The translations under genes and the position numbers were made by a program. A stretch of DNA of 58,712 nt from IMG/VR virus record IMGVR_UViG_3300049489_000482, positions 1-58,712 of that record, one strand, 5' to 3'. Of this stretch, positions 1 through 58,712 are shown in pieces. The notes under the pieces were generated by a model that was given only the letters and a program-made list of their open reading frames with translations, did no database searches and was not told where the DNA came from. The stretch comes from a virus (lineage: Duplodnaviria > Caudoviricetes). Each line of letters begins with the position of its first letter. The first letter of the stretch is position 1.

Positions 1-36
1 TGACGGTGGTATGGGCCTCGGGGTTGACAAAAAAAC

Positions 37-158
37 ACGACCGGCCTCCAAGCACCGTCTCCAGTTTGTCCTCGAACGCACCCCACAATGCGTTCATCGG
101 AGCCGGTGTGATCGCCTCAAAGCCGGCGAGGTAGTTTACGGAAGCCATACCGGCTTGT
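37..158. repeat. Terminal direct repeat, left copy (assembly circularity overlap)
   Basis: 122 nt identical to 58591-58712; nt 1-36 look like a noisy version of the sequence preceding the right copy. Confidence 0.95.
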
Positions 159-1941
159 CCCCTCCTCCAGTAGGTCCAGATGTCGAGTTAACCTTCGGTG
201 TTCTGCGCCCGATTTCCACTGTGCTGCCGCCGCCGAAGATGCCGGTCGCGGCGGTCGCTCCGGTAGTCCATCGCCAGCGCTCACGCCGGTTCACGCGGTG
301 AAACTCGAGAAAGTCCTGCGGCGCCAGGTATTCCGGTGGCCCGAACTTCACGGCGGTTTCCCCGGTGTGGAACCGCTCGGTGACGCTGACGACCATCGCC
401 TGCATCGTCGCCCATGCGGCCTTGCCGCCCGTCAGGTTGAGGCGCTTCCCGACGTTGATGGTGCCGACGCACTCCTGGCGCGTGTCCTCGATGCTGCCGG
501 AATAGTGCAAGATCGCCGCTGAGTCATACAGAAACCGCGCCAGCCCTGCCGGTTCCGCCTCCCCATATGCATCGTCCGTGGCGTTGGAGTATGTGCCGGT
601 TTCGGCATCTGTGCTCACAATGTCCACTGTAATCACTTGTGGCGGGTTCCCACTGAGCCCGACCTTTTGCTGAAGCTCGCCGCCGGTTTCCGCGCTCCAT
701 TTTTCGTAGCTCAGTTCCGCCTTGATTGTCTCGTCCTCGCTTTGCACTCCCATCCAGTCCGGGATGGTGCCGACCGTCAGTTCGCGCGCCAGGTTCAGTT
801 CCCCGTTCCTTGTGCCCACAGCGACAGAGATGTTCCGGATGTATCCGGTCTTAAGCCACGGGATTTTTTCCTTCCACCACTCCAAACGCACGGCAGCGTC
901 AGCACTGAACGCGTCGATGGTGCCGACTTCGACCTGCGTTTTGATCGTGGTGCGTCTCGCCCCTTCCAGGTCGAACGTTACGACCATCACGCCGACGCCT
1001 GCGGTGTTCACGTCGGCCGGCCACTTCTGCTCGGTGATGTCCATGATTACCTGACCGTCCGCCTCGTTCCGTTTTTCGAAGCGGCAGACGACTCCGTCTC
1101 GCCGCAAGTCGTAGCGAGGCGTGATGTCCGACTTCACATTCGTCCCGTCGCCAAGCGCCCAGGTCACCGTTTCGAGCCGCTTCCAGATGCGGCAGTGGAA
1201 CGTCGGCGCTGGCTCATCGTTCTCGTCAAGCGTCGTGTAATCCCACCAGGTGACCGCGTCCGGCGACCAGCGCAGGATGTTCTTGATGACTTCCGCCACG
1301 GTGATGTCGCGATACTCGTTGAGCGCCACCGTGATCGCGTCAAAACCATCTGCGCCGGCCGTGCGGATGATATCCACGTCGCCGAGTTGAATGGCGACGC
1401 CGGAGCGGTCGATTGCAAACGTGATGGCCTCTTGAATCTGTTCCTCGACGGTGAGGATGGTCGGGATGCCGCCGACTTCCTCGTCTAGCACCACCTTCCA
1501 CGGGATGATGACGTGCGTGGTGTCCTTCGCCTCAAACTCCGCCGTTGGCTTCAGTGTCTCTGGGTTGATTGATCCGTCCCACGAAAACCACTGTTGCTGA
1601 AAGGTGATATTTTCCAGATCCCACCACGGTCCCACCGCGGTGTATAAATGCGTCTCGTCCTGCGGCCCGAGCACAACCGGGTGTTCTACCACCGTCCCCA
1701 CGAAGACAATGGTTCCCCCCGTGAGTGTTCCGTCAACGGCTTGGTTCACGTCGCGCCGCAGGATGATGCGGCTGCCGTTCGGGAAGGAATGCTCGGCGGT
1801 GCCGTCCTGCAGGGTCATGCGAAACGACAGCGTGTCCGGCGCTTGCGACTTGGTGACCTTTGTCACGTCGGGATCAATGGACCAGTCTGCCAGCGTGCGA
1901 TGGTCGCCGCCGTCCAGTTCTAGGGTCATCACGGTTGGCAT
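136..1941 (-). CDS. Putative tail tip/baseplate hub protein
   Basis: 601-aa ORF directly after the tape measure gene; its 3' end overlaps the ATG of 54647-58702 across the circular join; function from position only. Confidence 0.5.
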   Translation of the reverse strand: MPTVMTLELDGGDHRTLADWSIDPDVTKVTKSQAPDTLSFRMTLQDGTAEHSFPNGSRIILRRDVNQAVDGTLTGGTIVFVGTVVEHPVVLGPQDETHLYTAVGPWWDLENITFQQQWFSWDGSINPETLKPTAEFEAKDTTHVIIPWKVVLDEEVGGIPTILTVEEQIQEAITFAIDRSGVAIQLGDVDIIRTAGADGFDAITVALNEYRDITVAEVIKNILRWSPDAVTWWDYTTLDENDEPAPTFHCRIWKRLETVTWALGDGTNVKSDITPRYDLRRDGVVCRFEKRNEADGQVIMDITEQKWPADVNTAGVGVMVVTFDLEGARRTTIKTQVEVGTIDAFSADAAVRLEWWKEKIPWLKTGYIRNISVAVGTRNGELNLARELTVGTIPDWMGVQSEDETIKAELSYEKWSAETGGELQQKVGLSGNPPQVITVDIVSTDAETGTYSNATDDAYGEAEPAGLARFLYDSAAILHYSGSIEDTRQECVGTINVGKRLNLTGGKAAWATMQAMVVSVTERFHTGETAVKFGPPEYLAPQDFLEFHRVNRRERWRWTTGATAATGIFGGGSTVEIGRRTPKVNSTSGPTGGGDKPVWLP

Positions 1942-1945
1942 GGCT

Positions 1946-4414
1946 TTATGATGGTCTGCTGTTCCGAACCTGTTGCTCGACGGTGGCTAGGCGCCCCTCG
2001 ATCTCCGCCATCAGGGCGATGGCTTCTTCTACCGGCGCCAACCCGGAGTTGATGCGCTTCGCTGCGCTGGCCAGCGCCTGAGCGGTGTCCCCAATTTCTG
2101 ACACGCTTGTGTTCAACGATGACACGTCCGGCGTTTCGCCTCGGGTTTGCGGCACATATCTTCGACCTGTGGTCGGGTCGTAGAATCGTCGTTCCTCGGT
2201 CACCTTCTGGATGTCCTCTTGCAGCTTCTTGTAGATGCCGCGGATTTGCTCATCAATCAGCTCGTTTTCCTGACGGTTCTTGGTCGTTCCGGTGCCCATC
2301 CGGAGTAACTCCGCCTGGATGTCCGCCCTGTCCCGCATCAGGTTGATGCGGCCCCTCACCGGCTTGCCATCCCGCCAGAAGTCTTCCGGCGGTAGGTCCT
2401 GCTCCATCGCGTTGTCGATGCGTTGCACGCGCGTTTTCAGCGTCGTCTCCCGCTCGCGGCGTTTGGCCTCCGCGATTTCCGACGCCGTTTTGATGCCCGC
2501 CACCTCCGCCCTGGTTTTTTCCTTGCCTTCCGCAGACGCTATTTGGCGTTCCAACGCAGCCATGCTGCGCTGCAATTGCGCGAAGATGGCAGCATACCCT
2601 TTTTGCAGCGCTTCCAGAGTTTGACTCTCCTCCGCGATTGCCTTGCCTCGGCTTTCCACGAATCCGATCTGCGTCAGCCGCCGGTCCTGACTGACTATTG
2701 TCCCCAACAGCCCCGCGGCGCCGCTGGCTTCACTGTGCGCCTGCTCTCCGGTCATGCCTCCCAGTTGCCGACTCATCAACGGCCCTGCACCTCCCGGCGT
2801 AAGCGCCGCCAGCGTGGTGATGGCGTCAACGTTGCTTCCGGCCAACGGCTGCAGCGTGTGTGCCCTGTTTTGAAAATAGCGCATCAAGGCCGGTGCTCCT
2901 TTGCGCTTGGCCGCGAAATACTCCGGGTCCTCCTGCCCATCCATTCGCGATTCAAAGCGCGCCAGAAGTTGCGCCAACTGCGACCGGGACGATGCTGACT
3001 CGCGCTGCAACCCTACGCGCTCCACCGCCAGGTCCTCCGTCGTCTTGTCGCCAGACGCCTCGCGCACGCGAGCGGCCTCCAACTTCAACGCCGCCACACG
3101 ATCCGCAGTGTCGGTCTGCTCCATTACCATCCGGTCGTGTTGGTCGCGTTGCAGTGCCAACCGCTTCCTCATCGCTTCCGTGGTGATTCCAGCCTTGCTT
3201 GATTCGAACTGGCTTTCTATCGCCGCCCGCCCCGCGATGTTCTGTGCTTCCGACCGCTCTCCTGCACCGGCCTCAAACTTGGCCAGCGCAATGCGTTTCT
3301 CATTTTCCAGTTGCTCCGCCTGTGCGTCTGCGACGGCCTGAATTTCGGACGCCAGCGCCTCCATCGCGCTGACCGCCTTACTCGCCTCCGTGGCGATGCC
3401 TTCCAGATATGCCTTGAACCGCTCCGCTCGCTCGGTGGCAGCACCCATGCTCTCCGCCAGATCGCCAAAGTTGTTTTTGAGCCCCGGCATGGCCGCAATC
3501 GTTCCGCCTGTCGCGTGCCTGATCCATTCAAAGGAGGTTTTCAACATCCCGGCGGTGCCTTGAAGCACGCCCGTCTCAGCGATGAAGTTGCCGACACCCT
3601 TGGAGATGTCATCCAGGTCGTTTTTGAACGACCGCCATTGTCCGGACAGTGTGCGCGCCGTCACCTCCATTTGACCGCCGCCCCGTTGCGCGAGTTGTTG
3701 GAACACTTGATCCAGTTGCTTGGCCTGGCTCGCGGTTTCATCGACCGTGATTCCGTAGCGCCGAAGGAAGCCCATGTTTCCGTTCATTGCTCGGGTCATG
3801 ACGTGTGCGGCTGTTTCGATGTCGCCGCCCATGATTCCCGCAAGATTTTTCACCCCTTGCGCGTAACGCTCCAAGTCGTCGGTCCTGACGCCCTGCTGCA
3901 CCAGTTTCGTCATTACCGCTATCCACGCCTCACCGCTCACAGTGGTTTCGTTTTGGAGCACCTCCGCCAGTGCTTGGAACTGCTCCCGTGCCTCTTCTGT
4001 AAGTTGTCCGGTTTGTGCGAGCGCCGCGTCAAACTTCGCGATCACTTCCTGCGCGCCCATGAATTCATGCACAGCGTGGCGCGCGTACATGATGGCGGAC
4101 CCGACGGCCGTGAACCCGGCCGCGACGGCTCCCAGCGGTCCCGACGCGAGTTCTGTCACCACCGATTTGAACCGCTCAAAGCCTGGGATGGCATCCGTTA
4201 CCCGGTGAACGCTGGCGCTGAGTTTGTCCGTCCAATGCGCGGACCCGTCGAAATTCGCCATAACGACGCGGACGCGTTGCAGCCGCGCTTCAAGCTCGGT
4301 GAAGTCCTTGCCGAGCATCTTGGCCCGGCCAATGTCGCGCTCTAGCTGCGCCTCGACGCTCTTGGCACCGCTCAGTTCCGCCGACGTTGTGATCTTGAAG
4401 TCGATGTCACTCAT
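1946..4414 (-). CDS. Tail tape measure protein
   Basis: 822 aa, Ala/Gln/Arg-rich and helical; TMP-like segment (AMNGNMGFLRRYGI...TLSGQWRSFKNDL). Confidence 0.75.
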   Translation of the reverse strand: MSDIDFKITTSAELSGAKSVEAQLERDIGRAKMLGKDFTELEARLQRVRVVMANFDGSAHWTDKLSASVHRVTDAIPGFERFKSVVTELASGPLGAVAAGFTAVGSAIMYARHAVHEFMGAQEVIAKFDAALAQTGQLTEEAREQFQALAEVLQNETTVSGEAWIAVMTKLVQQGVRTDDLERYAQGVKNLAGIMGGDIETAAHVMTRAMNGNMGFLRRYGITVDETASQAKQLDQVFQQLAQRGGGQMEVTARTLSGQWRSFKNDLDDISKGVGNFIAETGVLQGTAGMLKTSFEWIRHATGGTIAAMPGLKNNFGDLAESMGAATERAERFKAYLEGIATEASKAVSAMEALASEIQAVADAQAEQLENEKRIALAKFEAGAGERSEAQNIAGRAAIESQFESSKAGITTEAMRKRLALQRDQHDRMVMEQTDTADRVAALKLEAARVREASGDKTTEDLAVERVGLQRESASSRSQLAQLLARFESRMDGQEDPEYFAAKRKGAPALMRYFQNRAHTLQPLAGSNVDAITTLAALTPGGAGPLMSRQLGGMTGEQAHSEASGAAGLLGTIVSQDRRLTQIGFVESRGKAIAEESQTLEALQKGYAAIFAQLQRSMAALERQIASAEGKEKTRAEVAGIKTASEIAEAKRRERETTLKTRVQRIDNAMEQDLPPEDFWRDGKPVRGRINLMRDRADIQAELLRMGTGTTKNRQENELIDEQIRGIYKKLQEDIQKVTEERRFYDPTTGRRYVPQTRGETPDVSSLNTSVSEIGDTAQALASAAKRINSGLAPVEEAIALMAEIEGRLATVEQQVRNSRPS

Positions 4415-4455
4415 ACGGTGTCCCCCTTACGCCGGGGCGTGCGGTGCGGCGAGGA

Positions 4456-4908
4456 TTATTGCGGCGCGGAAGGCGGCGCGATCGGGTCGATGTCGAGAAT
4501 CGGCTCGAGCGCGGCGATGTCGGCCGCCGAGATTCGAGCGTCGGCAGGGAGCGTGATCTTGTGGTTCAGGAACAGTTCCACGCTGGTCTGGCAGAGCGCG
4601 GTCATCTCCGCGTGAAAGGTCGCCTCGTTCTCCGGGAGGACGCGGAAGCGCTCGGGCGAATACGGCTTTCCCTTGTTCGGGTTCGGCTTGTCACCAACCG
4701 TCTCACGGTCATCCACGACCAGTGCGCCATGCCGCTTCACCGCAGCGTTCCTGGCCTTCATGTAGTCGTCCGCAGCCGTCTGCATCTCCCGCGCACATCG
4801 GGCGATGGCGTAGGCGTCCTTTGGAGCGAGCTCGATCTTTCGGAGCGCGTTGAATGCTGCGGCGAAACCGCCGTTGATGATGGTGCCGAGAGGAAGTGTG
4901 AGTTTCAT
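4456..4908 (-). CDS. Hypothetical phage protein (DUF1617-like)
   Basis: Start MKLTLPL; pattern 'AYAIAR...RNAAVKRHG...ISAADIAALEP' resembles a common tail-region family. Confidence 0.45.
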   Translation of the reverse strand: MKLTLPLGTIINGGFAAAFNALRKIELAPKDAYAIARCAREMQTAADDYMKARNAAVKRHGALVVDDRETVGDKPNPNKGKPYSPERFRVLPENEATFHAEMTALCQTSVELFLNHKITLPADARISAADIAALEPILDIDPIAPPSAPQ

Positions 4909-4991
4909 GGTGGTCGTTGTTTTCGTTGCGCTGTTTGTAGGTGCTGCCGTTCCGTTCGGCAAACCATTTCTCCACCAGCCTGTGGGCGGCT

Positions 4992-5687
4992 TTAGAAGCT
5001 GGCGTAGAACAGCCCCGAGCCGCTGTTGTAGAGGTCGGCCACTTCGGTGTCGGACAGCGCCCGGCCCCACACGCCGAACTCGTCGAGGACTCCGTTGGAC
5101 TGGTAGCCCCACGACTCGGTTCCAATGTAGAGCACCGGGCTTGAGGAAGCGTTCAGAACACCAATCGAGCCGGAGGTGTTCTCGACGCCGTTCAGGAACA
5201 GGCTGAGTTCGCTGGCGTCCTTGTCGTAGCGGACGACGATGTGATACCAGGTGTCATTGCTGAGTGTAGTCGCGTCAGACGCCGACTGCCAGCCGCCGTC
5301 GTAGTGCCACACCGTCAGCGTGCCGCCGGTCAGGCGCAGCGCCACGCCGCCGAACGCTTCCCACGACCATATAGCCTGATCCACGCTGTTGTCGGGTGTC
5401 TTGAACCACAGGCTGACCGTGTAGCTCGCATCGTTCATCGGGAACGCCGTTGTGCCACTCTCAGTCAGGTAGCCCGGCCCGGTGCCGGCGTCCAGTGCGT
5501 TGCCGTCCTTGCCGGTGACGTAGCCGACCGTCCCGGTTTCTGTCAGGTCAACATTGGTGGTGTGCGCGTCGGTGGCGTCGTCCAGCGAGTAGTAAGCCCA
5601 CAGGGTGTCCAAGAACCCACCGCCGCCACCGCCTCCGCCCGGTTGCCCAGCGGCCAGCAGTGCTGGATTTGAAAGGCCAAATTTCAC
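4992..5687 (-). CDS. LamG/concanavalin A-like lectin-domain virion protein
   Basis: YTVSLWFK, WYHIVVRYD, LFLNG, GVLDEFGVWGRALSDTEVADLYN motifs; GTG start overlaps the upstream stop. Confidence 0.8.
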   Translation of the reverse strand: MKFGLSNPALLAAGQPGGGGGGGGFLDTLWAYYSLDDATDAHTTNVDLTETGTVGYVTGKDGNALDAGTGPGYLTESGTTAFPMNDASYTVSLWFKTPDNSVDQAIWSWEAFGGVALRLTGGTLTVWHYDGGWQSASDATTLSNDTWYHIVVRYDKDASELSLFLNGVENTSGSIGVLNASSSPVLYIGTESWGYQSNGVLDEFGVWGRALSDTEVADLYNSGSGLFYASF

Positions 5688-7465
5688 ACGTTTTCCACGT
5701 AGGTCGCCAGAACGTCGCTGTCCGTTGTCCCCAAGCACTTCAGCGCCAGCAGCGCTGTGGCTGACGCCGTCATCGCGGCCGGCGCTCCCCCGGTGTTGAA
5801 CCACCGCCATCCCGCTGGCCAAGTCAGGCTTCGCGCGGACCCGTCGTCCGTCAACACCACCAGCACGCCGCGCCCAGCGGCCTTGTTGCTGAATGTGAAC
5901 GTGGAAATGTCCTCGTCCACATCAACGGTGATCACTCCCGCCCCGGCAGCGTCGATCACCAATGTTCCGGACGCAATGGCTGCGGCATCCACGGTGTCGC
6001 GCAGTGATTCCACGATCACCTCCCCGGTGAATGTGTCGCCGTCAATGTCGGCCGGCGTGTAGCCGAGCGCGGCCTGCTTCGCGTTGAACGCGATCCAGTC
6101 GTCCTTGTCGAGATACCCGTCGTGCGTCGAGTCCGCGACGTGCATGGAGATGATGCCTGTGGTGCTGCTGTAGTCCACCGGCCCAGCCCCGGACACCGCT
6201 GCCCTGGCTCGTGCATCGGTGTAGTAGAGGTTGCCGCCCTCGGTCACGTCGTCGGTGTCGTAGTCTCCCGACGCGGCGACCACGGCTCCGGTGCGGCCAT
6301 GCACCGAAGTGACCGGGGACCATGTCGCCAAGTCGCCTTTTTTGGCCACCGTGTCGTTGTCCACGGAATACGCATAGGTGTCGTCGCGGTACAACCCGAA
6401 GTTGTAGGTCCGGCCCGGTCCACCTCCCGCTCCCGGATGCTCAACGAGCAACGTCGCCGCAGGTGCATCAAACCCTCCGTTGTCCACCGTCACCGACACC
6501 ACCACCGTTCCACCGCGTTTGCCGTGGAGGATGACGTCGTGGTATGTTGCGGCTCCGGTGACGTCCCCAGTGATTGCTGGGTCGTCGAAACTAAGCCCCG
6601 AAATCGCCGGGTCCGTCAGCGTGCAAGCCGCCAGCGTCCACCCAGTGAGCGTTCCAGCGGTGCCGCCAAACGTCGGCGAGTTGATCGTCGGCGAGTTGAT
6701 CGTCGGCGATGTCAGCGTCTTGTTTGCCAACGTTTCCACTGCACCGATGCGCGAGATCAATCCGGGGTTTGTGGACCCATCAAAGCCTCCGTTTTGCGTG
6801 CCCACGGTTTCGTTGCCGCACTGTCCATCGTCTCCTCCGGTGTCCGAGTCGAAATGCCAAAATTGATCGTCCTCATTCCAGATTTGCCACGCCGCCCGCA
6901 CAAAGCTGGTCTGAAATCCTGTGAGTCGCAGAAACCGCGCGTCACATTCATCCGCCGTGAAGTAGAGTGGATCACCAGGCTCGGGCGCGGTGCCGCCGAC
7001 GACGTGACCGTCCTGCTTCACCGTCAGCGTGGTGCAGCCGAGCGTGATGTTCCGAGCCGGCGTGTCATTGGTGATGGCGCTGATGACAACCCAGAACTGT
7101 TTTGAGTCGTTTGTTCCTAGATCGAGTTCGCTTTCTTCAAAGGTGAACGTGATCTCCACATGCTGCGCGGTTCCGGCCAACCAAGTTTCCTGCGTCGGGT
7201 TGGTGAACGGCCCGGCCACCGTCTTTGCCATCAGCGCTGCGCCGGTTTTGTCTGCCAGCGGCTTCACCTCGCACGTGATGCTGGAATACGCTGCGCCGTC
7301 CACGAGCGCCGTCTTCGCCTTGTCGCTGAACAGCCCGAGTTGAATGGACAGGTCTGTTCCCGCCCACATGTCCGGCGTCGAGCCGGTGACGGCATCCTGC
7401 CACTGGTCGGTGCTCCGCACGTTCAGCGCGGCCCGGATTAAGTCTCTGCGGATGATGTCTGGCAT
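5684..7465 (-). CDS. Tail fibre / receptor-binding-like structural protein
   Basis: NKTLTSPTIN repeats, VTSVHGRTGAV, 'EGGNLYYTDARA' and C-terminal 'RSLTWPAGWRW' are typical of fibre proteins. Confidence 0.7.
   Translation of the reverse strand: MPDIIRRDLIRAALNVRSTDQWQDAVTGSTPDMWAGTDLSIQLGLFSDKAKTALVDGAAYSSITCEVKPLADKTGAALMAKTVAGPFTNPTQETWLAGTAQHVEITFTFEESELDLGTNDSKQFWVVISAITNDTPARNITLGCTTLTVKQDGHVVGGTAPEPGDPLYFTADECDARFLRLTGFQTSFVRAAWQIWNEDDQFWHFDSDTGGDDGQCGNETVGTQNGGFDGSTNPGLISRIGAVETLANKTLTSPTINSPTINSPTFGGTAGTLTGWTLAACTLTDPAISGLSFDDPAITGDVTGAATYHDVILHGKRGGTVVVSVTVDNGGFDAPAATLLVEHPGAGGGPGRTYNFGLYRDDTYAYSVDNDTVAKKGDLATWSPVTSVHGRTGAVVAASGDYDTDDVTEGGNLYYTDARARAAVSGAGPVDYSSTTGIISMHVADSTHDGYLDKDDWIAFNAKQAALGYTPADIDGDTFTGEVIVESLRDTVDAAAIASGTLVIDAAGAGVITVDVDEDISTFTFSNKAAGRGVLVVLTDDGSARSLTWPAGWRWFNTGGAPAAMTASATALLALKCLGTTDSDVLATYVENV
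6671..6709. repeat. 15-bp tandem repeat (about 2.6 copies) encoding SPTIN
   Basis: cgtcggcgagttgat repeated. Confidence 0.85.
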
Positions 7466-7474
7466 GGTGTGTCC

Positions 7475-7897
7475 TTATGCGCTCGTTAGTTTTCCACCAA
7501 CGACAATGTAGGCGTGTGTGACGGAAGCTCCCTTGTGCTCAACAAGCACGACCGACGGAACGCCTCCGGTCATGAACTTGGATGTGGTCCCGGAGCCGGT
7601 GTCGGCGGTGGACAGAAATTCGATCCGCCCAACTCGCGGCACCGCGTCCTCGTGCTCCAGAAGAAACTGCTCCGCCTCGTAGTTGGTAGCAAACGTTCTT
7701 TTTACCTGGAACTCGAATGTGTTCCGCGTGTTCTTGCGGTCGAAAACCTCAACGCTGGCCGCACGGAATTTCTCGACGACTTGAAGAAGCCGCACGCCGT
7801 TCTGGCGCAACCCTGCGGGTGCCTCAGAAGGAACATTCCCGGCGAGCGTGAACGGCGCGCTCGGGGGGACGGTCTGCGGCGTGATCGTGATCTTCAT
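7475..7897 (-). CDS. Putative minor tail protein
   Basis: 140-aa ORF tightly packed in the tail module. Confidence 0.45.
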   Translation of the reverse strand: MKITITPQTVPPSAPFTLAGNVPSEAPAGLRQNGVRLLQVVEKFRAASVEVFDRKNTRNTFEFQVKRTFATNYEAEQFLLEHEDAVPRVGRIEFLSTADTGSGTTSKFMTGGVPSVVLVEHKGASVTHAYIVVGGKLTSA

Positions 7898-7906
7898 TCA
7901 TCGGAC

Positions 7907-8866
7907 TCACGCGAGGGTGAACAGCGGCCCGTTGACGCCGCTCGGGAACGAGCGCGTTGCGAGGAAGCCGAACTCGCCGCCGCGCAGCGTTGTGTTGCCG
8001 AACTTGAACCCGGCCTGCTTCAGCGCCGCGTTCTTCACCACCACCGTCGGTGACGAGCCGCTCACAGGCGCGATGGTGAAGTCGTGTGAGGTTGCGTTGC
8101 GTGACCGGCCGCGTGTGGCACCGCTGCCTTGGATGCCGAGCGCGGAGATCATGTTCGCCTCCGTGACGCCGACCGGGATGCACCGCGCCATGACGCCGAC
8201 GTCCGCCAGCGTCATGCCCTGCGTGCCGGTCCCGTCAACCTCGGTCGGATCAAACCTGGTGTCGAACGCCACAACGACGCCGGTGCTGGTGCTGAACGAG
8301 TCGAGCGGAGACTGCCACGCGCAGGTGTAGGGCTGCGTGATGATGGCTGACGGGTCGAACTCCGTATCCGACGCGGGAGCGCCTGCCGCGGCATTGATTG
8401 TGACGAGCGAGTTGTCCGCGCTCCATGCGGTGTTGTCCTTGCGGACGCAGGTGAACTGCACTTGACCGAGCAGCGTCTTGGTGCTCGCCAGCGTGATGTC
8501 CGGCATCTTGGTGACCGCCGCAGCGTGGAACGTGTACGTGGTGCCAGCCAGCGTGTGGATGACCAGCGGACTGTCTCCGGCGGTTCCGTCTGCGGCGGTG
8601 AAGATCTCCGCGCCGATGGTGAGGATGGCTCCGTCCTGGTTGCTGAAGTATGGATAGAGCACTTCGAGGCTTTCCCACTCGCCGACGGGCGTGAACGAAA
8701 TTTGCGGAAGCACGTCTTTGTCTCGCTCGTCCACCTTGCCCAGCGCCGACGTTTCCACGCTGAACGTCTCAATGTTGAAGTTCAGGTCGATGTCGCCCTG
8801 GCTCCAGAAGGTCGCTCCGCGATACGTGATGAGCGCCGGCCCGCGGATGATAGATGATCTTGTCAT
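7907..8866 (-). CDS. Putative major tail tube protein
   Basis: Start MTRSSIIRGPA; Thr/Ser/Gly-rich beta-type protein after the head-completion genes. Confidence 0.6.
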   Translation of the reverse strand: MTRSSIIRGPALITYRGATFWSQGDIDLNFNIETFSVETSALGKVDERDKDVLPQISFTPVGEWESLEVLYPYFSNQDGAILTIGAEIFTAADGTAGDSPLVIHTLAGTTYTFHAAAVTKMPDITLASTKTLLGQVQFTCVRKDNTAWSADNSLVTINAAAGAPASDTEFDPSAIITQPYTCAWQSPLDSFSTSTGVVVAFDTRFDPTEVDGTGTQGMTLADVGVMARCIPVGVTEANMISALGIQGSGATRGRSRNATSHDFTIAPVSGSSPTVVVKNAALKQAGFKFGNTTLRGGEFGFLATRSFPSGVNGPLFTLA

Positions 8867-8959
8867 GTTTGTGCTTCCTGGTTCCGCCAGTGGTCGCCCA
8901 GTGGCTTGATTCGATTTCCCGCTTACGCCGCGCACCCGTGGTTGTCACGGGAAAAAGTG

Positions 8960-9697
8960 CTACGTGAAGTCCAACCGCCCGCAGTCGCTCGGGATGTATC
9001 CGTCTTTGAAGGCGACGGCACGCAGCGAGCAGGCGCTGGCAATGGCGACCGGCGTCACGCCGTCCCACTGCTCCGCCGCCGCGTTCCCCTCATACGGGAG
9101 CGATCCGTCGATGGTGTACCAGACGACCGCCGAGGACGGGTTGACCGTGAACGTGGCTGTTGCCGGCGATGCCGTTCCGTCCGGCGCCTCGATTCTCTGC
9201 ATGGCCACCTTCCGGAGCGGCGATGGCCTGGCCTCCGTAGTGGCGAATCGCACCTCATACGCCACCGGCGCGATCGGATCCTCGACTGGAACGATGGTCG
9301 GTTCCTCCCCGATCATGGCGGTGAACAGCCCCGCCGACGCGTAGAGGTGGAATAGGGCGACCAGATGCCGCGCGATTTCCAGAGCGGCCTTGCCGGTGCC
9401 GCTGGCACCGCCGTTAAAGAGCGGGTCCTCGAGCACACGAAAGCTGATGCGAATCTTCACCGGCGATCCGGGGACGTTCTGTAACTCGATTGTTGCGAGC
9501 GGCGACTGAACCACGACGGCGGCGCCGATCTTCGAGTTCGTCTTTGTCAGCGTGGAGAGGGCGATCTGGACTTCACTTGAAAGGACGCCTTTGTCCTGCC
9601 GGAACGATGCGATGTTTTGGAAGAACGCGTCAGATAGGATTCGCTGGAAGCATTCGACCTGTGTGTCGGTCAGTGTTTTGTTTGCGTCGTCGCTCAT
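8960..9697 (-). CDS. Tail-completion-like protein with C-terminal chitobiase/Fn3-associated Ig-like domain
   Basis: C-terminal 'VWYTIDGSLP...TPVAI...LRAVAFKDGYIPSD' signature. Confidence 0.6.
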   Translation of the reverse strand: MSDDANKTLTDTQVECFQRILSDAFFQNIASFRQDKGVLSSEVQIALSTLTKTNSKIGAAVVVQSPLATIELQNVPGSPVKIRISFRVLEDPLFNGGASGTGKAALEIARHLVALFHLYASAGLFTAMIGEEPTIVPVEDPIAPVAYEVRFATTEARPSPLRKVAMQRIEAPDGTASPATATFTVNPSSAVVWYTIDGSLPYEGNAAAEQWDGVTPVAIASACSLRAVAFKDGYIPSDCGRLDFT

Positions 9698-10359
9698 GAT
9701 TTACCCCACGCTTTGCGTTGAATGAAGGCATCTGACGCCTTGGCGAGCGCGGCCGCAAACTCTTTCTGAGTCGGCATCAGTTCAGGTGTCCCCTGCTGAT
9801 GCACGCTCGGGACGAGCCAGTAATACACCCGCCCGCCAACGACGGCCTTCTTCTTTTCCTTGGCCACGACTCCCGGCGAGATGCCCACCTTGCGCGACTT
9901 GATCAGCGTTGCGACGGCCTCGACCAGGGCGTACGGCTTGCCACTTTTACCAAAGGCCATTGTGAGGTTGCCGAACTCGCCGGCCCGTTTCCCGTGAGCC
10001 TCGGCGATCGCTGGCAGGGTCAGGTACTTCGTCGGCTTGCCGCTGTAGCGCGCTTCATTGACGCCTGCGGTGATTGTGCCGCCGAGCCACGCCTGCCGAA
10101 TGCCTACTTGGTTGACGCTGATGGTGATGACCGTCGGGTCCACTGTGTAGCTCGTGCCGCGTGCGGCCTGGCCGTAGAAGTGCGTCCGCTTCCCGCCCAG
10201 CTTGTTCGGGTGCATCCGGTCGAACGAGTAGAGGTTGTCCCGGACGAGGTTCTGGCCGGCGCGACCGAGCACCTGCTTTAGGTCGGGGTGATGCAGGTAA
10301 ACCGCGAGATTCCTGATTTTGCTCAGGTCGTTCCCGTAAATGCTGACGGCGTAGGCCAC
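9694..10359 (-). CDS. Putative neck/virion morphogenesis protein
   Basis: Basic protein with 'GGTITAG...KYLTLP'; position; GTG start inferred. Confidence 0.5.
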   Translation of the reverse strand: MAYAVSIYGNDLSKIRNLAVYLHHPDLKQVLGRAGQNLVRDNLYSFDRMHPNKLGGKRTHFYGQAARGTSYTVDPTVITISVNQVGIRQAWLGGTITAGVNEARYSGKPTKYLTLPAIAEAHGKRAGEFGNLTMAFGKSGKPYALVEAVATLIKSRKVGISPGVVAKEKKKAVVGGRVYYWLVPSVHQQGTPELMPTQKEFAAALAKASDAFIQRKAWGKS

Positions 10360-10504
10360 AGACCATTGCTCTACTCCGTTTGCCGCGTTTGGCGAGTGCT
10401 GAGTTGTTTGATGACCGGCGAGTTGCCCGGCGTCCGCTGCGGCTCGCGCTCCGCGTCCGGGCAACTCAGCGTTCCGCGAGTTGCGTCTTGCTTAATGCGT
10501 AAAA

Positions 10505-10993
10505 TCAGCCCTCGTGTGGGATGCCGATGAATGTGTTCACCCAGCGATCGAGGATGGCGTCAATCTCCGGCTGCCACTCGCTCTGCTCCGCGTCCGGGTT
10601 GACGGTTTTGGCGTAGTCCAGAACCTCTTTGAGGTAGAGTGCCGCCGCGTATGCGACGACCTGGAGCGGTTCCGTCTCCGTGATCTCCGGGAACTGCTCC
10701 TTGAGGAACACGTCGATGCCGCCTGGCCGGTTGAACGATTCGACGGGCGGGTAATCGTCCGGGAGCCCGCCGAGGAAGATGTCAGCCACGCTCTCGCAGT
10801 CGCCTTGGAGGTTGTCGGTGACGAACTTGAGCGCCTCCGGTGTCTCTGCCTCCGCCAACTGGATCAGGGTGCCGCCGCTCAGTTCGCGTAGGATTGACGC
10901 CACGGCTGCCTTGTCGCCGAGGTAGCCGGGTGCGCTCGTCGATTGCAAACCTGCCGCCAGTCCGTCTCCGATCATTTCTTTGTCATCTGCCAT
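10505..10993 (-). CDS. Acidic protein, candidate immunity partner of the MuF toxin
   Basis: Strongly acidic ORF directly downstream of the ADP-ribosyltransferase-terminated MuF gene. Confidence 0.45.
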   Translation of the reverse strand: MADDKEMIGDGLAAGLQSTSAPGYLGDKAAVASILRELSGGTLIQLAEAETPEALKFVTDNLQGDCESVADIFLGGLPDDYPPVESFNRPGGIDVFLKEQFPEITETEPLQVVAYAAALYLKEVLDYAKTVNPDAEQSEWQPEIDAILDRWVNTFIGIPHEG

Positions 10994-11032
10994 GCCACAT
11001 GAATGCCACACCGCCAGTTCAGATGGAAGTCT

Positions 11033-14000
11033 TCATTTCAGAGTGCTGCTCACCTGGTCGCTCATCGTCGGAAGAAGGTAGGCATAGACGTGCGTATTTC
11101 CGTCCGCGTCCTTCTTCACGCTCTGAACCAGCATCCGCTGGTTTGGCACCATGATCATCTCCTTCTCGCTCTTGTGGCTTGAGATGTTTCCGCCCACGTA
11201 GAGTCCACGCACTGCCGGCCCCGCCTTCATGTGGACGGTCACGTTGCCGCTCCACGCCGTGGTGATTACGGACGTCGAGATGATGGCCGGGTCCTGAAGC
11301 ACTTTCCCGGTGGAGTTCAGCAACTTTGCGTAGTCGGCCGGGTCGTTAAACGAGAACTTGCGTGCCAGCCATGTGCCCTCCGGTATCGGCTGCGCCGCCT
11401 TCTCCAATGCCAGCGCGGCGGCCACTCCGGAGCTTCCCTTTTTCTTCTGCATCAACTGCGGGTTCTGGCTCAGATAACCGCTTCCAGTGTATGCCTTGAT
11501 CTCGGCGCGTTCCGATTCTGTCAGTGCGGCGTAGGCGGCTTCGTGCTGTTTCTGAAGCTTCGAGGACGAGTTGTTGAAGTCTTTGGTGTTCTCAAATGTG
11601 CCCATGTTTCCGGCGAGCGGTTTGAACTCGCCGAGGACGTGATACCTGCCGATGTCGTTGTAGATGCCCTTCTTTGCCGAGAGCGGGAACTCTTCATGCA
11701 GCGTTTTGAAGTCGCCGACCAGATCCTTGACCGGCTTCACCGGCTCCGGCGGTGGAGGCGGGTTCTTCACCGCGTCGATGACGTCGAGCAGTTTCTGTTT
11801 GTATTCGGCGAGCTTCGGCGACTTCGTGGCGTCGATGGCATTGATGCCGGCCACGTCCCCCTTGAATGCGAGCGCGTAAGCCTTCGCCGCAGCGTCCTCG
11901 TTCAGCTTCTTCACCGCGAGGTTGCTCGTGGTAAACACCGGAGGCTTGATCGGCTCGACGGCCTTTGCGATGACCTGGTCGAGCGGCTTGCTGACGGACG
12001 GAGCGGTCGCCTTTGCCTGGCCCGCCGCCGCCTGGATAATCTTCGACGCCGAGATGGTTACGGCAGGAGCGGCCGGCGCGGCCACCGCACCTTCCGGCTT
12101 CGGGTTCGCGGCCAGATGCGCGAGCAGCGCCTCTTTGTAGGCGTGTTGCTGCTTGGCGTATGTTTGCTTGGCATCGGCCTTCGTGTAGACGGCTGAAATC
12201 TTCGCGGCATCACCGGTCAGTGCCGCCGCGTGAAGCGCGTTTACTTTGGCGTTGTGGACTGGACCATTCGCGACGCTGGCGGTCAGCGGTGGTTTCGGAA
12301 TCGAATCAACCCACTTTGCGTGCGCCTTCTCCGCTGCCTCCTTGGATGCCACGGCTGCGGCGCCGTGCTTCTGCTCCATCTCGGTGAGTATCATAGCGTA
12401 CACCTGAGCAGCGGCCTTCTGGTACGGGTTCGGCGACTTGGTCTTGCTCAGGTCGTAGGCGTGCTTCTTCAGTTCATCGATGTTCCCGGTGTCAGCGGCC
12501 TCTTCCATCTTGGCGATCTTGTTGACCGCCCAGTGCGCCGCGCTGTTGTGCGCCGGCCACTCGGTGACGTCCAGCGATTGGATGTGCTTCAGCGGCTTCT
12601 CCACCTTTCCAAGCGCCTTCTTCTCCGCCGCCGCCGTGGTGGCGATGGATGCGGCCACGGAATCCGGTTCCGTTGCGGTGACCGGCTCGGGCTTCGTGGC
12701 AAGCCCGGCCTTCTCCAGAATCGCGTCGCGCCGCTGCTTCAGCACCGACGCCATCGCCGCAGCCTTGTCGCCGACGAGGAACTGCTGCGTCAGGTTGTCG
12801 ATCTGCGCGTCGGTGACGGTTTGCAGCGCCTGCGCCGACTCCTTCAGCGCTTCTGGCGTCATGTCCTTGAATACGTGCGCGGCCTGCGGGTTCAGTTTCT
12901 GGTCGCGCATCGTGTCCCATTCCTTCGGGTCCGCGCCGAACTCCTTCTTGCCTCCCTGCGCCCGGTATTCGAGAGAACCGCCTGTGTCCACCGTGGTGAT
13001 TTTCTTGGTGTCGTTGTTCCAGACCTGGTTGTCGTAGCTGGCGCCGATGGCGTCCCAGTTCCCAAGCCACGCATGGACCGCGAACGCCTTTTGAGCGGCC
13101 TTGCGCTCACCTTCGCTGTTCTGGTCAAACGGCGCTTTGTTCAGCCACGGCGTCGCGGTCATTACCTGCGATTTCGCCGAGTTGAATGCGACGCGATAAT
13201 CCGGCACGGACTGGCCGGCCGCCTTGTAGAGATTTGCCGCCAGCACTTCCTGGACGGCCTGAGCGCCACCACCCTTCGGCTCCTTCACGTACCACTTCGA
13301 TCCGTCCGGAGCCTGCATCACGCTCGCCGGGTTGCTGCCCTGCTGCCCGCCGATGACCTTCCAGCCAGTGGTGTTTACCGGCACGTCAGGTTCGGAGCCG
13401 CCCGCGGGCGGGTTCGACGCGCTGTCACCGGCGCTGCCCTGCCCGACGTGGCACTCCTTGTCGCCAGCGATCCACGAGTCGCCACATGGTTGACCGCCCT
13501 CGTTGGCGGCGTGTTTGGTGGAGCGAAACTCATGGCCCGGAAGGTCGCCATTCGCCGCCTCACGCTCACTGATCCCGAGCATCTCGTTGACGAGGTTCTC
13601 CGCGCGTCCGCTCTCGCTGAACGGTTGCGTAGTGTCCCCGTGCGCCAGCCACGCCTTGAGCGTGCCCACGTCCGTGCGCGTCTGCGCGCTGATGCGGGTG
13701 TCCGCGCTGCCGTCGCTGAAACTGCGCCGGTATGCTACCAGCGCCTGGGTCGGCGCGCTGAACCCGAGCATGACCTTGTGCTCGTCAAACTCGCCCGTGT
13801 CCGGGTCCGCCTGGTCGATGACGAGGACGTGCGGTGAGTTCTCGTCCGGCCCGACGTAGCAGTCCACATGGTCGCCGTCGGCGCTGCGGGCGGATTCGTT
13901 GGCGACTGGTTTGCTGTGGTCTTTTCCGTGTGCCGCCCTGTCAATGGCCGGCAGCAGATCATGCCGCCCGGTAGCGTCTGCAAGCACCTGCCGGTCGCGG

Positions 14001-15697
14001 CTGCGGTTCAGCATCGTCATTGCCTCCTCGACAGGCACCAGCCTGGTCGCCGCCGTCTCGTCCGGCTTGAACCCGCGCGGGTCGCCGCCTGAGCGTGCCC
14101 CGTGGTAGTAGCGCGTCACCGACGTGTCGCCCCGGTAGTCGCCGATGTGCTTGCCGATGACCGCCGTGAGTCCCGTCTCCTCGTGCAGTTCCTTGTGCGC
14201 GGTCTGTTGCAGCGTCAGCCCGTCCTCGACGGTGCCCTTCGGCAGCGTGAACTTGTAGCCTCCAAACTTCCACTTCGGCTGCACCAGCCAGACTCGACCG
14301 TCCTTCTCCTGCAGCACCATGCCTGCGCTGACGTGCTGCCCCTTCGGCGGTTTCGGCGGTGCCGGTTCCTTGGCGCTGTCCTTGATGGCCGCGAAGTCCG
14401 GCGCCTGGACTGGTGCGGTGCTGATGCCGTGCAGCGTCTTGGGCGCGTCGGCGCCGGGATGAAACAGGCGATGTTTCGGGTTCGCCGGCTTGCTCAGGTC
14501 GTCCGGCTCCGCCTTCTTCGATGTCACCATTCCTGGCAGTGAGTATTGCCCGTGCTCCTTGCCGCCCGTGGGCGGGTTGCCTCCGCCGACGTGGCATTCC
14601 TTGTCCCCGGCGATCCATCCCTCGCCACACGGAATGCCTCCCTCGTTCGCCGCCTCACGTTCGCGCGGGTGCAGTATGTAGCCGTAGTCCACCGGCATTT
14701 TGACGCTCCACTCCGTTCCGTCCGGTGCCGAGCCGCGCCGGATGCCGCCCGCTGGCGTCTCGATGCGGATGTCCAGTCCCTGAAACTTCAGGCGCTCCTT
14801 TCGGTAGTTCCCGGCCGCAGCCTGTGCCGGCGTCGGCTCGGTGATCTCGTTCGCCGCGTGCGTGAGCACGCCGTCTTTGAACGTGTAGCCGTCCCCCAAG
14901 TCTTCGAGCAGCGCCTCGCGGAGTTCCGGTGTCAGCGCCTGGACGCTGCTCTCCACGTCCTCCTCAAAGTTGCGCGACTGCGGTTGGACCTTTTCGTCCT
15001 TCGTGATCACGCCCAGTTCCTCCGCCTCTTCTCGGGTAATGTCCCGGATGTCCATGCCGCTCTGGTAGTCAAACGGCGGATAAGGCAGCCCGAACGCCGA
15101 GATGGCTTCCCAGATCGGGTCGTCCTTGCGCGCGATCATGCGGCCTTCCGCGTAGTCGCCACGGCCAGGCGTCAGTTCGCCGCCCGCGTCCTGCCACCGG
15201 GTTGGCCAGTCGCGCCACTCCTCCCGATCCTCAGCCCTGACGAGTTCCTGGCACGGCCATGCGTCCAGCACCGCCTCGTTCTGCCCCTGCGCCCAGCGCC
15301 CGAAGCCCTGCGCCAGTTCCGTGTTCGTCTTCAGCACAAGGTTAAGCCTCTGGTCGCTCGACAGGTCGGTGATGCTTCCGCGCTGCGCCGCGTCCGGCTG
15401 GTAGCCGATGGAGTTGAGTTCGTCCTTCAACCGAAGGCGGGCGGTGGCGTAGTCGAGACCCTCGGTGACCGGCTTGCCGTCGCGCAGCACGGTGTGCGGG
15501 TGCAGGATTTCGTCGATGGTGTCCTGAATGGTCTGGACGTAGCGCGCGTTCGTGGTGCGTGCGCTGAACCGCGCAACTTCGAGGATTGACGGGTTGATCT
15601 TGGCCAGTTCCGCCGATGACAAATCGGTCGGCAGCAGCGCCTTGACCGCCGTGGACTTCAGGGCTTCGGCGAATGGCAGAGGATTTCCGAACAGCAT
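11033..15697 (-). CDS. MuF (gp30/SPP1 gp7-like) head protein fused to split InPase, NUDIX, kinase-like and VIP2-type ADP-ribosyltransferase domains
   Basis: MuF (RLNLVLKTN...PYPPFDYQSGM); InPase (AGNYRK..IETPAG..YGYI / DGDHVD..FDEHKVMLG); Nudix box PKGTVEDGLTLQQTAHKELHEETGL; kinase-like (GSNP, YVK, WLGNWD, VDTGGSL); ART R..STS..EKE. Confidence 0.85.
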   Translation of the reverse strand: MLFGNPLPFAEALKSTAVKALLPTDLSSAELAKINPSILEVARFSARTTNARYVQTIQDTIDEILHPHTVLRDGKPVTEGLDYATARLRLKDELNSIGYQPDAAQRGSITDLSSDQRLNLVLKTNTELAQGFGRWAQGQNEAVLDAWPCQELVRAEDREEWRDWPTRWQDAGGELTPGRGDYAEGRMIARKDDPIWEAISAFGLPYPPFDYQSGMDIRDITREEAEELGVITKDEKVQPQSRNFEEDVESSVQALTPELREALLEDLGDGYTFKDGVLTHAANEITEPTPAQAAAGNYRKERLKFQGLDIRIETPAGGIRRGSAPDGTEWSVKMPVDYGYILHPREREAANEGGIPCGEGWIAGDKECHVGGGNPPTGGKEHGQYSLPGMVTSKKAEPDDLSKPANPKHRLFHPGADAPKTLHGISTAPVQAPDFAAIKDSAKEPAPPKPPKGQHVSAGMVLQEKDGRVWLVQPKWKFGGYKFTLPKGTVEDGLTLQQTAHKELHEETGLTAVIGKHIGDYRGDTSVTRYYHGARSGGDPRGFKPDETAATRLVPVEEAMTMLNRSRDRQVLADATGRHDLLPAIDRAAHGKDHSKPVANESARSADGDHVDCYVGPDENSPHVLVIDQADPDTGEFDEHKVMLGFSAPTQALVAYRRSFSDGSADTRISAQTRTDVGTLKAWLAHGDTTQPFSESGRAENLVNEMLGISEREAANGDLPGHEFRSTKHAANEGGQPCGDSWIAGDKECHVGQGSAGDSASNPPAGGSEPDVPVNTTGWKVIGGQQGSNPASVMQAPDGSKWYVKEPKGGGAQAVQEVLAANLYKAAGQSVPDYRVAFNSAKSQVMTATPWLNKAPFDQNSEGERKAAQKAFAVHAWLGNWDAIGASYDNQVWNNDTKKITTVDTGGSLEYRAQGGKKEFGADPKEWDTMRDQKLNPQAAHVFKDMTPEALKESAQALQTVTDAQIDNLTQQFLVGDKAAAMASVLKQRRDAILEKAGLATKPEPVTATEPDSVAASIATTAAAEKKALGKVEKPLKHIQSLDVTEWPAHNSAAHWAVNKIAKMEEAADTGNIDELKKHAYDLSKTKSPNPYQKAAAQVYAMILTEMEQKHGAAAVASKEAAEKAHAKWVDSIPKPPLTASVANGPVHNAKVNALHAAALTGDAAKISAVYTKADAKQTYAKQQHAYKEALLAHLAANPKPEGAVAAPAAPAVTISASKIIQAAAGQAKATAPSVSKPLDQVIAKAVEPIKPPVFTTSNLAVKKLNEDAAAKAYALAFKGDVAGINAIDATKSPKLAEYKQKLLDVIDAVKNPPPPPEPVKPVKDLVGDFKTLHEEFPLSAKKGIYNDIGRYHVLGEFKPLAGNMGTFENTKDFNNSSSKLQKQHEAAYAALTESERAEIKAYTGSGYLSQNPQLMQKKKGSSGVAAALALEKAAQPIPEGTWLARKFSFNDPADYAKLLNSTGKVLQDPAIISTSVITTAWSGNVTVHMKAGPAVRGLYVGGNISSHKSEKEMIMVPNQRMLVQSVKKDADGNTHVYAYLLPTMSDQVSSTLK

Positions 15698-15763
15698 TCC
15701 CCTGCGCTACTCTCGCCGGCTGGATTTGTCACGCACGGCGTTGCGCCGCCGCTCTCCGTAGTG

Positions 15764-17038
15764 TCAGAAACTATCCAAATTCCAGCCTGCGTTTCGGCGT
15801 TCGATCTTTGATCCGGGAAGCGCCAGAAACGCAGCCAGAGAAATGGTACGCCGACGGGTTCCTTTGAAGTTCAGAATCGTCAGTGAGTTGCCGTTGATGA
15901 TGTCTCGGGCCGCGATGCCGCGCTCGTCAAGATCGTCGTGCGTCGGAAAGCTGTTCGACACAGCAGCCGTGGCGCTGAATGTCTTCACGCACACCGGAGC
16001 CGGGGCCGGCACGAACTTCGCGATCTGCGCTTCAACCTTAGCGGCGTCGCGCTCAAGCACGACGACGCCGCTGAACTGAGGCACGCGGCCCGAGAAACCC
16101 GTGAGGGCTTCGGCGAACTCGATGCCGTTCTTGGTCATCCATCCGTGCGCCTTCTTTTCGGTCTTACCGCCGAGCGACTTCGCCAATTTTGAAACTTCCG
16201 AATAGTTGAAGTGCCGAAGCCCGGCGCGAACACCGTGAATGATGTCCACATTTCCGTAAGGGTTCTTCGCCTCGCCGACTGTCGCCACCGGCGCGTCGGT
16301 CGCAACTGCGGCAACGCGGGCCGCGTCGCGGGCAATGCGCTGTTCCGCGGCGAGGCGCTGGCCGATCTCGAACGCCTCTTGCTCGGCGGGCAGCCGGCAG
16401 ATTTCCGACGAGCGGCTCAGGCCGTCCGCGATGTTGTCTTCGCCCGCGATTTGATTGAAGGTGACGAGCATCGAATTCTCGGCGGCGATCTTCTTCGCGA
16501 GCCACAAGTACTTCGCGCCGTCGTAACCGAATTTGGTGCTCGCCTCGAAGCTGCCGATCCGGTCGTTCCGAACTTCGATGCGCGACAGTTTCATTTCCTT
16601 GGCCGTCTCGACGGCTTTCAGGACGCCGAAGCACTCGGCAGCGAATTGATCGTAATCACCGTTCGCGGTGTGGCAGTTCCCGTTGACTGCCGTGCAGCGG
16701 GCCACTTCAGTGCCGGCCTCGTCGAGCACTATTACGGCGGCTTTCGCGCCAACGGCATTCGAGCGCCGGGCCGCGTCGCAATAGACAAGGTGCAGCGGCT
16801 GGCCGGCGACGGCGGTTTCAATCGCCGCTTGGGCGGCGAGTTCGTTTTGCTCGCGCCGGGCCTCGCGCACGGCGGCATAGTCGATGCCGCACACTTTTAG
16901 GAGCGCGGCTTTGTAGCGCGGGAAGGCGCTGCGGTTGTCGAACCCGAGTTCGATTCCGATCTGGCGAAGCTCGGCTGATGTTCCAGCGCAGAGGATGCGC
17001 TCTTTGTTGTCGGCTACAATTTCGGCGATGGTCTTCAT
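15764..17038 (-). CDS. RNase H-fold domain protein
   Basis: VYCDAA, AAECFGV, IEVRND and NIADGLSR match the RNase HI D-E-D-D pattern. Confidence 0.65.
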   Translation of the reverse strand: MKTIAEIVADNKERILCAGTSAELRQIGIELGFDNRSAFPRYKAALLKVCGIDYAAVREARREQNELAAQAAIETAVAGQPLHLVYCDAARRSNAVGAKAAVIVLDEAGTEVARCTAVNGNCHTANGDYDQFAAECFGVLKAVETAKEMKLSRIEVRNDRIGSFEASTKFGYDGAKYLWLAKKIAAENSMLVTFNQIAGEDNIADGLSRSSEICRLPAEQEAFEIGQRLAAEQRIARDAARVAAVATDAPVATVGEAKNPYGNVDIIHGVRAGLRHFNYSEVSKLAKSLGGKTEKKAHGWMTKNGIEFAEALTGFSGRVPQFSGVVVLERDAAKVEAQIAKFVPAPAPVCVKTFSATAAVSNSFPTHDDLDERGIAARDIINGNSLTILNFKGTRRRTISLAAFLALPGSKIERRNAGWNLDSF

Positions 17039-17114
17039 TATTTTGTCGTTTTTCGCTCCGGGCACCATGCCCGTTGCTTGGGAGCACATTACCAGGCCGC
17101 CGTTGGTTGGCGAT

Positions 17115-17138
17115 TGGAAAATCAGGGGTCATTTTCCA
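17115..17138. promoter_or_regulatory. Operator-like inverted repeat TGGAAA-N12-TTTCCA
   Basis: Same motif at 48268-48291 and 49261-49284. Confidence 0.55.
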
Positions 17139-17151
17139 CCCGCTCCCCAGC

Positions 17152-17304
17152 CTAGAGGTCTGCGCTATCTAGGCCGGTTTCATCGGCCAATTTCTCACCC
17201 GCCCGCTCGGCTACGGCGATGGCTTCCTTTTCATCCAAGCCGCCCCCGCCGGCCTCGGTTGGCTGCATCAGGTTACGCACGATCATGTCGAAGTTGTTGG
17301 TCAT
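17152..17304 (-). CDS. 50-aa acidic protein (absent from the ORF track)
   Basis: Manual translation MTNNFDMIVRNLMQPTEAGGGGLDEKEAIAVAERAGEKLADETGLDSADL; starts 4 nt after the upstream stop. Confidence 0.55.
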   Translation of the reverse strand: MTNNFDMIVRNLMQPTEAGGGGLDEKEAIAVAERAGEKLADETGLDSADL

Positions 17305-17308
17305 AAAT

Positions 17309-18193
17309 TCACCATGCCAGCCCGCGCTTCACTGCGTTCGGGCCGCCATCGGCCTCGGCATCCTTGGCCGCTGCCAGCCAGCGTGGAATGTTAAACGAAC
17401 CATCGGCGTTCCGTGTCACCTGAGATTTTGGAAGGAACACAGACGTGTCGCCCTGTAACGAGGAATGGGCTGCGTTGTACTCGACCCTGAGGTGCCATGC
17501 TTTATCCGTTTCGCCTGCGAAGGTGTAGCTTCCGGGCTGCGGGGTAAACATGCGTGACTGAAGTTTCTGGTCGGTTAACCACTTCGGCACCGTGATTTTC
17601 TCGCCTTCCATTTTGACCTGAGACTTCGGCATCCACATGTCCTCAAAGTCGGGATGCGAATAGAGGATGGCCTTCTCGGTTTCTCGAATCACCTTACCAC
17701 CGCTGAACGTCGAACTGCCGTCCGCATTACGCTTCCAACCAAGTGTCTCGCCAGCAGCTTCCTTTTGTGCGTCCTGAGCGGCGGCTTGCTTCTGCGATTC
17801 CAAGGTGGACTTACGCTCGGCGATCTTGTCCTCCAGAATTTGGCGGCCACGTTCTGTAACCGTCAGTTTGCCAGCTTCATCCAAAACCTGACCACGCTTC
17901 GGCAGCCAGTGCTCTCCGTGTTCTGGGTGCGCGATCTTCATCGCCTTTTCCGACTCGCCGGTTTTCTTCCAGCCTTCGCTCGACGCCTTGCCGCCTTTGC
18001 CTGCGGACCAGCCAATGCGGCATTCCTTGTTGGCGCTGATGAACGAGTCGCCGCAGGGTTGCCCGCCTTCGTTCGCGAAATCCTTCTCCCATTTCTTTCG
18101 AGCCGCAAGAGTGTGCGTCTGGTTCGCCACCAAAGTCACTCCGTCGTCCTCGACTAGGATGTGGCCTCCGTTGCGTTGAATCCACTTTGGCAT
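17309..18193 (-). CDS. Probable head cargo protein: FANE site, Cys tag and three ETEKA..WxPKSQ repeats
   Basis: WEKDFANEGGQPCGDSFISANKEC, then three copies of a small repeat domain. Confidence 0.7.
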   Translation of the reverse strand: MPKWIQRNGGHILVEDDGVTLVANQTHTLAARKKWEKDFANEGGQPCGDSFISANKECRIGWSAGKGGKASSEGWKKTGESEKAMKIAHPEHGEHWLPKRGQVLDEAGKLTVTERGRQILEDKIAERKSTLESQKQAAAQDAQKEAAGETLGWKRNADGSSTFSGGKVIRETEKAILYSHPDFEDMWMPKSQVKMEGEKITVPKWLTDQKLQSRMFTPQPGSYTFAGETDKAWHLRVEYNAAHSSLQGDTSVFLPKSQVTRNADGSFNIPRWLAAAKDAEADGGPNAVKRGLAW

Positions 18194-18196
18194 ATA

Positions 18197-18673
18197 TCAA
18201 AGCCCGTTCATGGCGTCCCGCGTGTAGACGCGTGTGCTGCTCCGCACGACCTTGATGTTGCCGCCCGACTGGACGTTCACCGCCTCCGGGTCGGTCGGCG
18301 CGCTCACCACGAGGTCGCCCTTGACGATGGCGTCGAGGTCCTTCTCCGCCTTGCGGATCAGTTCCTTCTGGTCCTCCGTCAGTTGGATGCTGCGGCTCAG
18401 TCCGATGCGCGCGTTCATCGCCTCCAGAATCAGCCAGCACGCCGCCGTCTTGAGCTCGGGAGGGATGGTGTTGGCCGTGGCGCTCACCGTGGTGCCCCTG
18501 GCCGACTTGACCTTGTTGCGGATGCGCTCGATGACGTCCACGCTCGCCGCAAGGAATGGGTCCGGCTGGTTGTCCGCCAGCGCCGCCGTCCGCAGCGCGT
18601 CCGTCTTCAGCCCGGTCAAATACGTGTCCAGATCGGTGGCTGCCACCGTCACCCATGCTCGTGTTGCGCTCAT
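18197..18673 (-). CDS. Head-tail adaptor (Mu gp36/DUF1320-like)
   Basis: Follows the capsid gene; 'IPPELKTAAC...AEKDLDAIVKG' pattern. Confidence 0.65.
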   Translation of the reverse strand: MSATRAWVTVAATDLDTYLTGLKTDALRTAALADNQPDPFLAASVDVIERIRNKVKSARGTTVSATANTIPPELKTAACWLILEAMNARIGLSRSIQLTEDQKELIRKAEKDLDAIVKGDLVVSAPTDPEAVNVQSGGNIKVVRSSTRVYTRDAMNGL

Positions 18674-18705
18674 GCCTGTGCCTACTCCCGTCCCGCGCGG
18701 CGAGC

Positions 18706-18740
18706 AAACAAAAAGGCCGGCCACTTTCGCGGCCGGCCTT
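18706..18740 (-). terminator. Intrinsic terminator after the major capsid gene
   Basis: AAGGCCGGCCGC-GAAA-GTGGCCGGCCTT followed by a T tract on the minus strand. Confidence 0.8.
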
Positions 18741-18756
18741 CGTGAATCAGTTCCGA

Positions 18757-19761
18757 TCAGGAGATCGTCGCCTTCTGAATCCCGAGCGTGCTCGTGACGA
18801 TGATGTTCGAGTAGTGCTCGACGGTGATGTCGATCAGCTTCGCGTTGATCTGCTGCTCGTACACCCGGAACGGCGTTCCGCCCGTGGTCGGACTGACGAA
18901 CCGCTTGATGTTCGAGGGGTCCTCCGCCGTGGCGTTCGACTCCGCCATGAAGAGCAGGACGTAATCGCCCAGCACCTTGCTCTTGGTGGCCGCTGCGCTC
19001 TGGTATCGCTCCTTGCTCACGCGCACCTCGTCAAGGCCGAGGTATCCGGCCACTTCCGCCTCGGTCATGCCGGCGCTGGCGAACCCGCCCGCCGTGTTCT
19101 GAGCGCGATGCGAAATGCGGCGCTTGTTCCACGCCACCGTGCCGTAAAGGCCGCGGTTCGGGTTGATGCCGGCCGCGTCCTGAAACGCGATGACCAACGC
19201 GGCAATGTCTTGGTCTGGGTCCTTGCCCGCGTCCGTGTTCCACGTCTTGGCGGTGTTCGCTCCCGCCGCGACCAGCAGGGCGATGGCCCGGCGCAGTTCG
19301 TTGCGGTAGAGCCGGCGCATGAGACGTCCGGTGTAGAGTTCGCGCCAGTTCGGGTTGCCCTCGACGTTGTCCAGGTCTACCCGGATGGTGAGACCTTTGT
19401 TCAGCGTCTTGGCCGACTCCTTTTCGCTGGTAAACTCCACGCGCTTGAAGTCTGCGCCGATGGCGCGGACGTCATCCGTTTCGGAGAGGAACTCCTCCGC
19501 GTTCGACGCCTTGCCGAACTCGAAGCGGCGAGAGGTCTGAACCTTCGGCGCGACGAATTCGAGCGTGGCCTCGATGTTGTTCGGGTCCTTCCAGCCGATG
19601 GCGTAGGTCGTCAGCGGCTCCGAGAAGTTCGCTTCGACAAAGCGGCTCTCGTTCGCGAAGTACATCGAGCCGGGCGCGTTGTTGGCGCCGAGGTCGTTCC
19701 CCGCGATCATGTCGGCAATCGCTCCCGCGACTGCCGCACCTGCGATGAGTTTCGATTTCAT
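18757..19761 (-). CDS. Major capsid protein
   Basis: 334 aa; follows protease and cement genes; followed by a strong terminator; leader ends in FANE. Confidence 0.75.
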   Translation of the reverse strand: MKSKLIAGAAVAGAIADMIAGNDLGANNAPGSMYFANESRFVEANFSEPLTTYAIGWKDPNNIEATLEFVAPKVQTSRRFEFGKASNAEEFLSETDDVRAIGADFKRVEFTSEKESAKTLNKGLTIRVDLDNVEGNPNWRELYTGRLMRRLYRNELRRAIALLVAAGANTAKTWNTDAGKDPDQDIAALVIAFQDAAGINPNRGLYGTVAWNKRRISHRAQNTAGGFASAGMTEAEVAGYLGLDEVRVSKERYQSAAATKSKVLGDYVLLFMAESNATAEDPSNIKRFVSPTTGGTPFRVYEQQINAKLIDITVEHYSNIIVTSTLGIQKATIS

Positions 19762-19800
19762 GTTCTGTTGATGCTTTCTTGGTTACGGAGTTGCGGTTGC

Positions 19801-20556
19801 TTACGCGAGGACCTTGACTTCGGCGGCCGTGGCGAGCGCGGCTCCGATGGCACGCACGTCGTCCCCGATCTTCTCGGCTTCCGTCTTGAGCGCGGCCAGG
19901 TCGGCTGCGCCGGCCGCAGTCCCGTCCGTGCTCGTGAGCGCGGCGATGACCACCACCTTGACCGGCGCGTGAGTTTCGATTTCGATCACGTCCCCGTCGG
20001 CGGCCGAGTCCTGCTTCGCGACGCCGATGCGGTAGAAGGTGCCGGCTGCGGCCGGCTCGTTCTGCACTTTGCCGCTGGCTGCGGTGTAGATCGTCTCCCC
20101 GACATCGATGGCTTCGGACGCCACAACCTTGCGGGTGAGCGACGTGGCGTTGAGGAACTGGACGGCGACCGGGTCTTCGGCTGCCTCCGCCTCGTCAGAT
20201 GCGATGCCGACCGGAAAGTCTGATGCCCCGCAAGCGGCAACGTGATCGTCGTCAGACCCCTCCTTCACCAGCAGGAATCGGGTTGCGATGGCTCCGTCCG
20301 CCCGCTTGGTGATCGCGTCTTCGTGGACTCCCTCGGCCACGTTGGCGAACTGGCGGGTGTCTCGACGGCACCGGATGCCGTCCAGCATGGCCCGAATGCC
20401 GTCCGCCGCGATGGCGATGCGCTCCCGCATCTGGACGCGCTGCCGGTTGGATTGACCGACGTGTTTTTGTGCCCGGACGAATTCACCCAGCCGCGCGCAC
20501 ACTACCGCGGCAAGGAGCATGGCCAGCGCCATGATGAGGAACGTATAAGCGTTCAT
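19801..20556 (-). CDS. Capsid cement/decoration protein (DUF2190-like) with hydrophobic N-terminal extension
   Basis: 'VVASEAIDVGETIYTAASGKV...IGVAKQDSAADGDVIEI' pattern. Confidence 0.7.
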   Translation of the reverse strand: MNAYTFLIMALAMLLAAVVCARLGEFVRAQKHVGQSNRQRVQMRERIAIAADGIRAMLDGIRCRRDTRQFANVAEGVHEDAITKRADGAIATRFLLVKEGSDDDHVAACGASDFPVGIASDEAEAAEDPVAVQFLNATSLTRKVVASEAIDVGETIYTAASGKVQNEPAAAGTFYRIGVAKQDSAADGDVIEIETHAPVKVVVIAALTSTDGTAAGAADLAALKTEAEKIGDDVRAIGAALATAAEVKVLA

Positions 20557-20649
20557 GGTGGTTTTCCTTACGTTTTGGTGCCTCGGCTTCCGCGTCGGCT
20601 TTTGTTTTTCTGTTCTGTCGCCCACACCGCACACGCGGCGTGGAAATCT

Positions 20650-22083
20650 TCAACGGCCAGTTGTCACCTGCGCCTCGGGCTTCTGCATCTCGGCGAACAG
20701 CGCCGGCTTCTCAGCCTTGATCTGCGCGAAGCAGTAGTCGTAGTCGCACTGCTTCCCATCCTTGCGGTTTGCGTCCATGCGCTCGTTGACGGCGTCGATG
20801 ACCTGGCTCATGCGGCTGCGCGTGTCGCTGTTCCGCTTCCCGAGGTCGCCCGCGCTGATGCTGCTCTGCGTCTTGAGCTTCTTCGGCAGCTTGGTGAAGC
20901 GGTCCAGCGTGTCGCTGAACGCGGCCTCGTTGGCGAAGTCCTTCTCCCACACCGGACGCTCCGCCGCCGTGATGCGGCCCGCCTGGATGGCGTCGTTCAG
21001 GACGAGCTCGATCCGCGCCTTGCGCTCGTTGGCAAAGTCCATCTCCAGCTTCGCGGCCTTGGCGGCTCCGGCCTCGGCAGCAGCCAGCTTGGTTTCGAGC
21101 TCGGTCTTCTCGTTGGCGAACTGCTTCTCCCGCTCCGCGAGCTTCGCCTCGGCCTCAGTGCGCGCGGTGCGCGACGCCGTGAACTCGTTGATGAACGCCT
21201 GCGTCGCGTTGCTGTCGGTGACGGTGATGCCTGCCGCGGCAAGCGTCGTGATGAGCAGCGTCTCGTTGGCGATCAGCTTGCCCTTGTCCGCCTCGCACGC
21301 GCATCCAGCCTTCTTGGCGGTTTCGAGTTCGTTGGCCATCTCGGCGTGCTTCTTCTCGCACTCGTTGACCATCGTCTCCTCGTCGAGTTCGTCGGTGTCG
21401 GCCTTGCCGAGAAATTTCTTGATGTAGTCGGTGAGTTTTTTCATGCCGTTGGTTTTGGTTTCTGCCGTTTCGTTGACGAACGTCACAGCGTCCGCCTCTG
21501 TCTGTTCCTCGTTGGCGAAGGTGACGGGTGCCACCGGAATCTGAGGCTCGTTCGTGAAGCCGACGCTCTTGATCGTGAACGGGCGCCACACCGCGCCCTC
21601 TTTCCGCATTCGCCAATTAACCGAGTGACCGTGGAACGCCTTCTTGGCGATCAGCGCTTTTCCGTCGTCGTTCCACTCCACGTTGGCAAACAGCCCGTGC
21701 GCCTTGCAGCCCTTGCCCGCCCGGCACGCCGCGCAGTTCGCGTCCTCGCGCACGTCCAGTTTTCGGATGCGTCCCTTCGCCGCGGTGTCGGTGTAGCGAT
21801 CCTTCATCGCCGGGAAGTCCGGATGCCCGACGTACCATGGCAGCCCGAGTGCGCGCTGCGGCAGCCCGGCCATGCTGCTGAACTCGTTCACGATGGTGTG
21901 CGCGTCCTCTGCGCGGAAGCGCTGCATTCCGCTGGCATTGTCCCAGTCCCCGAACGGAGCCAACTGCGCCCAGCTTTCGTCCGGGACCTTGGCGGAGGTG
22001 TTGACGAATGTCACACCATCGCGCCGGACCATGGCTCGCGCGGTGGTGATCATTCGTTGGAGGATTGGCTTGATGGCCTTCAC
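20650..22083 (-). CDS. Mu gpI-like prohead protease plus scaffold
   Basis: 'YVGHPD', 'AKGRIRKLDVRE..GLFANVEW', 'SVGFTNEP', then a coiled-coil scaffold. Confidence 0.8.
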   Translation of the reverse strand: MKAIKPILQRMITTARAMVRRDGVTFVNTSAKVPDESWAQLAPFGDWDNASGMQRFRAEDAHTIVNEFSSMAGLPQRALGLPWYVGHPDFPAMKDRYTDTAAKGRIRKLDVREDANCAACRAGKGCKAHGLFANVEWNDDGKALIAKKAFHGHSVNWRMRKEGAVWRPFTIKSVGFTNEPQIPVAPVTFANEEQTEADAVTFVNETAETKTNGMKKLTDYIKKFLGKADTDELDEETMVNECEKKHAEMANELETAKKAGCACEADKGKLIANETLLITTLAAAGITVTDSNATQAFINEFTASRTARTEAEAKLAEREKQFANEKTELETKLAAAEAGAAKAAKLEMDFANERKARIELVLNDAIQAGRITAAERPVWEKDFANEAAFSDTLDRFTKLPKKLKTQSSISAGDLGKRNSDTRSRMSQVIDAVNERMDANRKDGKQCDYDYCFAQIKAEKPALFAEMQKPEAQVTTGR

Positions 22084-22144
22084 TGCCTCCGCCGCTTACG
22101 CCTTACGCCGATGGTGTCAAACTAAAATCGCACGGAGGCGTCGG

Positions 22145-23779
22145 TCAGTTCCTGGTGGAAGTCCTGAAATGCTGCGGTGCGGCGTTGCGTTTCGGAGGCT
22201 GCCTCGTGCTTCCGCGCGGCCGCACGGACGCGTGCCGGCGCACGGTGGCCTGCGTCAGCCCGTTGAAAAATCCGGCGCTCATCGCGTCGGCGATCGCCCG
22301 CTCGCCTTCCGGGTTCTCGTTGATCGCGTGCAGGATTGCAGGCAGTTGCTCGCGCAGGTTGTGGAGCGCCACACGAAACGCTTCCTCGTTCGGCATGTCG
22401 ATGACCGCCTGCATCCGCTCGCGCAGCGGCTCCAGCACATGCGCCTGAGCGGAAGCGGCCCGGCGCATCGACGCAGCCAGCAGCCCGTGCTGCTCCCGCG
22501 CTTCGTTGGCAAACGACATGGCCGGCAGACGGTTGCCGTCTTCCATGCCCGGCTGCGGTGGTGCCTGCGCGGCCTCCAGCACCTCGTCTCCGTCCTCTGC
22601 GATCTTGCGACCGTACCGCTCCGCCGTTTCCTTCTTCGCGAGTTTCACGCCGTGCTTCGTGAGGAACTCGTCCACCTGGAGGTCGCTGGCGACGTTGCGC
22701 GGTTCCGGGATGACGATGCGGACATATGCGGCCGGCGCGGTCCCGTCGCCGAAATGGTAGGCGATTACCTTTCGATCCACCTGTTCGTTCAGTGTCTCGG
22801 AGATGAGCCTGGCATCCTGGCTCTTGAGCGAGTGTTCCTCCTTGCCCTGCAACGATGCGCCCTGCCCCTCGCCGGAGCCTGCGCTGATGGTGGACAGGTC
22901 CGCGCCGCGCCACAGCGCCGCAAGCGCACGATCCATGCGCTCGACAAGCGGTTGGAATGGCAGCGTACCCGTGGCCGCAAAGTCGATCTTCGAGATCTCG
23001 TCGTCCATCGACGTCACGCACGAGAAGTCCGCTGCGACCGCCTGGACAGCCGCCTCGACGGCTTTCCATCCGTCGCTGTCCACCGGGTGCTTCGTCTTGC
23101 CGTGAACGCCTGGCATCCCGTGCTTTTCGCAGTACATCACCCAATCCTTGAGCGGCAGGAGCTTGTACATGTAGGCGACCGCGCACGCCTCCATGAGTCC
23201 GTCGCCGCATGTGATCAGCCAGTCGTCGTCGAGCGGTTCGCCTTCAAGCGCGAAGTCGTCCTTCAGGAAGCGGAGGGTTCCGGTCCGGTTCTCAAAAAAC
23301 CAAAGCGGCACGAAGTTGAACGTGGCGGTGAGGTTGTCCTTCGTCGGACGCCAGATGATTTCGTGCGCGGCATACTGCTTCGCCAGCGCGTCCATCATTT
23401 GCTCGACCAGCAGACTAAACCCGCGGTTTTGGTTCCGGTCCACGGCGTGCGTGGCGCGCAGGTTCGAGTAGAAGTATTCGAGTTTGGCCGCGTGTTCCTC
23501 CGCGACGTTCGGCGCCGCCTTCGGGTCCTTTATGATGGACCAGTCGTACGCGGTCAGTGCGGCGGTGCGCTTCGGGATGACGCACTTCAGCACGTCGTCG
23601 CGCCGCTGGATGGCGTCCATCGTCATCGCAAAGCGGCGCAGCATGCCGGCGTTGAACTCCTCGATCTGGCGGCTCAGGTTGTCCGCCGTCAAATCGCGAA
23701 TCGGGTTGAACCGGGTCTGCTTCCAGTAACGGACGCGTTCCGGTGTGATGATGCTTACGAACTTGCCGCTGTCAGCCAT
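22145..23779 (-). CDS. Portal protein (Mu gp29/DUF935-like)
   Basis: 'MDALAKQYAAHEIIW', 'DWVMYCEKHGMP', 'DARLISETLNEQV'. Confidence 0.8.
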   Translation of the reverse strand: MADSGKFVSIITPERVRYWKQTRFNPIRDLTADNLSRQIEEFNAGMLRRFAMTMDAIQRRDDVLKCVIPKRTAALTAYDWSIIKDPKAAPNVAEEHAAKLEYFYSNLRATHAVDRNQNRGFSLLVEQMMDALAKQYAAHEIIWRPTKDNLTATFNFVPLWFFENRTGTLRFLKDDFALEGEPLDDDWLITCGDGLMEACAVAYMYKLLPLKDWVMYCEKHGMPGVHGKTKHPVDSDGWKAVEAAVQAVAADFSCVTSMDDEISKIDFAATGTLPFQPLVERMDRALAALWRGADLSTISAGSGEGQGASLQGKEEHSLKSQDARLISETLNEQVDRKVIAYHFGDGTAPAAYVRIVIPEPRNVASDLQVDEFLTKHGVKLAKKETAERYGRKIAEDGDEVLEAAQAPPQPGMEDGNRLPAMSFANEAREQHGLLAASMRRAASAQAHVLEPLRERMQAVIDMPNEEAFRVALHNLREQLPAILHAINENPEGERAIADAMSAGFFNGLTQATVRRHASVRPRGSTRQPPKRNAAPQHFRTSTRN

Positions 23780-23811
23780 GCACGCGGGCTTAAGCCCGAC
23801 GCGCCCGAATG

Positions 23812-24063
23812 TCAAAGGCGAACAGCAGTGACGTTCACGGAGGCCGGCTTATCGCATTGCTGTGGCGGTGGCGGGTCTGGCAACCGTGTTTGGTTTCTGA
23901 TTCTGGGTATTTCGTGAAGGCGCACGAGCAGGCTCGGGTTCAGGCGGACGAGATCGCCGGGGCAGATGCACCAATCACAACCGTCGCATCCATGCCTGCG
24001 CGCCCACTGCGCGTAAAGTTTTACGCGGAGCTCCTTGGCGGTTTCTCGTGTGAACGGCTTCAT
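23812..24063 (-). CDS. Hypothetical protein
   Basis: Start overlaps the upstream stop; contains CxxCxxC. Confidence 0.4.
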   Translation of the reverse strand: MKPFTRETAKELRVKLYAQWARRHGCDGCDWCICPGDLVRLNPSLLVRLHEIPRIRNQTRLPDPPPPQQCDKPASVNVTAVRL

Positions 24064-24395
24064 ACTCGAACACGCGCCAACACCTCGGGGTCGCCGCGCA
24101 GCGCCAGTTCGATCACGTCTTCAAACGTGAGTTCGCGGTTGTCGTGCGCGATCTGCAGTGCGCGCTCGCGCACGAGCACTTCCGGGACGCGTGTGTGCCT
24201 CGAAATGACGGCGATGCGTTCGGAGGTCCGACGGGCTTGCTCGCGCAGCCGCTCGCCGATGCCTGGCAGCGTCTGCTGCGGAATCGTCGCGACGCGGACG
24301 GTGATCTCGCCGGTCGGTCGGTGCTGTGCGTTGAACTGCTGGCGTGCCCGTTCGAAGTCCATGTGTGCCAGTATCGTTGTGGTGCAGTCGTTCAT
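24060..24395 (-). CDS. Hypothetical protein
   Basis: ORF in gene order. Confidence 0.45.
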   Translation of the reverse strand: MNDCTTTILAHMDFERARQQFNAQHRPTGEITVRVATIPQQTLPGIGERLREQARRTSERIAVISRHTRVPEVLVRERALQIAHDNRELTFEDVIELALRGDPEVLARVRV

Positions 24396-24496
24396 TCGTT
24401 TCCTTCCCCGTCGCACGCAGCGCCACACTGCGTTGTAATTTGAGAGTCCATGTTACGCTCGATTACCGTTCCCGGCGCGGTCGCTGACTTCATCGT

Positions 24497-25270
24497 TCAG
24501 CCGCCCTTTACCGCCGTGATGATTTTATCGACGACGTGTCGAGGTGCCGGCGGCGGCGGCGAGTTCCACGCCCGTCGGTGTTCCTCGTAGCACGCCTCAA
24601 TGCGCGCCACGACGGCCTCGACGCCGGAGTCCGGCGCGGAACTGGTTGTGTCCGGCAGCACCGGGTTTGGCAGCGCGGGTCGCTCGGCGCGCATCGCCTC
24701 CGCGGCTAGTCCACCGCGTGGAATGGGCCGCGCGGCCTCCACGATGGCCGACGCGCCGCGTTTCGCCAGCGTCCGCTGTCTCGCCTTGGGCAGCTTGGCC
24801 ACGGCCTCTGCGGCGCGCAGGCTGACCTTTCCGGCCTTGACGAGCGCCTTCACCGGCTTCGCCGCCTTGGAGGCGACCGAGGCGGCCCGCTGGACGCTCC
24901 GCTCCGAGACGTGCAGTTGCTCGGCGACGCCGGCCTGCGTCAACCCGCCCGCGGGCGGGTTCGTGGCCCGCAGGATTTCCTCCGCCATCATGGAGCGCTG
25001 GCTCTCGGTGAGATGCCGGCGGCGCAGGTTCCGGCTGATGACGTAGGCCAAGGCATCGCTCCCCGTGAACGGCTCGACGCGGGGTTCGACCTTCGCGGCC
25101 TGGCAGGCAAGGTATCGGTTCCGTCCATCGAGGATTTGGCCGTCGAGCAGGACGATGGCTTCGCGCTGGCCGTGCGCCTTGATGTCGTCGGCGAGTTCAA
25201 AGATGCCCGCGGTGTCCATCGGTGGAAACATGGAGCACAGCGGGTGCAGTTCGTAGGTATTGGTTTTCAT
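24497..25270 (-). CDS. ParB-like protein with HTH
   Basis: 'LADDIKAHGQREAI...ILDGRNRY...NLRRRHLT', then HTH 'TQAGVAEQLHVSERSVQRA'. Confidence 0.8.
   Translation of the reverse strand: MKTNTYELHPLCSMFPPMDTAGIFELADDIKAHGQREAIVLLDGQILDGRNRYLACQAAKVEPRVEPFTGSDALAYVISRNLRRRHLTESQRSMMAEEILRATNPPAGGLTQAGVAEQLHVSERSVQRAASVASKAAKPVKALVKAGKVSLRAAEAVAKLPKARQRTLAKRGASAIVEAARPIPRGGLAAEAMRAERPALPNPVLPDTTSSAPDSGVEAVVARIEACYEEHRRAWNSPPPPAPRHVVDKIITAVKGG
24942..24961. promoter_or_regulatory. Perfect 20-bp palindrome AACCCGCCCGCGGGCGGGTT, one of eight dispersed copies
   Basis: Other copies at 13397, 14561, 26961, 46656, 48062, 51254 and 58394. Confidence 0.7.
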
Positions 25271-25767
25271 GGTGTCTCTTGGTTGTTGGTTTCGAGTTTG
25301 GCCAGCGCGCTGACCAGCGTGCCCGCCATGTCTTTGACGACCGCCGCGAGTTCGCGGACGGAAAGCCGATGCGCGCCACGGTCCACCCTGGCCGGCACGA
25401 CGACGCGCAGGTCGTGCAGGCGGACGTACCTCGACGCGGTGTCCGTGGTGAGCAGCCCGGCCCCGCTCGGGAGTTCTCCGATGACATCGGCGACCAAGGT
25501 TGGCGGAACCAAGAAGTAGAATTGCGATGGCTTCCTCGTCCACGGCAGTTGCTCCCGGTATTGCATGACGCGCTTCTTTGCGTTGGCGCGGAAGTCCGCC
25601 TTGGTGACCTTGACCTCAATCTCGATCACGGTCCGTTTCGGCGTCACCCCGACGACGTCCGGGATGCCGATCCACCGAGCCGGTGCCCGCTCGCAGGCCA
25701 CGACGATGCTCTGCCGGGTGTAGCGCAGCCAGTTGCAAGCGCAGGCTTTAAGGTAGTTCGCCGTCAC
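25267..25767 (-). CDS. MmcB-like PD-(D/E)xK nuclease
   Basis: 'PDVVG...EIEVKVTKADF...FYFLVP...LPSGAGLL'. Confidence 0.7.
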   Translation of the reverse strand: MTANYLKACACNWLRYTRQSIVVACERAPARWIGIPDVVGVTPKRTVIEIEVKVTKADFRANAKKRVMQYREQLPWTRKPSQFYFLVPPTLVADVIGELPSGAGLLTTDTASRYVRLHDLRVVVPARVDRGAHRLSVRELAAVVKDMAGTLVSALAKLETNNQETP

Positions 25768-26936
25768 AAAAGTCCCGGTGTTGTGGCGCAACGCTGGCGC
25801 GCGAGATTGGCGTAGTCCGGGTTCAGTTCGACCAGGACCGCGTTGCGTCCAAGTTCGATGGCGACGCGGCCCGTCGTTCCGGATCCGCCGAACGGGTCCA
25901 GGACCGTGCCCATCCTTGGGCAGCCGGCCAGAATGCACGGCTTGACCAGCGCCTCCGGGAATGTCGCGAAGTGCGCCCCGCTGTAGGGTTGCGATGGGAT
26001 CGTCCAGACGCTCCGCTTGTTGCGCTCCGCAACGACATCCTTCACGGCCCCACTGAACGACGCGTTGGCCCGCGTGGTGTCCCGGTCCGCGATCTCCGCC
26101 TTCGGGTTCACACCGGGCCGGTGCATGTGTTCCATCGTCCGGCTCAGTGTTTGGTTTCCGGGCCATCCGCGCGCGTATCTGGCGTGGCTGTCTGGACTGC
26201 CCGGCTCGCGGATGGCGTCGGCGTCGTAGTGGTAGCGGGCCGACTTGCTCAGGATGAACAGGTATTCATGGGCCTTCGTGCAGCGATCCTCGACGCTCTC
26301 CGGCATCGGATTCGGCTTGTGCCAGATGATGTCCTGCCGCAGATACCAGCCATCCGCACGGAGCGCGAAGGCAACCATCCAAGGGATGCCGATCAGGTTT
26401 TTCGGCTTCAGGCCATAGATCAAAGCCCGCCCGCATCGGTTGCTGACTTCCTGGTTGCTTTGCCCGCCGCCGAGAGTGCTACCACCAAGGCCGCCGCTCG
26501 GCCCGCTATTGTAGGTATCCCCCAAGTTAAGCCACAGCGTGCCGTCGTCGCGCAGCACCCGGCGAACCTCGCGGAAGACGGCGACCATCGTGGCCACGAA
26601 TTCCTCGACGCTCGCCTCGAGTCCGATCTGCGCGTCGATTCGCGTGGCCCCGCACTTCTTGCATCGGCTCGCGAACGGCATCCCTCCGGCTCCCTCCTTG
26701 TATTCCGTCCCGCCGCCGTTGTTCCATTCGCCGAGCGTTGACTTGCTGCTCGTCTGGCTCCGGCCTTTGTGGTCGCACTCCGGGTCGCCGCCGACCCACT
26801 GACCCGTGCCGTAGTCGCGCAATCCCCAGTATGGCGGCGATGTCACGCAGCAATGCACCGCTTGGTCTGGAAACGTGGCGAGAACCTTACGGCAGTCGCC
26901 GACGTGGATTGTGACTTTGGGAATCGCTGTTTTCAT
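25764..26936 (-). CDS. N4-cytosine/N6-adenine DNA methyltransferase (beta-type order)
   Basis: TSPPY catalytic motif, HFATFP, DPFGGSGT SAM-binding motif. Confidence 0.9.
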   Translation of the reverse strand: MKTAIPKVTIHVGDCRKVLATFPDQAVHCCVTSPPYWGLRDYGTGQWVGGDPECDHKGRSQTSSKSTLGEWNNGGGTEYKEGAGGMPFASRCKKCGATRIDAQIGLEASVEEFVATMVAVFREVRRVLRDDGTLWLNLGDTYNSGPSGGLGGSTLGGGQSNQEVSNRCGRALIYGLKPKNLIGIPWMVAFALRADGWYLRQDIIWHKPNPMPESVEDRCTKAHEYLFILSKSARYHYDADAIREPGSPDSHARYARGWPGNQTLSRTMEHMHRPGVNPKAEIADRDTTRANASFSGAVKDVVAERNKRSVWTIPSQPYSGAHFATFPEALVKPCILAGCPRMGTVLDPFGGSGTTGRVAIELGRNAVLVELNPDYANLARQRCATTPGLL

Positions 26937-26984
26937 TCGTTTTTCGTTGCCGCCATACAACCCGCCCACGGGCGGGTATGCAAG

Positions 26985-28439
26985 TCACAAAAGCCCGCGG
27001 CCTCGACGCGCCCGCATGTCGATAGGCGTCCGGTTCGGGTCCTTGCTCTTCACAAGCCGCACCGCGCTTGGTGACGTGTCCGCCAGTGCGTTCAGTCCGC
27101 CGCTGAACCCGTCCACCTGGTCGTCGTCCAGCCCATCCGGGAACGCCTCAAGCTCCGCCAAAAACGCCTCGTTCCACGATCCGCGCAGCAGGAACACGTT
27201 GCCCGCCTGCGCCTGTGCGGAAGCCGGCTTCGCGCGCACCAGCTTGCTCTTGGTCGCCGGGAACGCCTTGATGTTGAACTGCGCCAGTTGCCGGATGTGA
27301 TAGTTCGCCTCCGCCTTGCCGGCCTGTCCGGGATCCTGCTCGATGCCGATGGCCACGTCCACGCCGTCTTGGCTCGCCGTGTTCTTGATGCACTGCTCGA
27401 CCGTTCCGCTGGTTCCCTGGATGCGCTCGACGTGTTCAACGAAGAACATTCCACGATCGTCCCTGGTGATCTTCACGCCGACCGTCCAGTCCGGTTTCGG
27501 GTTGTCCGGTGACGGCTCCGTGGCGGCCCGGTCCCAGTAGCGGATGGTGGATGTGCGCTCGCGCGGGACGGCATCGACGATCTTGAACCACGAGCGCCGG
27601 AACACGTTTCCGGTGCTTGCGCGTATCTTCCAGTTGCCGGCCAGCAGCCGCATCCGGTCCACGTAGGAGAGCGCTTCGAGGTTGGCGATGTATCCGGGGT
27701 CCGTCTCGAGCAGGATGCGGTTGTCGTACACGCTCGCCGGGATGAATGTCACCGACTTGGGTTTCGAGCGCGGATGCCTCGCCACCAGTTCGGCCTCGGT
27801 GTCCGCCCAGATCAGTTCGTCGTTGACGCGGATGAACCATCGAAACACGCCGGCACGTTCCTTGATCGGGTATCCGTATCGCGGGTTCGGCTTGCCGTCG
27901 ATCGTCTCGTTTTGGTCGATCCACCACGCGATGAAGTCCGCCACCCAACTGTCCGGGTCCGGGTTCGTCGTCGCCCGGATGTATGGCCGCACGCCGCACA
28001 TGGAGCGGTTGCGGCTCATCATGTAGAAGAACTGCTTCGCGGAGAAGTGCGTGAGTTCGTCGTAGCCCATGTAGCAAACCTGCGCTCCTTGCCACGCGTA
28101 GACTTCCTTTTCGTCCTCGAGGTGCGAGAACCGGATTTGCGTCCCGGACGGGAAGACGTGCGTCAGCCGGTGGCGAATCGGGCGCGCTCCGAGCGGGATG
28201 TAGAGCTTTTCCGCCTCGTCCCACAATCCGCCGGGGTTCGTGATCTGGACGGCGTTGCGCCGGAACAGAGCGGCGTTGAATCCGCGCGTGTCTTTGTGCC
28301 GCAGCGGTTCGAGCAGCAGGCCAAACGACTTTCCGCCTCCGGCGCTCCCACCGTAGATGGCAATGTCCGCCGCCGTAGCAAGGAACCGCTCTTGCGGACC
28401 TGGTTGCGGAGCGATGCGTTGTTCTGGCCGGTTGCTCAC
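26985..28439 (-). CDS. terL: Terminase large subunit
   Basis: Walker A GGSAGGGKS, Walker B YDELTHF, ATTNP, nuclease motifs WDRA and DDQVD. Confidence 0.9.
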   Translation of the reverse strand: MSNRPEQRIAPQPGPQERFLATAADIAIYGGSAGGGKSFGLLLEPLRHKDTRGFNAALFRRNAVQITNPGGLWDEAEKLYIPLGARPIRHRLTHVFPSGTQIRFSHLEDEKEVYAWQGAQVCYMGYDELTHFSAKQFFYMMSRNRSMCGVRPYIRATTNPDPDSWVADFIAWWIDQNETIDGKPNPRYGYPIKERAGVFRWFIRVNDELIWADTEAELVARHPRSKPKSVTFIPASVYDNRILLETDPGYIANLEALSYVDRMRLLAGNWKIRASTGNVFRRSWFKIVDAVPRERTSTIRYWDRAATEPSPDNPKPDWTVGVKITRDDRGMFFVEHVERIQGTSGTVEQCIKNTASQDGVDVAIGIEQDPGQAGKAEANYHIRQLAQFNIKAFPATKSKLVRAKPASAQAQAGNVFLLRGSWNEAFLAELEAFPDGLDDDQVDGFSGGLNALADTSPSAVRLVKSKDPNRTPIDMRARRGRGLL

Positions 28440-29050
28440 TCTTTCCCTCTGCCGTTCTCGGGCAGATACAGCACGGTGCGTGGTGTGTTGTCGACGTCGA
28501 TGGCCGGCGCGGTGACCGTGACACCGTCGCCGGTCAGTTCCATTCTCCTCGCAGCGTCGAGACCGAGCAGCGCACGGATGTGCTCCTGAACGCGTAGGAT
28601 GAGTGCCATGTATGCCGGATCACCATGAGACGTCTCGCTGTTGACCGTGGCCTCCACGCCTCCGTCCGTCGTCCCGCCCTGGCCGAGCGTGGTCTTCTTC
28701 TGCGTCCTGACGATCTGCCCCTTGCTGGCTTCCCAAGCCTGCCAGAGTTCCGTCTCCATCTCGTGGTACTTCAGCAGCATCTTGCCGATCCATTCGTCCC
28801 GGTAGGCGAGGCGCTCCGCACGCCACTCCTCGATGACCGCCTTCAAGTCCGCGGCGACCTGACTACGGCTCAGGGTGTAGCGCCGGTTCGCCGTCACCCA
28901 TTCGGCGATCTGATGCTGCGTGTGCCCTCGAATCCAGAGGCGCGTGAACTCGGTGCGGTCCTTCAGCACCTCCGCGGGCGTGCGTTTGTTCGCCTTGAGC
29001 TTCTCTGACTGCTTCGGCTTGCGCGGCGTGGCGTGCGGGTCGCGTGTCAT
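28436..29050 (-). CDS. terS: Terminase small subunit (HTH)
   Basis: N-terminal HTH; 'ALLGLDAA..ELTG'; overlaps the terL start. Confidence 0.7.
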   Translation of the reverse strand: MTRDPHATPRKPKQSEKLKANKRTPAEVLKDRTEFTRLWIRGHTQHQIAEWVTANRRYTLSRSQVAADLKAVIEEWRAERLAYRDEWIGKMLLKYHEMETELWQAWEASKGQIVRTQKKTTLGQGGTTDGGVEATVNSETSHGDPAYMALILRVQEHIRALLGLDAARRMELTGDGVTVTAPAIDVDNTPRTVLYLPENGRGKE

Positions 29051-29071
29051 GCCTCACGTGGCGATGCTGCC

Positions 29072-29431
29072 TCACTGAGCGGCGGTTTCCGCCCCGTCCG
29101 CTTCGAGCGCGTCCTCGATGGTCACGGCGGTTTTCATCATCTCCGCGAGCGGAGGCGCGTCCTCGATGCAGATGTGCGGGTTGTAGCGGATGCAGTCGTC
29201 GTTCCGGTCGACGATTACCCATTGGAGGATGGCGGGATTCTGGCGGACGTGCGGTTGGGTTTCGGCCTGTGTCAGACGCTGCTTCCGGTATTTCGGGTTT
29301 AGTCCGGTTTTGGCGTTTGAGAGGTGCTCCGGCTTGATGAACATGACCATCTCGTAAGTCCACAGGAACGCGCGACGGCGTTCGGTCATGTGGTTGTTTC
29401 TCCAGGCGTGTTCGAGTTCTCCGATCTTCAT
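29072..29431 (-). CDS. Hypothetical protein
   Basis: ORF in gene order. Confidence 0.5.
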   Translation of the reverse strand: MKIGELEHAWRNNHMTERRRAFLWTYEMVMFIKPEHLSNAKTGLNPKYRKQRLTQAETQPHVRQNPAILQWVIVDRNDDCIRYNPHICIEDAPPLAEMMKTAVTIEDALEADGAETAAQ

Positions 29432-29502
29432 GGTGTCCTTCTGTTGGTGCGTTGCGGTTGTCCGGATTCCGGCGCATGTCACGCCCTTGTCCGGGAGAGC
29501 GG

Positions 29503-30939
29503 TCAGAGGCGTTCCGGTTTGTGGCCGGCCTGCTCCATGCGGTCGAGCGCCACGGCGACGTATCGCGGGTCCAGTTCAATGGCTCGGGCGATGCGTTGGA
29601 GCTTGTCGGCGGCGACCATCGTGGCGCCGGCTCCGTGGAAGTTGTCGAGGACGATCTGGCCTGGCTTGGTGCTGTTCTCGATGGCGCGTGCGGCGAGTTC
29701 GACGGGCTTCTGCGTCGGGTGCAGATACTCCGCGGCGTTGTCGCGTCCGATTTCCCATGCGTCGGTTGGCTGCGGGTTCCCGATGGTGATGCGGTTGCCA
29801 GTCTTGACGCGGATGTGGCGCCACTTGCCCTTCGGCGGCTTGCTGCGGATGAATAGGTGCGCGTTGGCGCCGTTGGAGATGTGGAGTCCGCTGGCGACGG
29901 CGATGTGGATGTCTCCGCCGCTGGCCTCCGCGATCCGCCAGACGGTGGCCTGCGTCCGATCTCCGTGGAATGAGGCGCTTCCGTCGGCGCGCTCGCAGTA
30001 GAAGCATGGCTCCGTCTGCCAGTGATAGTCGGCGTGGCCGAGAACAAATCCCTCCTTTACCCATGTGATGTATTGCTTCTCGCGCAGCCCGACGGCGTCG
30101 AGGGCGTGTTCGAAGTCGCGCCGAGTGGCTGCCGCGTGCCAGATGTAGGCAGCTCCGTTCCTGGCGAGCCGCTCGACGGCCGGACGCATGGCGGGGATCA
30201 GGAAGTTTGCCAGCGCGTTGTGTGTCAGGTCGTCGTTTGCGATCTTCTTCTTCCCTTTGGCCTGGTAGCTCACGCCGTATGGCGGGTCGGTGTAGTAGAG
30301 CTGGACGGTTTCCGCGTCGAGCAGGCGCTCGTACAGCTTCGGGTCGGTGCTGTCTCCGCAGACGATGCGGTGCGGGCCGGCCCGCCACATGTCCCCGACC
30401 TTCACCGCCCACTTGGCGTGCAGTTCCTCGATGCGCTGTTCCGTGGCGGACGGCTGCGGTGTTTCGTTGGTGTCGCCGGTCGCCAGCAGCCGCTTCAGTT
30501 CCGCCTCGTCGAACCCGACGACGGTCATGTCCACATCCTCCTCGAGTAGCGCCTGCAGTTGCGACCGCAGACGTTCGTCGTCCCAGTCGCCTCCGTGCTT
30601 GTTGGCGGCGATCATGGCGGCGGTTTCCGTGGTCTTGTCCCATGTGACTTCGCGGTAGCTGAACCGTTCCCCTTCAAACTCGATGTGCCCAAGCGCCGTC
30701 GTTCCGGTGCGTGTCGGCTTCGTGAAGCGATGAGTGATCTCCGGTACGCTCTCCTTTGGGTTGAAGTTCTTCACGCGCTGATGCCCGCCCACGGCGTGCC
30801 CGGTCTTGGTGTTGAAGATGATGCCGCTCAGGTCGCCGAACCGGCGCATGGATTCCCGCAGCGCCTGCAGCTTTGCGTCGGTGATGACGCGCGGATTGTC
30901 GGGGTGCGGAGGCGGTAGTGCGGACTTCGTTGTTTTCAT
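29503..30939 (-). CDS. ParB-N domain fused to adenine DNA methyltransferase
   Basis: 'PDNPR...GGHQR' ParB domain; TDPPY, HPTQKP, DNFHGAGAT. Confidence 0.85.
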   Translation of the reverse strand: MKTTKSALPPPHPDNPRVITDAKLQALRESMRRFGDLSGIIFNTKTGHAVGGHQRVKNFNPKESVPEITHRFTKPTRTGTTALGHIEFEGERFSYREVTWDKTTETAAMIAANKHGGDWDDERLRSQLQALLEEDVDMTVVGFDEAELKRLLATGDTNETPQPSATEQRIEELHAKWAVKVGDMWRAGPHRIVCGDSTDPKLYERLLDAETVQLYYTDPPYGVSYQAKGKKKIANDDLTHNALANFLIPAMRPAVERLARNGAAYIWHAAATRRDFEHALDAVGLREKQYITWVKEGFVLGHADYHWQTEPCFYCERADGSASFHGDRTQATVWRIAEASGGDIHIAVASGLHISNGANAHLFIRSKPPKGKWRHIRVKTGNRITIGNPQPTDAWEIGRDNAAEYLHPTQKPVELAARAIENSTKPGQIVLDNFHGAGATMVAADKLQRIARAIELDPRYVAVALDRMEQAGHKPERL

Positions 30940-30977
30940 TGCCAGCGTTGTATCGCTGACTTGCGCTCCTCACAAGG

Positions 30978-31387
30978 TCATTTCTCAGGCGCTGTCAATA
31001 TCCTCCTGCCGATCCACTCGATGACGTTCACGGTGACGCCGTTCCCGAGTTGACGTTTTCCCAAAGCAAAATTCCGGGGTTGAGTTCATTGGCGATCCTT
31101 ACGAATTGCAGGCAGAGGTTGCTCCGGTCGTCATCGAGGCTTCCGCGCAGACCGGCGACGCTGAAGCCCTGGCATGGTGTCCCGCCCGCGAGCACGTCCA
31201 CGCGCGGCAGGTTGTGCTTCCCCACGGTGGTCATGTCCCCCAGCAGCAGCGCATTCGGGAAGTGGCGACGCAGAATGTTCCGGCACTGCGGGTCGATCTC
31301 GACAGCGAACTGGCATTCCATCCCGGCCCGTTCAAGGCCGAGGTCGATGCCTCCGATGCCGCTGCAAAGTGTTCCAAACGTCAGCAC
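30978..31387 (-). pseudogene. C5-cytosine methyltransferase with internal deletion and frameshift
   Basis: Motifs I (CSGIGG), IV (PCQ) and VI (ENV) are joined directly to motif X (RQLGNGVTVNVIEWIGRRI) in another frame. Confidence 0.8.
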
Positions 31388-31782
31388 GCGGCCTCCGTCA
31401 GCGCGGCGAACTCCTGCTGCCCAATCGGCTTCGTGGGCGACCAGCCGTTGCGCTTCAGGAACGTGCGCGCCTTGCTCTCGTCCACCAGCCGGTATGAGAA
31501 GATCGTCCGCCCCCGGCTGCCGTCCGCCGTGCTGCGCCGGCTGCACTCGGTGCGCTTGAGGATTCCGACCTTGACCAGCGTGCGCCATGTCAGCCCGATG
31601 GCGTTCCGGTCGCCCGCCACCACGTCCCGCGTGTCGATCTGGTCCGGCCAGATGATGCGGTCGTTCTCGCCGACGATGTGGCCGAGAATGGCCACGGCGA
31701 TGTTTCGCGCGGTGCCCGGCTTCCACGTCAGCACCTTGATGGTGGCATCGTCCAGATGCGCGTCGATCTCCTGTGCGTTCAT
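31381..31782 (-). CDS. Hypothetical protein, possible winged helix
   Basis: Overlapping start/stop with neighbours. Confidence 0.5.
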   Translation of the reverse strand: MNAQEIDAHLDDATIKVLTWKPGTARNIAVAILGHIVGENDRIIWPDQIDTRDVVAGDRNAIGLTWRTLVKVGILKRTECSRRSTADGSRGRTIFSYRLVDESKARTFLKRNGWSPTKPIGQQEFAALTEAAC

Positions 31783-31985
31783 TTCGGTTTGGCCTTCTTC
31801 ATTTTCGCCAGCGTCTGCTCGACGGCGGCTCTCTGGTTTACCGCTTCACAGATCCGGTGCGCGATACCGAACGGATCCGCGACGTTGAAATCCGGGAACA
31901 CGTCGCACATGCGTTCACCGCGTGCGTTCTGGACCCAGACTCCGATGCCGTCGTGGCGGACTTCCCACGGTGTGTCCTTTTCCAT
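31779..31985 (-). CDS. Hypothetical protein
   Basis: Small ORF in gene order. Confidence 0.45.
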   Translation of the reverse strand: MEKDTPWEVRHDGIGVWVQNARGERMCDVFPDFNVADPFGIAHRICEAVNQRAAVEQTLAKMKKAKPK

Positions 31986-32211
31986 TGAGTTCCTTTCCGA
32001 GTTCGATCAGCACCAGCCCGATGCCAAGGTCCGGCTGCTGGCTCCTGGTCGGGTGCATCCACCGGGCGACGGTGTTGCGGTGAAACGTCTTTCAGGTCTT
32101 GGCGAACAGCAGCCCGAGCAGAATTTTCGTGCGGCCCGGCTCCGCCGCCAGCCAAGTGCGGAGCGGTTGCAATGCTGCGTCCGCGACCGTTTGCGTGTAG
32201 TTGTCCTTCAT
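31915..32211 (-). pseudogene. Cro-like HTH gene interrupted by an in-frame TGA
   Basis: MKDNY...FAKT*KTFHRNTVARWMHP..PDLGIGLVL; stop at 32092-32094. Confidence 0.45.
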
Positions 32212-32216
32212 GGCGT

Positions 32217-32630
32217 TTACTTCGTGACCGGCAGCCCTTCCGATTCGAGTTCCTCGTTGCTCAGGCTGTTGAACCAGCGCTCCATTTCCGTGAACGGAGC
32301 GTCGCCGACCACTTCGAGGCAGATGGCGTTCGCGTAGTGGAACGTCGCGGCCGGCCTCCCCTCCTGCCTGTCCCAGATGCCGATCGGCGCGTCCTGCGGA
32401 ACGTCCGGGAATGGCTCCCAGAACGCGCCCACGGTCATCACGAATCGCTCCGTATTCATGCTGCGCTTCTGCCCCGGTTTCGCAAGTGCGTTTCTGGCGA
32501 TTTCCGCCATTGTGTGCGGCACGCCATTCACCGCGTCCATCGCGCGCTCCAGTCCGTCGATCCGGCGCAGTGCCGCCTCCAATGTCCGCACCCGGTTCCG
32601 CAGCTCGTCTGTTGTTTGGTTATTGCTCAT
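32217..32630 (-). CDS. Hypothetical protein
   Basis: ORF in gene order. Confidence 0.5.
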   Translation of the reverse strand: MSNNQTTDELRNRVRTLEAALRRIDGLERAMDAVNGVPHTMAEIARNALAKPGQKRSMNTERFVMTVGAFWEPFPDVPQDAPIGIWDRQEGRPAATFHYANAICLEVVGDAPFTEMERWFNSLSNEELESEGLPVTK

Positions 32631-32631
32631 G

Positions 32632-32922
32632 TTATGTGGTCTTGCCCACTGGAATGAAGTAGCTGTGACAGGCTCGGACGGTTACTTCCTCGCCAACGTC
32701 GCGGACGTTGTAGCGCATCATCGCATTTGCCACGCCTTCCGTGATTGTGCCGGTTATCCACTCCCCGTCTATTTTGGTGACGAGCATCGTGAATGTGCCT
32801 TTGCGTTGATTCCTGACCTCATACTCTTTGCCTTCGGACAGTTCTGCATTTCCAGCGACCACATAACCAGTCGCTGATGCAGAACCGGCTTCCCGCGTTT
32901 CCGTTCGGACGTTCGTTTGCAT
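32632..32922 (-). CDS. Hypothetical protein in a relic gene cassette
   Basis: Bounded by GTTATGTGGTC (32631) and its complement GACCACATAAC (32857). Confidence 0.6.
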   Translation of the reverse strand: MQTNVRTETREAGSASATGYVVAGNAELSEGKEYEVRNQRKGTFTMLVTKIDGEWITGTITEGVANAMMRYNVRDVGEEVTVRACHSYFIPVGKTT

Positions 32923-32927
32923 TTTGT

Positions 32928-33227
32928 CTAGGCCGTGACGAACTCGAAAACGTGCCGGCTCGGAAGCGCGGGGTGAGTGGCGCTCCCGACGTATTTCCAT
33001 TCCGCACCCTGCTCGGTCTGGATTTCCTGACCGGTTCGTAACGTCGCGAACTGGCGCGTCTCCGTCTCCGCCTCGGTGTCCACCAGCGCCCACATGCTCA
33101 GGTGGTTCGCGCTGAACTCGACGCGCACGATCTGCGCGCCCTTCGGCATCTGAACATCGACGCCCACATTGGTGGCGTCCATGAATGCCTGCTTTGGTGT
33201 AATTTTGAACCGTTGAACTGTTTTCAT
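32928..33227 (-). CDS. Conserved small phage protein
   Basis: 'MPKGAQIV..MWALVD..TGQ..YVGS..HVFE' pattern. Confidence 0.6.
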   Translation of the reverse strand: MKTVQRFKITPKQAFMDATNVGVDVQMPKGAQIVRVEFSANHLSMWALVDTEAETETRQFATLRTGQEIQTEQGAEWKYVGSATHPALPSRHVFEFVTA

Positions 33228-33302
33228 TCGTTTTTCTTTCGTTTCGCTCGGGTCATTCCCTTGCTTGCACCACACATGGGGCAACACCCGTTTTGGTGCA
33301 AC

Positions 33303-33713
33303 TCAAATTTCCAGAAACTTTTTCGCGTAAGCGATGGCCTCCGCCACGGTGTGGCAGACGGCAACCTGCATCCCAGCCTGAACGAGCTCGCGTGCGACGT
33401 CGTGCTGCGCCTGGCTCAGTTTGTTCCCTGGCATCTTGAACTCGACGAATGCGACTCGCCCGTTCCATGTCACCGTGAAGTCCGGCCATCCTTCGCGAAT
33501 TGTGCTCTTGCGATCCATGCGCGAGTGGACGTGCGGCACGGGAACCACTGCGGCGTGGTAGCGCAGCCACGTCGCGAACTGGTCGTGCATGTCCGCCTCC
33601 GCCTCGTGCTCGGTGACGGCCCGGCGCTGTTCCTGCGCGGCGATGCTGTGCGGCTCGCTCGCCGGCATCAGCCTGCGGACGGCCGGCGGCAGTGATGCTG
33701 CGTCCCAGCCCAT
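33303..33713 (-). CDS. VRR-NUC-like nuclease
   Basis: 'GWPDF...FVEFKMPGNKLSQAQ'. Confidence 0.75.
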   Translation of the reverse strand: MGWDAASLPPAVRRLMPASEPHSIAAQEQRRAVTEHEAEADMHDQFATWLRYHAAVVPVPHVHSRMDRKSTIREGWPDFTVTWNGRVAFVEFKMPGNKLSQAQHDVARELVQAGMQVAVCHTVAEAIAYAKKFLEI

Positions 33714-33714
33714 G

Positions 33715-34206
33715 TCAGTCGCTCCTCCCCCAGTCGCCCCTCGCGGCGATCATCGGCAGCGTAGTTCCGTCCGGCCTTGTCCACACCGCTCTCCGCGCGT
33801 CGTCCATGTGGTCATGAATCTTCCGGTGGCATTCGTGATCCACCGGCATCCAGAACCGTTCATCGAGCAGCAGTGTCCCCGCCCGTCCCCGCGTGTGATG
33901 CACCTCCGCGCTCGTGCGTTCTCCGCACACGCCGCAGACGGGATGCATCGCGAGGAACGCCCGCGCCTTCAGACGGTATGCGGTGTTGGTCTTGACGCGC
34001 CGCCTGGACACGGCGCGCAGCTTCTTCGGCGGCGTTGATCCCGAGCGCGATGTCGCCGCGGTTAATGGCGTCGTCGGCCGCCTCTTGCCACCATGCACGG
34101 ATGGCTTCGAGTTCGCGCCGGTACGGTTTGCAGATTCGCATTGCTCCGGGAACGCCGAAGTCCACGGCGCCTTTCTGGTCTTGGGTTTGTATCCTCGCAG
34201 GCTCAT
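33715..34206 (-). CDS. HNH-like protein
   Basis: CGVC...EVHH.RGR...ECHRKIH. Confidence 0.65.
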   Translation of the reverse strand: MSLRGYKPKTRKAPWTSAFPEQCESANRTGANSKPSVHGGKRRPTTPLTAATSRSGSTPPKKLRAVSRRRVKTNTAYRLKARAFLAMHPVCGVCGERTSAEVHHTRGRAGTLLLDERFWMPVDHECHRKIHDHMDDARRAVWTRPDGTTLPMIAARGDWGRSD

Positions 34207-34208
34207 CG

Positions 34209-34400
34209 TCAAAGCCTGTTTGTTAGTGTGGATAACAGGTGAACAATCGCTGCCGTGCCGCGCCAGGCCAAGACCACCAGCGTCACGTATCCGGTGACGA
34301 CGGCGATGCGGTGCGTCCACTTCATTGCCCGCGCTGCGCGTTGTTTGAATACGGCGCGGCGGATGTCGCGCTTGAGTTCCTCGGTGTCATTCTTTGGCAT
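34209..34400 (-). CDS. Small membrane protein
   Basis: C-terminal hydrophobic helix. Confidence 0.4.
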   Translation of the reverse strand: MPKNDTEELKRDIRRAVFKQRAARAMKWTHRIAVVTGYVTLVVLAWRGTAAIVHLLSTLTNRL

Positions 34401-34693
34401 TGGGTTCCTTTTGCTCCTGCTGTGTACATTTCGACGATGAATGCGTGGACGAGCCGGATGTGGTGACAGCGCAGGCTGGGCGAACGGTGCCCGGCCAGCA
34501 GCTTGCCCTCGTTGCGCCAGTAGAAATGGTGACACTCGCACGATCCGATTCCGTCGAACGCGCACACGTTGACGGTGTGCGGGTCCGCGTGGCTTCGCGA
34601 TCCCACCCGGAACATTCCGGGTCCGAGGCATTCCACTTCATCCGGCTTGAGGTGCGTAACGTCCATTTGCGTTGGCTGGTTGCGGCGGTTCAT
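34322..34693 (-). CDS. SWIM-type zinc finger protein
   Basis: GSCEC...RCHHI. Confidence 0.55.
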   Translation of the reverse strand: MNRRNQPTQMDVTHLKPDEVECLGPGMFRVGSRSHADPHTVNVCAFDGIGSCECHHFYWRNEGKLLAGHRSPSLRCHHIRLVHAFIVEMYTAGAKGTQCQRMTPRNSSATSAAPYSNNAQRGQ

Positions 34694-35228
34694 CTCCTAT
34701 TTTTAAGCCCACGAACAGCAGGCGTCCGTGCTTCGACTTGCCTGCGGCGTGCATCAGAATGTTCAACGCCTGCGCCACCACCTCCGCCTGTTTTGTATCG
34801 GTGCCTGCCGGCACGGTGATTTGAAACGTGGTGCTGATTTTTCCGGTGACCTTCGGCAGCACGCCGCACGGCGCGTCAAATATTTCCGAAGCCACCGACT
34901 CGACGAGTCGCCGTGTCGGCTCCGCGTTCCACGAGGTGATTGGCACGAACGGCGGCATCGTTTCCTCGCGCCCGGTTCGGGGTTCCTCGAGTAAGAACAG
35001 TGTCTCGATGCCGTCCTGAAGACCCACGCTCTTGATGATGTCCTGAAAGGCGCGCACCGTTGCGCCTCGGGTTCCGACGCAGGCGCTCATGTCCGCCTGG
35101 TTCACCCAGAGGTGGACGGCTGTAACGCTCGAATCCTGGTCGACGTCGATTAAGATGTCGCCCTCGTGTTTGCAGACCGCTCGCGCGAGTTGGTCGGTGA
35201 TCCTTCGGAGTCTGTTCGTTGTGCTCAT
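34638..35228 (-). CDS. KH-domain (KhpA-like) RNA-binding protein
   Basis: 'LWVNQADMSACVGTRGATVRAFQDII' with GxxG loop. Confidence 0.6.
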   Translation of the reverse strand: MSTTNRLRRITDQLARAVCKHEGDILIDVDQDSSVTAVHLWVNQADMSACVGTRGATVRAFQDIIKSVGLQDGIETLFLLEEPRTGREETMPPFVPITSWNAEPTRRLVESVASEIFDAPCGVLPKVTGKISTTFQITVPAGTDTKQAEVVAQALNILMHAAGKSKHGRLLFVGLKIGDEPPQPANANGRYAPQAG

Positions 35229-35242
35229 TCGTTCCGTGTCAA

Positions 35243-36214
35243 TTACGGCTCGCCCTGCCGTGGTGCAAGAGGGAACTCCCGCACCCGCAAATCCTGCGGC
35301 CACTCGGCGGGGTCGCCGCCCTTCTTGTCGCGCAAGACGACTCTGGCCCCGTCAATGCCTGCAACCGATGGCCAGCATTGTGAGTCAGGAAACGTGTCCG
35401 CGCTGTTAACATTGTGGTCGATCACATGTGCCCCCAACTGCTTTACAAACGCGGACACGCCAGCTTCTTTGCACTGGCGCACGCCATCCCGAATCCACTC
35501 CACGTTGCAGGGGCGGGCATTCGGGCCGCTCTCGCCGCCGAAGATGATTTGATGGATTCGATTCTCGCGCCGTCCGTCGCTCCATCCATCCCTCCCGAGC
35601 ACATACCTGAAATTTACCGGCCCCAGCATCGGCTCGCAGGAAATGAAACGCACCGCCGCCGGAATCTTGAGCAGTTCCGGGATGCGCCTGTCCGCCATCT
35701 CCTGATTCTCGCACGTCGTGCCAATCCAGACGTTGTGCGGTGGGCCGTGGAAACCATCGTCGCCGGTCTGCGCTGCATTGCTCCACTTCATCACCAGCAC
35801 CTTCGCGTCCGACAACGGCTCCATAACGTCCCACGCAGCGGCAATCCGTCGCTGCCAATTCTCCGGGCGCTTGGTCAGGAGTTGCCACGTCAAATTCGGC
35901 GTCTGGTGAATCACCGACAGCAAATCCGCCAACCACTCCACCGGCACCTCGTCATCCAGCCAGTCGGAGAGGCTGGCGCAAAACACGCGCTGCGGAGGAT
36001 GCTCAGGGTCGTGTTTCCGATTCCACTTCAACGGCTTCTTCCAGTTCGCTGCGCTGGTGCGGATTCGCGGCACGCCCTTCCGGTATTCTCCAATCCCGAA
36101 CCGATGGGCATGTGCAGCCGCGTAGCAGTTGGTGCAGCCGGGGGATACAGGCGTGCAAATCCGCCACGGATTGAACGTGTAATCGGTCCATTGGATTTTC
36201 GTGTTCTCGCTCAC
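35243..36214 (-). CDS. Gp37/Gp68 (DUF5131) family protein
   Basis: 'TKIQWTDYTFNPW..C..VSPGCTNCYA', 'LLTKRP', 'GGESG'. Confidence 0.9.
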   Translation of the reverse strand: MSENTKIQWTDYTFNPWRICTPVSPGCTNCYAAAHAHRFGIGEYRKGVPRIRTSAANWKKPLKWNRKHDPEHPPQRVFCASLSDWLDDEVPVEWLADLLSVIHQTPNLTWQLLTKRPENWQRRIAAAWDVMEPLSDAKVLVMKWSNAAQTGDDGFHGPPHNVWIGTTCENQEMADRRIPELLKIPAAVRFISCEPMLGPVNFRYVLGRDGWSDGRRENRIHQIIFGGESGPNARPCNVEWIRDGVRQCKEAGVSAFVKQLGAHVIDHNVNSADTFPDSQCWPSVAGIDGARVVLRDKKGGDPAEWPQDLRVREFPLAPRQGEP

Positions 36215-36427
36215 TCAGTATCCTCCGTCGCGTTCAACGTCCCCCGCGATTTCGCCCTTCTCTTCCTCGCACCGGTCGCGATACGTGCGGCCTTCGGCGT
36301 CGGTGTCGTCCGGGCCGCTGATGTCTCGGTCGGTCACTCCTGCGGGTAAGTTCGGATCAGCATTCATTCAGTTTTCATTCGTTGGCGTGCAGCCTGGCTC
36401 GGCTGCACGCCCCTGTTGTAATGCCGG

Positions 36428-36922
36428 CTACGGATGCGCGCCAGCACTTTCCGGTGCCCGGTCGATGGCTGTCTCTCCGGTGACCACGGTGAGCGCCACG
36501 GCTCCGCCTCCGGTGCGGACCGGTATGGTTCCATCCACGGTGTTCAACTTCAGTTGCGCCGGGTCATCGGTGCTTGTTTCCGCGGCGTCCTTGTGCGCCG
36601 GCCTCGGGATGGCCAGCTTGACCTTGACCACCGCCGGCTTGTCGGTGCAGTCCAACACGACGGGCATGTTGAACTTCAGCTTGCCGTCGAAGTGATCCGC
36701 CTGGATTTGCCGCAGCGTCCTCCAGTTCTTCACCAGCAGTTGCTTGGCCTCAATCAGGACGCTGGCGACAATCATCGAGTCCTGTTCGCTCAACTCGCAG
36801 TTTTGGCGCACGCTCGCCGCGACGTTGTCACGGTTCGCGAGGTCGATGTCCACGACGTTGGTGACCGTCTTTGTCCGGACGGTCTTCGGTGTTTTGGCTT
36901 TCGCCGGTTTCTTCTTACTCAT
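36428..36922 (-). CDS. Hypothetical protein
   Basis: ORF in gene order. Confidence 0.5.
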   Translation of the reverse strand: MSKKKPAKAKTPKTVRTKTVTNVVDIDLANRDNVAASVRQNCELSEQDSMIVASVLIEAKQLLVKNWRTLRQIQADHFDGKLKFNMPVVLDCTDKPAVVKVKLAIPRPAHKDAAETSTDDPAQLKLNTVDGTIPVRTGGGAVALTVVTGETAIDRAPESAGAHP

Positions 36923-36969
36923 TGTTTTGTCCTTCGGTTTTCGTGCCAGCACCATGCTGGTTTGAAATC

Positions 36970-37383
36970 TTATTTGTTCGTCCAACAAATCAGCACGCCC
37001 TCAAACGGCAAGCCGTGTGTCGTCTCGAACCACTGTAGCATTTCGAGACGGTTAGCAAAGCCATCGGCGCGAGCGAATGCTTCCTCGTCGTGAAGTGCGA
37101 GGCCGCAGAGGGTGCATCCAAGCGCGCTGATTGTGATCGGCAGCGTTTTGGTGATGACCGCTTCCCGGAGCACTCGCTGTTTCGAGCGATATGGTTTGCC
37201 CGTCCATGAGCGCAGGCTGATACGGTCGCCCGGTTCCGGCATCCGTTTCGGCGTCGGGCGGACTGTTTGCAGCTTCTCGCCGCGCTCGACGAGTTCCGCA
37301 AACTGCGGCTTGAACATCCGCACAAAAGAGGATGAACCAGCCGCTTCAGCGATCGGATGGATTGCGTCTCTAGTGTTTTTCAT
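36970..37383 (-). CDS. ASCH/PUA-like protein in an ectopic gene cassette
   Basis: 'FKPQFAELVERGEKLQTVR...FARADGF'; start codon lies inside an attC. Confidence 0.7.
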   Translation of the reverse strand: MKNTRDAIHPIAEAAGSSSFVRMFKPQFAELVERGEKLQTVRPTPKRMPEPGDRISLRSWTGKPYRSKQRVLREAVITKTLPITISALGCTLCGLALHDEEAFARADGFANRLEMLQWFETTHGLPFEGVLICWTNK

Positions 37384-37422
37384 AGCATTGGCCCAGCCGT
37401 CGCTGAGTTTGGGTCGTTCGAT
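37331..37422 (+). mobile_element. Solitary attC site
   Basis: GATGAAC..CTTCAGCGA...TCGCTGAG.TTGGGTC.GTTCGAT; right arm almost identical to attC5 and attC6. Confidence 0.7.
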
Positions 37423-37424
37423 CT

Positions 37425-38414
37425 TCATTGGAGGTATGCCTTCCGCTTCTCCGCCCGGTGCGACGCGCCCGCCATCCGCAGTATCGCGTATCCACATTCC
37501 GCGAGCCTGTCCTGCATCCGCTCGCCGATGATGGCAAACAGTTCTTCCTTCGAGGCTAGGTTTCCGATCAGCACCGTCTTCATTTCCTGGTTGTAGCGGT
37601 GGCTCAGGATGTCGTGGATCACCGGGAACTCGTCCCGTCCACCCGTGCTCAGTCCCATCTCGTCCAGCACAAGGCACGGCGTCCGCTTGCAAACGGCGAC
37701 GATGTCCTCCGCACGCTCGTCCCGGTAGGTCCGGCGCAGCGCGTTCAGGAGTTCCTGCTGTGTCAGCATCCGACCGCGCTTGCTCGCCCGCAGGATGCTA
37801 ACTCCGAGATGCGACTTGCCGGTGCCCTTGTCTGGCCCGATCAGGCAGATGAACCCGGAACGGCACGCGATGAAGCGCCGGACGGTGGTGAGCGTGTTCT
37901 GCTCGCCGGCATCGCGCGGCACGAAGTTGTCAATCGTTGCGTGCGTCATGTTCCTCGGGACGCCGCTGTCGATCAACTTCTGCGCCGCCGCGTTCGCAGC
38001 GGCGTTGGCGTGGCACTTCCCGCACGGCAGGTAGAACGCGCATGGCTCGTTGCCCTGCGCGATCCACCGGGACATCTCCGGGATGTCGAACGCCAGCGCG
38101 GTGTCGGGATGCTTGTCGCACCGCTTCACCTCGCGTGTGGCAGCCCACGCCGCCGCCCGCTTTTGATTCGCGATGTTCGCCCTCATCGCCCGCTCAAGTC
38201 CGGCGCAAGCGGCGGTGAGCACGGTGTCGATGGAGTCCGTTGCCGGCCCGAGCCGTAGCCTCCACCCGTCCTGCTTCGGCGCGCATTCCTGACATATCCA
38301 CTCGTGCCCATCGACGTTGATCGTCTCTCCGATCTGCGCCTGCTCAGGTCCGGTCGCGAACGCCACGACGGACGTTCCAGAGGTGATCGTCTTGGTTGAG
38401 GTGAATTGCTTCAT
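37425..38414 (-). CDS. DnaC/IstB-like AAA+ helicase loader
   Basis: GPDKGTGKSHL, LVLDEMG, 'HRYN..KTVLIGN', 'GERMQDRL'. Confidence 0.8.
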   Translation of the reverse strand: MKQFTSTKTITSGTSVVAFATGPEQAQIGETINVDGHEWICQECAPKQDGWRLRLGPATDSIDTVLTAACAGLERAMRANIANQKRAAAWAATREVKRCDKHPDTALAFDIPEMSRWIAQGNEPCAFYLPCGKCHANAAANAAAQKLIDSGVPRNMTHATIDNFVPRDAGEQNTLTTVRRFIACRSGFICLIGPDKGTGKSHLGVSILRASKRGRMLTQQELLNALRRTYRDERAEDIVAVCKRTPCLVLDEMGLSTGGRDEFPVIHDILSHRYNQEMKTVLIGNLASKEELFAIIGERMQDRLAECGYAILRMAGASHRAEKRKAYLQ

Positions 38415-39166
38415 GTTGATGTCGGGTCCGTCCACGGTGTTCCGTCAAAGTTCTCGACGCCGGCCACGAACGGAACGGGCGCTTTCGGCTGTGCCTTCGG
38501 CGGTGTGTGCCCGCCCTTCGGTTCAAAGATGCCCTGGTATCCGGACGCCGTGGAGTGACGCAGTGCGGCCAGTGCTCTGGCGGTGCCAATTCCGCAGAGA
38601 AAACCGAGTTGCTTGCCGGCTGCCGTCGGCGTGATCGGCTGGCGCTTTTCCCGTCGGTGCTGCTGCCAGTCCTTCCACGCATCCTGCATCTCGGGAGTGT
38701 CCAGTTCAACGGGGAGCGGATAGTCCGGCGCCAACGGCGCCTTCTTCTTTCCGATCAGTTCTTCTGTTCCATTGTTCTTCTTTGTCGCGGGTTCCCCGTC
38801 GTCCGGGTTTCCCACGGACGGGTTTCCCACAGCACGGGAACCCGTATTGTGGCTCTCCGGCTCCTGCGGTGTGTCGTAGAATTCCCAAACGCACCGGGCG
38901 AACCTGTTCTCCGCGTCACGCTCCTTGTGCAGCGTCACGTACCGCTTCGCCATCAGTTCCTTGAGGGCGGAGTTCATGGCATCCCGGCCCTCTGTGCCCT
39001 GCTCTTCGAGCCACGTCTTGGTCACCTCCCACGATCCGGTGTTGCTCAGAACCATCGCGAGCAAGCCCCGCGCCTTGAAGCTCAGTGTCTTGTCGCGAAG
39101 CATGGCATTCGGAAGCACGGTGAAGTCCTTCGTGCAGTTGGATTTAAAGATGCGTTGAGGTTTCAT
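38411..39166 (-). CDS. Replication initiator (HTH, lambda O-like arrangement)
   Basis: 'FTVLPNAMLRDKTLSFKARGLL'; internal repeats; adjacent to a DnaC-like gene. Confidence 0.75.
   Translation of the reverse strand: MKPQRIFKSNCTKDFTVLPNAMLRDKTLSFKARGLLAMVLSNTGSWEVTKTWLEEQGTEGRDAMNSALKELMAKRYVTLHKERDAENRFARCVWEFYDTPQEPESHNTGSRAVGNPSVGNPDDGEPATKKNNGTEELIGKKKAPLAPDYPLPVELDTPEMQDAWKDWQQHRREKRQPITPTAAGKQLGFLCGIGTARALAALRHSTASGYQGIFEPKGGHTPPKAQPKAPVPFVAGVENFDGTPWTDPTST
38740..38850. other. Candidate replication origin (iterons plus adjacent pyrimidine/T-rich tract)
   Basis: CGGG(T/A)-type repeats at 38788, 38804, 38819 and 38835 inside the initiator gene. Confidence 0.55.
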
Positions 39167-39303
39167 GCGGGGAGGAAAAAACGACCGGACGGCGAGTTGA
39201 AAAACAGCGGTGAAGTTCCGCCCGCGCGTTTCCGCGCCACGCCGATCCGGTCGTCAGAGTTTGTTTCCTTCATACGTTCGGGTTTTTCAAGCCCGCAGTG
39301 GTG

Positions 39304-40416
39304 TCACCTTGCTCCGAGCAGTTCCTGTGAGTCAACGATTTCGTAATCGAGCGCCCGGTATACCTCCACGCGGCGCCTGCTGTGCTTCGCCATCAGCGGG
39401 TGCTGGTGATCGGTGAAGTCGTAGATTGTCCCGTGCTCTTTGCCGGCAAACGCGCGCAGCACGCGGCCCGTCCTCTGCTCCGTCTTGGTGCTGCTTCGCC
39501 CACCGCTGACGAGCACCAGCACGTTCGCCCTGGGAAGGTCCAGCCCCTCGTCGGCGAGTGACGTTGCCACGATGCACCACACGGTGCCCGCCTGGAACGC
39601 CTGGAGCGCCTCACGCCGCGCCTTCGCGCCCATCTTGCTGTGGCACAGCCTAGCGCCCGGCAGGCGCGCACACAGGGCATCCCCGTGCTCGATCTGGTTC
39701 ACGAGAACCAGCACGGCGTCGCCCCGATGCGCGAGCGCAGCGGCCACGGCCGCCTCGTTCCTGGCGCGGTTCTGGACGATGCCCATTTCGATGCACGCCT
39801 GCCACGCCACCTGTCCCCACAGTTGGCCGGGGTCGCCCCTCCAGAACCGTTGCCGCCAGCGCATGTCGGTGGCGATCTTGGCGTCAATCGGCTGTTGCAG
39901 GTCCGGGTCTGTCGCGTCGAGCATGACGACGCGGGCGTGCGCGAGACGCCTGGCCACCGCCTGCCGGTCGATGGTGAATCTGTCGGTGCCAAAGATGACA
40001 GCCATCGCCTCGTTCCGCTCCGGGTCTTCGCTGTACGGCGTCGCGGTGAATCCCCAGCGTGCGCCCGTGCAGGACTCGATCTGCGTGCGCCACGCGGGCG
40101 CTGGCGCGTGATGGCACTCATCCACGATCAGCAGCGCGCAGTCGCTCCAGTCGGTTGCGGCCGCCGCGCAGGCAACGCGCCGCTCGATGCGGCACGGGAA
40201 GTTGTCGAGTGCCTTATGCGCCTGCTGGCACTGCTCCTGTGTGTTCGCCATCCAACCGACGCGCACGGGATGCTCGCGACCTCGGGCGGTGACCACGGAC
40301 TGGATTGCCGCCGCTGCGATGACCGTCTTGCCGCTTCCGGCCGGCGCGATGCAGATGGCCCGACGCCGGGTGCGTATCCACTCGACTGCGCTCTTCTGGT
40401 AGAGTTCGAGGGTCAT
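39304..40416 (-). CDS. SF2 (DExH) helicase
   Basis: APAGSGKT, DECHH, TAT, EGLDLP, QRTGR. Confidence 0.9.
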   Translation of the reverse strand: MTLELYQKSAVEWIRTRRRAICIAPAGSGKTVIAAAAIQSVVTARGREHPVRVGWMANTQEQCQQAHKALDNFPCRIERRVACAAAATDWSDCALLIVDECHHAPAPAWRTQIESCTGARWGFTATPYSEDPERNEAMAVIFGTDRFTIDRQAVARRLAHARVVMLDATDPDLQQPIDAKIATDMRWRQRFWRGDPGQLWGQVAWQACIEMGIVQNRARNEAAVAAALAHRGDAVLVLVNQIEHGDALCARLPGARLCHSKMGAKARREALQAFQAGTVWCIVATSLADEGLDLPRANVLVLVSGGRSSTKTEQRTGRVLRAFAGKEHGTIYDFTDHQHPLMAKHSRRRVEVYRALDYEIVDSQELLGAR

Positions 40417-41363
40417 GCGTCGAGCGGGGATTTAACACTCAACGCATCGGCATGGCAGTAGCGCTCAGTGGTTGTGATCTGAGCGTGGCCCATCGCTTTG
40501 GCAAGTGCCTTGATGTTTGTCCCGCGATTCAGGCAGTGCGTGGCGTAACTGTGCCGCAGTTCGTGCGGAACAGCCATGATGCCAGTCTCTCGGCGAGCGC
40601 GTTTTACGGCGCGCTGAATCGTCGCAGTCAGGAGATGCCATCGAACCATCCGCCTCGGATCATGTGGGTCTGGTGACGGGTATTTCAGTGGAGTGAACCA
40701 TGCCCACTGCCATAAGCATTCAAACTCGGGATACTTGCGTGCCAGTTGATGCGGCAACTGGATTGGGATTTGGTCGCGCACGTCCCGCAACCACGTTTGC
40801 CGCGCCGCTTCCATCTGCTGCTCAATCCGACCAACCAGAGCGCACGGCATTTTGACGACACGGTCATGTCCACACTTCGGCTCGCGAATGGTGATCTGCT
40901 GCTGTCCGATGTCGATGTCCTTAATCCGAAGCGCAACTGCTTCACCCACGCGAAGCCCGCAGCCGTAAAGTAGATGCGTCACTAGGTTTGCAGGGTATCC
41001 TCCAGTGTCGCTCACCGCTGCCAGAAGCGTCCTTACTTCTTCCACCGGAAGCGCACGGCGCATGTGCTCTGGGCGTTGCGCCCGTAACGCGTCAATGTCC
41101 TTAAGTTTCACGCCGAGGCAGTCTCTGTAAAAGAACAAGATAGCATTGAACGCCTGGTTTTGTGTCGCTGCGGAAACGTCGCGAGCAGCAAGTTCTGTCA
41201 GGAACCGCTCCATCTTCTGCTCGCTGGTGAGCACGGACGGCATCTGGAATATGGCAGTGATGTAGCGCTTGATCCATTGTTTGTAATTGTCCTCTGTCGC
41301 CAGTGATTTGTGCTGTCTCCGCATCACATCCACCGCTCTCTGGATTGCCTGCTCCTTATTCAT
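40413..41363 (-). CDS. intI: Integron integrase (tyrosine recombinase)
   Basis: SAATQNQAFNAILFFY, GLR, HELRHSYATH, GH..TT..Y, plus the IntI-specific insert LPHQLARKYP..WQWAWF..PDP..RWH. Confidence 0.9.
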   Translation of the reverse strand: MNKEQAIQRAVDVMRRQHKSLATEDNYKQWIKRYITAIFQMPSVLTSEQKMERFLTELAARDVSAATQNQAFNAILFFYRDCLGVKLKDIDALRAQRPEHMRRALPVEEVRTLLAAVSDTGGYPANLVTHLLYGCGLRVGEAVALRIKDIDIGQQQITIREPKCGHDRVVKMPCALVGRIEQQMEAARQTWLRDVRDQIPIQLPHQLARKYPEFECLWQWAWFTPLKYPSPDPHDPRRMVRWHLLTATIQRAVKRARRETGIMAVPHELRHSYATHCLNRGTNIKALAKAMGHAQITTTERYCHADALSVKSPLDA

Positions 41364-41402
41364 AAGCGAACACTTCCTTTGGCTTAAACACCGTTCCACA
41401 TC
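41364..41402 (+). mobile_element. attI-like site (crossover G|TTCCAC at 41393)
   Basis: Abuts the intI start; GTTCCACATC is the complement of the first cassette end GATGTGGAAC (41853). Confidence 0.65.
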
Positions 41403-41403
41403 T

Positions 41404-41850
41404 TCAATAGTCGCCCTCGTCGTTGTAGTCGTCCCAGTCCAGTTTGGCGTCTTTCCACTGCGCCGCCCCGCCGAGGTCATCGAGCAGCTTGCGCGCTTTT
41501 CGGGCGCGGTCTATCGCGGCTTGGCTCTTGATTGCTTCTTCCTCCAGTGACTTCTGGTAGCGGTCTATGACTTCCGCTGCCGAGCCTTTGCAGTGGCCGT
41601 ATCGCCGTTCCCAATCCACCACGGGCATCGTTTTCATTTCCTCGACTTCGTTGGCGAGGCGTTGGAGTTCGCCAGCGCTTTTGATGCAGGCGTTTTTTAG
41701 CGGCGCGAGTCCGGCGAGGATTTTCTCCATGCCGAGGATTGCGGTTGCGGCGCTTTCGCCGTCCTTCACTTCGACCGTCAGGTCGTAGCGGACGTGCTCG
41801 TAGTTGCCGAGGTTGTAGAGTCTGCCGATTGTGATTTTGGTTACGTTCAT
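41404..41850 (-). CDS. Cassette 1 hypothetical protein
   Basis: 148 aa; fills cassette 1. Confidence 0.75.
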   Translation of the reverse strand: MNVTKITIGRLYNLGNYEHVRYDLTVEVKDGESAATAILGMEKILAGLAPLKNACIKSAGELQRLANEVEEMKTMPVVDWERRYGHCKGSAAEVIDRYQKSLEEEAIKSQAAIDRARKARKLLDDLGGAAQWKDAKLDWDDYNDEGDY

Positions 41851-41855
41851 TCGAT

Positions 41856-41944
41856 GTGGAACAATTCAGTGCAGGCAACGGCGGGTTGCGCTGCGGGTTT
41901 ATTTCGAGTCGTCAGGTCCGCCGTGCCTGACTTCACCGTTGGAG
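41856..41944 (+). mobile_element. attC1
   Basis: GTGGAAC..GTGCAGGCA/TGCCTGAC..GTTGGAG. Confidence 0.85.
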
Positions 41945-42246
41945 GACTCCATGCCGGCGTTCGCGGTGTGCTGTTTCAGAGCCACCGGCACGGAGTCCAG
42001 ATTCAGTTTCTTTTGTGAGGCCGCACCGACCGCCCAGTCGCGGACTTGCAGCCAGATTTCTTGCTTCGATTTTTCCGTTTCGATTTTGGCTTCGATCCAT
42101 GCCCAGTCGCGCAGCTCGGCGAGCATCCACGCGAGTTCTTCCAGTCTCTTTGGGTTCGCCCGTCCTCCAACCATTCCCTGATGCGAATCGCCACCGCGCC
42201 GCGCGCGTGGCAATTCGGGAGTCGGTTGAGCGGTGGCGATTCGCAT
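41899..42246 (-). CDS. Cassette 2 hypothetical protein
   Basis: Starts in attC2, ends in attC1. Confidence 0.55.
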   Translation of the reverse strand: MRIATAQPTPELPRARRGGDSHQGMVGGRANPKRLEELAWMLAELRDWAWIEAKIETEKSKQEIWLQVRDWAVGAASQKKLNLDSVPVALKQHTANAGMESSNGEVRHGGPDDSK

Positions 42247-42262
42247 AGGTCAGTCGTTGTCC
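42165..42262 (+). mobile_element. attC2
   Basis: CTCCAAC..ATGCGAATCGCCACCGC/GCGGTGGCGATTCGCAT..GTTGTCC. Confidence 0.85.
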
Positions 42263-42543
42263 GTCTTTGCCGCCCACCGATCCACCGCGCGATGGTTGCT
42301 CCAGCATGGATGCAGTTCGACCGCGCGACGCATCGCGTCGGGGCTGTTTGCCCATCCCATCTGCATCGGCTTTCCCTCTTCGTCGTCGCACCATATTTCG
42401 TAGCGTTGTCCACGGTCGCCAACCGCCGGCAAAGACGGACAACCAGCCGGTGCAGCGAATGAGCCGCGAGGCTTTTTCCTGCATTTAGACCCGTCATTCC
42501 AACACTCCGCGAACTCCGGGGCGCAATCGTCACAGTGGCTCAT
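42250..42543 (-). CDS. Cassette 3 hypothetical protein
   Basis: Starts in attC3. Confidence 0.55.
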   Translation of the reverse strand: MSHCDDCAPEFAECWNDGSKCRKKPRGSFAAPAGCPSLPAVGDRGQRYEIWCDDEEGKPMQMGWANSPDAMRRAVELHPCWSNHRAVDRWAAKTDND

Positions 42544-42564
42544 CGCTGACCTCCATCGTTAGGC
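42437..42564 (+). mobile_element. attC3
   Basis: GGACAAC..GTGCAGCGAATGAGCC/GGCTCATCGCTGAC..GTTAGGC. Confidence 0.85.
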
Positions 42565-42822
42565 CGCATCGTATTCGGCCAAGATTGTTTCTGTGATCCT
42601 GACTGGCACATACTCGACTCCTGGGTCGGGCTTTGGCTTCCGAGAGATGGCCTCCATGACCTCGGCCCGGTCAAAGTATTGCCCCACGTCGCAGACCCAC
42701 TTTCTGTCCGCGAATTTCCGCAGCATCCAGTATTGGTCGGTTTTGGTTTCCGGCGGCCTAACCACGGCGCTGCTGCCAACAGCCGCCCCGCTTGGCACGC
42801 TCGGAGTCACAGGTTCTTTCAT
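42559..42822 (-). CDS. Cassette 4 hypothetical protein
   Basis: RBS and ATG lie in the attC4 loop; stop lies in the R' box of attC3. Confidence 0.65.
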   Translation of the reverse strand: MKEPVTPSVPSGAAVGSSAVVRPPETKTDQYWMLRKFADRKWVCDVGQYFDRAEVMEAISRKPKPDPGVEYVPVRITETILAEYDAA

Positions 42823-42882
42823 GGTTTCCTTTCCGCTCTACCCATGCCGTCGGGCGGCTGTGGCAGAGCTTGGTCGTTAGGA
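42756..42882 (+). mobile_element. attC4
   Basis: GCCTAAC..CTGCCAACAGCCGCCC/GGGCGGCTGTGGCAG..GTTAGGA. Confidence 0.85.
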
Positions 42883-43092
42883 GACATTTTCTTCGGCCAC
42901 GTAAATGTTGTGTGCATTGTCTTTCCGGGTCACACACACTTGGTCATGCCATCCTTTGTGCGGATAGTTGGCGCACACTATCCCTTCGCCTCTGTATTCG
43001 GCGGTGTCCACCATTACTCGGTCGCCGATCTTGCGTCCCGGCCTGATTGCTTTTGCGAGCGCGTATAGCGCGTTTGATATTAGTGTTCTCAT
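42877..43092 (-). CDS. Cassette 5 small protein (SH3/KOW-like)
   Basis: 'KIGDRVMV...GEGIV'. Confidence 0.6.
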   Translation of the reverse strand: MRTLISNALYALAKAIRPGRKIGDRVMVDTAEYRGEGIVCANYPHKGWHDQVCVTRKDNAHNIYVAEENVS

Positions 43093-43101
43093 TCGTTTGT
43101 T

Positions 43102-43125
43102 GTCGCTGAGCTTGGGTCGTTAGGC
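43102..43125 (+). mobile_element. attC5, right arm only
   Basis: GTCGCTGAGCTTGGGTCGTTAGGC with no left arm. Confidence 0.7.
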
Positions 43126-43338
43126 CACATACGTCGCCCATCGTTTATGCTGACCGCATCCTTCACCGAGCAGCCGCTCCACCGATTCGCGGCAGTCGGC
43201 GGCGTTGTGGATGAGCAGCGGGCCGTTGTCGTAGATTTCGCCGGTGCTGGGATGTTGCCACTCAGCGCGTGGTTCGCACCAGCACTGCGCGGAGTGCTCA
43301 TGTTCTCTTTCATCGTTTAGAGGTATGACGTTGACCAT
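43120..43338 (-). CDS. Cassette 6 His/Cys-rich small protein
   Basis: 'VIPLND..EH...CWCEP...IHNAADCRE'. Confidence 0.65.
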   Translation of the reverse strand: MVNVIPLNDEREHEHSAQCWCEPRAEWQHPSTGEIYDNGPLLIHNAADCRESVERLLGEGCGQHKRWATYVA

Positions 43339-43341
43339 GTG

Positions 43342-43434
43342 GCCTAACCATGCGCTCCAGCGAACCCGGCGGGGGCGTTGCGGTTGCAATCGTTGCCTCC
43401 CGTGCGCCGGGTCGCTGAGCTTGGGTCGTTCGCC
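43342..43434 (+). mobile_element. attC6
   Basis: GCCTAAC..CTCCAGCGAACCCGGCG/CGCCGGGTCGCTGAG..GTTCGCC. Confidence 0.9.
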
Positions 43435-43778
43435 AGATGCAGCAGCGGGAGCGTCTGCCCAGCCAGACCATCGGTCGAGTCGCCGAGGTGTTGGCACATC
43501 CCGTCCGTCAGCCAGATGTGGCTCACATTCCCGTCGGCGTGTGTTGTCTTCACGCTCGGCTTGAGCGTCGGCTTGAGCGTCGAGCCGTTCCACGTCCACG
43601 CATTTGCTGCGTCGCGGCTTCCGTGGGTGATGACTGGCAGCAGAATTGGGAACTCGTAGCCGTGCGGCTGGAAGCGCAGATAGTCGCGACCGTTGCGATG
43701 CTCCAAACACGAAACTGGCGAACAAGGCGCTGCACCCGCAACTGCCGCTTCGCCTGTCCGTTCAGAGTCAGATTTCAT
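43344..43778 (-). CDS. Cassette 7 DUF6527-like protein
   Basis: 'WTWNGSTLKPTLKPSV..HIWLTDG..LGDST..LAGQT'; tail reads through attC6. Confidence 0.7.
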   Translation of the reverse strand: MKSDSERTGEAAVAGAAPCSPVSCLEHRNGRDYLRFQPHGYEFPILLPVITHGSRDAANAWTWNGSTLKPTLKPSVKTTHADGNVSHIWLTDGMCQHLGDSTDGLAGQTLPLLHLANDPSSATRRTGGNDCNRNAPAGFAGAHG

Positions 43779-43844
43779 TTCGATTCGTTTCTTTGCGCTC
43801 GACCCGTCCCGCCAGCGGCAGTGGGGTGAGCTTGGCTGTTCGCC
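43717..43844 (+). mobile_element. attC7
   Basis: GGCGAAC..CTGCACCC..ACTGCCGCT/AGCGGCAGT.GGGTGAG..GTTCGCC. Confidence 0.8.
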
Positions 43845-44404
43845 AAACGAATGACGCGCCCCGGTAGTCCCGAGCGTTCGAGGGCCAGCGTGTTCGTTTC
43901 GTCGTAGGAGATGAGCGCGGACGGTCCGCCAGCGTTTGCCCCTGCCCGCGTCCCGTCCACATGGTAGAAGTAGAGCCGCCCCCACAAGAACAGGATCGCG
44001 TGCGCCTTCTTCCAGACGTGCTCCACCCAATCCGCTGTTTCCGTCCGTGCAAAGATCAGCGCGGTTGCGTTGCCGTGCTCCGCGCACCGTGCCAGCCAGC
44101 GCCCCGTCTCGCGGCCATACGGAGGATTGCACCAGACGCGACCACTCCACGGCAGCCGCAGCCCATTGTCGCGCACCGTGTAGTGCTTCGATGCAGTCGG
44201 CCACGGCCGATTGATCGGGCTGCACGGGTCGAGGTCGAAAGCCCCGAGAGCGGTCAGGATCTCGGGCGGCGTCAGCCACTCGTCTTTGCCCATCCGGTGC
44301 GAGTGATGCCCCCCGATGCCGCGACCAGAATTGGCGAACCAGGCGGTGGACTCAACAGCCATGAGCGGCGGAGTTTCGAGGGTAGCGGAGTCGTTTGCGC
44401 TCAT
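43775..44404 (-). CDS. Cassette 8 phage Dam-like N6-adenine methyltransferase
   Basis: DEWLTP, FDLDPC, WCNPPYG. Confidence 0.85.
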   Translation of the reverse strand: MSANDSATLETPPLMAVESTAWFANSGRGIGGHHSHRMGKDEWLTPPEILTALGAFDLDPCSPINRPWPTASKHYTVRDNGLRLPWSGRVWCNPPYGRETGRWLARCAEHGNATALIFARTETADWVEHVWKKAHAILFLWGRLYFYHVDGTRAGANAGGPSALISYDETNTLALERSGLPGRVIRLANSQAHPTAAGGTGRAQRNESK

Positions 44405-44410
44405 GGTGGT
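44333..44410 (+). mobile_element. attC8 with degenerate right arm
   Basis: TTGGCGAAC complements the cassette start at 43838; inner stem CCATGAGCG/CGCTCATGG. Confidence 0.55.
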
Positions 44411-44418
44411 GCCATCGC

Positions 44419-44583
44419 TTATGCGTTCGAGCGCCGGGCGACGCGCTTGGGTTTGCGTTTCGTTTTTGCCCACCGAGCGGCCACTGCCGCCCGTGCCTGT
44501 TCGGAACTTCGCGCCTTGGCCGCGCCCGTCCCGGCTTTGCCGCCGAGTCTGCCGAGCGCGACCGCCGCTGGATTTTTAGTCAT
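44419..44583 (-). CDS. Small basic 'AVALGRLGG..ARW' protein
   Basis: MTKNPAAVALGRLGGKA...AARW. Confidence 0.7.
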   Translation of the reverse strand: MTKNPAAVALGRLGGKAGTGAAKARSSEQARAAVAARWAKTKRKPKRVARRSNA

Positions 44584-44866
44584 TGCTCGTGTCCTCCACC
44601 TCTCGAACGTAGTCCTTGCGGTCTTGGGCCGTGCCTTTGGCTTGGCCGGGGTCGTTGTCGCCGGGCAGAATGAGCCGGTATTTAGACTCATCGCGCCAAA
44701 GTTGGTAGCGGGCCTTGTCTGCCTCATCGTAGTCCGTCCATGCCCCGCGAAATTGCCAAGAGACCGTCTTTAGCTCCTCGTCGTATTGCCGCACAAACAG
44801 CCGGTAGTGAGTCGCGGTGTCGTAGGTCTGTTGCTCGCCTTTGTGAGTTGTCGCTGTGTTGGTCAT
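44576..44866 (-). CDS. Hypothetical protein
   Basis: First ORF after the promoter. Confidence 0.55.
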   Translation of the reverse strand: MTNTATTHKGEQQTYDTATHYRLFVRQYDEELKTVSWQFRGAWTDYDEADKARYQLWRDESKYRLILPGDNDPGQAKGTAQDRKDYVREVEDTSND

Positions 44867-44907
44867 TTGCTTTTGGTGTCTCGGCTTACTGGGCCTCAAC
44901 TGCAAAC

Positions 44908-44936
44908 ACTCTACGCAAGCGGTTGCGTATATGCAA
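44908..44936 (-). promoter_or_regulatory. Sigma70-like promoter TTGCAT-N17-TAGAGT with an overlapping palindrome
   Basis: Intergenic; TACGCAA-N4-TTGCGTA at 44912-44929. Confidence 0.65.
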
Positions 44937-44965
44937 GAGTTATTTTCACATTGCTTCCGATCTGC

Positions 44966-46627
44966 TTAACTTGGGTCGGTAGGCACCAGTGAGAGAGCCT
45001 TGCGTGCCTCCTCACGTCCGGCTCTGTTAGGACCGCTACCCGCCGATGTGATCGTCAGTCTGTGCTTTGCCCTGGTCATCGCCACGTAAAACAGCCGCCG
45101 ATCTTCCTCGCTCGGCTCTTTGGCTGCGGCGGCGCTCTCGTCGCACTCGGGCAAGACCACGTTGTCGAACTCAAGACCTTTCGCTCCGTGCATCGTCATG
45201 ATGCGGATGCCGTCCATGTCGCCCGCCATCACGCGCTTCGTTTCCTCATTGCAGATGCTGATGAGCAGGTCGCCCATTGTCGCACGCGCCGGCAGTGTGC
45301 CCGCGATTTCCTCCACGATGTCGGCGCTGGCCGCCGTGCATCCGTGTGCCCTCACCACTCGGGCGGCGTAGTGTGGCGTGAACTGGCCACCCTCGACGCA
45401 AATTCCGCTCGCGCCGGCCAGCGTGGTGCCGCCCTGGATTGCAGCCAATCGAGCCTCGTTGATCTGTGCCGGCGTCCTGCCGCACTGGCGCAGGTAGCTG
45501 GCGGTGATCTCCGTGTTGCTCGGGTTCGCCAGAACCGCCAGCAGCGTTTTGGCTTTGCGCCAGTCCTCCGGGAAGACGCGATCCTTGCGGATGGCCAGCG
45601 GATAACCGTGCTCCGCAAGTAGCGCGGCGAACCGTTGCACCTGTGCGTTGGTGCGGACCAGGATGGCGGTTGCTGACGATTCGTCCTCCAGTTCCTGGCT
45701 CAGGTGGCCCATGAGTTCGGTGTCCTCGGCGCCGCGCGTCGCGTAGTAGGAGACCACCACCGCTCCGCCTTCGTGCTCCGCAGTCATGTTCTGCTGCGCC
45801 CGCTCCTTGTTCTGCTCGATCACTTTCCGCGCCGCGTCGCAAATGGCTTTCCGGCAGCGGTAGTTCCGTTCGAGCCTGATGACGTTCCACTCCGGGCTGT
45901 TGAAGTGCTCCATGAACAACTCCACCTTGGCTCCACGGAATCGGTAGATGCTCTGGTCGGGGTCGCCGACCACGAACTTGGTCTTGGTGGTGATGGCGTC
46001 GTAAATCTCCCAGTCCAGCGCGCTCGAATCCTGCGCCTCGTCCACGAGCAGGTGCCTGACCGGAACAAGTCCTACCGGAGCGATCTTGATCAGGTCGCGT
46101 CCCACGTCGAGCAGCGTGTCAAAGTCGAGCATGCCGGTGCGCGCCATCGTCGCCCGGAACTCCGCCGCCACAAGTTCCGCCGCCGTCGGCGGATTGCTAC
46201 GCGCCGGGTAGTGCCGTAGCGCGTCCGTCAGCGCGGTCTTGGTGCCCTTGTATCCGAGGCGCTTCTTGACGCCGTCCAACAGTTCCTCCGCAGCGTCCTC
46301 GTCGATAATTGTCGGCGGGACGAAGATGCCGACCAGACACCGCGCGGCCTCTTTGGTGAGCAGTCGGAAGAGCCAGCCGTGAAGCGTGCCCACGTAGCCG
46401 AGCCGCTGCGCTGCGGCCTCGTTGCGGCCCGCCGCGAGGCGCTGAACCATCTCGCCGGCTGCGGCGTTGGTGAACGTGATCGCCACGATGCCGGCCGGGT
46501 CCTCGCCGCTGTCGAGCAGGTGGTTGATGCGCTCGACGAGCACCATCGTCTTTCCGGAGCCTGGCGTGGCGACGACGAGCGTGTTGCGGTGCGGTGTGGT
46601 AACGGCGAGTTTCTGTTGATCGTTCAT
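44966..46627 (-). CDS. UvrD/PcrA-like SF1 helicase
   Basis: ATPGSGKT, TFTNAAA, VDEAQD, VGDPDQSIYRFRGA, NYR, HGAKGLEF, FYVAMTRAK. Confidence 0.92.
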   Translation of the reverse strand: MNDQQKLAVTTPHRNTLVVATPGSGKTMVLVERINHLLDSGEDPAGIVAITFTNAAAGEMVQRLAAGRNEAAAQRLGYVGTLHGWLFRLLTKEAARCLVGIFVPPTIIDEDAAEELLDGVKKRLGYKGTKTALTDALRHYPARSNPPTAAELVAAEFRATMARTGMLDFDTLLDVGRDLIKIAPVGLVPVRHLLVDEAQDSSALDWEIYDAITTKTKFVVGDPDQSIYRFRGAKVELFMEHFNSPEWNVIRLERNYRCRKAICDAARKVIEQNKERAQQNMTAEHEGGAVVVSYYATRGAEDTELMGHLSQELEDESSATAILVRTNAQVQRFAALLAEHGYPLAIRKDRVFPEDWRKAKTLLAVLANPSNTEITASYLRQCGRTPAQINEARLAAIQGGTTLAGASGICVEGGQFTPHYAARVVRAHGCTAASADIVEEIAGTLPARATMGDLLISICNEETKRVMAGDMDGIRIMTMHGAKGLEFDNVVLPECDESAAAAKEPSEEDRRLFYVAMTRAKHRLTITSAGSGPNRAGREEARKALSLVPTDPS

Positions 46628-46674
46628 TCGTTTTTCGTTTTGTTCTTTGGAGTGTGCCGCCCGTGGGCGGGTTG

Positions 46675-46914
46675 TCAATTTGGAACCGGCTCCACCGTGA
46701 TCATCTTGGTCTGCAACCCGTATTCCTGCGCTTGGACGAGCGCGTCGATTGGCCGCGAGAACTTCGTGGCGTCCTTGTCGCCGACCATTTGCCAGACCTT
46801 GCCTCGGGCGTTCTGCACGAACTGGACGGCGTAGCCTCGGTAGCGGATGACGTATTGCGGTGCCGGCAATGTCGTTTCCGTTGTGTGTTGGTTGATCGGG
46901 TTGTATTTGCTCAC
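46675..46914 (-). CDS. Hypothetical protein
   Basis: GTG overlaps the upstream stop. Confidence 0.45.
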   Translation of the reverse strand: MSKYNPINQHTTETTLPAPQYVIRYRGYAVQFVQNARGKVWQMVGDKDATKFSRPIDALVQAQEYGLQTKMITVEPVPN

Positions 46915-47531
46915 AAGATGTTCCTCCCGGCTTCCAGCATGATGTTGAGGCAGACGCCGCACCGCAGTGATTCACCATCCCTTCTGGTAGTCCACTGGCC
47001 GTGCGGACGGCGGCCGCACTCCGCGGCGCTGGTCTTGCCTTTGTTCGGCACCAGATGCCGCACGGCGTCGTTGGTGTCGGTTTTCCACGTCATCGGCCGC
47101 ACCCGGCGCATCTCCCTCACGGTTGGCGCCGCCAACGCGAGCCACTGCGGTGGCTCCGCCTCGGCTCGGTGCCATGCCTGCCTGCTACGCTGGTTGTAGG
47201 GTCCGCCCGGTTGCAGGGCGGACATGATGCTCCAGACGCGGGCGTACGGCGCGCCCTTGTGTTCCTGGCCTCGGGTCGCGTGAACCGCGGCCTTGAAGTT
47301 CGAGTAGTCGATTCGGGACGCGATTTCGGTGACGAACGCCACCGCCGCCGCGTGGCTGCACACGATCCGGTATCGGTAGTCGCCGGACGGCGTCTCGATC
47401 CATCTCGTTCCGCGCAGCGCCTTGGTGCGCGCGGCGTTCTCGATGTCGGCGCGCTCGCGTGCGCGCACTTGGAACTCGCCGGGGTGCCGCTCGACGATGC
47501 TGAAAAAACCCGCTGTTGATGCCATCCACAT
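46911..47531 (-). CDS. Conserved hypothetical phage protein
   Basis: 'MW....GFFSIV..VRAR..DYRYR..IDYSNFK' pattern. Confidence 0.65.
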   Translation of the reverse strand: MWMASTAGFFSIVERHPGEFQVRARERADIENAARTKALRGTRWIETPSGDYRYRIVCSHAAAVAFVTEIASRIDYSNFKAAVHATRGQEHKGAPYARVWSIMSALQPGGPYNQRSRQAWHRAEAEPPQWLALAAPTVREMRRVRPMTWKTDTNDAVRHLVPNKGKTSAAECGRRPHGQWTTRRDGESLRCGVCLNIMLEAGRNIL

Positions 47532-47621
47532 TTCAGAATGCTCCGATCCGGTGAAGCACCCAGCCCCACACGACAAGGTTGATACCGACAGCGACGGCGC
47601 CGGCTGCCCAGTTGGTTGCGT

Positions 47622-47825
47622 TCATCGCCCCTGCTCCATTTCTGTTTGGTCGATCCACGCCAGCGTCCGGTTCCATCCGGCTGCTGTGACCTTCTCATGC
47701 GGCCCTATGAGACCGGTGCCGTCCTGTCTCGCGCTCATCGTCCTGTTGTCGTCATAGCCAAAGATCACGAAACGACCGATGCGAACCGTGCCTCCGGTGC
47801 GGATTGTGTTGAGTATCGTTCTCAT
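47622..47825 (-). CDS. Hypothetical protein
   Basis: ORF in gene order. Confidence 0.45.
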   Translation of the reverse strand: MRTILNTIRTGGTVRIGRFVIFGYDDNRTMSARQDGTGLIGPHEKVTAAGWNRTLAWIDQTEMEQGR

Positions 47826-47828
47826 GGC

Positions 47829-48206
47829 TCAGAGTCCTTCGTCGGCGTCGCTCGTGACGCGGTTTCCGTCGAATGCGCCAGAGCAGTCGCGCTCGTTGAA
47901 CTCGAACTCCCAGCGGTCGGTTTCCCAAGTATGCCCGGTCGGTGCGTAGATGCCGTTGACGTATGCGAACCGTCCGCAGCCGCGGCGATCCAGTTCCATG
48001 TTGTAGGTGCGCGGCGTGAATCCTAGAGGCTTGAGCGCCTGCGTGATCTCGTCCTCCACCATCCGCCCGTGGGCGGGTCCGCTGAACTCGCCTCCGTCAA
48101 ATCCGGCATCCGCTTCGGCTGCTTCGGCGTGGCTTCGCTCAATGCGACGCACCGCGCTGGCCGCAAGGCTTAGGTTGCTGTTCTTGGTTTCGTAGTGTGC
48201 TTTCAT
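47829..48206 (-). CDS. Hypothetical protein
   Basis: A-rich leader before the ATG. Confidence 0.5.
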   Translation of the reverse strand: MKAHYETKNSNLSLAASAVRRIERSHAEAAEADAGFDGGEFSGPAHGRMVEDEITQALKPLGFTPRTYNMELDRRGCGRFAYVNGIYAPTGHTWETDRWEFEFNERDCSGAFDGNRVTSDADEGL

Positions 48207-48235
48207 TTGTTTGTCGTTTGTTTCGCTCAGGCTTG

Positions 48236-48640
48236 TCACCGTGCCAGAACATCCGGCGCGCATCCACTGGAATTTCTGCGGTGGTTTTCCACCCGCTCTC
48301 GCGCGTTGATCTCGTCGAGGTATTCGCTGTAGCTGGCTCCGTATTCCTTCTCGTCGCTGTCCAGCCACGCCTCGCGCGAGCAGATGCAGCGCCGGTAACC
48401 GCACGTCGTTTCCTCGCCGTCAAACCACGACGTGGCCGGGATCAGCGTCCGCCCGCAATCCTGGCACGTCCGGTTCCGCACCTTGACGCAGATTTCCTCG
48501 ACGACCGCCTCGCGCAGCGCCTGGCGCTCACTCTGTTGCGCCCACAACCAGCGGAGCTTCGCCATGTCGCGCGGGTCCTGCGTGCGCCAGTAGCGCTGCG
48601 CGGCCCGGTCCTGTCGGCGGTTGGATGTTTCGGTGTTCAC
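48236..48640 (-). CDS. Hypothetical protein with Cys pairs
   Basis: GTG overlaps the upstream stop; CQDC. Confidence 0.45.
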   Translation of the reverse strand: MNTETSNRRQDRAAQRYWRTQDPRDMAKLRWLWAQQSERQALREAVVEEICVKVRNRTCQDCGRTLIPATSWFDGEETTCGYRRCICSREAWLDSDEKEYGASYSEYLDEINARERVENHRRNSSGCAPDVLAR

Positions 48641-48972
48641 TTGGCACCACCTTTCAGCGCGTCGAGCGCGGCGCGGGCGGAAGCCTGCACATTTGCGAGC
48701 TTGTCCTGATAGAACCACTGCCCCACCGAACGCTTGCCCATTCCGCCCTGCACTCTGTCCTCCGCAATTGCCTCCAACGCTGCCACCACACCCGCCACCG
48801 CCTCCGGGTTCAGCCCGGCGAGGGCGTTGACGCAGGCGCAAGCCTTCACAAGTTCGTTGTGTGGAACCATCGCATCGCTGTGCTCGGCGGTGAGGATTAC
48901 CTTTCCGCCGCAAAGGATTTCCGTCCCGTTCTGTGTCCACGGTTCCGGCGTGTGCCGCGATGTGCTATTCAT
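48637..48972 (-). CDS. Hypothetical protein (HTPxPW type)
   Basis: 'RHTPEPW...ACACVNALAG'. Confidence 0.55.
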   Translation of the reverse strand: MNSTSRHTPEPWTQNGTEILCGGKVILTAEHSDAMVPHNELVKACACVNALAGLNPEAVAGVVAALEAIAEDRVQGGMGKRSVGQWFYQDKLANVQASARAALDALKGGAK

Positions 48973-49183
48973 TGGACACCTCCACGCCGTTGCCGTCCTG
49001 ATCGACAACGCGCCTGTCAGAGTATCCACCCTGACTCTTGCAGCCGCGCTGGTCGCGGGTCAGGCACATTTCCGCAGCCGCAATGGTGCGGTGATGATGC
49101 CCGCAGCATCCACGTACGCTGCCAATGGTCGTGTAGTATTTCCGCGATGCGCTCGCGGCGGGCGTTTGATTTGTGGTTTTCAT
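48965..49183 (-). CDS. Small conserved phage protein
   Basis: 'YTTIGSVRGCCGHHHRTI..A..C...DQRGC...GGYSDR'. Confidence 0.6.
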   Translation of the reverse strand: MKTTNQTPAASASRKYYTTIGSVRGCCGHHHRTIAAAEMCLTRDQRGCKSQGGYSDRRVVDQDGNGVEVSNE

Positions 49184-49289
49184 TGTTTTGTCTTTCGTTT
49201 CGCTCGGGGTCATTCCCTTTGCTTGAGGCGACTCTGCCATCACTCCGCCCGGCTGCCCATTGGAAAACCAGCGTTTGGTTTCCAAACGC

Positions 49290-49318
49290 AAAAGGCGCCC
49301 CGGTTTCCCGAGGCGCCT
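49290..49318 (-). terminator. Probable intrinsic terminator
   Basis: AGGCGCCTCGG-GAAA-CCGGGGCGCCT then TTT on the minus strand. Confidence 0.6.
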
Positions 49319-49333
49319 CGCGTTGCTGCTGGC

Positions 49334-49627
49334 TCAGGCCAGTTCCGCCTTTGCCTTTTCGTTGATGGCGATCAATTCCGATCGCTTGTTCGCGATGTGC
49401 GCCTGGATGACCGCGATCGCCAGCTCCGGGTGAACGTCGAGCAGGCGCATGGAGTTCTCCCCGTTGGGTATCCCGAGTTGCAGGTTCCTGTGCCTTCCGA
49501 ACTGGTCCCGCAGGTTCATCAGATCTCCGCGCTTACGGAGTTCCGACATCTCGGCGAGCAGCTTCTCGCCCTTCGCGATTTCGTCGTGCGCCATCCAAAC
49601 TGCCAGTGCGGTTTCTTTCGTGATCAT
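49334..49627 (-). CDS. Hypothetical protein
   Basis: ORF in gene order. Confidence 0.6.
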   Translation of the reverse strand: MITKETALAVWMAHDEIAKGEKLLAEMSELRKRGDLMNLRDQFGRHRNLQLGIPNGENSMRLLDVHPELAIAVIQAHIANKRSELIAINEKAKAELA

Positions 49628-49630
49628 GGG

Positions 49631-51565
49631 TCAGAGGTGGATGATTGTGGCGTCCGTGCTCAACATGTCGCCGGGTGCCGTTCCGATGAACTGATCCAGC
49701 AGCCCGGCGTCCGTCATCTCCTTCATCCGGCGCAGCACTTTTCCGAGGTTGTCGGCGTCGAGAATCCCGAGCTCGTCGAACAGCACCAGCTTGAACGCCT
49801 GCTGCTGCGCCAGCGCCGCCGCGAGGCCGATGTAGGCGACCGTCTGGAATGTCTGGCCAAACACCCGGTGCGAAATCCAGACGCGCACCTTGCGGCCTCC
49901 ATCCTGCACTTCGCCCCAGCGCCCAAGCTCTCCGTCCCGGAACGCCAGCGGTGTCGGGAGGATGCCCGCCGTGAACTGGTTCGCCGTGGAAAGCAGCGAC
50001 GTGAACGCCTTGTTGACGCTCGCCTCTTGATGCTCCGCCACGCACTTAAGGATGGCCTTCAGCGCCCGCAGTTCGTCCTCCGCGTTCGCCCGTTCGATGT
50101 CCACCTTCAGCGCCTGTTCAATGCGTGCCTTGTCCGCGACCATCGCGTCGCGATCGCGCGTCAGTGTATTCGCTTTCGCGGTGATCTCGCTGAGTTTCAC
50201 TTCGGTGGCAGTAACCGCCGCCGCCAGCGCCTCGGTGTCCGCGCTGTCGCCGACCACGTTTTTCGCGTGCGCCCTGGACGCCTGCACCTGTTCGAGCCGT
50301 GCGATCTCGCGTTCGATGCGCGTCAGGTCGGTGCGACGGGCTTCGTGCTCCCGGTCCTCCGCCTGCGCGGTCTGGTAGGATTCCTGCGCTGATTCCGCCT
50401 CGCTCAATCGCTGCGTCAGCTTTGCCTGATGCCTGGCCAGAGCACCCTTGGTGTTCGTGATCTCGGTGGCGAAGTGATCCGCAGCCGATTCCTTCCACGC
50501 CTTTGCTCGGCTCTTGCACGTCGGACAGCACTCCGCTTGCAGCAACTGGTCCCGCTCCAGACCGAGTTCGACGATGCGCGATTGGACCGCCTTGATGTCC
50601 TGCTGCACCGACCGAACCGCCAGTGTGGCGTCATCGGCGTACTTCCTCGCCTGAATTGAGCGCGACTTGAACTCTCCGCACGCCTTGTCGAGTGCCGTCT
50701 TGATGTTGCGCGCGTCCGCCAGATCGTCGATGACGGCTTCGTCCGTGGTCGCGTCGAGCAGCGCCTGCGCGGCACTGCTCGCCACCTTGCTCTTGAGCGC
50801 CGTCGCCAGAGCGTTGCCGGCAGCCGCGTGCCGCTGCGCCTCCGCCCGGTATTCAGCGCGCAACTGCTCCAGCGCCGCCTCTGTCGCCGGCAGCTTGTCG
50901 GCGATGGCTGCCGACTGCGCCGTCATCTCCGTGCTCGCCTGAGCAAACCCGGCGTATCGTTTCACCGCCGCCGTTACCTCGTTGGCCCGCTTGCCGACCG
51001 ACTCCGCGAATGCAAGCAGCCACTCGTTGAACGTCTTGGTGCCGCGGTCGTCCGCCGTGATGCGCGCCGTTGCGTGCCAGTCGTCCACCGTGGCGTCCGT
51101 CTTGTCCGTGCGCGGGTCGATGGTTTCCTTGACCGCCAGAATCTTCCCGGCGATCTCGGCCACATCCCCGCCCGGAATGAGGCTGAACACGTATCGCGTC
51201 TGCTCGGGGCGTGTCATGGCGAAGAATTCCGCCGCCGGTTTCATCGGCACCAACCCGCCCACGGGCGGGTTCGCCAGCTTCCACGCTCCGAGCGCCCCGA
51301 GGTATCGGGCCTCGTGAACCGTCCCGTTGTCCATCGTAAGCGCGACTTGCGCCACGCTTCCGCCGAGCCAGTCCGCCGTCTCGCCGATGCCCTTGCCGCT
51401 CTTGCGCGCGTCCGGGTGAACGCCACCGTTCAGCACCGTCCGCACCGCGTCGAGTCGCGTCGTCTTGCCGACGTCGTTCGGCCCGACCAGAACAGTCACG
51501 GGTCCGATGTTGTTGTTGAAGGTTCGGCCCTTGAAGTTGGCCGCACTGATGTTCGTGATTTTCAT
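49631..51565 (-). CDS. SbcC/Rad50-like SMC-family ATPase
   Basis: Walker A GPNDVGKT, coiled coil with CPTC zinc hook, Walker B LVLFDE. Confidence 0.8.
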   Translation of the reverse strand: MKITNISAANFKGRTFNNNIGPVTVLVGPNDVGKTTRLDAVRTVLNGGVHPDARKSGKGIGETADWLGGSVAQVALTMDNGTVHEARYLGALGAWKLANPPVGGLVPMKPAAEFFAMTRPEQTRYVFSLIPGGDVAEIAGKILAVKETIDPRTDKTDATVDDWHATARITADDRGTKTFNEWLLAFAESVGKRANEVTAAVKRYAGFAQASTEMTAQSAAIADKLPATEAALEQLRAEYRAEAQRHAAAGNALATALKSKVASSAAQALLDATTDEAVIDDLADARNIKTALDKACGEFKSRSIQARKYADDATLAVRSVQQDIKAVQSRIVELGLERDQLLQAECCPTCKSRAKAWKESAADHFATEITNTKGALARHQAKLTQRLSEAESAQESYQTAQAEDREHEARRTDLTRIEREIARLEQVQASRAHAKNVVGDSADTEALAAAVTATEVKLSEITAKANTLTRDRDAMVADKARIEQALKVDIERANAEDELRALKAILKCVAEHQEASVNKAFTSLLSTANQFTAGILPTPLAFRDGELGRWGEVQDGGRKVRVWISHRVFGQTFQTVAYIGLAAALAQQQAFKLVLFDELGILDADNLGKVLRRMKEMTDAGLLDQFIGTAPGDMLSTDATIIHL

Positions 51566-51590
51566 TCGTTTGTCGTTGGTGTGTTGCTGG

Positions 51591-52178
51591 TTACTTCTTC
51601 AGAAGGTCGCTGATGTCGCTCGTCGGGAAGTCATCGAGCAGCCCGGCGCGATCCGCGCTGATGTAGAGGCTGGCAGTCGCCGCCTGCACTGCCTCCTCCG
51701 GGACCGGGTGTCCGGTCGCGTCGGCGATCTGCCGTCCCTTGTGCTCCGCGACGATGCGGCACAGCGCCCAGCCGTTGCCGCGCCGGGCGAGGAACTTCCG
51801 CAGGCTGCCCACCGGGTCCGCCGCAGTAGCCTGCGTTGCCGCGCCACCGCTGGCCGCTGGCGTCGTTGGACGCGCGGGAGGTGTGTTCGTGGCGGGCCGG
51901 CTCTTCGGTGCTGGCGCAGCGCCGTCCTCGCTGATGAGTTCGATCATGGCCTCGTCCCGGCTGCCTGTGGCCTGGATGGTGATCAACTGGCCCTTGCGGT
52001 TGTGGAAGACGTCCCCGCAGGACGGGTTCTCGATGTTGTAGGTGCGCTCCGTTCCTCCGAAGTCCAGACCGATGAAGTCTGGTTTGCCCTGGTATTTGGA
52101 CTTGGTGATGTTGCCGGTGACTTTGACCTGCACGGGTCCCATGCCCGTGAGTTCCGAGTGATACAATGTTTTTGCCAT
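51591..52178 (-). CDS. Hypothetical protein, possible ssDNA-binding
   Basis: Beta-rich N-terminus, Pro/Ala linker, next to recombination genes. Confidence 0.45.
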   Translation of the reverse strand: MAKTLYHSELTGMGPVQVKVTGNITKSKYQGKPDFIGLDFGGTERTYNIENPSCGDVFHNRKGQLITIQATGSRDEAMIELISEDGAAPAPKSRPATNTPPARPTTPAASGGAATQATAADPVGSLRKFLARRGNGWALCRIVAEHKGRQIADATGHPVPEEAVQAATASLYISADRAGLLDDFPTSDISDLLKK

Positions 52179-52362
52179 GATGGTTTGCGTTCTTTGTTTT
52201 CTTTGTTTTCTCATTCGCCACCCTGCATCAGTGCCGGGTGACGGTTGCACCATGTCGGTTGCATCGGCGGTATGCAACGAAAATCAAGCGCCGCTCCATG
52301 AGGGAGCGGCGCTCCGCGACTCGACGCGCACGACTTCGGAGCGTGCGCGGTGCAACGCGCAA

Positions 52363-53301
52363 TCAGAATTCCTGCGGCGGGGCGTTTGCAACAAACACCG
52401 CCCTAAAGCGCAACCCATACGGCAGTTTCCGTGTGTTTGTGACAAGGCACTCAATCCCACCATTGCGATGCACGGCGTACGGGAGCGTTGTCCAGTCGTC
52501 CGGCGAATCAGCATCCGTCTGCATTTGCATCCGCCATGTGGTGTTCGTGGGTATGTGCGCGAACACGCGCACGGCTGGATACAACGTCGGCAGCCCGCCG
52601 AGTGTGCGGTTGGTTTCGGCGAACTGCACCGGGATCACCTGTCCCTTGGTCGGCGTCTGCATCGCATCGTTCGTGACCCACACGATGTTTGTCACCGTGG
52701 TAATGGTTTTCGCACGCGCGAGCGGAGGATTCGTAACGGTGCCGAAGCTGTTCTTGTTCGTGCCCAGCAGCACAACCGTCGGGTACGGGGCGGCACACCA
52801 TCCCGGCTCCGTCCATTCCATGTCCTCGTGCTCGCAGACCCGGCCCGGTTCGCCAAAGGCCGACGCCAGCGCAAGCCCACTGCGGATGCCTGCTCTGAAC
52901 GATTCCAAGATCGGTCGCAGGTTCTGCACGCGGTCAACCCGAGCGGCCACCACGTCTCCGAAGTAGATTTGGTAGAGGCTGAACCCAGATGTGATCGCCG
53001 TAGCCACGTCGGCGTCCTCGACACCCAGCCCGAGCGCGGACAACGCGCGCAGGATTTCCTGCGGGTCGGTAGTGCCATTGGCGATCACCGCATCCAGAAT
53101 CGAAAGCGTGGTGCGAAAGTAGATGCTGTTTTCCGGCGCTTTCCTCACCGCGACAGATACACCAGTCTGCGATGCGAGAAAGACGACGTTGGACATTTTC
53201 ACCGTGTCCACGGTGCGCGTCGTGACGACGCCGTCTCGGGTGGTTGTGCAGCCGGTCAGAAGCGCCGCCGCGAGTGCAAGAGCAACGAGAATTGTTTTCA
53301 T
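52363..53301 (-). CDS. Lipoprotein
   Basis: Lipobox MKTILVALALAAALLTGC. Confidence 0.7.
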   Translation of the reverse strand: MKTILVALALAAALLTGCTTTRDGVVTTRTVDTVKMSNVVFLASQTGVSVAVRKAPENSIYFRTTLSILDAVIANGTTDPQEILRALSALGLGVEDADVATAITSGFSLYQIYFGDVVAARVDRVQNLRPILESFRAGIRSGLALASAFGEPGRVCEHEDMEWTEPGWCAAPYPTVVLLGTNKNSFGTVTNPPLARAKTITTVTNIVWVTNDAMQTPTKGQVIPVQFAETNRTLGGLPTLYPAVRVFAHIPTNTTWRMQMQTDADSPDDWTTLPYAVHRNGGIECLVTNTRKLPYGLRFRAVFVANAPPQEF

Positions 53302-53332
53302 TCCTGCCGACTACGCCAGCCGACTGGCGCTG

Positions 53333-53761
53333 TCAATCCCGCCGTCGGTGCTCGTCCCACGCGATGCGACCAAACAGTCGCAGCGCAGCGTAACTCCACC
53401 ACGACTTCCAGCGAGGGAACCCGCGGGCGATCATCAGTTCGCGATACACCGCGTCCGCGGTCGCTTGGTCGATGACGACGCGGTTCTCGTCAATGAAGTA
53501 CCCGCCGACCGTGTAGAGGTGGTCGTGGGGAACCGCTGCCCAGAGGGCGGGACCGACCGGCGGCACCACACCCCAGAGCGGACGCGGCGTGCTTCGCCCG
53601 TCGCATTCAAAGCCGGCCGGGATTGTCACCTCGTGCCGGAGGACGGCGGAGTAATAGCTGAACGGGACGCGCAGCTTGAGCCAGATCGGATGCTTGAAGC
53701 TGGACAGGTCGTCGTAAAGCAGCGGCCCGAGAAACTCCGTTTTGCGCTTCGCTGCCTTCAT
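53333..53761 (-). CDS. DUF1353 family protein
   Basis: 'IPAGFECDGRSTPR..AAVPHDHLY..ADAVY..ALRLFG'. Confidence 0.8.
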   Translation of the reverse strand: MKAAKRKTEFLGPLLYDDLSSFKHPIWLKLRVPFSYYSAVLRHEVTIPAGFECDGRSTPRPLWGVVPPVGPALWAAVPHDHLYTVGGYFIDENRVVIDQATADAVYRELMIARGFPRWKSWWSYAALRLFGRIAWDEHRRRD

Positions 53762-53762
53762 T

Positions 53763-54083
53763 TCAGTGCGCGTTCTTCAGCAGGGTTCCAAGTGCGGCGG
53801 CCGAGCCTTCGGACACTCGCTGCAATGTGGCGTTGTTCTGCTCGATGACGGCGCGCAGCACCTCGATGTTGTTCTTCGACTCGTACTTCTGCACCGTAAT
53901 GTTCACGCTGGCCTCGCCGTTCGTGCCGACCGTCTTTGTGACGGAAACGCCCTCGGCGGTGATGTCCTTCGGCGACTGAATCGTCAGCGAGTTCTTCGAC
54001 GGGTCAAACGACACGGTCGTTTGGGGGACGCTCATGCATCCGATCAATGGGATGATGGTGAGTAGGGCAAGAATGGTTTTCAT
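53763..54083 (-). CDS. Small lipoprotein
   Basis: MKTILALLTIIPLIGC lipobox. Confidence 0.65.
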   Translation of the reverse strand: MKTILALLTIIPLIGCMSVPQTTVSFDPSKNSLTIQSPKDITAEGVSVTKTVGTNGEASVNITVQKYESKNNIEVLRAVIEQNNATLQRVSEGSAAALGTLLKNAH

Positions 54084-54235
54084 GGCTTTCGCTCTTACGC
54101 CCGGTCGGACTCCTTGCAAGCACGAAACCCGCCCGCCCAGTTGCGGTTGCCCCGCTGATGCGCTGCCCGAGGCGATGGCGGACGGGTTGAACAACAGGGG
54201 GGGGATGGAGTGTGCCTCGGGAATGCTCCGGGAGA

Positions 54236-54598
54236 TCATGGTTGCCGCCATTGGCTTGCAACCCAGCCACCAATTGTTGCCGCAGCGCCGCACAGCGTGG
54301 TCGTGATGATGGCGATCACTGTGATGGCCTTCCACCCACCCTTTTGCGCCGTCACGTATTCGTTCAGCTTGTCCACGTCCGCGCGCAGTGTTTCGACGTT
54401 GCTGGCCATTGCCGAGTTGGCGGCGTTGTGGAGTTTGAGTTCTTCAATTCCTGCGGCGATCCTGTCGAGTTTTTCCCAGATCGCCTGACGGCTCCGCACG
54501 GCATCAGCGTGCCCGGCCTCAAGTAGCGACAGCCTGTGCTCCTGGTCGAGTTGCATCGCTGTGGGCTTGTATGCGTTTCCCGTGGTGTCCGCTTGCAT
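54236..54598 (-). CDS. Coiled-coil protein with C-terminal TM helix (holin-region)
   Basis: Heptad region followed by a hydrophobic helix. Confidence 0.55.
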   Translation of the reverse strand: MQADTTGNAYKPTAMQLDQEHRLSLLEAGHADAVRSRQAIWEKLDRIAAGIEELKLHNAANSAMASNVETLRADVDKLNEYVTAQKGGWKAITVIAIITTTLCGAAATIGGWVASQWRQP

Positions 54599-54646
54599 TT
54601 AGATCGCTTTACGCGAACCAGCGCCGCGCACAAGGCGAAACTCCGG

Positions 54647-57600
54647 CTACACCGAAATGCGCGCCATGCGGTCGTCGGTGATCAACGTCAACCGCTGGCC
54701 GCTAGTCGCTGCTATCTCGGTGACGCCCGCCATGCATGAAATCACCTCCGGCGTGCCGCTGGCTTCCAGCCACTCCCGCGCCGCGGTGTGCTCGCCCATC
54801 AGGCTCTGCATGTATGCCCTGTCCCCGGTCCACCAGTCCGTCACCTCCACGCCCCATGTCCCCACCGGCACCGCGTAAAGCGTGACGACGCCATCGCCGA
54901 CCACCTCGCACTCCAATCGCATCTCGGATTGCTCCAAGTAGCGGTAGATCGTCTCCGCGTCCCGGAGCGCCTGCGTGCCTTCGGTTGGCACGTCGTGTTC
55001 CCAAATTCCCCGCGCAATGTTCAGCCCGCCGTGAACGGCCACCTCTACTCCGCCGATCGTTGTGTATCCGGTCAGTTTTCCGTCGTCTGGAAACGGCAGC
55101 GGCTCGGCGTTGACGTCCTTCAGCCCGTATTCGTAGCTGGCTCCGGTGTCCACAGAGAATCCGTAAGGTGACAACACCGTCACTCTGTTGCCGTAGTTGT
55201 ATTCTGCCAAATTGATGACCCTGGCCACCCGCGGCACCGCGCCGTGAATTTCGACGCCGACGTGCATGCTGTAGCGTATCGGTCCGGCTCCTGGTGCTCG
55301 GTTGACCGTGTTCCAGACGTCGTACGCCAGCGGCGCCGCCTTCCAGTTCGCGGTTTCGGAGTCCATCGGCAGAGTGAAGCAGACACGTTTTTTCCAATTC
55401 ATCGCGACGCTTGAGGTGGTCCAATTGCCGCGGCCATCGTCGTAAACCATCGCGATTCTTTGCTGCGCTGTAGCGGTGCTGCCGATGAAGCCCGTGTGAT
55501 CCGTGGCGTCCGCGGTGTTGAAGCACTCGATGCCGGTTGCCCCGGTCAGGTATCCCGAGACCTCCGAGACGTCTGGCAACTCCCGCACGCCCAGTTTCAA
55601 CGGAACGCGGACCTCGTTGTATTCAAAGGTCAACCCGAAATCCTCCACCAGTGTTTGAAAGTCGCCGATTGTCACCCACTTCGCGCTGGTGAACTCCGGC
55701 AGGTTCACGCTTTCCACGCGTCCCGGCACCGCTATCATCGCATTGCCAATGTCGCGATCCGTGGTGTCCCATGTCACCGCTCCGAATGTGACATCCATGT
55801 CCCCCGCGTAGCTGTATCGACCGCCTTCCGGTCCGGTGCGGGACGTCAGTTCGATGGTCGCCGCCGTGGCGACGGTGAACGCTGCGGCCCGGTTGGCTGT
55901 CACTTTATAGGTTGACCACCCCGCCATGTCCGCCGCCTCTTTCAGGATTCCTTTCGCCGTCAGGTAGTGCAGCCATGACGCCGCGCTCCCGGTGGTGCCG
56001 TGAACGATTGCAAACGCATCTCGCGGAGCCACAGCCCATTTCGCGCTCCACAACCACAACCGTTGCTCTCCCGTGAACGCCACCCCTGGCGGGTCGATGT
56101 CGAAATTGAGGACCGTGTTTCCGTACGGCACCCGAATCGCCCGCCACGACAGTGGCCGCGCCGTCTTCACTTGGTTCACGGCTTGTGCCATCGCGTTGTA
56201 ATGTTCGACCACCATCACCATTGCGGTCGTGCCACGTTCCGACGGCCCGCCAGTGGCTCGTGCTTGATTCGGGTCACCTGTGAGCAGAAACACCCACTGA
56301 TTGAACCACGCCGCGCTGGCTGAATTGCGAATGTAAGCCGCCACGCCGTCCAAGCACCGCCAAAGCCCGGTGGTGAAGAACCGAGATCCCGCGCCTACGG
56401 CGTCGGTGTCGTCGATCGCCTGCTGGCGTTTACCCACGATCTGCCGCAACAACTTCACCCCAGTGCTTTCCGCCGCCTGATACGGCACGCCGAAGTCCGA
56501 TCCGTCTGGCCCATAGACCTCGTCTCGGTAGCCGTTGACCGTTGGCCTGGCGACGAGTGGTGAATGGAAGCCAGCATTGGCTCGTCCCCACTGCCCGAAC
56601 CCCCAGCCATGCTTGCGGAAGCGAGCGGCGTGCTTCAGTTGCCATTTTCCTGCCCCAGCGTTGTAGGTGTAGGTGTTGCCGTATCGGTTCTTGTATTGCC
56701 GGCACCAGTGCGGTGCCAGCGGCGTCGCTGCCGCGGTGGTAATTGCCGGCAGTGGTGCCGGCTCGACGCTTTCCACCCACGTCATTACCCACCCCTCTGG
56801 TGTCAGTGTCAGGTCAGGCACCGAATACGAGACGTAGTCGTCGTTCTGACTCAACCTGGCGCTGTCGCCAAAATGCTGCAGCGTCATCAGCTCATCGATG
56901 GTCAGCGTTTGCGGCGCCGTCACATCCAGCGCTGTCGGTGGCGTGCTTTCCACCAAGGTTTCCGGCGCGTCGCCAGTCACCACTTGCAGCGTTCCGTATT
57001 CATCGTAAAAGCTGACCTGCGGGGCCGGGCCGTTGGCGACCGTGCGTTGTGTGATCCTGTATCTCGCCCGGGTTCCCAAGTTGAATTGTTCCAAACCGCG
57101 CACGTCCTGACCGTCCACCCCTGTGTCCTCCATCACGCGATTTTCCAACTCGTAGCGATCCGACGTTGTCCACAGCGCGAACCCTGTCGGTAGCACTTGA
57201 TACGCGGCGTCCCCGCTCCGCACCGGGTTTTTGAGAATGTTCGTGCTGCCGGTCATAACGAACACGTATTTGTCAGCCAGCGCATGTCCGAGTTGCCAGT
57301 TCCCGCCGGCCGCGGTCGTGACCGCGATTCCCGCGGACGCAAAGTCCGACACCACGGTTGTCGTGTCGCCCGGACTGCGCGACACCCCCTTGAAGTTTAA
57401 CGTGTGCAGGGTGTGCGCGGTGTTCGGCCAGGGCGACTTCGCTGTCTTGCGGACGTAGAGCTGGCCTTGATGCCAGAACATATCAGCGACCTTGGCATTC
57501 GCTCTGAATGCCAGTGCGCCTCCGGTTTCCGATTTCGGCCGCAGGCACGCCAGTTTCCCTTGTTCAAACGCCGCGGTGTCTGGCTGGAATGTGGACCCGA

Positions 57601-58702
57601 TGTCGCACAACTCATGCACGTCCACATCAAAGGCCGCGTATCGCTTCGTGCCTTCGCTGTCGGTCATCCACGCGATCCAGTCGTACACCTGCGCCGGGTT
57701 GATGATGTTGCTGGCTTGCATGGCTCCAGCCGCCGTCATCAAGTGTTCCGCTATCGGGTCAACCGCAGTCGCCTGCACCGCCGGGTCTGTGTAGTAGGAG
57801 TTGCCCGTGTTTGATGGATGCGACGGCCAAAACCAGAAGCATCGCGGGTCCGTGGCTTCGACGGTGAAAAAGTATCTTCCGGTGACGTAGTTTTCCCAGT
57901 CACCAAGCCCGCTGTTACCAGATGGATTCCAGTGCCTCCGCACCGTCTTGCATTCGTACGCCGACAGCGTGACCGTGATCTCCGCGGTGTTTGCGCGGTT
58001 TCGGAACCGCACCACCGATTCTGCGGATTGCAGGTTGTGCAGTCGGAAGCATCGGTATTTGTCCCACCCCGACTCGATGGTCACGTCGGTCTGCCCCTCC
58101 AAAATGATCTCCGCGACCGCCCACTCGTAACGCTTTTCCGGCACCGGGCAACCGGCCTCCTTGACGAAGTGCAGCACCCCACTGCTCGGGTGCGCTAGGA
58201 CGTGCGCTTGCAGTGAGTGCTCGCACAGCGGAATGGCTCCGTATTGAAACAGGCCGTTCGTGTATGCGCCCGGCCCAATCCTCGGCACCGTGACGATGCG
58301 GTTGGCGGTGTCCCAGGATGTCGGCACCGCGGCCGCCACGGCGCTGGCAAACACGCTGTGGGAATACGCGCGCACAGTGGTCGCTGTCACAGACCCGCCC
58401 GTGGGCGGGTGTGTTACCGTGGTCGTGGTCACCGCGGCTCCAGGCAGGTATTGGCTGAACGCGGTTGCTCCCGCCGTGAAGAAAAAGCACTTGCCCAGCA
58501 GGTGATACGGTTGCCCCGCGTAGCGCGGGAACCGCACGTCGCCGCCGACGTTGCCGAACGTCGTCTTGTCCTCGCGGTTGACCAACAAAAACGACCGGCC
58601 TCCAAGCACCGTCTCCAGTTTGTCCTCGAACGCACCCCACAATGCGTTCATCGGAGCCGGTGTGATCGCCTCAAAGCCGGCGAGGTAGTTTACGGAAGCC
58701 AT
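54647..58702 (-). CDS. Large virion structural protein (tail tip/adhesin candidate)
   Basis: 1351 aa; follows the hub-like gene across the circular join; no recognised domain. Confidence 0.55.
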   Translation of the reverse strand: MASVNYLAGFEAITPAPMNALWGAFEDKLETVLGGRSFLLVNREDKTTFGNVGGDVRFPRYAGQPYHLLGKCFFFTAGATAFSQYLPGAAVTTTTVTHPPTGGSVTATTVRAYSHSVFASAVAAAVPTSWDTANRIVTVPRIGPGAYTNGLFQYGAIPLCEHSLQAHVLAHPSSGVLHFVKEAGCPVPEKRYEWAVAEIILEGQTDVTIESGWDKYRCFRLHNLQSAESVVRFRNRANTAEITVTLSAYECKTVRRHWNPSGNSGLGDWENYVTGRYFFTVEATDPRCFWFWPSHPSNTGNSYYTDPAVQATAVDPIAEHLMTAAGAMQASNIINPAQVYDWIAWMTDSEGTKRYAAFDVDVHELCDIGSTFQPDTAAFEQGKLACLRPKSETGGALAFRANAKVADMFWHQGQLYVRKTAKSPWPNTAHTLHTLNFKGVSRSPGDTTTVVSDFASAGIAVTTAAGGNWQLGHALADKYVFVMTGSTNILKNPVRSGDAAYQVLPTGFALWTTSDRYELENRVMEDTGVDGQDVRGLEQFNLGTRARYRITQRTVANGPAPQVSFYDEYGTLQVVTGDAPETLVESTPPTALDVTAPQTLTIDELMTLQHFGDSARLSQNDDYVSYSVPDLTLTPEGWVMTWVESVEPAPLPAITTAAATPLAPHWCRQYKNRYGNTYTYNAGAGKWQLKHAARFRKHGWGFGQWGRANAGFHSPLVARPTVNGYRDEVYGPDGSDFGVPYQAAESTGVKLLRQIVGKRQQAIDDTDAVGAGSRFFTTGLWRCLDGVAAYIRNSASAAWFNQWVFLLTGDPNQARATGGPSERGTTAMVMVVEHYNAMAQAVNQVKTARPLSWRAIRVPYGNTVLNFDIDPPGVAFTGEQRLWLWSAKWAVAPRDAFAIVHGTTGSAASWLHYLTAKGILKEAADMAGWSTYKVTANRAAAFTVATAATIELTSRTGPEGGRYSYAGDMDVTFGAVTWDTTDRDIGNAMIAVPGRVESVNLPEFTSAKWVTIGDFQTLVEDFGLTFEYNEVRVPLKLGVRELPDVSEVSGYLTGATGIECFNTADATDHTGFIGSTATAQQRIAMVYDDGRGNWTTSSVAMNWKKRVCFTLPMDSETANWKAAPLAYDVWNTVNRAPGAGPIRYSMHVGVEIHGAVPRVARVINLAEYNYGNRVTVLSPYGFSVDTGASYEYGLKDVNAEPLPFPDDGKLTGYTTIGGVEVAVHGGLNIARGIWEHDVPTEGTQALRDAETIYRYLEQSEMRLECEVVGDGVVTLYAVPVGTWGVEVTDWWTGDRAYMQSLMGEHTAAREWLEASGTPEVISCMAGVTEIAATSGQRLTLITDDRMARISV

Positions 58703-58712
58703 ACCGGCTTGT
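58591..58712. repeat. Terminal direct repeat, right copy
   Basis: Identical to 37-158. Confidence 0.95.

Follow-up and report, generated by a model that had tools for sequence, protein, structure and literature searches.

In the classical view, integrons are bacterial elements in which promoterless genes stand ahead of attC, a single promoter driving their transcription outward. Integrons and CALINs have also been reported from phages; those integrons that Qi et al. (2023; PMC9892861) describe as complete in their main text are parts of integrons belonging to hosts or plasmids (Vibrio, P1 class 1 and Shewanella). In the Treponema-type "atypical" integrons, as outlined in PMC3607928, intI and the cassette genes run in the same direction, intI being transcribed toward attI and lying upstream of the cassettes. 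In class 1 arrays, expression of a cassette is shaped both by the attC structure on the mRNA and by translation of the cassette before it (Carvalho et al., 2024, PMC11511950; review PMC8876359); the attC treated there lies on the top strand, 3′ of its gene, and is non-coding.

The window, by which we mean the whole stretch of 58,712 nt that was analysed, is an IMG/VR virus contig (58.7 kb) of an uncultured phage from freshwater sediment. A family search of its ORFs places terminase, major head, protease, RepO-like, DnaC-like and helicase genes on the minus strand, and all phage genes, intI and the cassette genes are co-directional on that strand. The window contains a complete integron, with integrase, attI and an array of at least eight cassettes at 41394-44425 (Table 1). 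We consider it likely, from the arrangement of the sequence, that this is a phage-borne integron whose cassettes are inverted relative to the polarity of attC. No description of such a reversed cassette layout was found in the literature searched.

Table 1. Features of the integron and the solitary attC, with positions in the window (R1, covariance model of bacterial attCs)
Feature	Positions	Strand	Content
S0, solitary ninth attC	37331..37423	+	R1 35.4 bits, E 8e-8; just past the stop of the DnaC-like gene
intI	40413..41363	-	integron-type tyrosine recombinase; 316 aa counted from M40 of a 355-aa ORF
attI	41364..41399		crossover G/TTCCAC at 41393-41399; function predicted
C1	41394..41938	-	ORF 41404-41850 (148 aa) + attC S1 (41856-41944)
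C2	41939..42256	-	ORF 41899-42246 (115 aa) + attC S2 (42165-42262)
C3	42257..42558	-	ORF 42250-42543 (97 aa) + attC S3 (42437-42564)
C4	42559..42876	-	ORF 42559-42822 (87 aa) + attC S4 (42756-42882)
C5	42877..43119	-	ORF 42877-43092 (71 aa) + half-site S5
C6	43120..43428	-	ORF 43120-43338 (72 aa, phrog_2864) + attC S6 (43342-43434)
C7	43429..43838	-	DUF6527 ORF 43344-43778 (144 aa) + attC S7 (43717-43844)
C8	43839..44425	-	phage Dam methyltransferase ORF 43775-44404 (alternative starts at 44362 and 44293) + degenerate attC S8 (44333-44431)
Decayed distal end	44419..44984	-	repeat family D1; folds not significant

The recombinase is of the IntI type with the additional domain, and its activity is predicted. 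It matches TIGR02249 at 254.3 bits (E 1.8e-75, profile positions 3-313 of 315), a score below the NCBIfam cut-off of 265. Its alignment with IntI1 runs end to end without a gap across the extra domain, and it keeps the IntI-specific segment LP..L..KYP...W.W.W.FP...DP and the catalytic R-K-H-R-H-Y set (R138, K163, H267, R270, H293 and Y302). In a tree of IntI proteins, six viral IntIs form one clade (98/97) beside the IntIs of Verrucomicrobiota. The motif xxxxAAC-(A/G)NTG(A/T)TT..GC..GTTCG.TTAT just upstream of intI is conserved in all six loci compared (the window and L003-L007), and at the putative attI crossover, which lies 30 nt from the ATG of intI, GTTCCAC is the complement of GTGGAAC, the R″ box of S1. 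Unlike CALINs, which have no integrase nearby, the array has intI 30 nt from its first cassette boundary. The locus resembles the Treponema-type integrons (PMC3607928) in that intI and the cassette genes share a direction, but here intI, running from 41363 to 40413, is transcribed in the direction away from attI, and the cassette genes are upstream of it.

The attC sites have class 1 geometry with the plus strand as top strand. Six of them fit the pattern 7-5-3-[bulge]-6-[bulge] with all 14 pairs or with one extra bulge, and ten mononucleotide shuffles gave 0-2 weaker geometry matches; the class 1 control attCs of aadA2 and orfF have the 7-5-3-[C]-6-[A] geometry, as in the window, on the cassette coding strand. 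The window sites conform to the box order R″/L″/L′/R′, to the consensus RYYYAAC...GTTRRRY and to the placing of extrahelical bases on the R″-L″ arm. With the covariance model R1, built only from 10 canonical bacterial attCs, six attCs were matched in the array, all on the plus strand (E 3e-17 to 7e-3); plus-strand scores were 34.2 bits for S1, 19.4 for S2, 39.9 for S3, 32 for S4, 36 for S7 and 66 for S6 (E 3.4e-17). In the whole window, seven sites reached E < 0.01, again all on the plus strand, and in seven related phage-type loci (L003-L007, L013 and L025) all 26 sites found with R1 lie on the strand opposite to intI. The folds of S1, S2, S4 and S7 have z of -2.4 to -3.7. From this geometry we infer that recombination would use the minus strand as the folded bottom strand.

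The ends of the cassettes are those expected of circularly permuted units. Seven of the eight neighbouring R′/R″ pairs are exact complements, and the first 6 nt of the cassette complement the R″ of its own attC exactly in C1, C2, C3, C4, C6, C7 and C8; such a complement was looked for at C5 and not found. S5 is a half-site consisting of the right arm only (43102-43125), with no left arm, no TCCTAAC and a fold z of -0.33, and S8, whose outer stem is degenerate, folds only in part. R1 gave no match at S5, at S8 or in the distal end (44419-44984). The latter contains a 54-aa basic ORF (44419-44583), a 96-aa ORF (44576-44866), a right-arm-like repeat (44964-44984) and, at 44602-44608, the R″-like sequence CTCGAAC, a complement of the R′ of S8. 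Two further candidate attCs, S9 and S10, were rejected as decayed. Given the decay of S5, S8 and the distal end, some units of the array can no longer move.

All seven cassette ORFs searched (C1, C2, C3, C4, C6, C7 and C8, of the eight) have homologues or family matches on the bottom, minus strand. Because the genes lie on the minus strand and the top strand of attC is the plus strand, every gene has its own attC as its 5′ leader. The canonical layout, in which attC follows a gene on its top strand and Pc is at the attI end, is absent from the window and is present in the Verrucomicrobiota chromosomal arrays used for comparison (L020, L022 and L033), in which Pfam matches lie on the top strand, a top-strand start follows R′ by 4-17 nt at 13 of the 16 attCs, and none of the 16 holds a start. 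The locus shares with classical integrons, both class 1 In-type and sedentary chromosomal, the extra domain of IntI, an attI adjoining intI, the R″/L″/L′/R′ boxes with 5- and 6-nt spacers and extrahelical bases, circularly permuted cassette ends, and an intI divergent from the attC top strand. It differs from them in that its genes are on the attC bottom strand, attC stands ahead of the gene, whose start it often contains, the array is read toward intI and leaves no room for the outward promoter logic of the Pc type, and the whole unit lies inside a phage operon. As in the phage integrons of Qi et al., attC arrays occur in a phage and DNA methyltransferases are recurrent cargo; the main text of that paper (PMC9892861) mentions no reversed gene polarity, attC-embedded starts or phage IntI clade.

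Start codons had been placed inside attC sites by a sequence-only reading, and all five positions hold on the minus strand. The ATG of C2 (42246-42244) lies in the L′ arm of S2 and that of C3 (42543-42541) in the L′ arm of S3, preceded by GGAGG at a distance of 6 nt; those of C4 (42822-42820, behind AAGGAAACC) and C7 (43778-43776) lie in the loops of S4 and S7, and that of the Dam gene (44404-44402) inside S8. The wider claim, that each cassette has its start signal in its own attC, is too strong, since it fails for C1 and C6 and since C2, C3 and the Dam gene have alternative starts. Among the 244 homologues of C1, the 120 listed are mostly 140-150 aa long, and the ATG at 41850, 5 nt outside R″, is therefore taken as the start of C1; homology to C6 begins at residue 1-2, so that its ATG at 43338 lies 3 nt outside R″. 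Across the window and the seven related phage-type loci, the first ATG of the bottom-strand ORF falls inside the site in 22 of 33 attCs, compared with 4 of 33 on the top strand; under random placement 6.83 ± 2.36 such starts are expected, and none of 500 trials reached 22. This first-ATG criterion was used in place of a cruder statistic, any ATG within the site, which had no discriminating power (20 of 28, random mean 14.6). Among starts in the loop, 14 of 18 are ATGA (background 0.29, p 2.6e-5), and the 12 nt upstream of them are rich in A+T (0.58 vs 0.395); Shine-Dalgarno-like motifs stand before 4 of the 18 loop ATGs (background 0.19), which is no enrichment. These data support translation starts within attC in many cassettes, rather than in each, the starts themselves being predicted.

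The TAA stops at 42559 (that of C4), 42877 and 43120 had been assigned to R′ boxes and are indeed the TTA of GTTAGGC, GTTAGGA and GTTAGGC, respectively, so that each forms the final triplet of the cassette to which it belongs. Other ORFs read into the next attC, as had been proposed from three tails, all of which begin with the N encoded by the AAC of an R′ box: S1 encodes the last 12 aa of C2, the TGA of C3 is within the spacer of S2, and tails of 27 and 22 aa are read from S6 by C7 and from S7 by the Dam gene. The overlap of the Dam stop (TGA, 43777-43775) with the DUF6527 start as ATGA was confirmed.

Alignment of homologues, which the same reading had suggested as a check, bears out that conservation is bounded by the R boxes, starting at R″ in C2, C3 and C4 and ending at R′ in Dam and C2. 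The Dam protein (PF05869, phrog_111) has homologues in 574 phage records; in the 25 matches listed, homology extends from residue 63/64 to 210, and in 19 of them similarity to non-cassette phage Dam proteins stops at residue 210, the codon of which abuts the R′ box of S7. Matches of C7 to PF20137 and phrog_3362 end at about the cassette boundary (residue 117): homology to phage proteins is confined to residues 21-129, in most cases stopping at 110-115, and some DUF6527 alignments extend 6-12 residues beyond the boundary. In the C2 alignment (A3) GRANPKRL opens the core and ...ES[SL]N closes it, and the leader is shared with proteins having other cores; homologues ending in ...ES[SL]N diverge just past the N, which is the AA/C of the crossover, with at least seven different tails among 18 aligned, in agreement with the earlier proposal that reshuffling alters C-terminal tails. 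The four homologues of C4 are conserved from the R″-encoded VVR onward, and the 20 attC-encoded residues before it vary, yet the ATG and reading frame are kept through in-frame indels. The core of C3 (residues 37/40-92; 130 matches) begins right after R″, and the four-cysteine leader encoded by the S3 loop (residues 1-37) is a separate module, matched alone by 12 other, unrelated proteins in which the four Cys, the W and the F are kept with conservative replacements. A search of related loci with C3 returned core homologues only, and a back-translated pattern of the leader had no match in viral_contigs or metagenome_contigs. C1 and C4 had no match among 50,697 phage records.

These observations may be combined in the following model. 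An IntI-type recombinase in the early/replication operon of the phage adjoins a conserved attI and a cassette array in which the polarity of attC relative to intI and attI is standard and the genes are all on the bottom strand, so that each cassette reads 5′-attC-gene-3′ in the mRNA. A phage promoter upstream probably drives transcription of the whole array as a single message continuing into intI; no sigma-70-like promoter was found in 39000-47500, the consensus used being one that may not fit the host. The attC loop would supply an A/T-rich ATGA start with flanking stops in other frames, and the 3′ arm and R″ box would encode a short, fast-evolving N-terminal leader. A gene would end in one of two ways: at a TAA forming the final triplet of its cassette (RYYTAA/C), or by read-through into the next attC up to the loop, where termination would be coupled to the next start. 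A cassette that moved would take its start module along, and the preceding gene would gain a new tail and a new coupling partner. Recombination by IntI (attI × attC and attC × attC) has indirect support from the differences in tails at the crossover and in cargo among relatives: none of the cassette ORFs of the window was found in 11 related viral loci (tblastn, E 1e-2), which suggests turnover of the cargo.

Alternatively, the attCs may be recombination sites and untranslated 5′ leaders, with true starts at or after R″ and the ATGs and open frames within the sites as by-products of GC-rich sequence. The starts of C1 and C6 just after R″, the lack of Shine-Dalgarno enrichment, and alternative starts at or past R″ (ATG at M25 in C2, TTG at L38 in C3, and M61 in Dam, just ahead of the conserved core) agree with this possibility. 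It is nevertheless unlikely, because C4 and C7 have no other start ahead of their conserved cores, residues 21-32 of C4 being conserved upstream of its next Met, and because leaders keep their ATG and frame through indels, the C3 leader keeps its residues on unrelated proteins, and both the in-site starts (22 of 33, where 6.8 are expected) and ATGA (14 of 18) are in excess.

A fossil array with immobile cassettes, in which IntI serves otherwise, for example as a lysogeny integrase acting at the attC or attI of host integrons, would account for the degenerate S5, S8 and distal sites, for a score under the curated cut-off, for IntI being the sole integrase match among the 56 ORFs scanned, and for an S6-type attC that is about 70 times as abundant as the phage in the sample. 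This reading is highly improbable given the exact complementarity of seven of eight R′/R″ pairs, the C2 homologues whose neighbours differ exactly at the crossover, the wholly different cargo of related phages, the conserved attI and the solitary cassette elsewhere in the genome; moreover, mobile cassettes and a role in lysogeny are not mutually exclusive. Lastly, if polarity or strand were misassigned, the locus would be an ordinary integron with its real genes on the plus strand, where long ORFs do fit some cassettes (e.g., 43437-43829 and 42593-42880). That reading is scarcely credible and is already contradicted by the present data: no plus-strand ORF has a family match, homologues belong to minus-strand ORFs in seven of eight cassettes, the bacterial model R1 scores only the plus strand at these sites, and a single-box attI lies at the intI end.

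A reversed phage integron thus remains the preferred explanation. A more far-reaching version of it, which we regard as tentative and on balance doubtful, is that phages of Verrucomicrobiota-like hosts run an integron system of their own, with a separate, reversed cassette pool and one hairpin used at three levels. The hairpin would be a recombination site in DNA, a portable stop-start junction in mRNA that lets any cassette order be translated, and a source of exchangeable protein ends, among them the conserved four-cysteine leader from the attC loop. Because the recombining strand would be the non-template strand of an early operon, transcription during infection could expose it, and cassette shuffling would then be coupled to infection.

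The reversed reading would mean that a complete phage platform of integrase, attI and array is built the opposite way to bacterial integrons, and in the same way in its relatives, and that phages may have a cassette pool to themselves, in which methyltransferases recur as cargo, beyond borrowed host pieces. It would also offer a testable answer to how an operon tolerates a random order of cassettes, namely through an own start and other-frame stops in each. Pipelines for finding integrons that assume top-strand genes will mis-annotate reversed arrays, and sister IntI clades with canonical and reversed cassettes would form a natural system for asking how cassettes arise.

Two further observations concern the solitary attC and the assembly at S6. 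S0, judged by its sequence, is a solitary cassette elsewhere in the phage genome: its loop holds the ATGA at which an ORF (MKNTRD...) begins, running to 36970, and the left junction GTTCGTC complements R″ save for one mismatch. In the Logan contigs of one run, possibly the source, S6-type sequence is highly repeated (depth 2661 vs 37). The contigs break inside S6, so that the 58.7-kb contig crosses a repeat. Six "joints" in these contigs were considered as excision events and rejected, as their sides are only 21-29 nt and they probably come from other attC-bearing contigs. The contig depths to either side of S6 are 37.1 and 34.8.

The sequence-only observation, that attC sites carry predicted start codons and supply C-terminal tails, is confirmed on the window, and homologue boundaries support the inference drawn from it. 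At a deeper level, the analysis points to integrons with reversed cassettes that make up a phage clade; in them the gene lies on the bottom strand of the attC so that the site forms the 5′ leader of its own gene. Seven of the eight cassette ORFs (C1-C8) have homologues or family matches on the - strand, and on the coding strand every cassette therefore has its attC ahead of its gene; nothing in Pfam, NCBIfam or PHROGs matched the ORF of C5. The reading direction of the array is towards attI and intI, unlike the layout described for Treponema, in which intI is transcribed towards attI (PMC3607928).

Coordinates and assignments of the integron features
Feature	Position	Strand	Details
intI ORF	40413-41480	-	TIGR02249 (integron integrase) over full length, 254.3 bits, E 1.8e-75
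Putative attI box GTTCCAC	41393-41399		30 nt upstream of ATG 41363; exact complement of S1 R″ box
attC S1	41856-41944	+ (top)	imperfect hairpin
attC S2	42165-42262	+ (top)	imperfect hairpin
attC S3	42437-42564	+ (top)	imperfect hairpin
attC S4	42756-42882	+ (top)	imperfect hairpin
attC S6	43342-43434	+ (top)	imperfect hairpin; 66 bits with covariance model
attC S7	43717-43844	+ (top)	imperfect hairpin
attC S8	44333-44431		outer stem decayed
Solitary attC	37331-37423	+	35.4 bits
ORF of solitary attC	36970 to about 37384	-	
54-aa ORF	44419-44583	-	
Lone R″-like box	44602-44608		
C1		-	244 homologous proteins
C2		-	20 homologous proteins
C3		-	130 homologous proteins
C4		-	4 homologous proteins besides the window's own
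C6		-	phrog_2864
C7		-	DUF6527
C8		-	phage Dam

On the + strand, the six sites that fold into imperfect hairpins share a left arm of a 7-nt R″ box, a 5-nt spacer, 3 bp, an extra base, 6 bp, an extra A and the stem, and a right arm of a 6-7-nt spacer followed by GTTRRRY. In a class 1 integron examined as a control, the aadA2 and orfF attCs have the same geometry on the cassette-coding strand, divergent from intI1. In an independent test, a covariance model trained on ten attCs, exclusively from Verrucomicrobiota chromosomal arrays, matched S6, S3, S7, S1, S4, S2 and a solitary site, all on the + strand, and gave 26 further matches in seven related loci, each on the strand opposite intI; the other strand at these attC sites gave no match at E up to 1. 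S5 retains the right arm alone, and the stretch beyond S8, up to 44984, holds relics only. In seven of eight cases, R′ of one site complements R″ of the following site, which is the circular-permutation mark of cassettes.

Several further cassette-like features were observed. C3 is flanked by a perfect 17-nt inverted repeat (42256-42272 and 42427-42443), which adds 10 bp, past the canonical box, to the R′/R″ pairing of the cassette once excised. The solitary attC, 3 kb beyond intI and directly after a DnaC-like gene, has an ORF that starts at ATGA in its loop, and its left junction, GTTCGTC, complements R″ apart from one mismatch; site and ORF resemble one reversed cassette that has been inserted at a secondary site. 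A basic 54-aa ORF (...GRLGGKAGTGAAKARS...ARWAK...) runs through S8 R′ and terminates in the spacer of that site, and the lone R″-like box that precedes it complements S8 R′; this ORF is probably a cassette with a decayed attC.

The integrase scores slightly below the curated TIGR02249 cut-off of 265 bits; from M40 it aligns without gaps to IntI1 through the IntI-specific extra domain, and the catalytic residues R, K, H, R, H and Y are all kept. The region upstream of intI is kept in five related viral loci as xxxxAAC, a TGATTAAGC-like block and a GTTCGTTTAT-like block, and we take the short conserved GTTCCAC region beside intI as a putative attI.

The proposal that each cassette starts in its attC stands in a looser form: the predicted starts, as judged from the sequence, are supported as lying in the attC or a few bases from it, and those of C6 and C1 fall just outside. 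The C6 ATG (43338) is placed 3 nt outside R″ because homology begins at residue 1-2, and the C1 start is 5 nt outside R″. Alternative starts are possible for Dam (M61), C3 (TTG, L38) and C2 (M25).

Conservation among homologues was expected to stop at the R boxes, and the boundaries of C4, C3, C2 and Dam support this. The three full-length C4 homologues share the ATG; the following 20 residues, from the S4 loop and arm, carry substitutions and in-frame indels, and near-identity begins at VVRPPETK, of which VVR is encoded by the R″ box. The core family of C3, widespread and about 60 aa long, begins directly past R″, and its leader of 34 attC-encoded residues (HCDDCAPEFAECWNDGSKCRK then SFAAPAG) is found N-terminally on seven unrelated proteins and, in five others, internally or at their end, with its four Cys, W and F invariably kept in all 12. 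The C2 core ends in ...ES[SL]N, N being the AAC of the R′ box, and at least seven different tails follow among its homologues; its leader, MRIATAQ..., is also N-terminal on proteins with other cores. Dam homology extends over 574 phage records and, among the 25 matches listed, starts at residue 63/64 in 23 and residue 33 in two, and ends at residue 210 in 19; the residue-210 codon abuts the S7 R′ box, and the last 22 residues are therefore attC-encoded. For DUF6527, homology lies inside residues 21-129 and ends mostly at 110-115; a few alignments overrun the boundary (residue 117) by 6-12 residues. The S3 loop peptide (42465-42540, - strand) has the cysteine spacing C-x2-C-x6-C-x6-C, plus W and F, and may represent a small zinc-binding tag that travels with a single attC type.

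IntI-based searches yielded 11 related viral loci. Those examined sit in phage early or recombination modules and have no cargo in common with the window. For 33 model-defined attCs, and counting ORFs of 60 or more codons, the first in-frame ATG on the bottom strand lies inside the site in 22 (25 when the 30 nt after it are included), and on the top strand in 4; random placement on the gene strand gave 6.83 +/- 2.36 (maximum 15) and reached 22 in 0 of 500 trials. In-site starts are commonest at 0.3-0.5 of site length, that is, in the loop. Loop starts have ATGA in 14/18 cases against a background of 0.29 (p 2.6e-5), an A+T content of 58% versus 39.5% in the preceding 12 nt, and stops in both other frames within a few bases; Shine-Dalgarno-like motifs precede 4/18, without enrichment. 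The upstream gene ends at TAA inside RYYTAA/C (slash, crossover) or, frequently as ATGA, within the loop.

Verrucomicrobiota MAGs supply nearly all of the closest genomic IntIs, at 48-53% identity. Unlike the window's reversed cassettes, three Verrucomicrobiota arrays have the textbook integron layout: starts lie inside the attC in 0/16 sites, a top-strand ORF begins 4-17 nt past R′ in 13/16, and the Pfam matches are top-strand (DUF1375, SUKH-1, PP-binding). In the IntI tree, six viral reversed-array IntIs form one clade (98/97), which adjoins (82/97) eight Verrucomicrobiota IntIs, these three canonical arrays included; the IntIs of one related locus (L013) and one MAG contig (L025) have no resolved place. 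L025 is reversed in layout, and its bottom strand encodes a Pol-beta-type nucleotidyltransferase. This 15.7-kb contig, binned in a Myxococcota MAG (labelled Polyangiaceae), carries a phage-type array (3062-5385) beside an IntI of this group, and may be a phage contig binned by mistake.

Among 10,705 phage genomes, three complete integrons, one In0 and 17 CALINs were reported, the complete integrons and In0 all tracing back to integrons of hosts or plasmids, with methyltransferases among the cargo; the main text of that paper is silent on reversed gene polarity and attC-embedded starts (Qi et al., 2023; PMC9892861). Our literature search found no published account of either.

In contigs of one freshwater sediment metagenome run, the likely source of the window DNA, the S6 bin has a summed depth of 2661 versus about 37 beside it, about 70 times that of the phage, and loose contig ends accumulate precisely at the R boxes (43342 and 43430). 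Many other sequences of that community are therefore flanked by S6-type attCs, and the depth and loose ends point to an extensive cassette pool there, or to a host array with S6-type attC. The contigs of this run end within S6, so the IMG/VR contig spans a repeat at this site; the depths on either side agree (37.1 and 34.8).

The window is an entire IMG/VR virus record, linear and 69% complete by CheckV, and all its large ORFs are on the - strand. PHROGs and Pfam matches include terminase, major head protein, scaffold, protease, several DNA methyltransferases, a RepO-like initiator, a DnaC-like loader and helicases. A scan of 39000-47500 found no sigma-70-like promoter and, inside the cassette array, no - strand terminator. 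The phage has four DNA methyltransferase genes (25764-26969, 29503-30939, 31028-31726 and 43775-44404), two fused to ParB-like domains; the last, Dam, is the only one carried in a cassette, and C5-type methyltransferases are present as cassettes in two related loci (L003 and L005). A 1554-aa protein (11033-15697, -) has PHROG matches to minor head or virion protein and NUDIX hydrolase, and an ADP-ribosyltransferase-like stretch at its C-terminus (PHROG E 1.8e-4).
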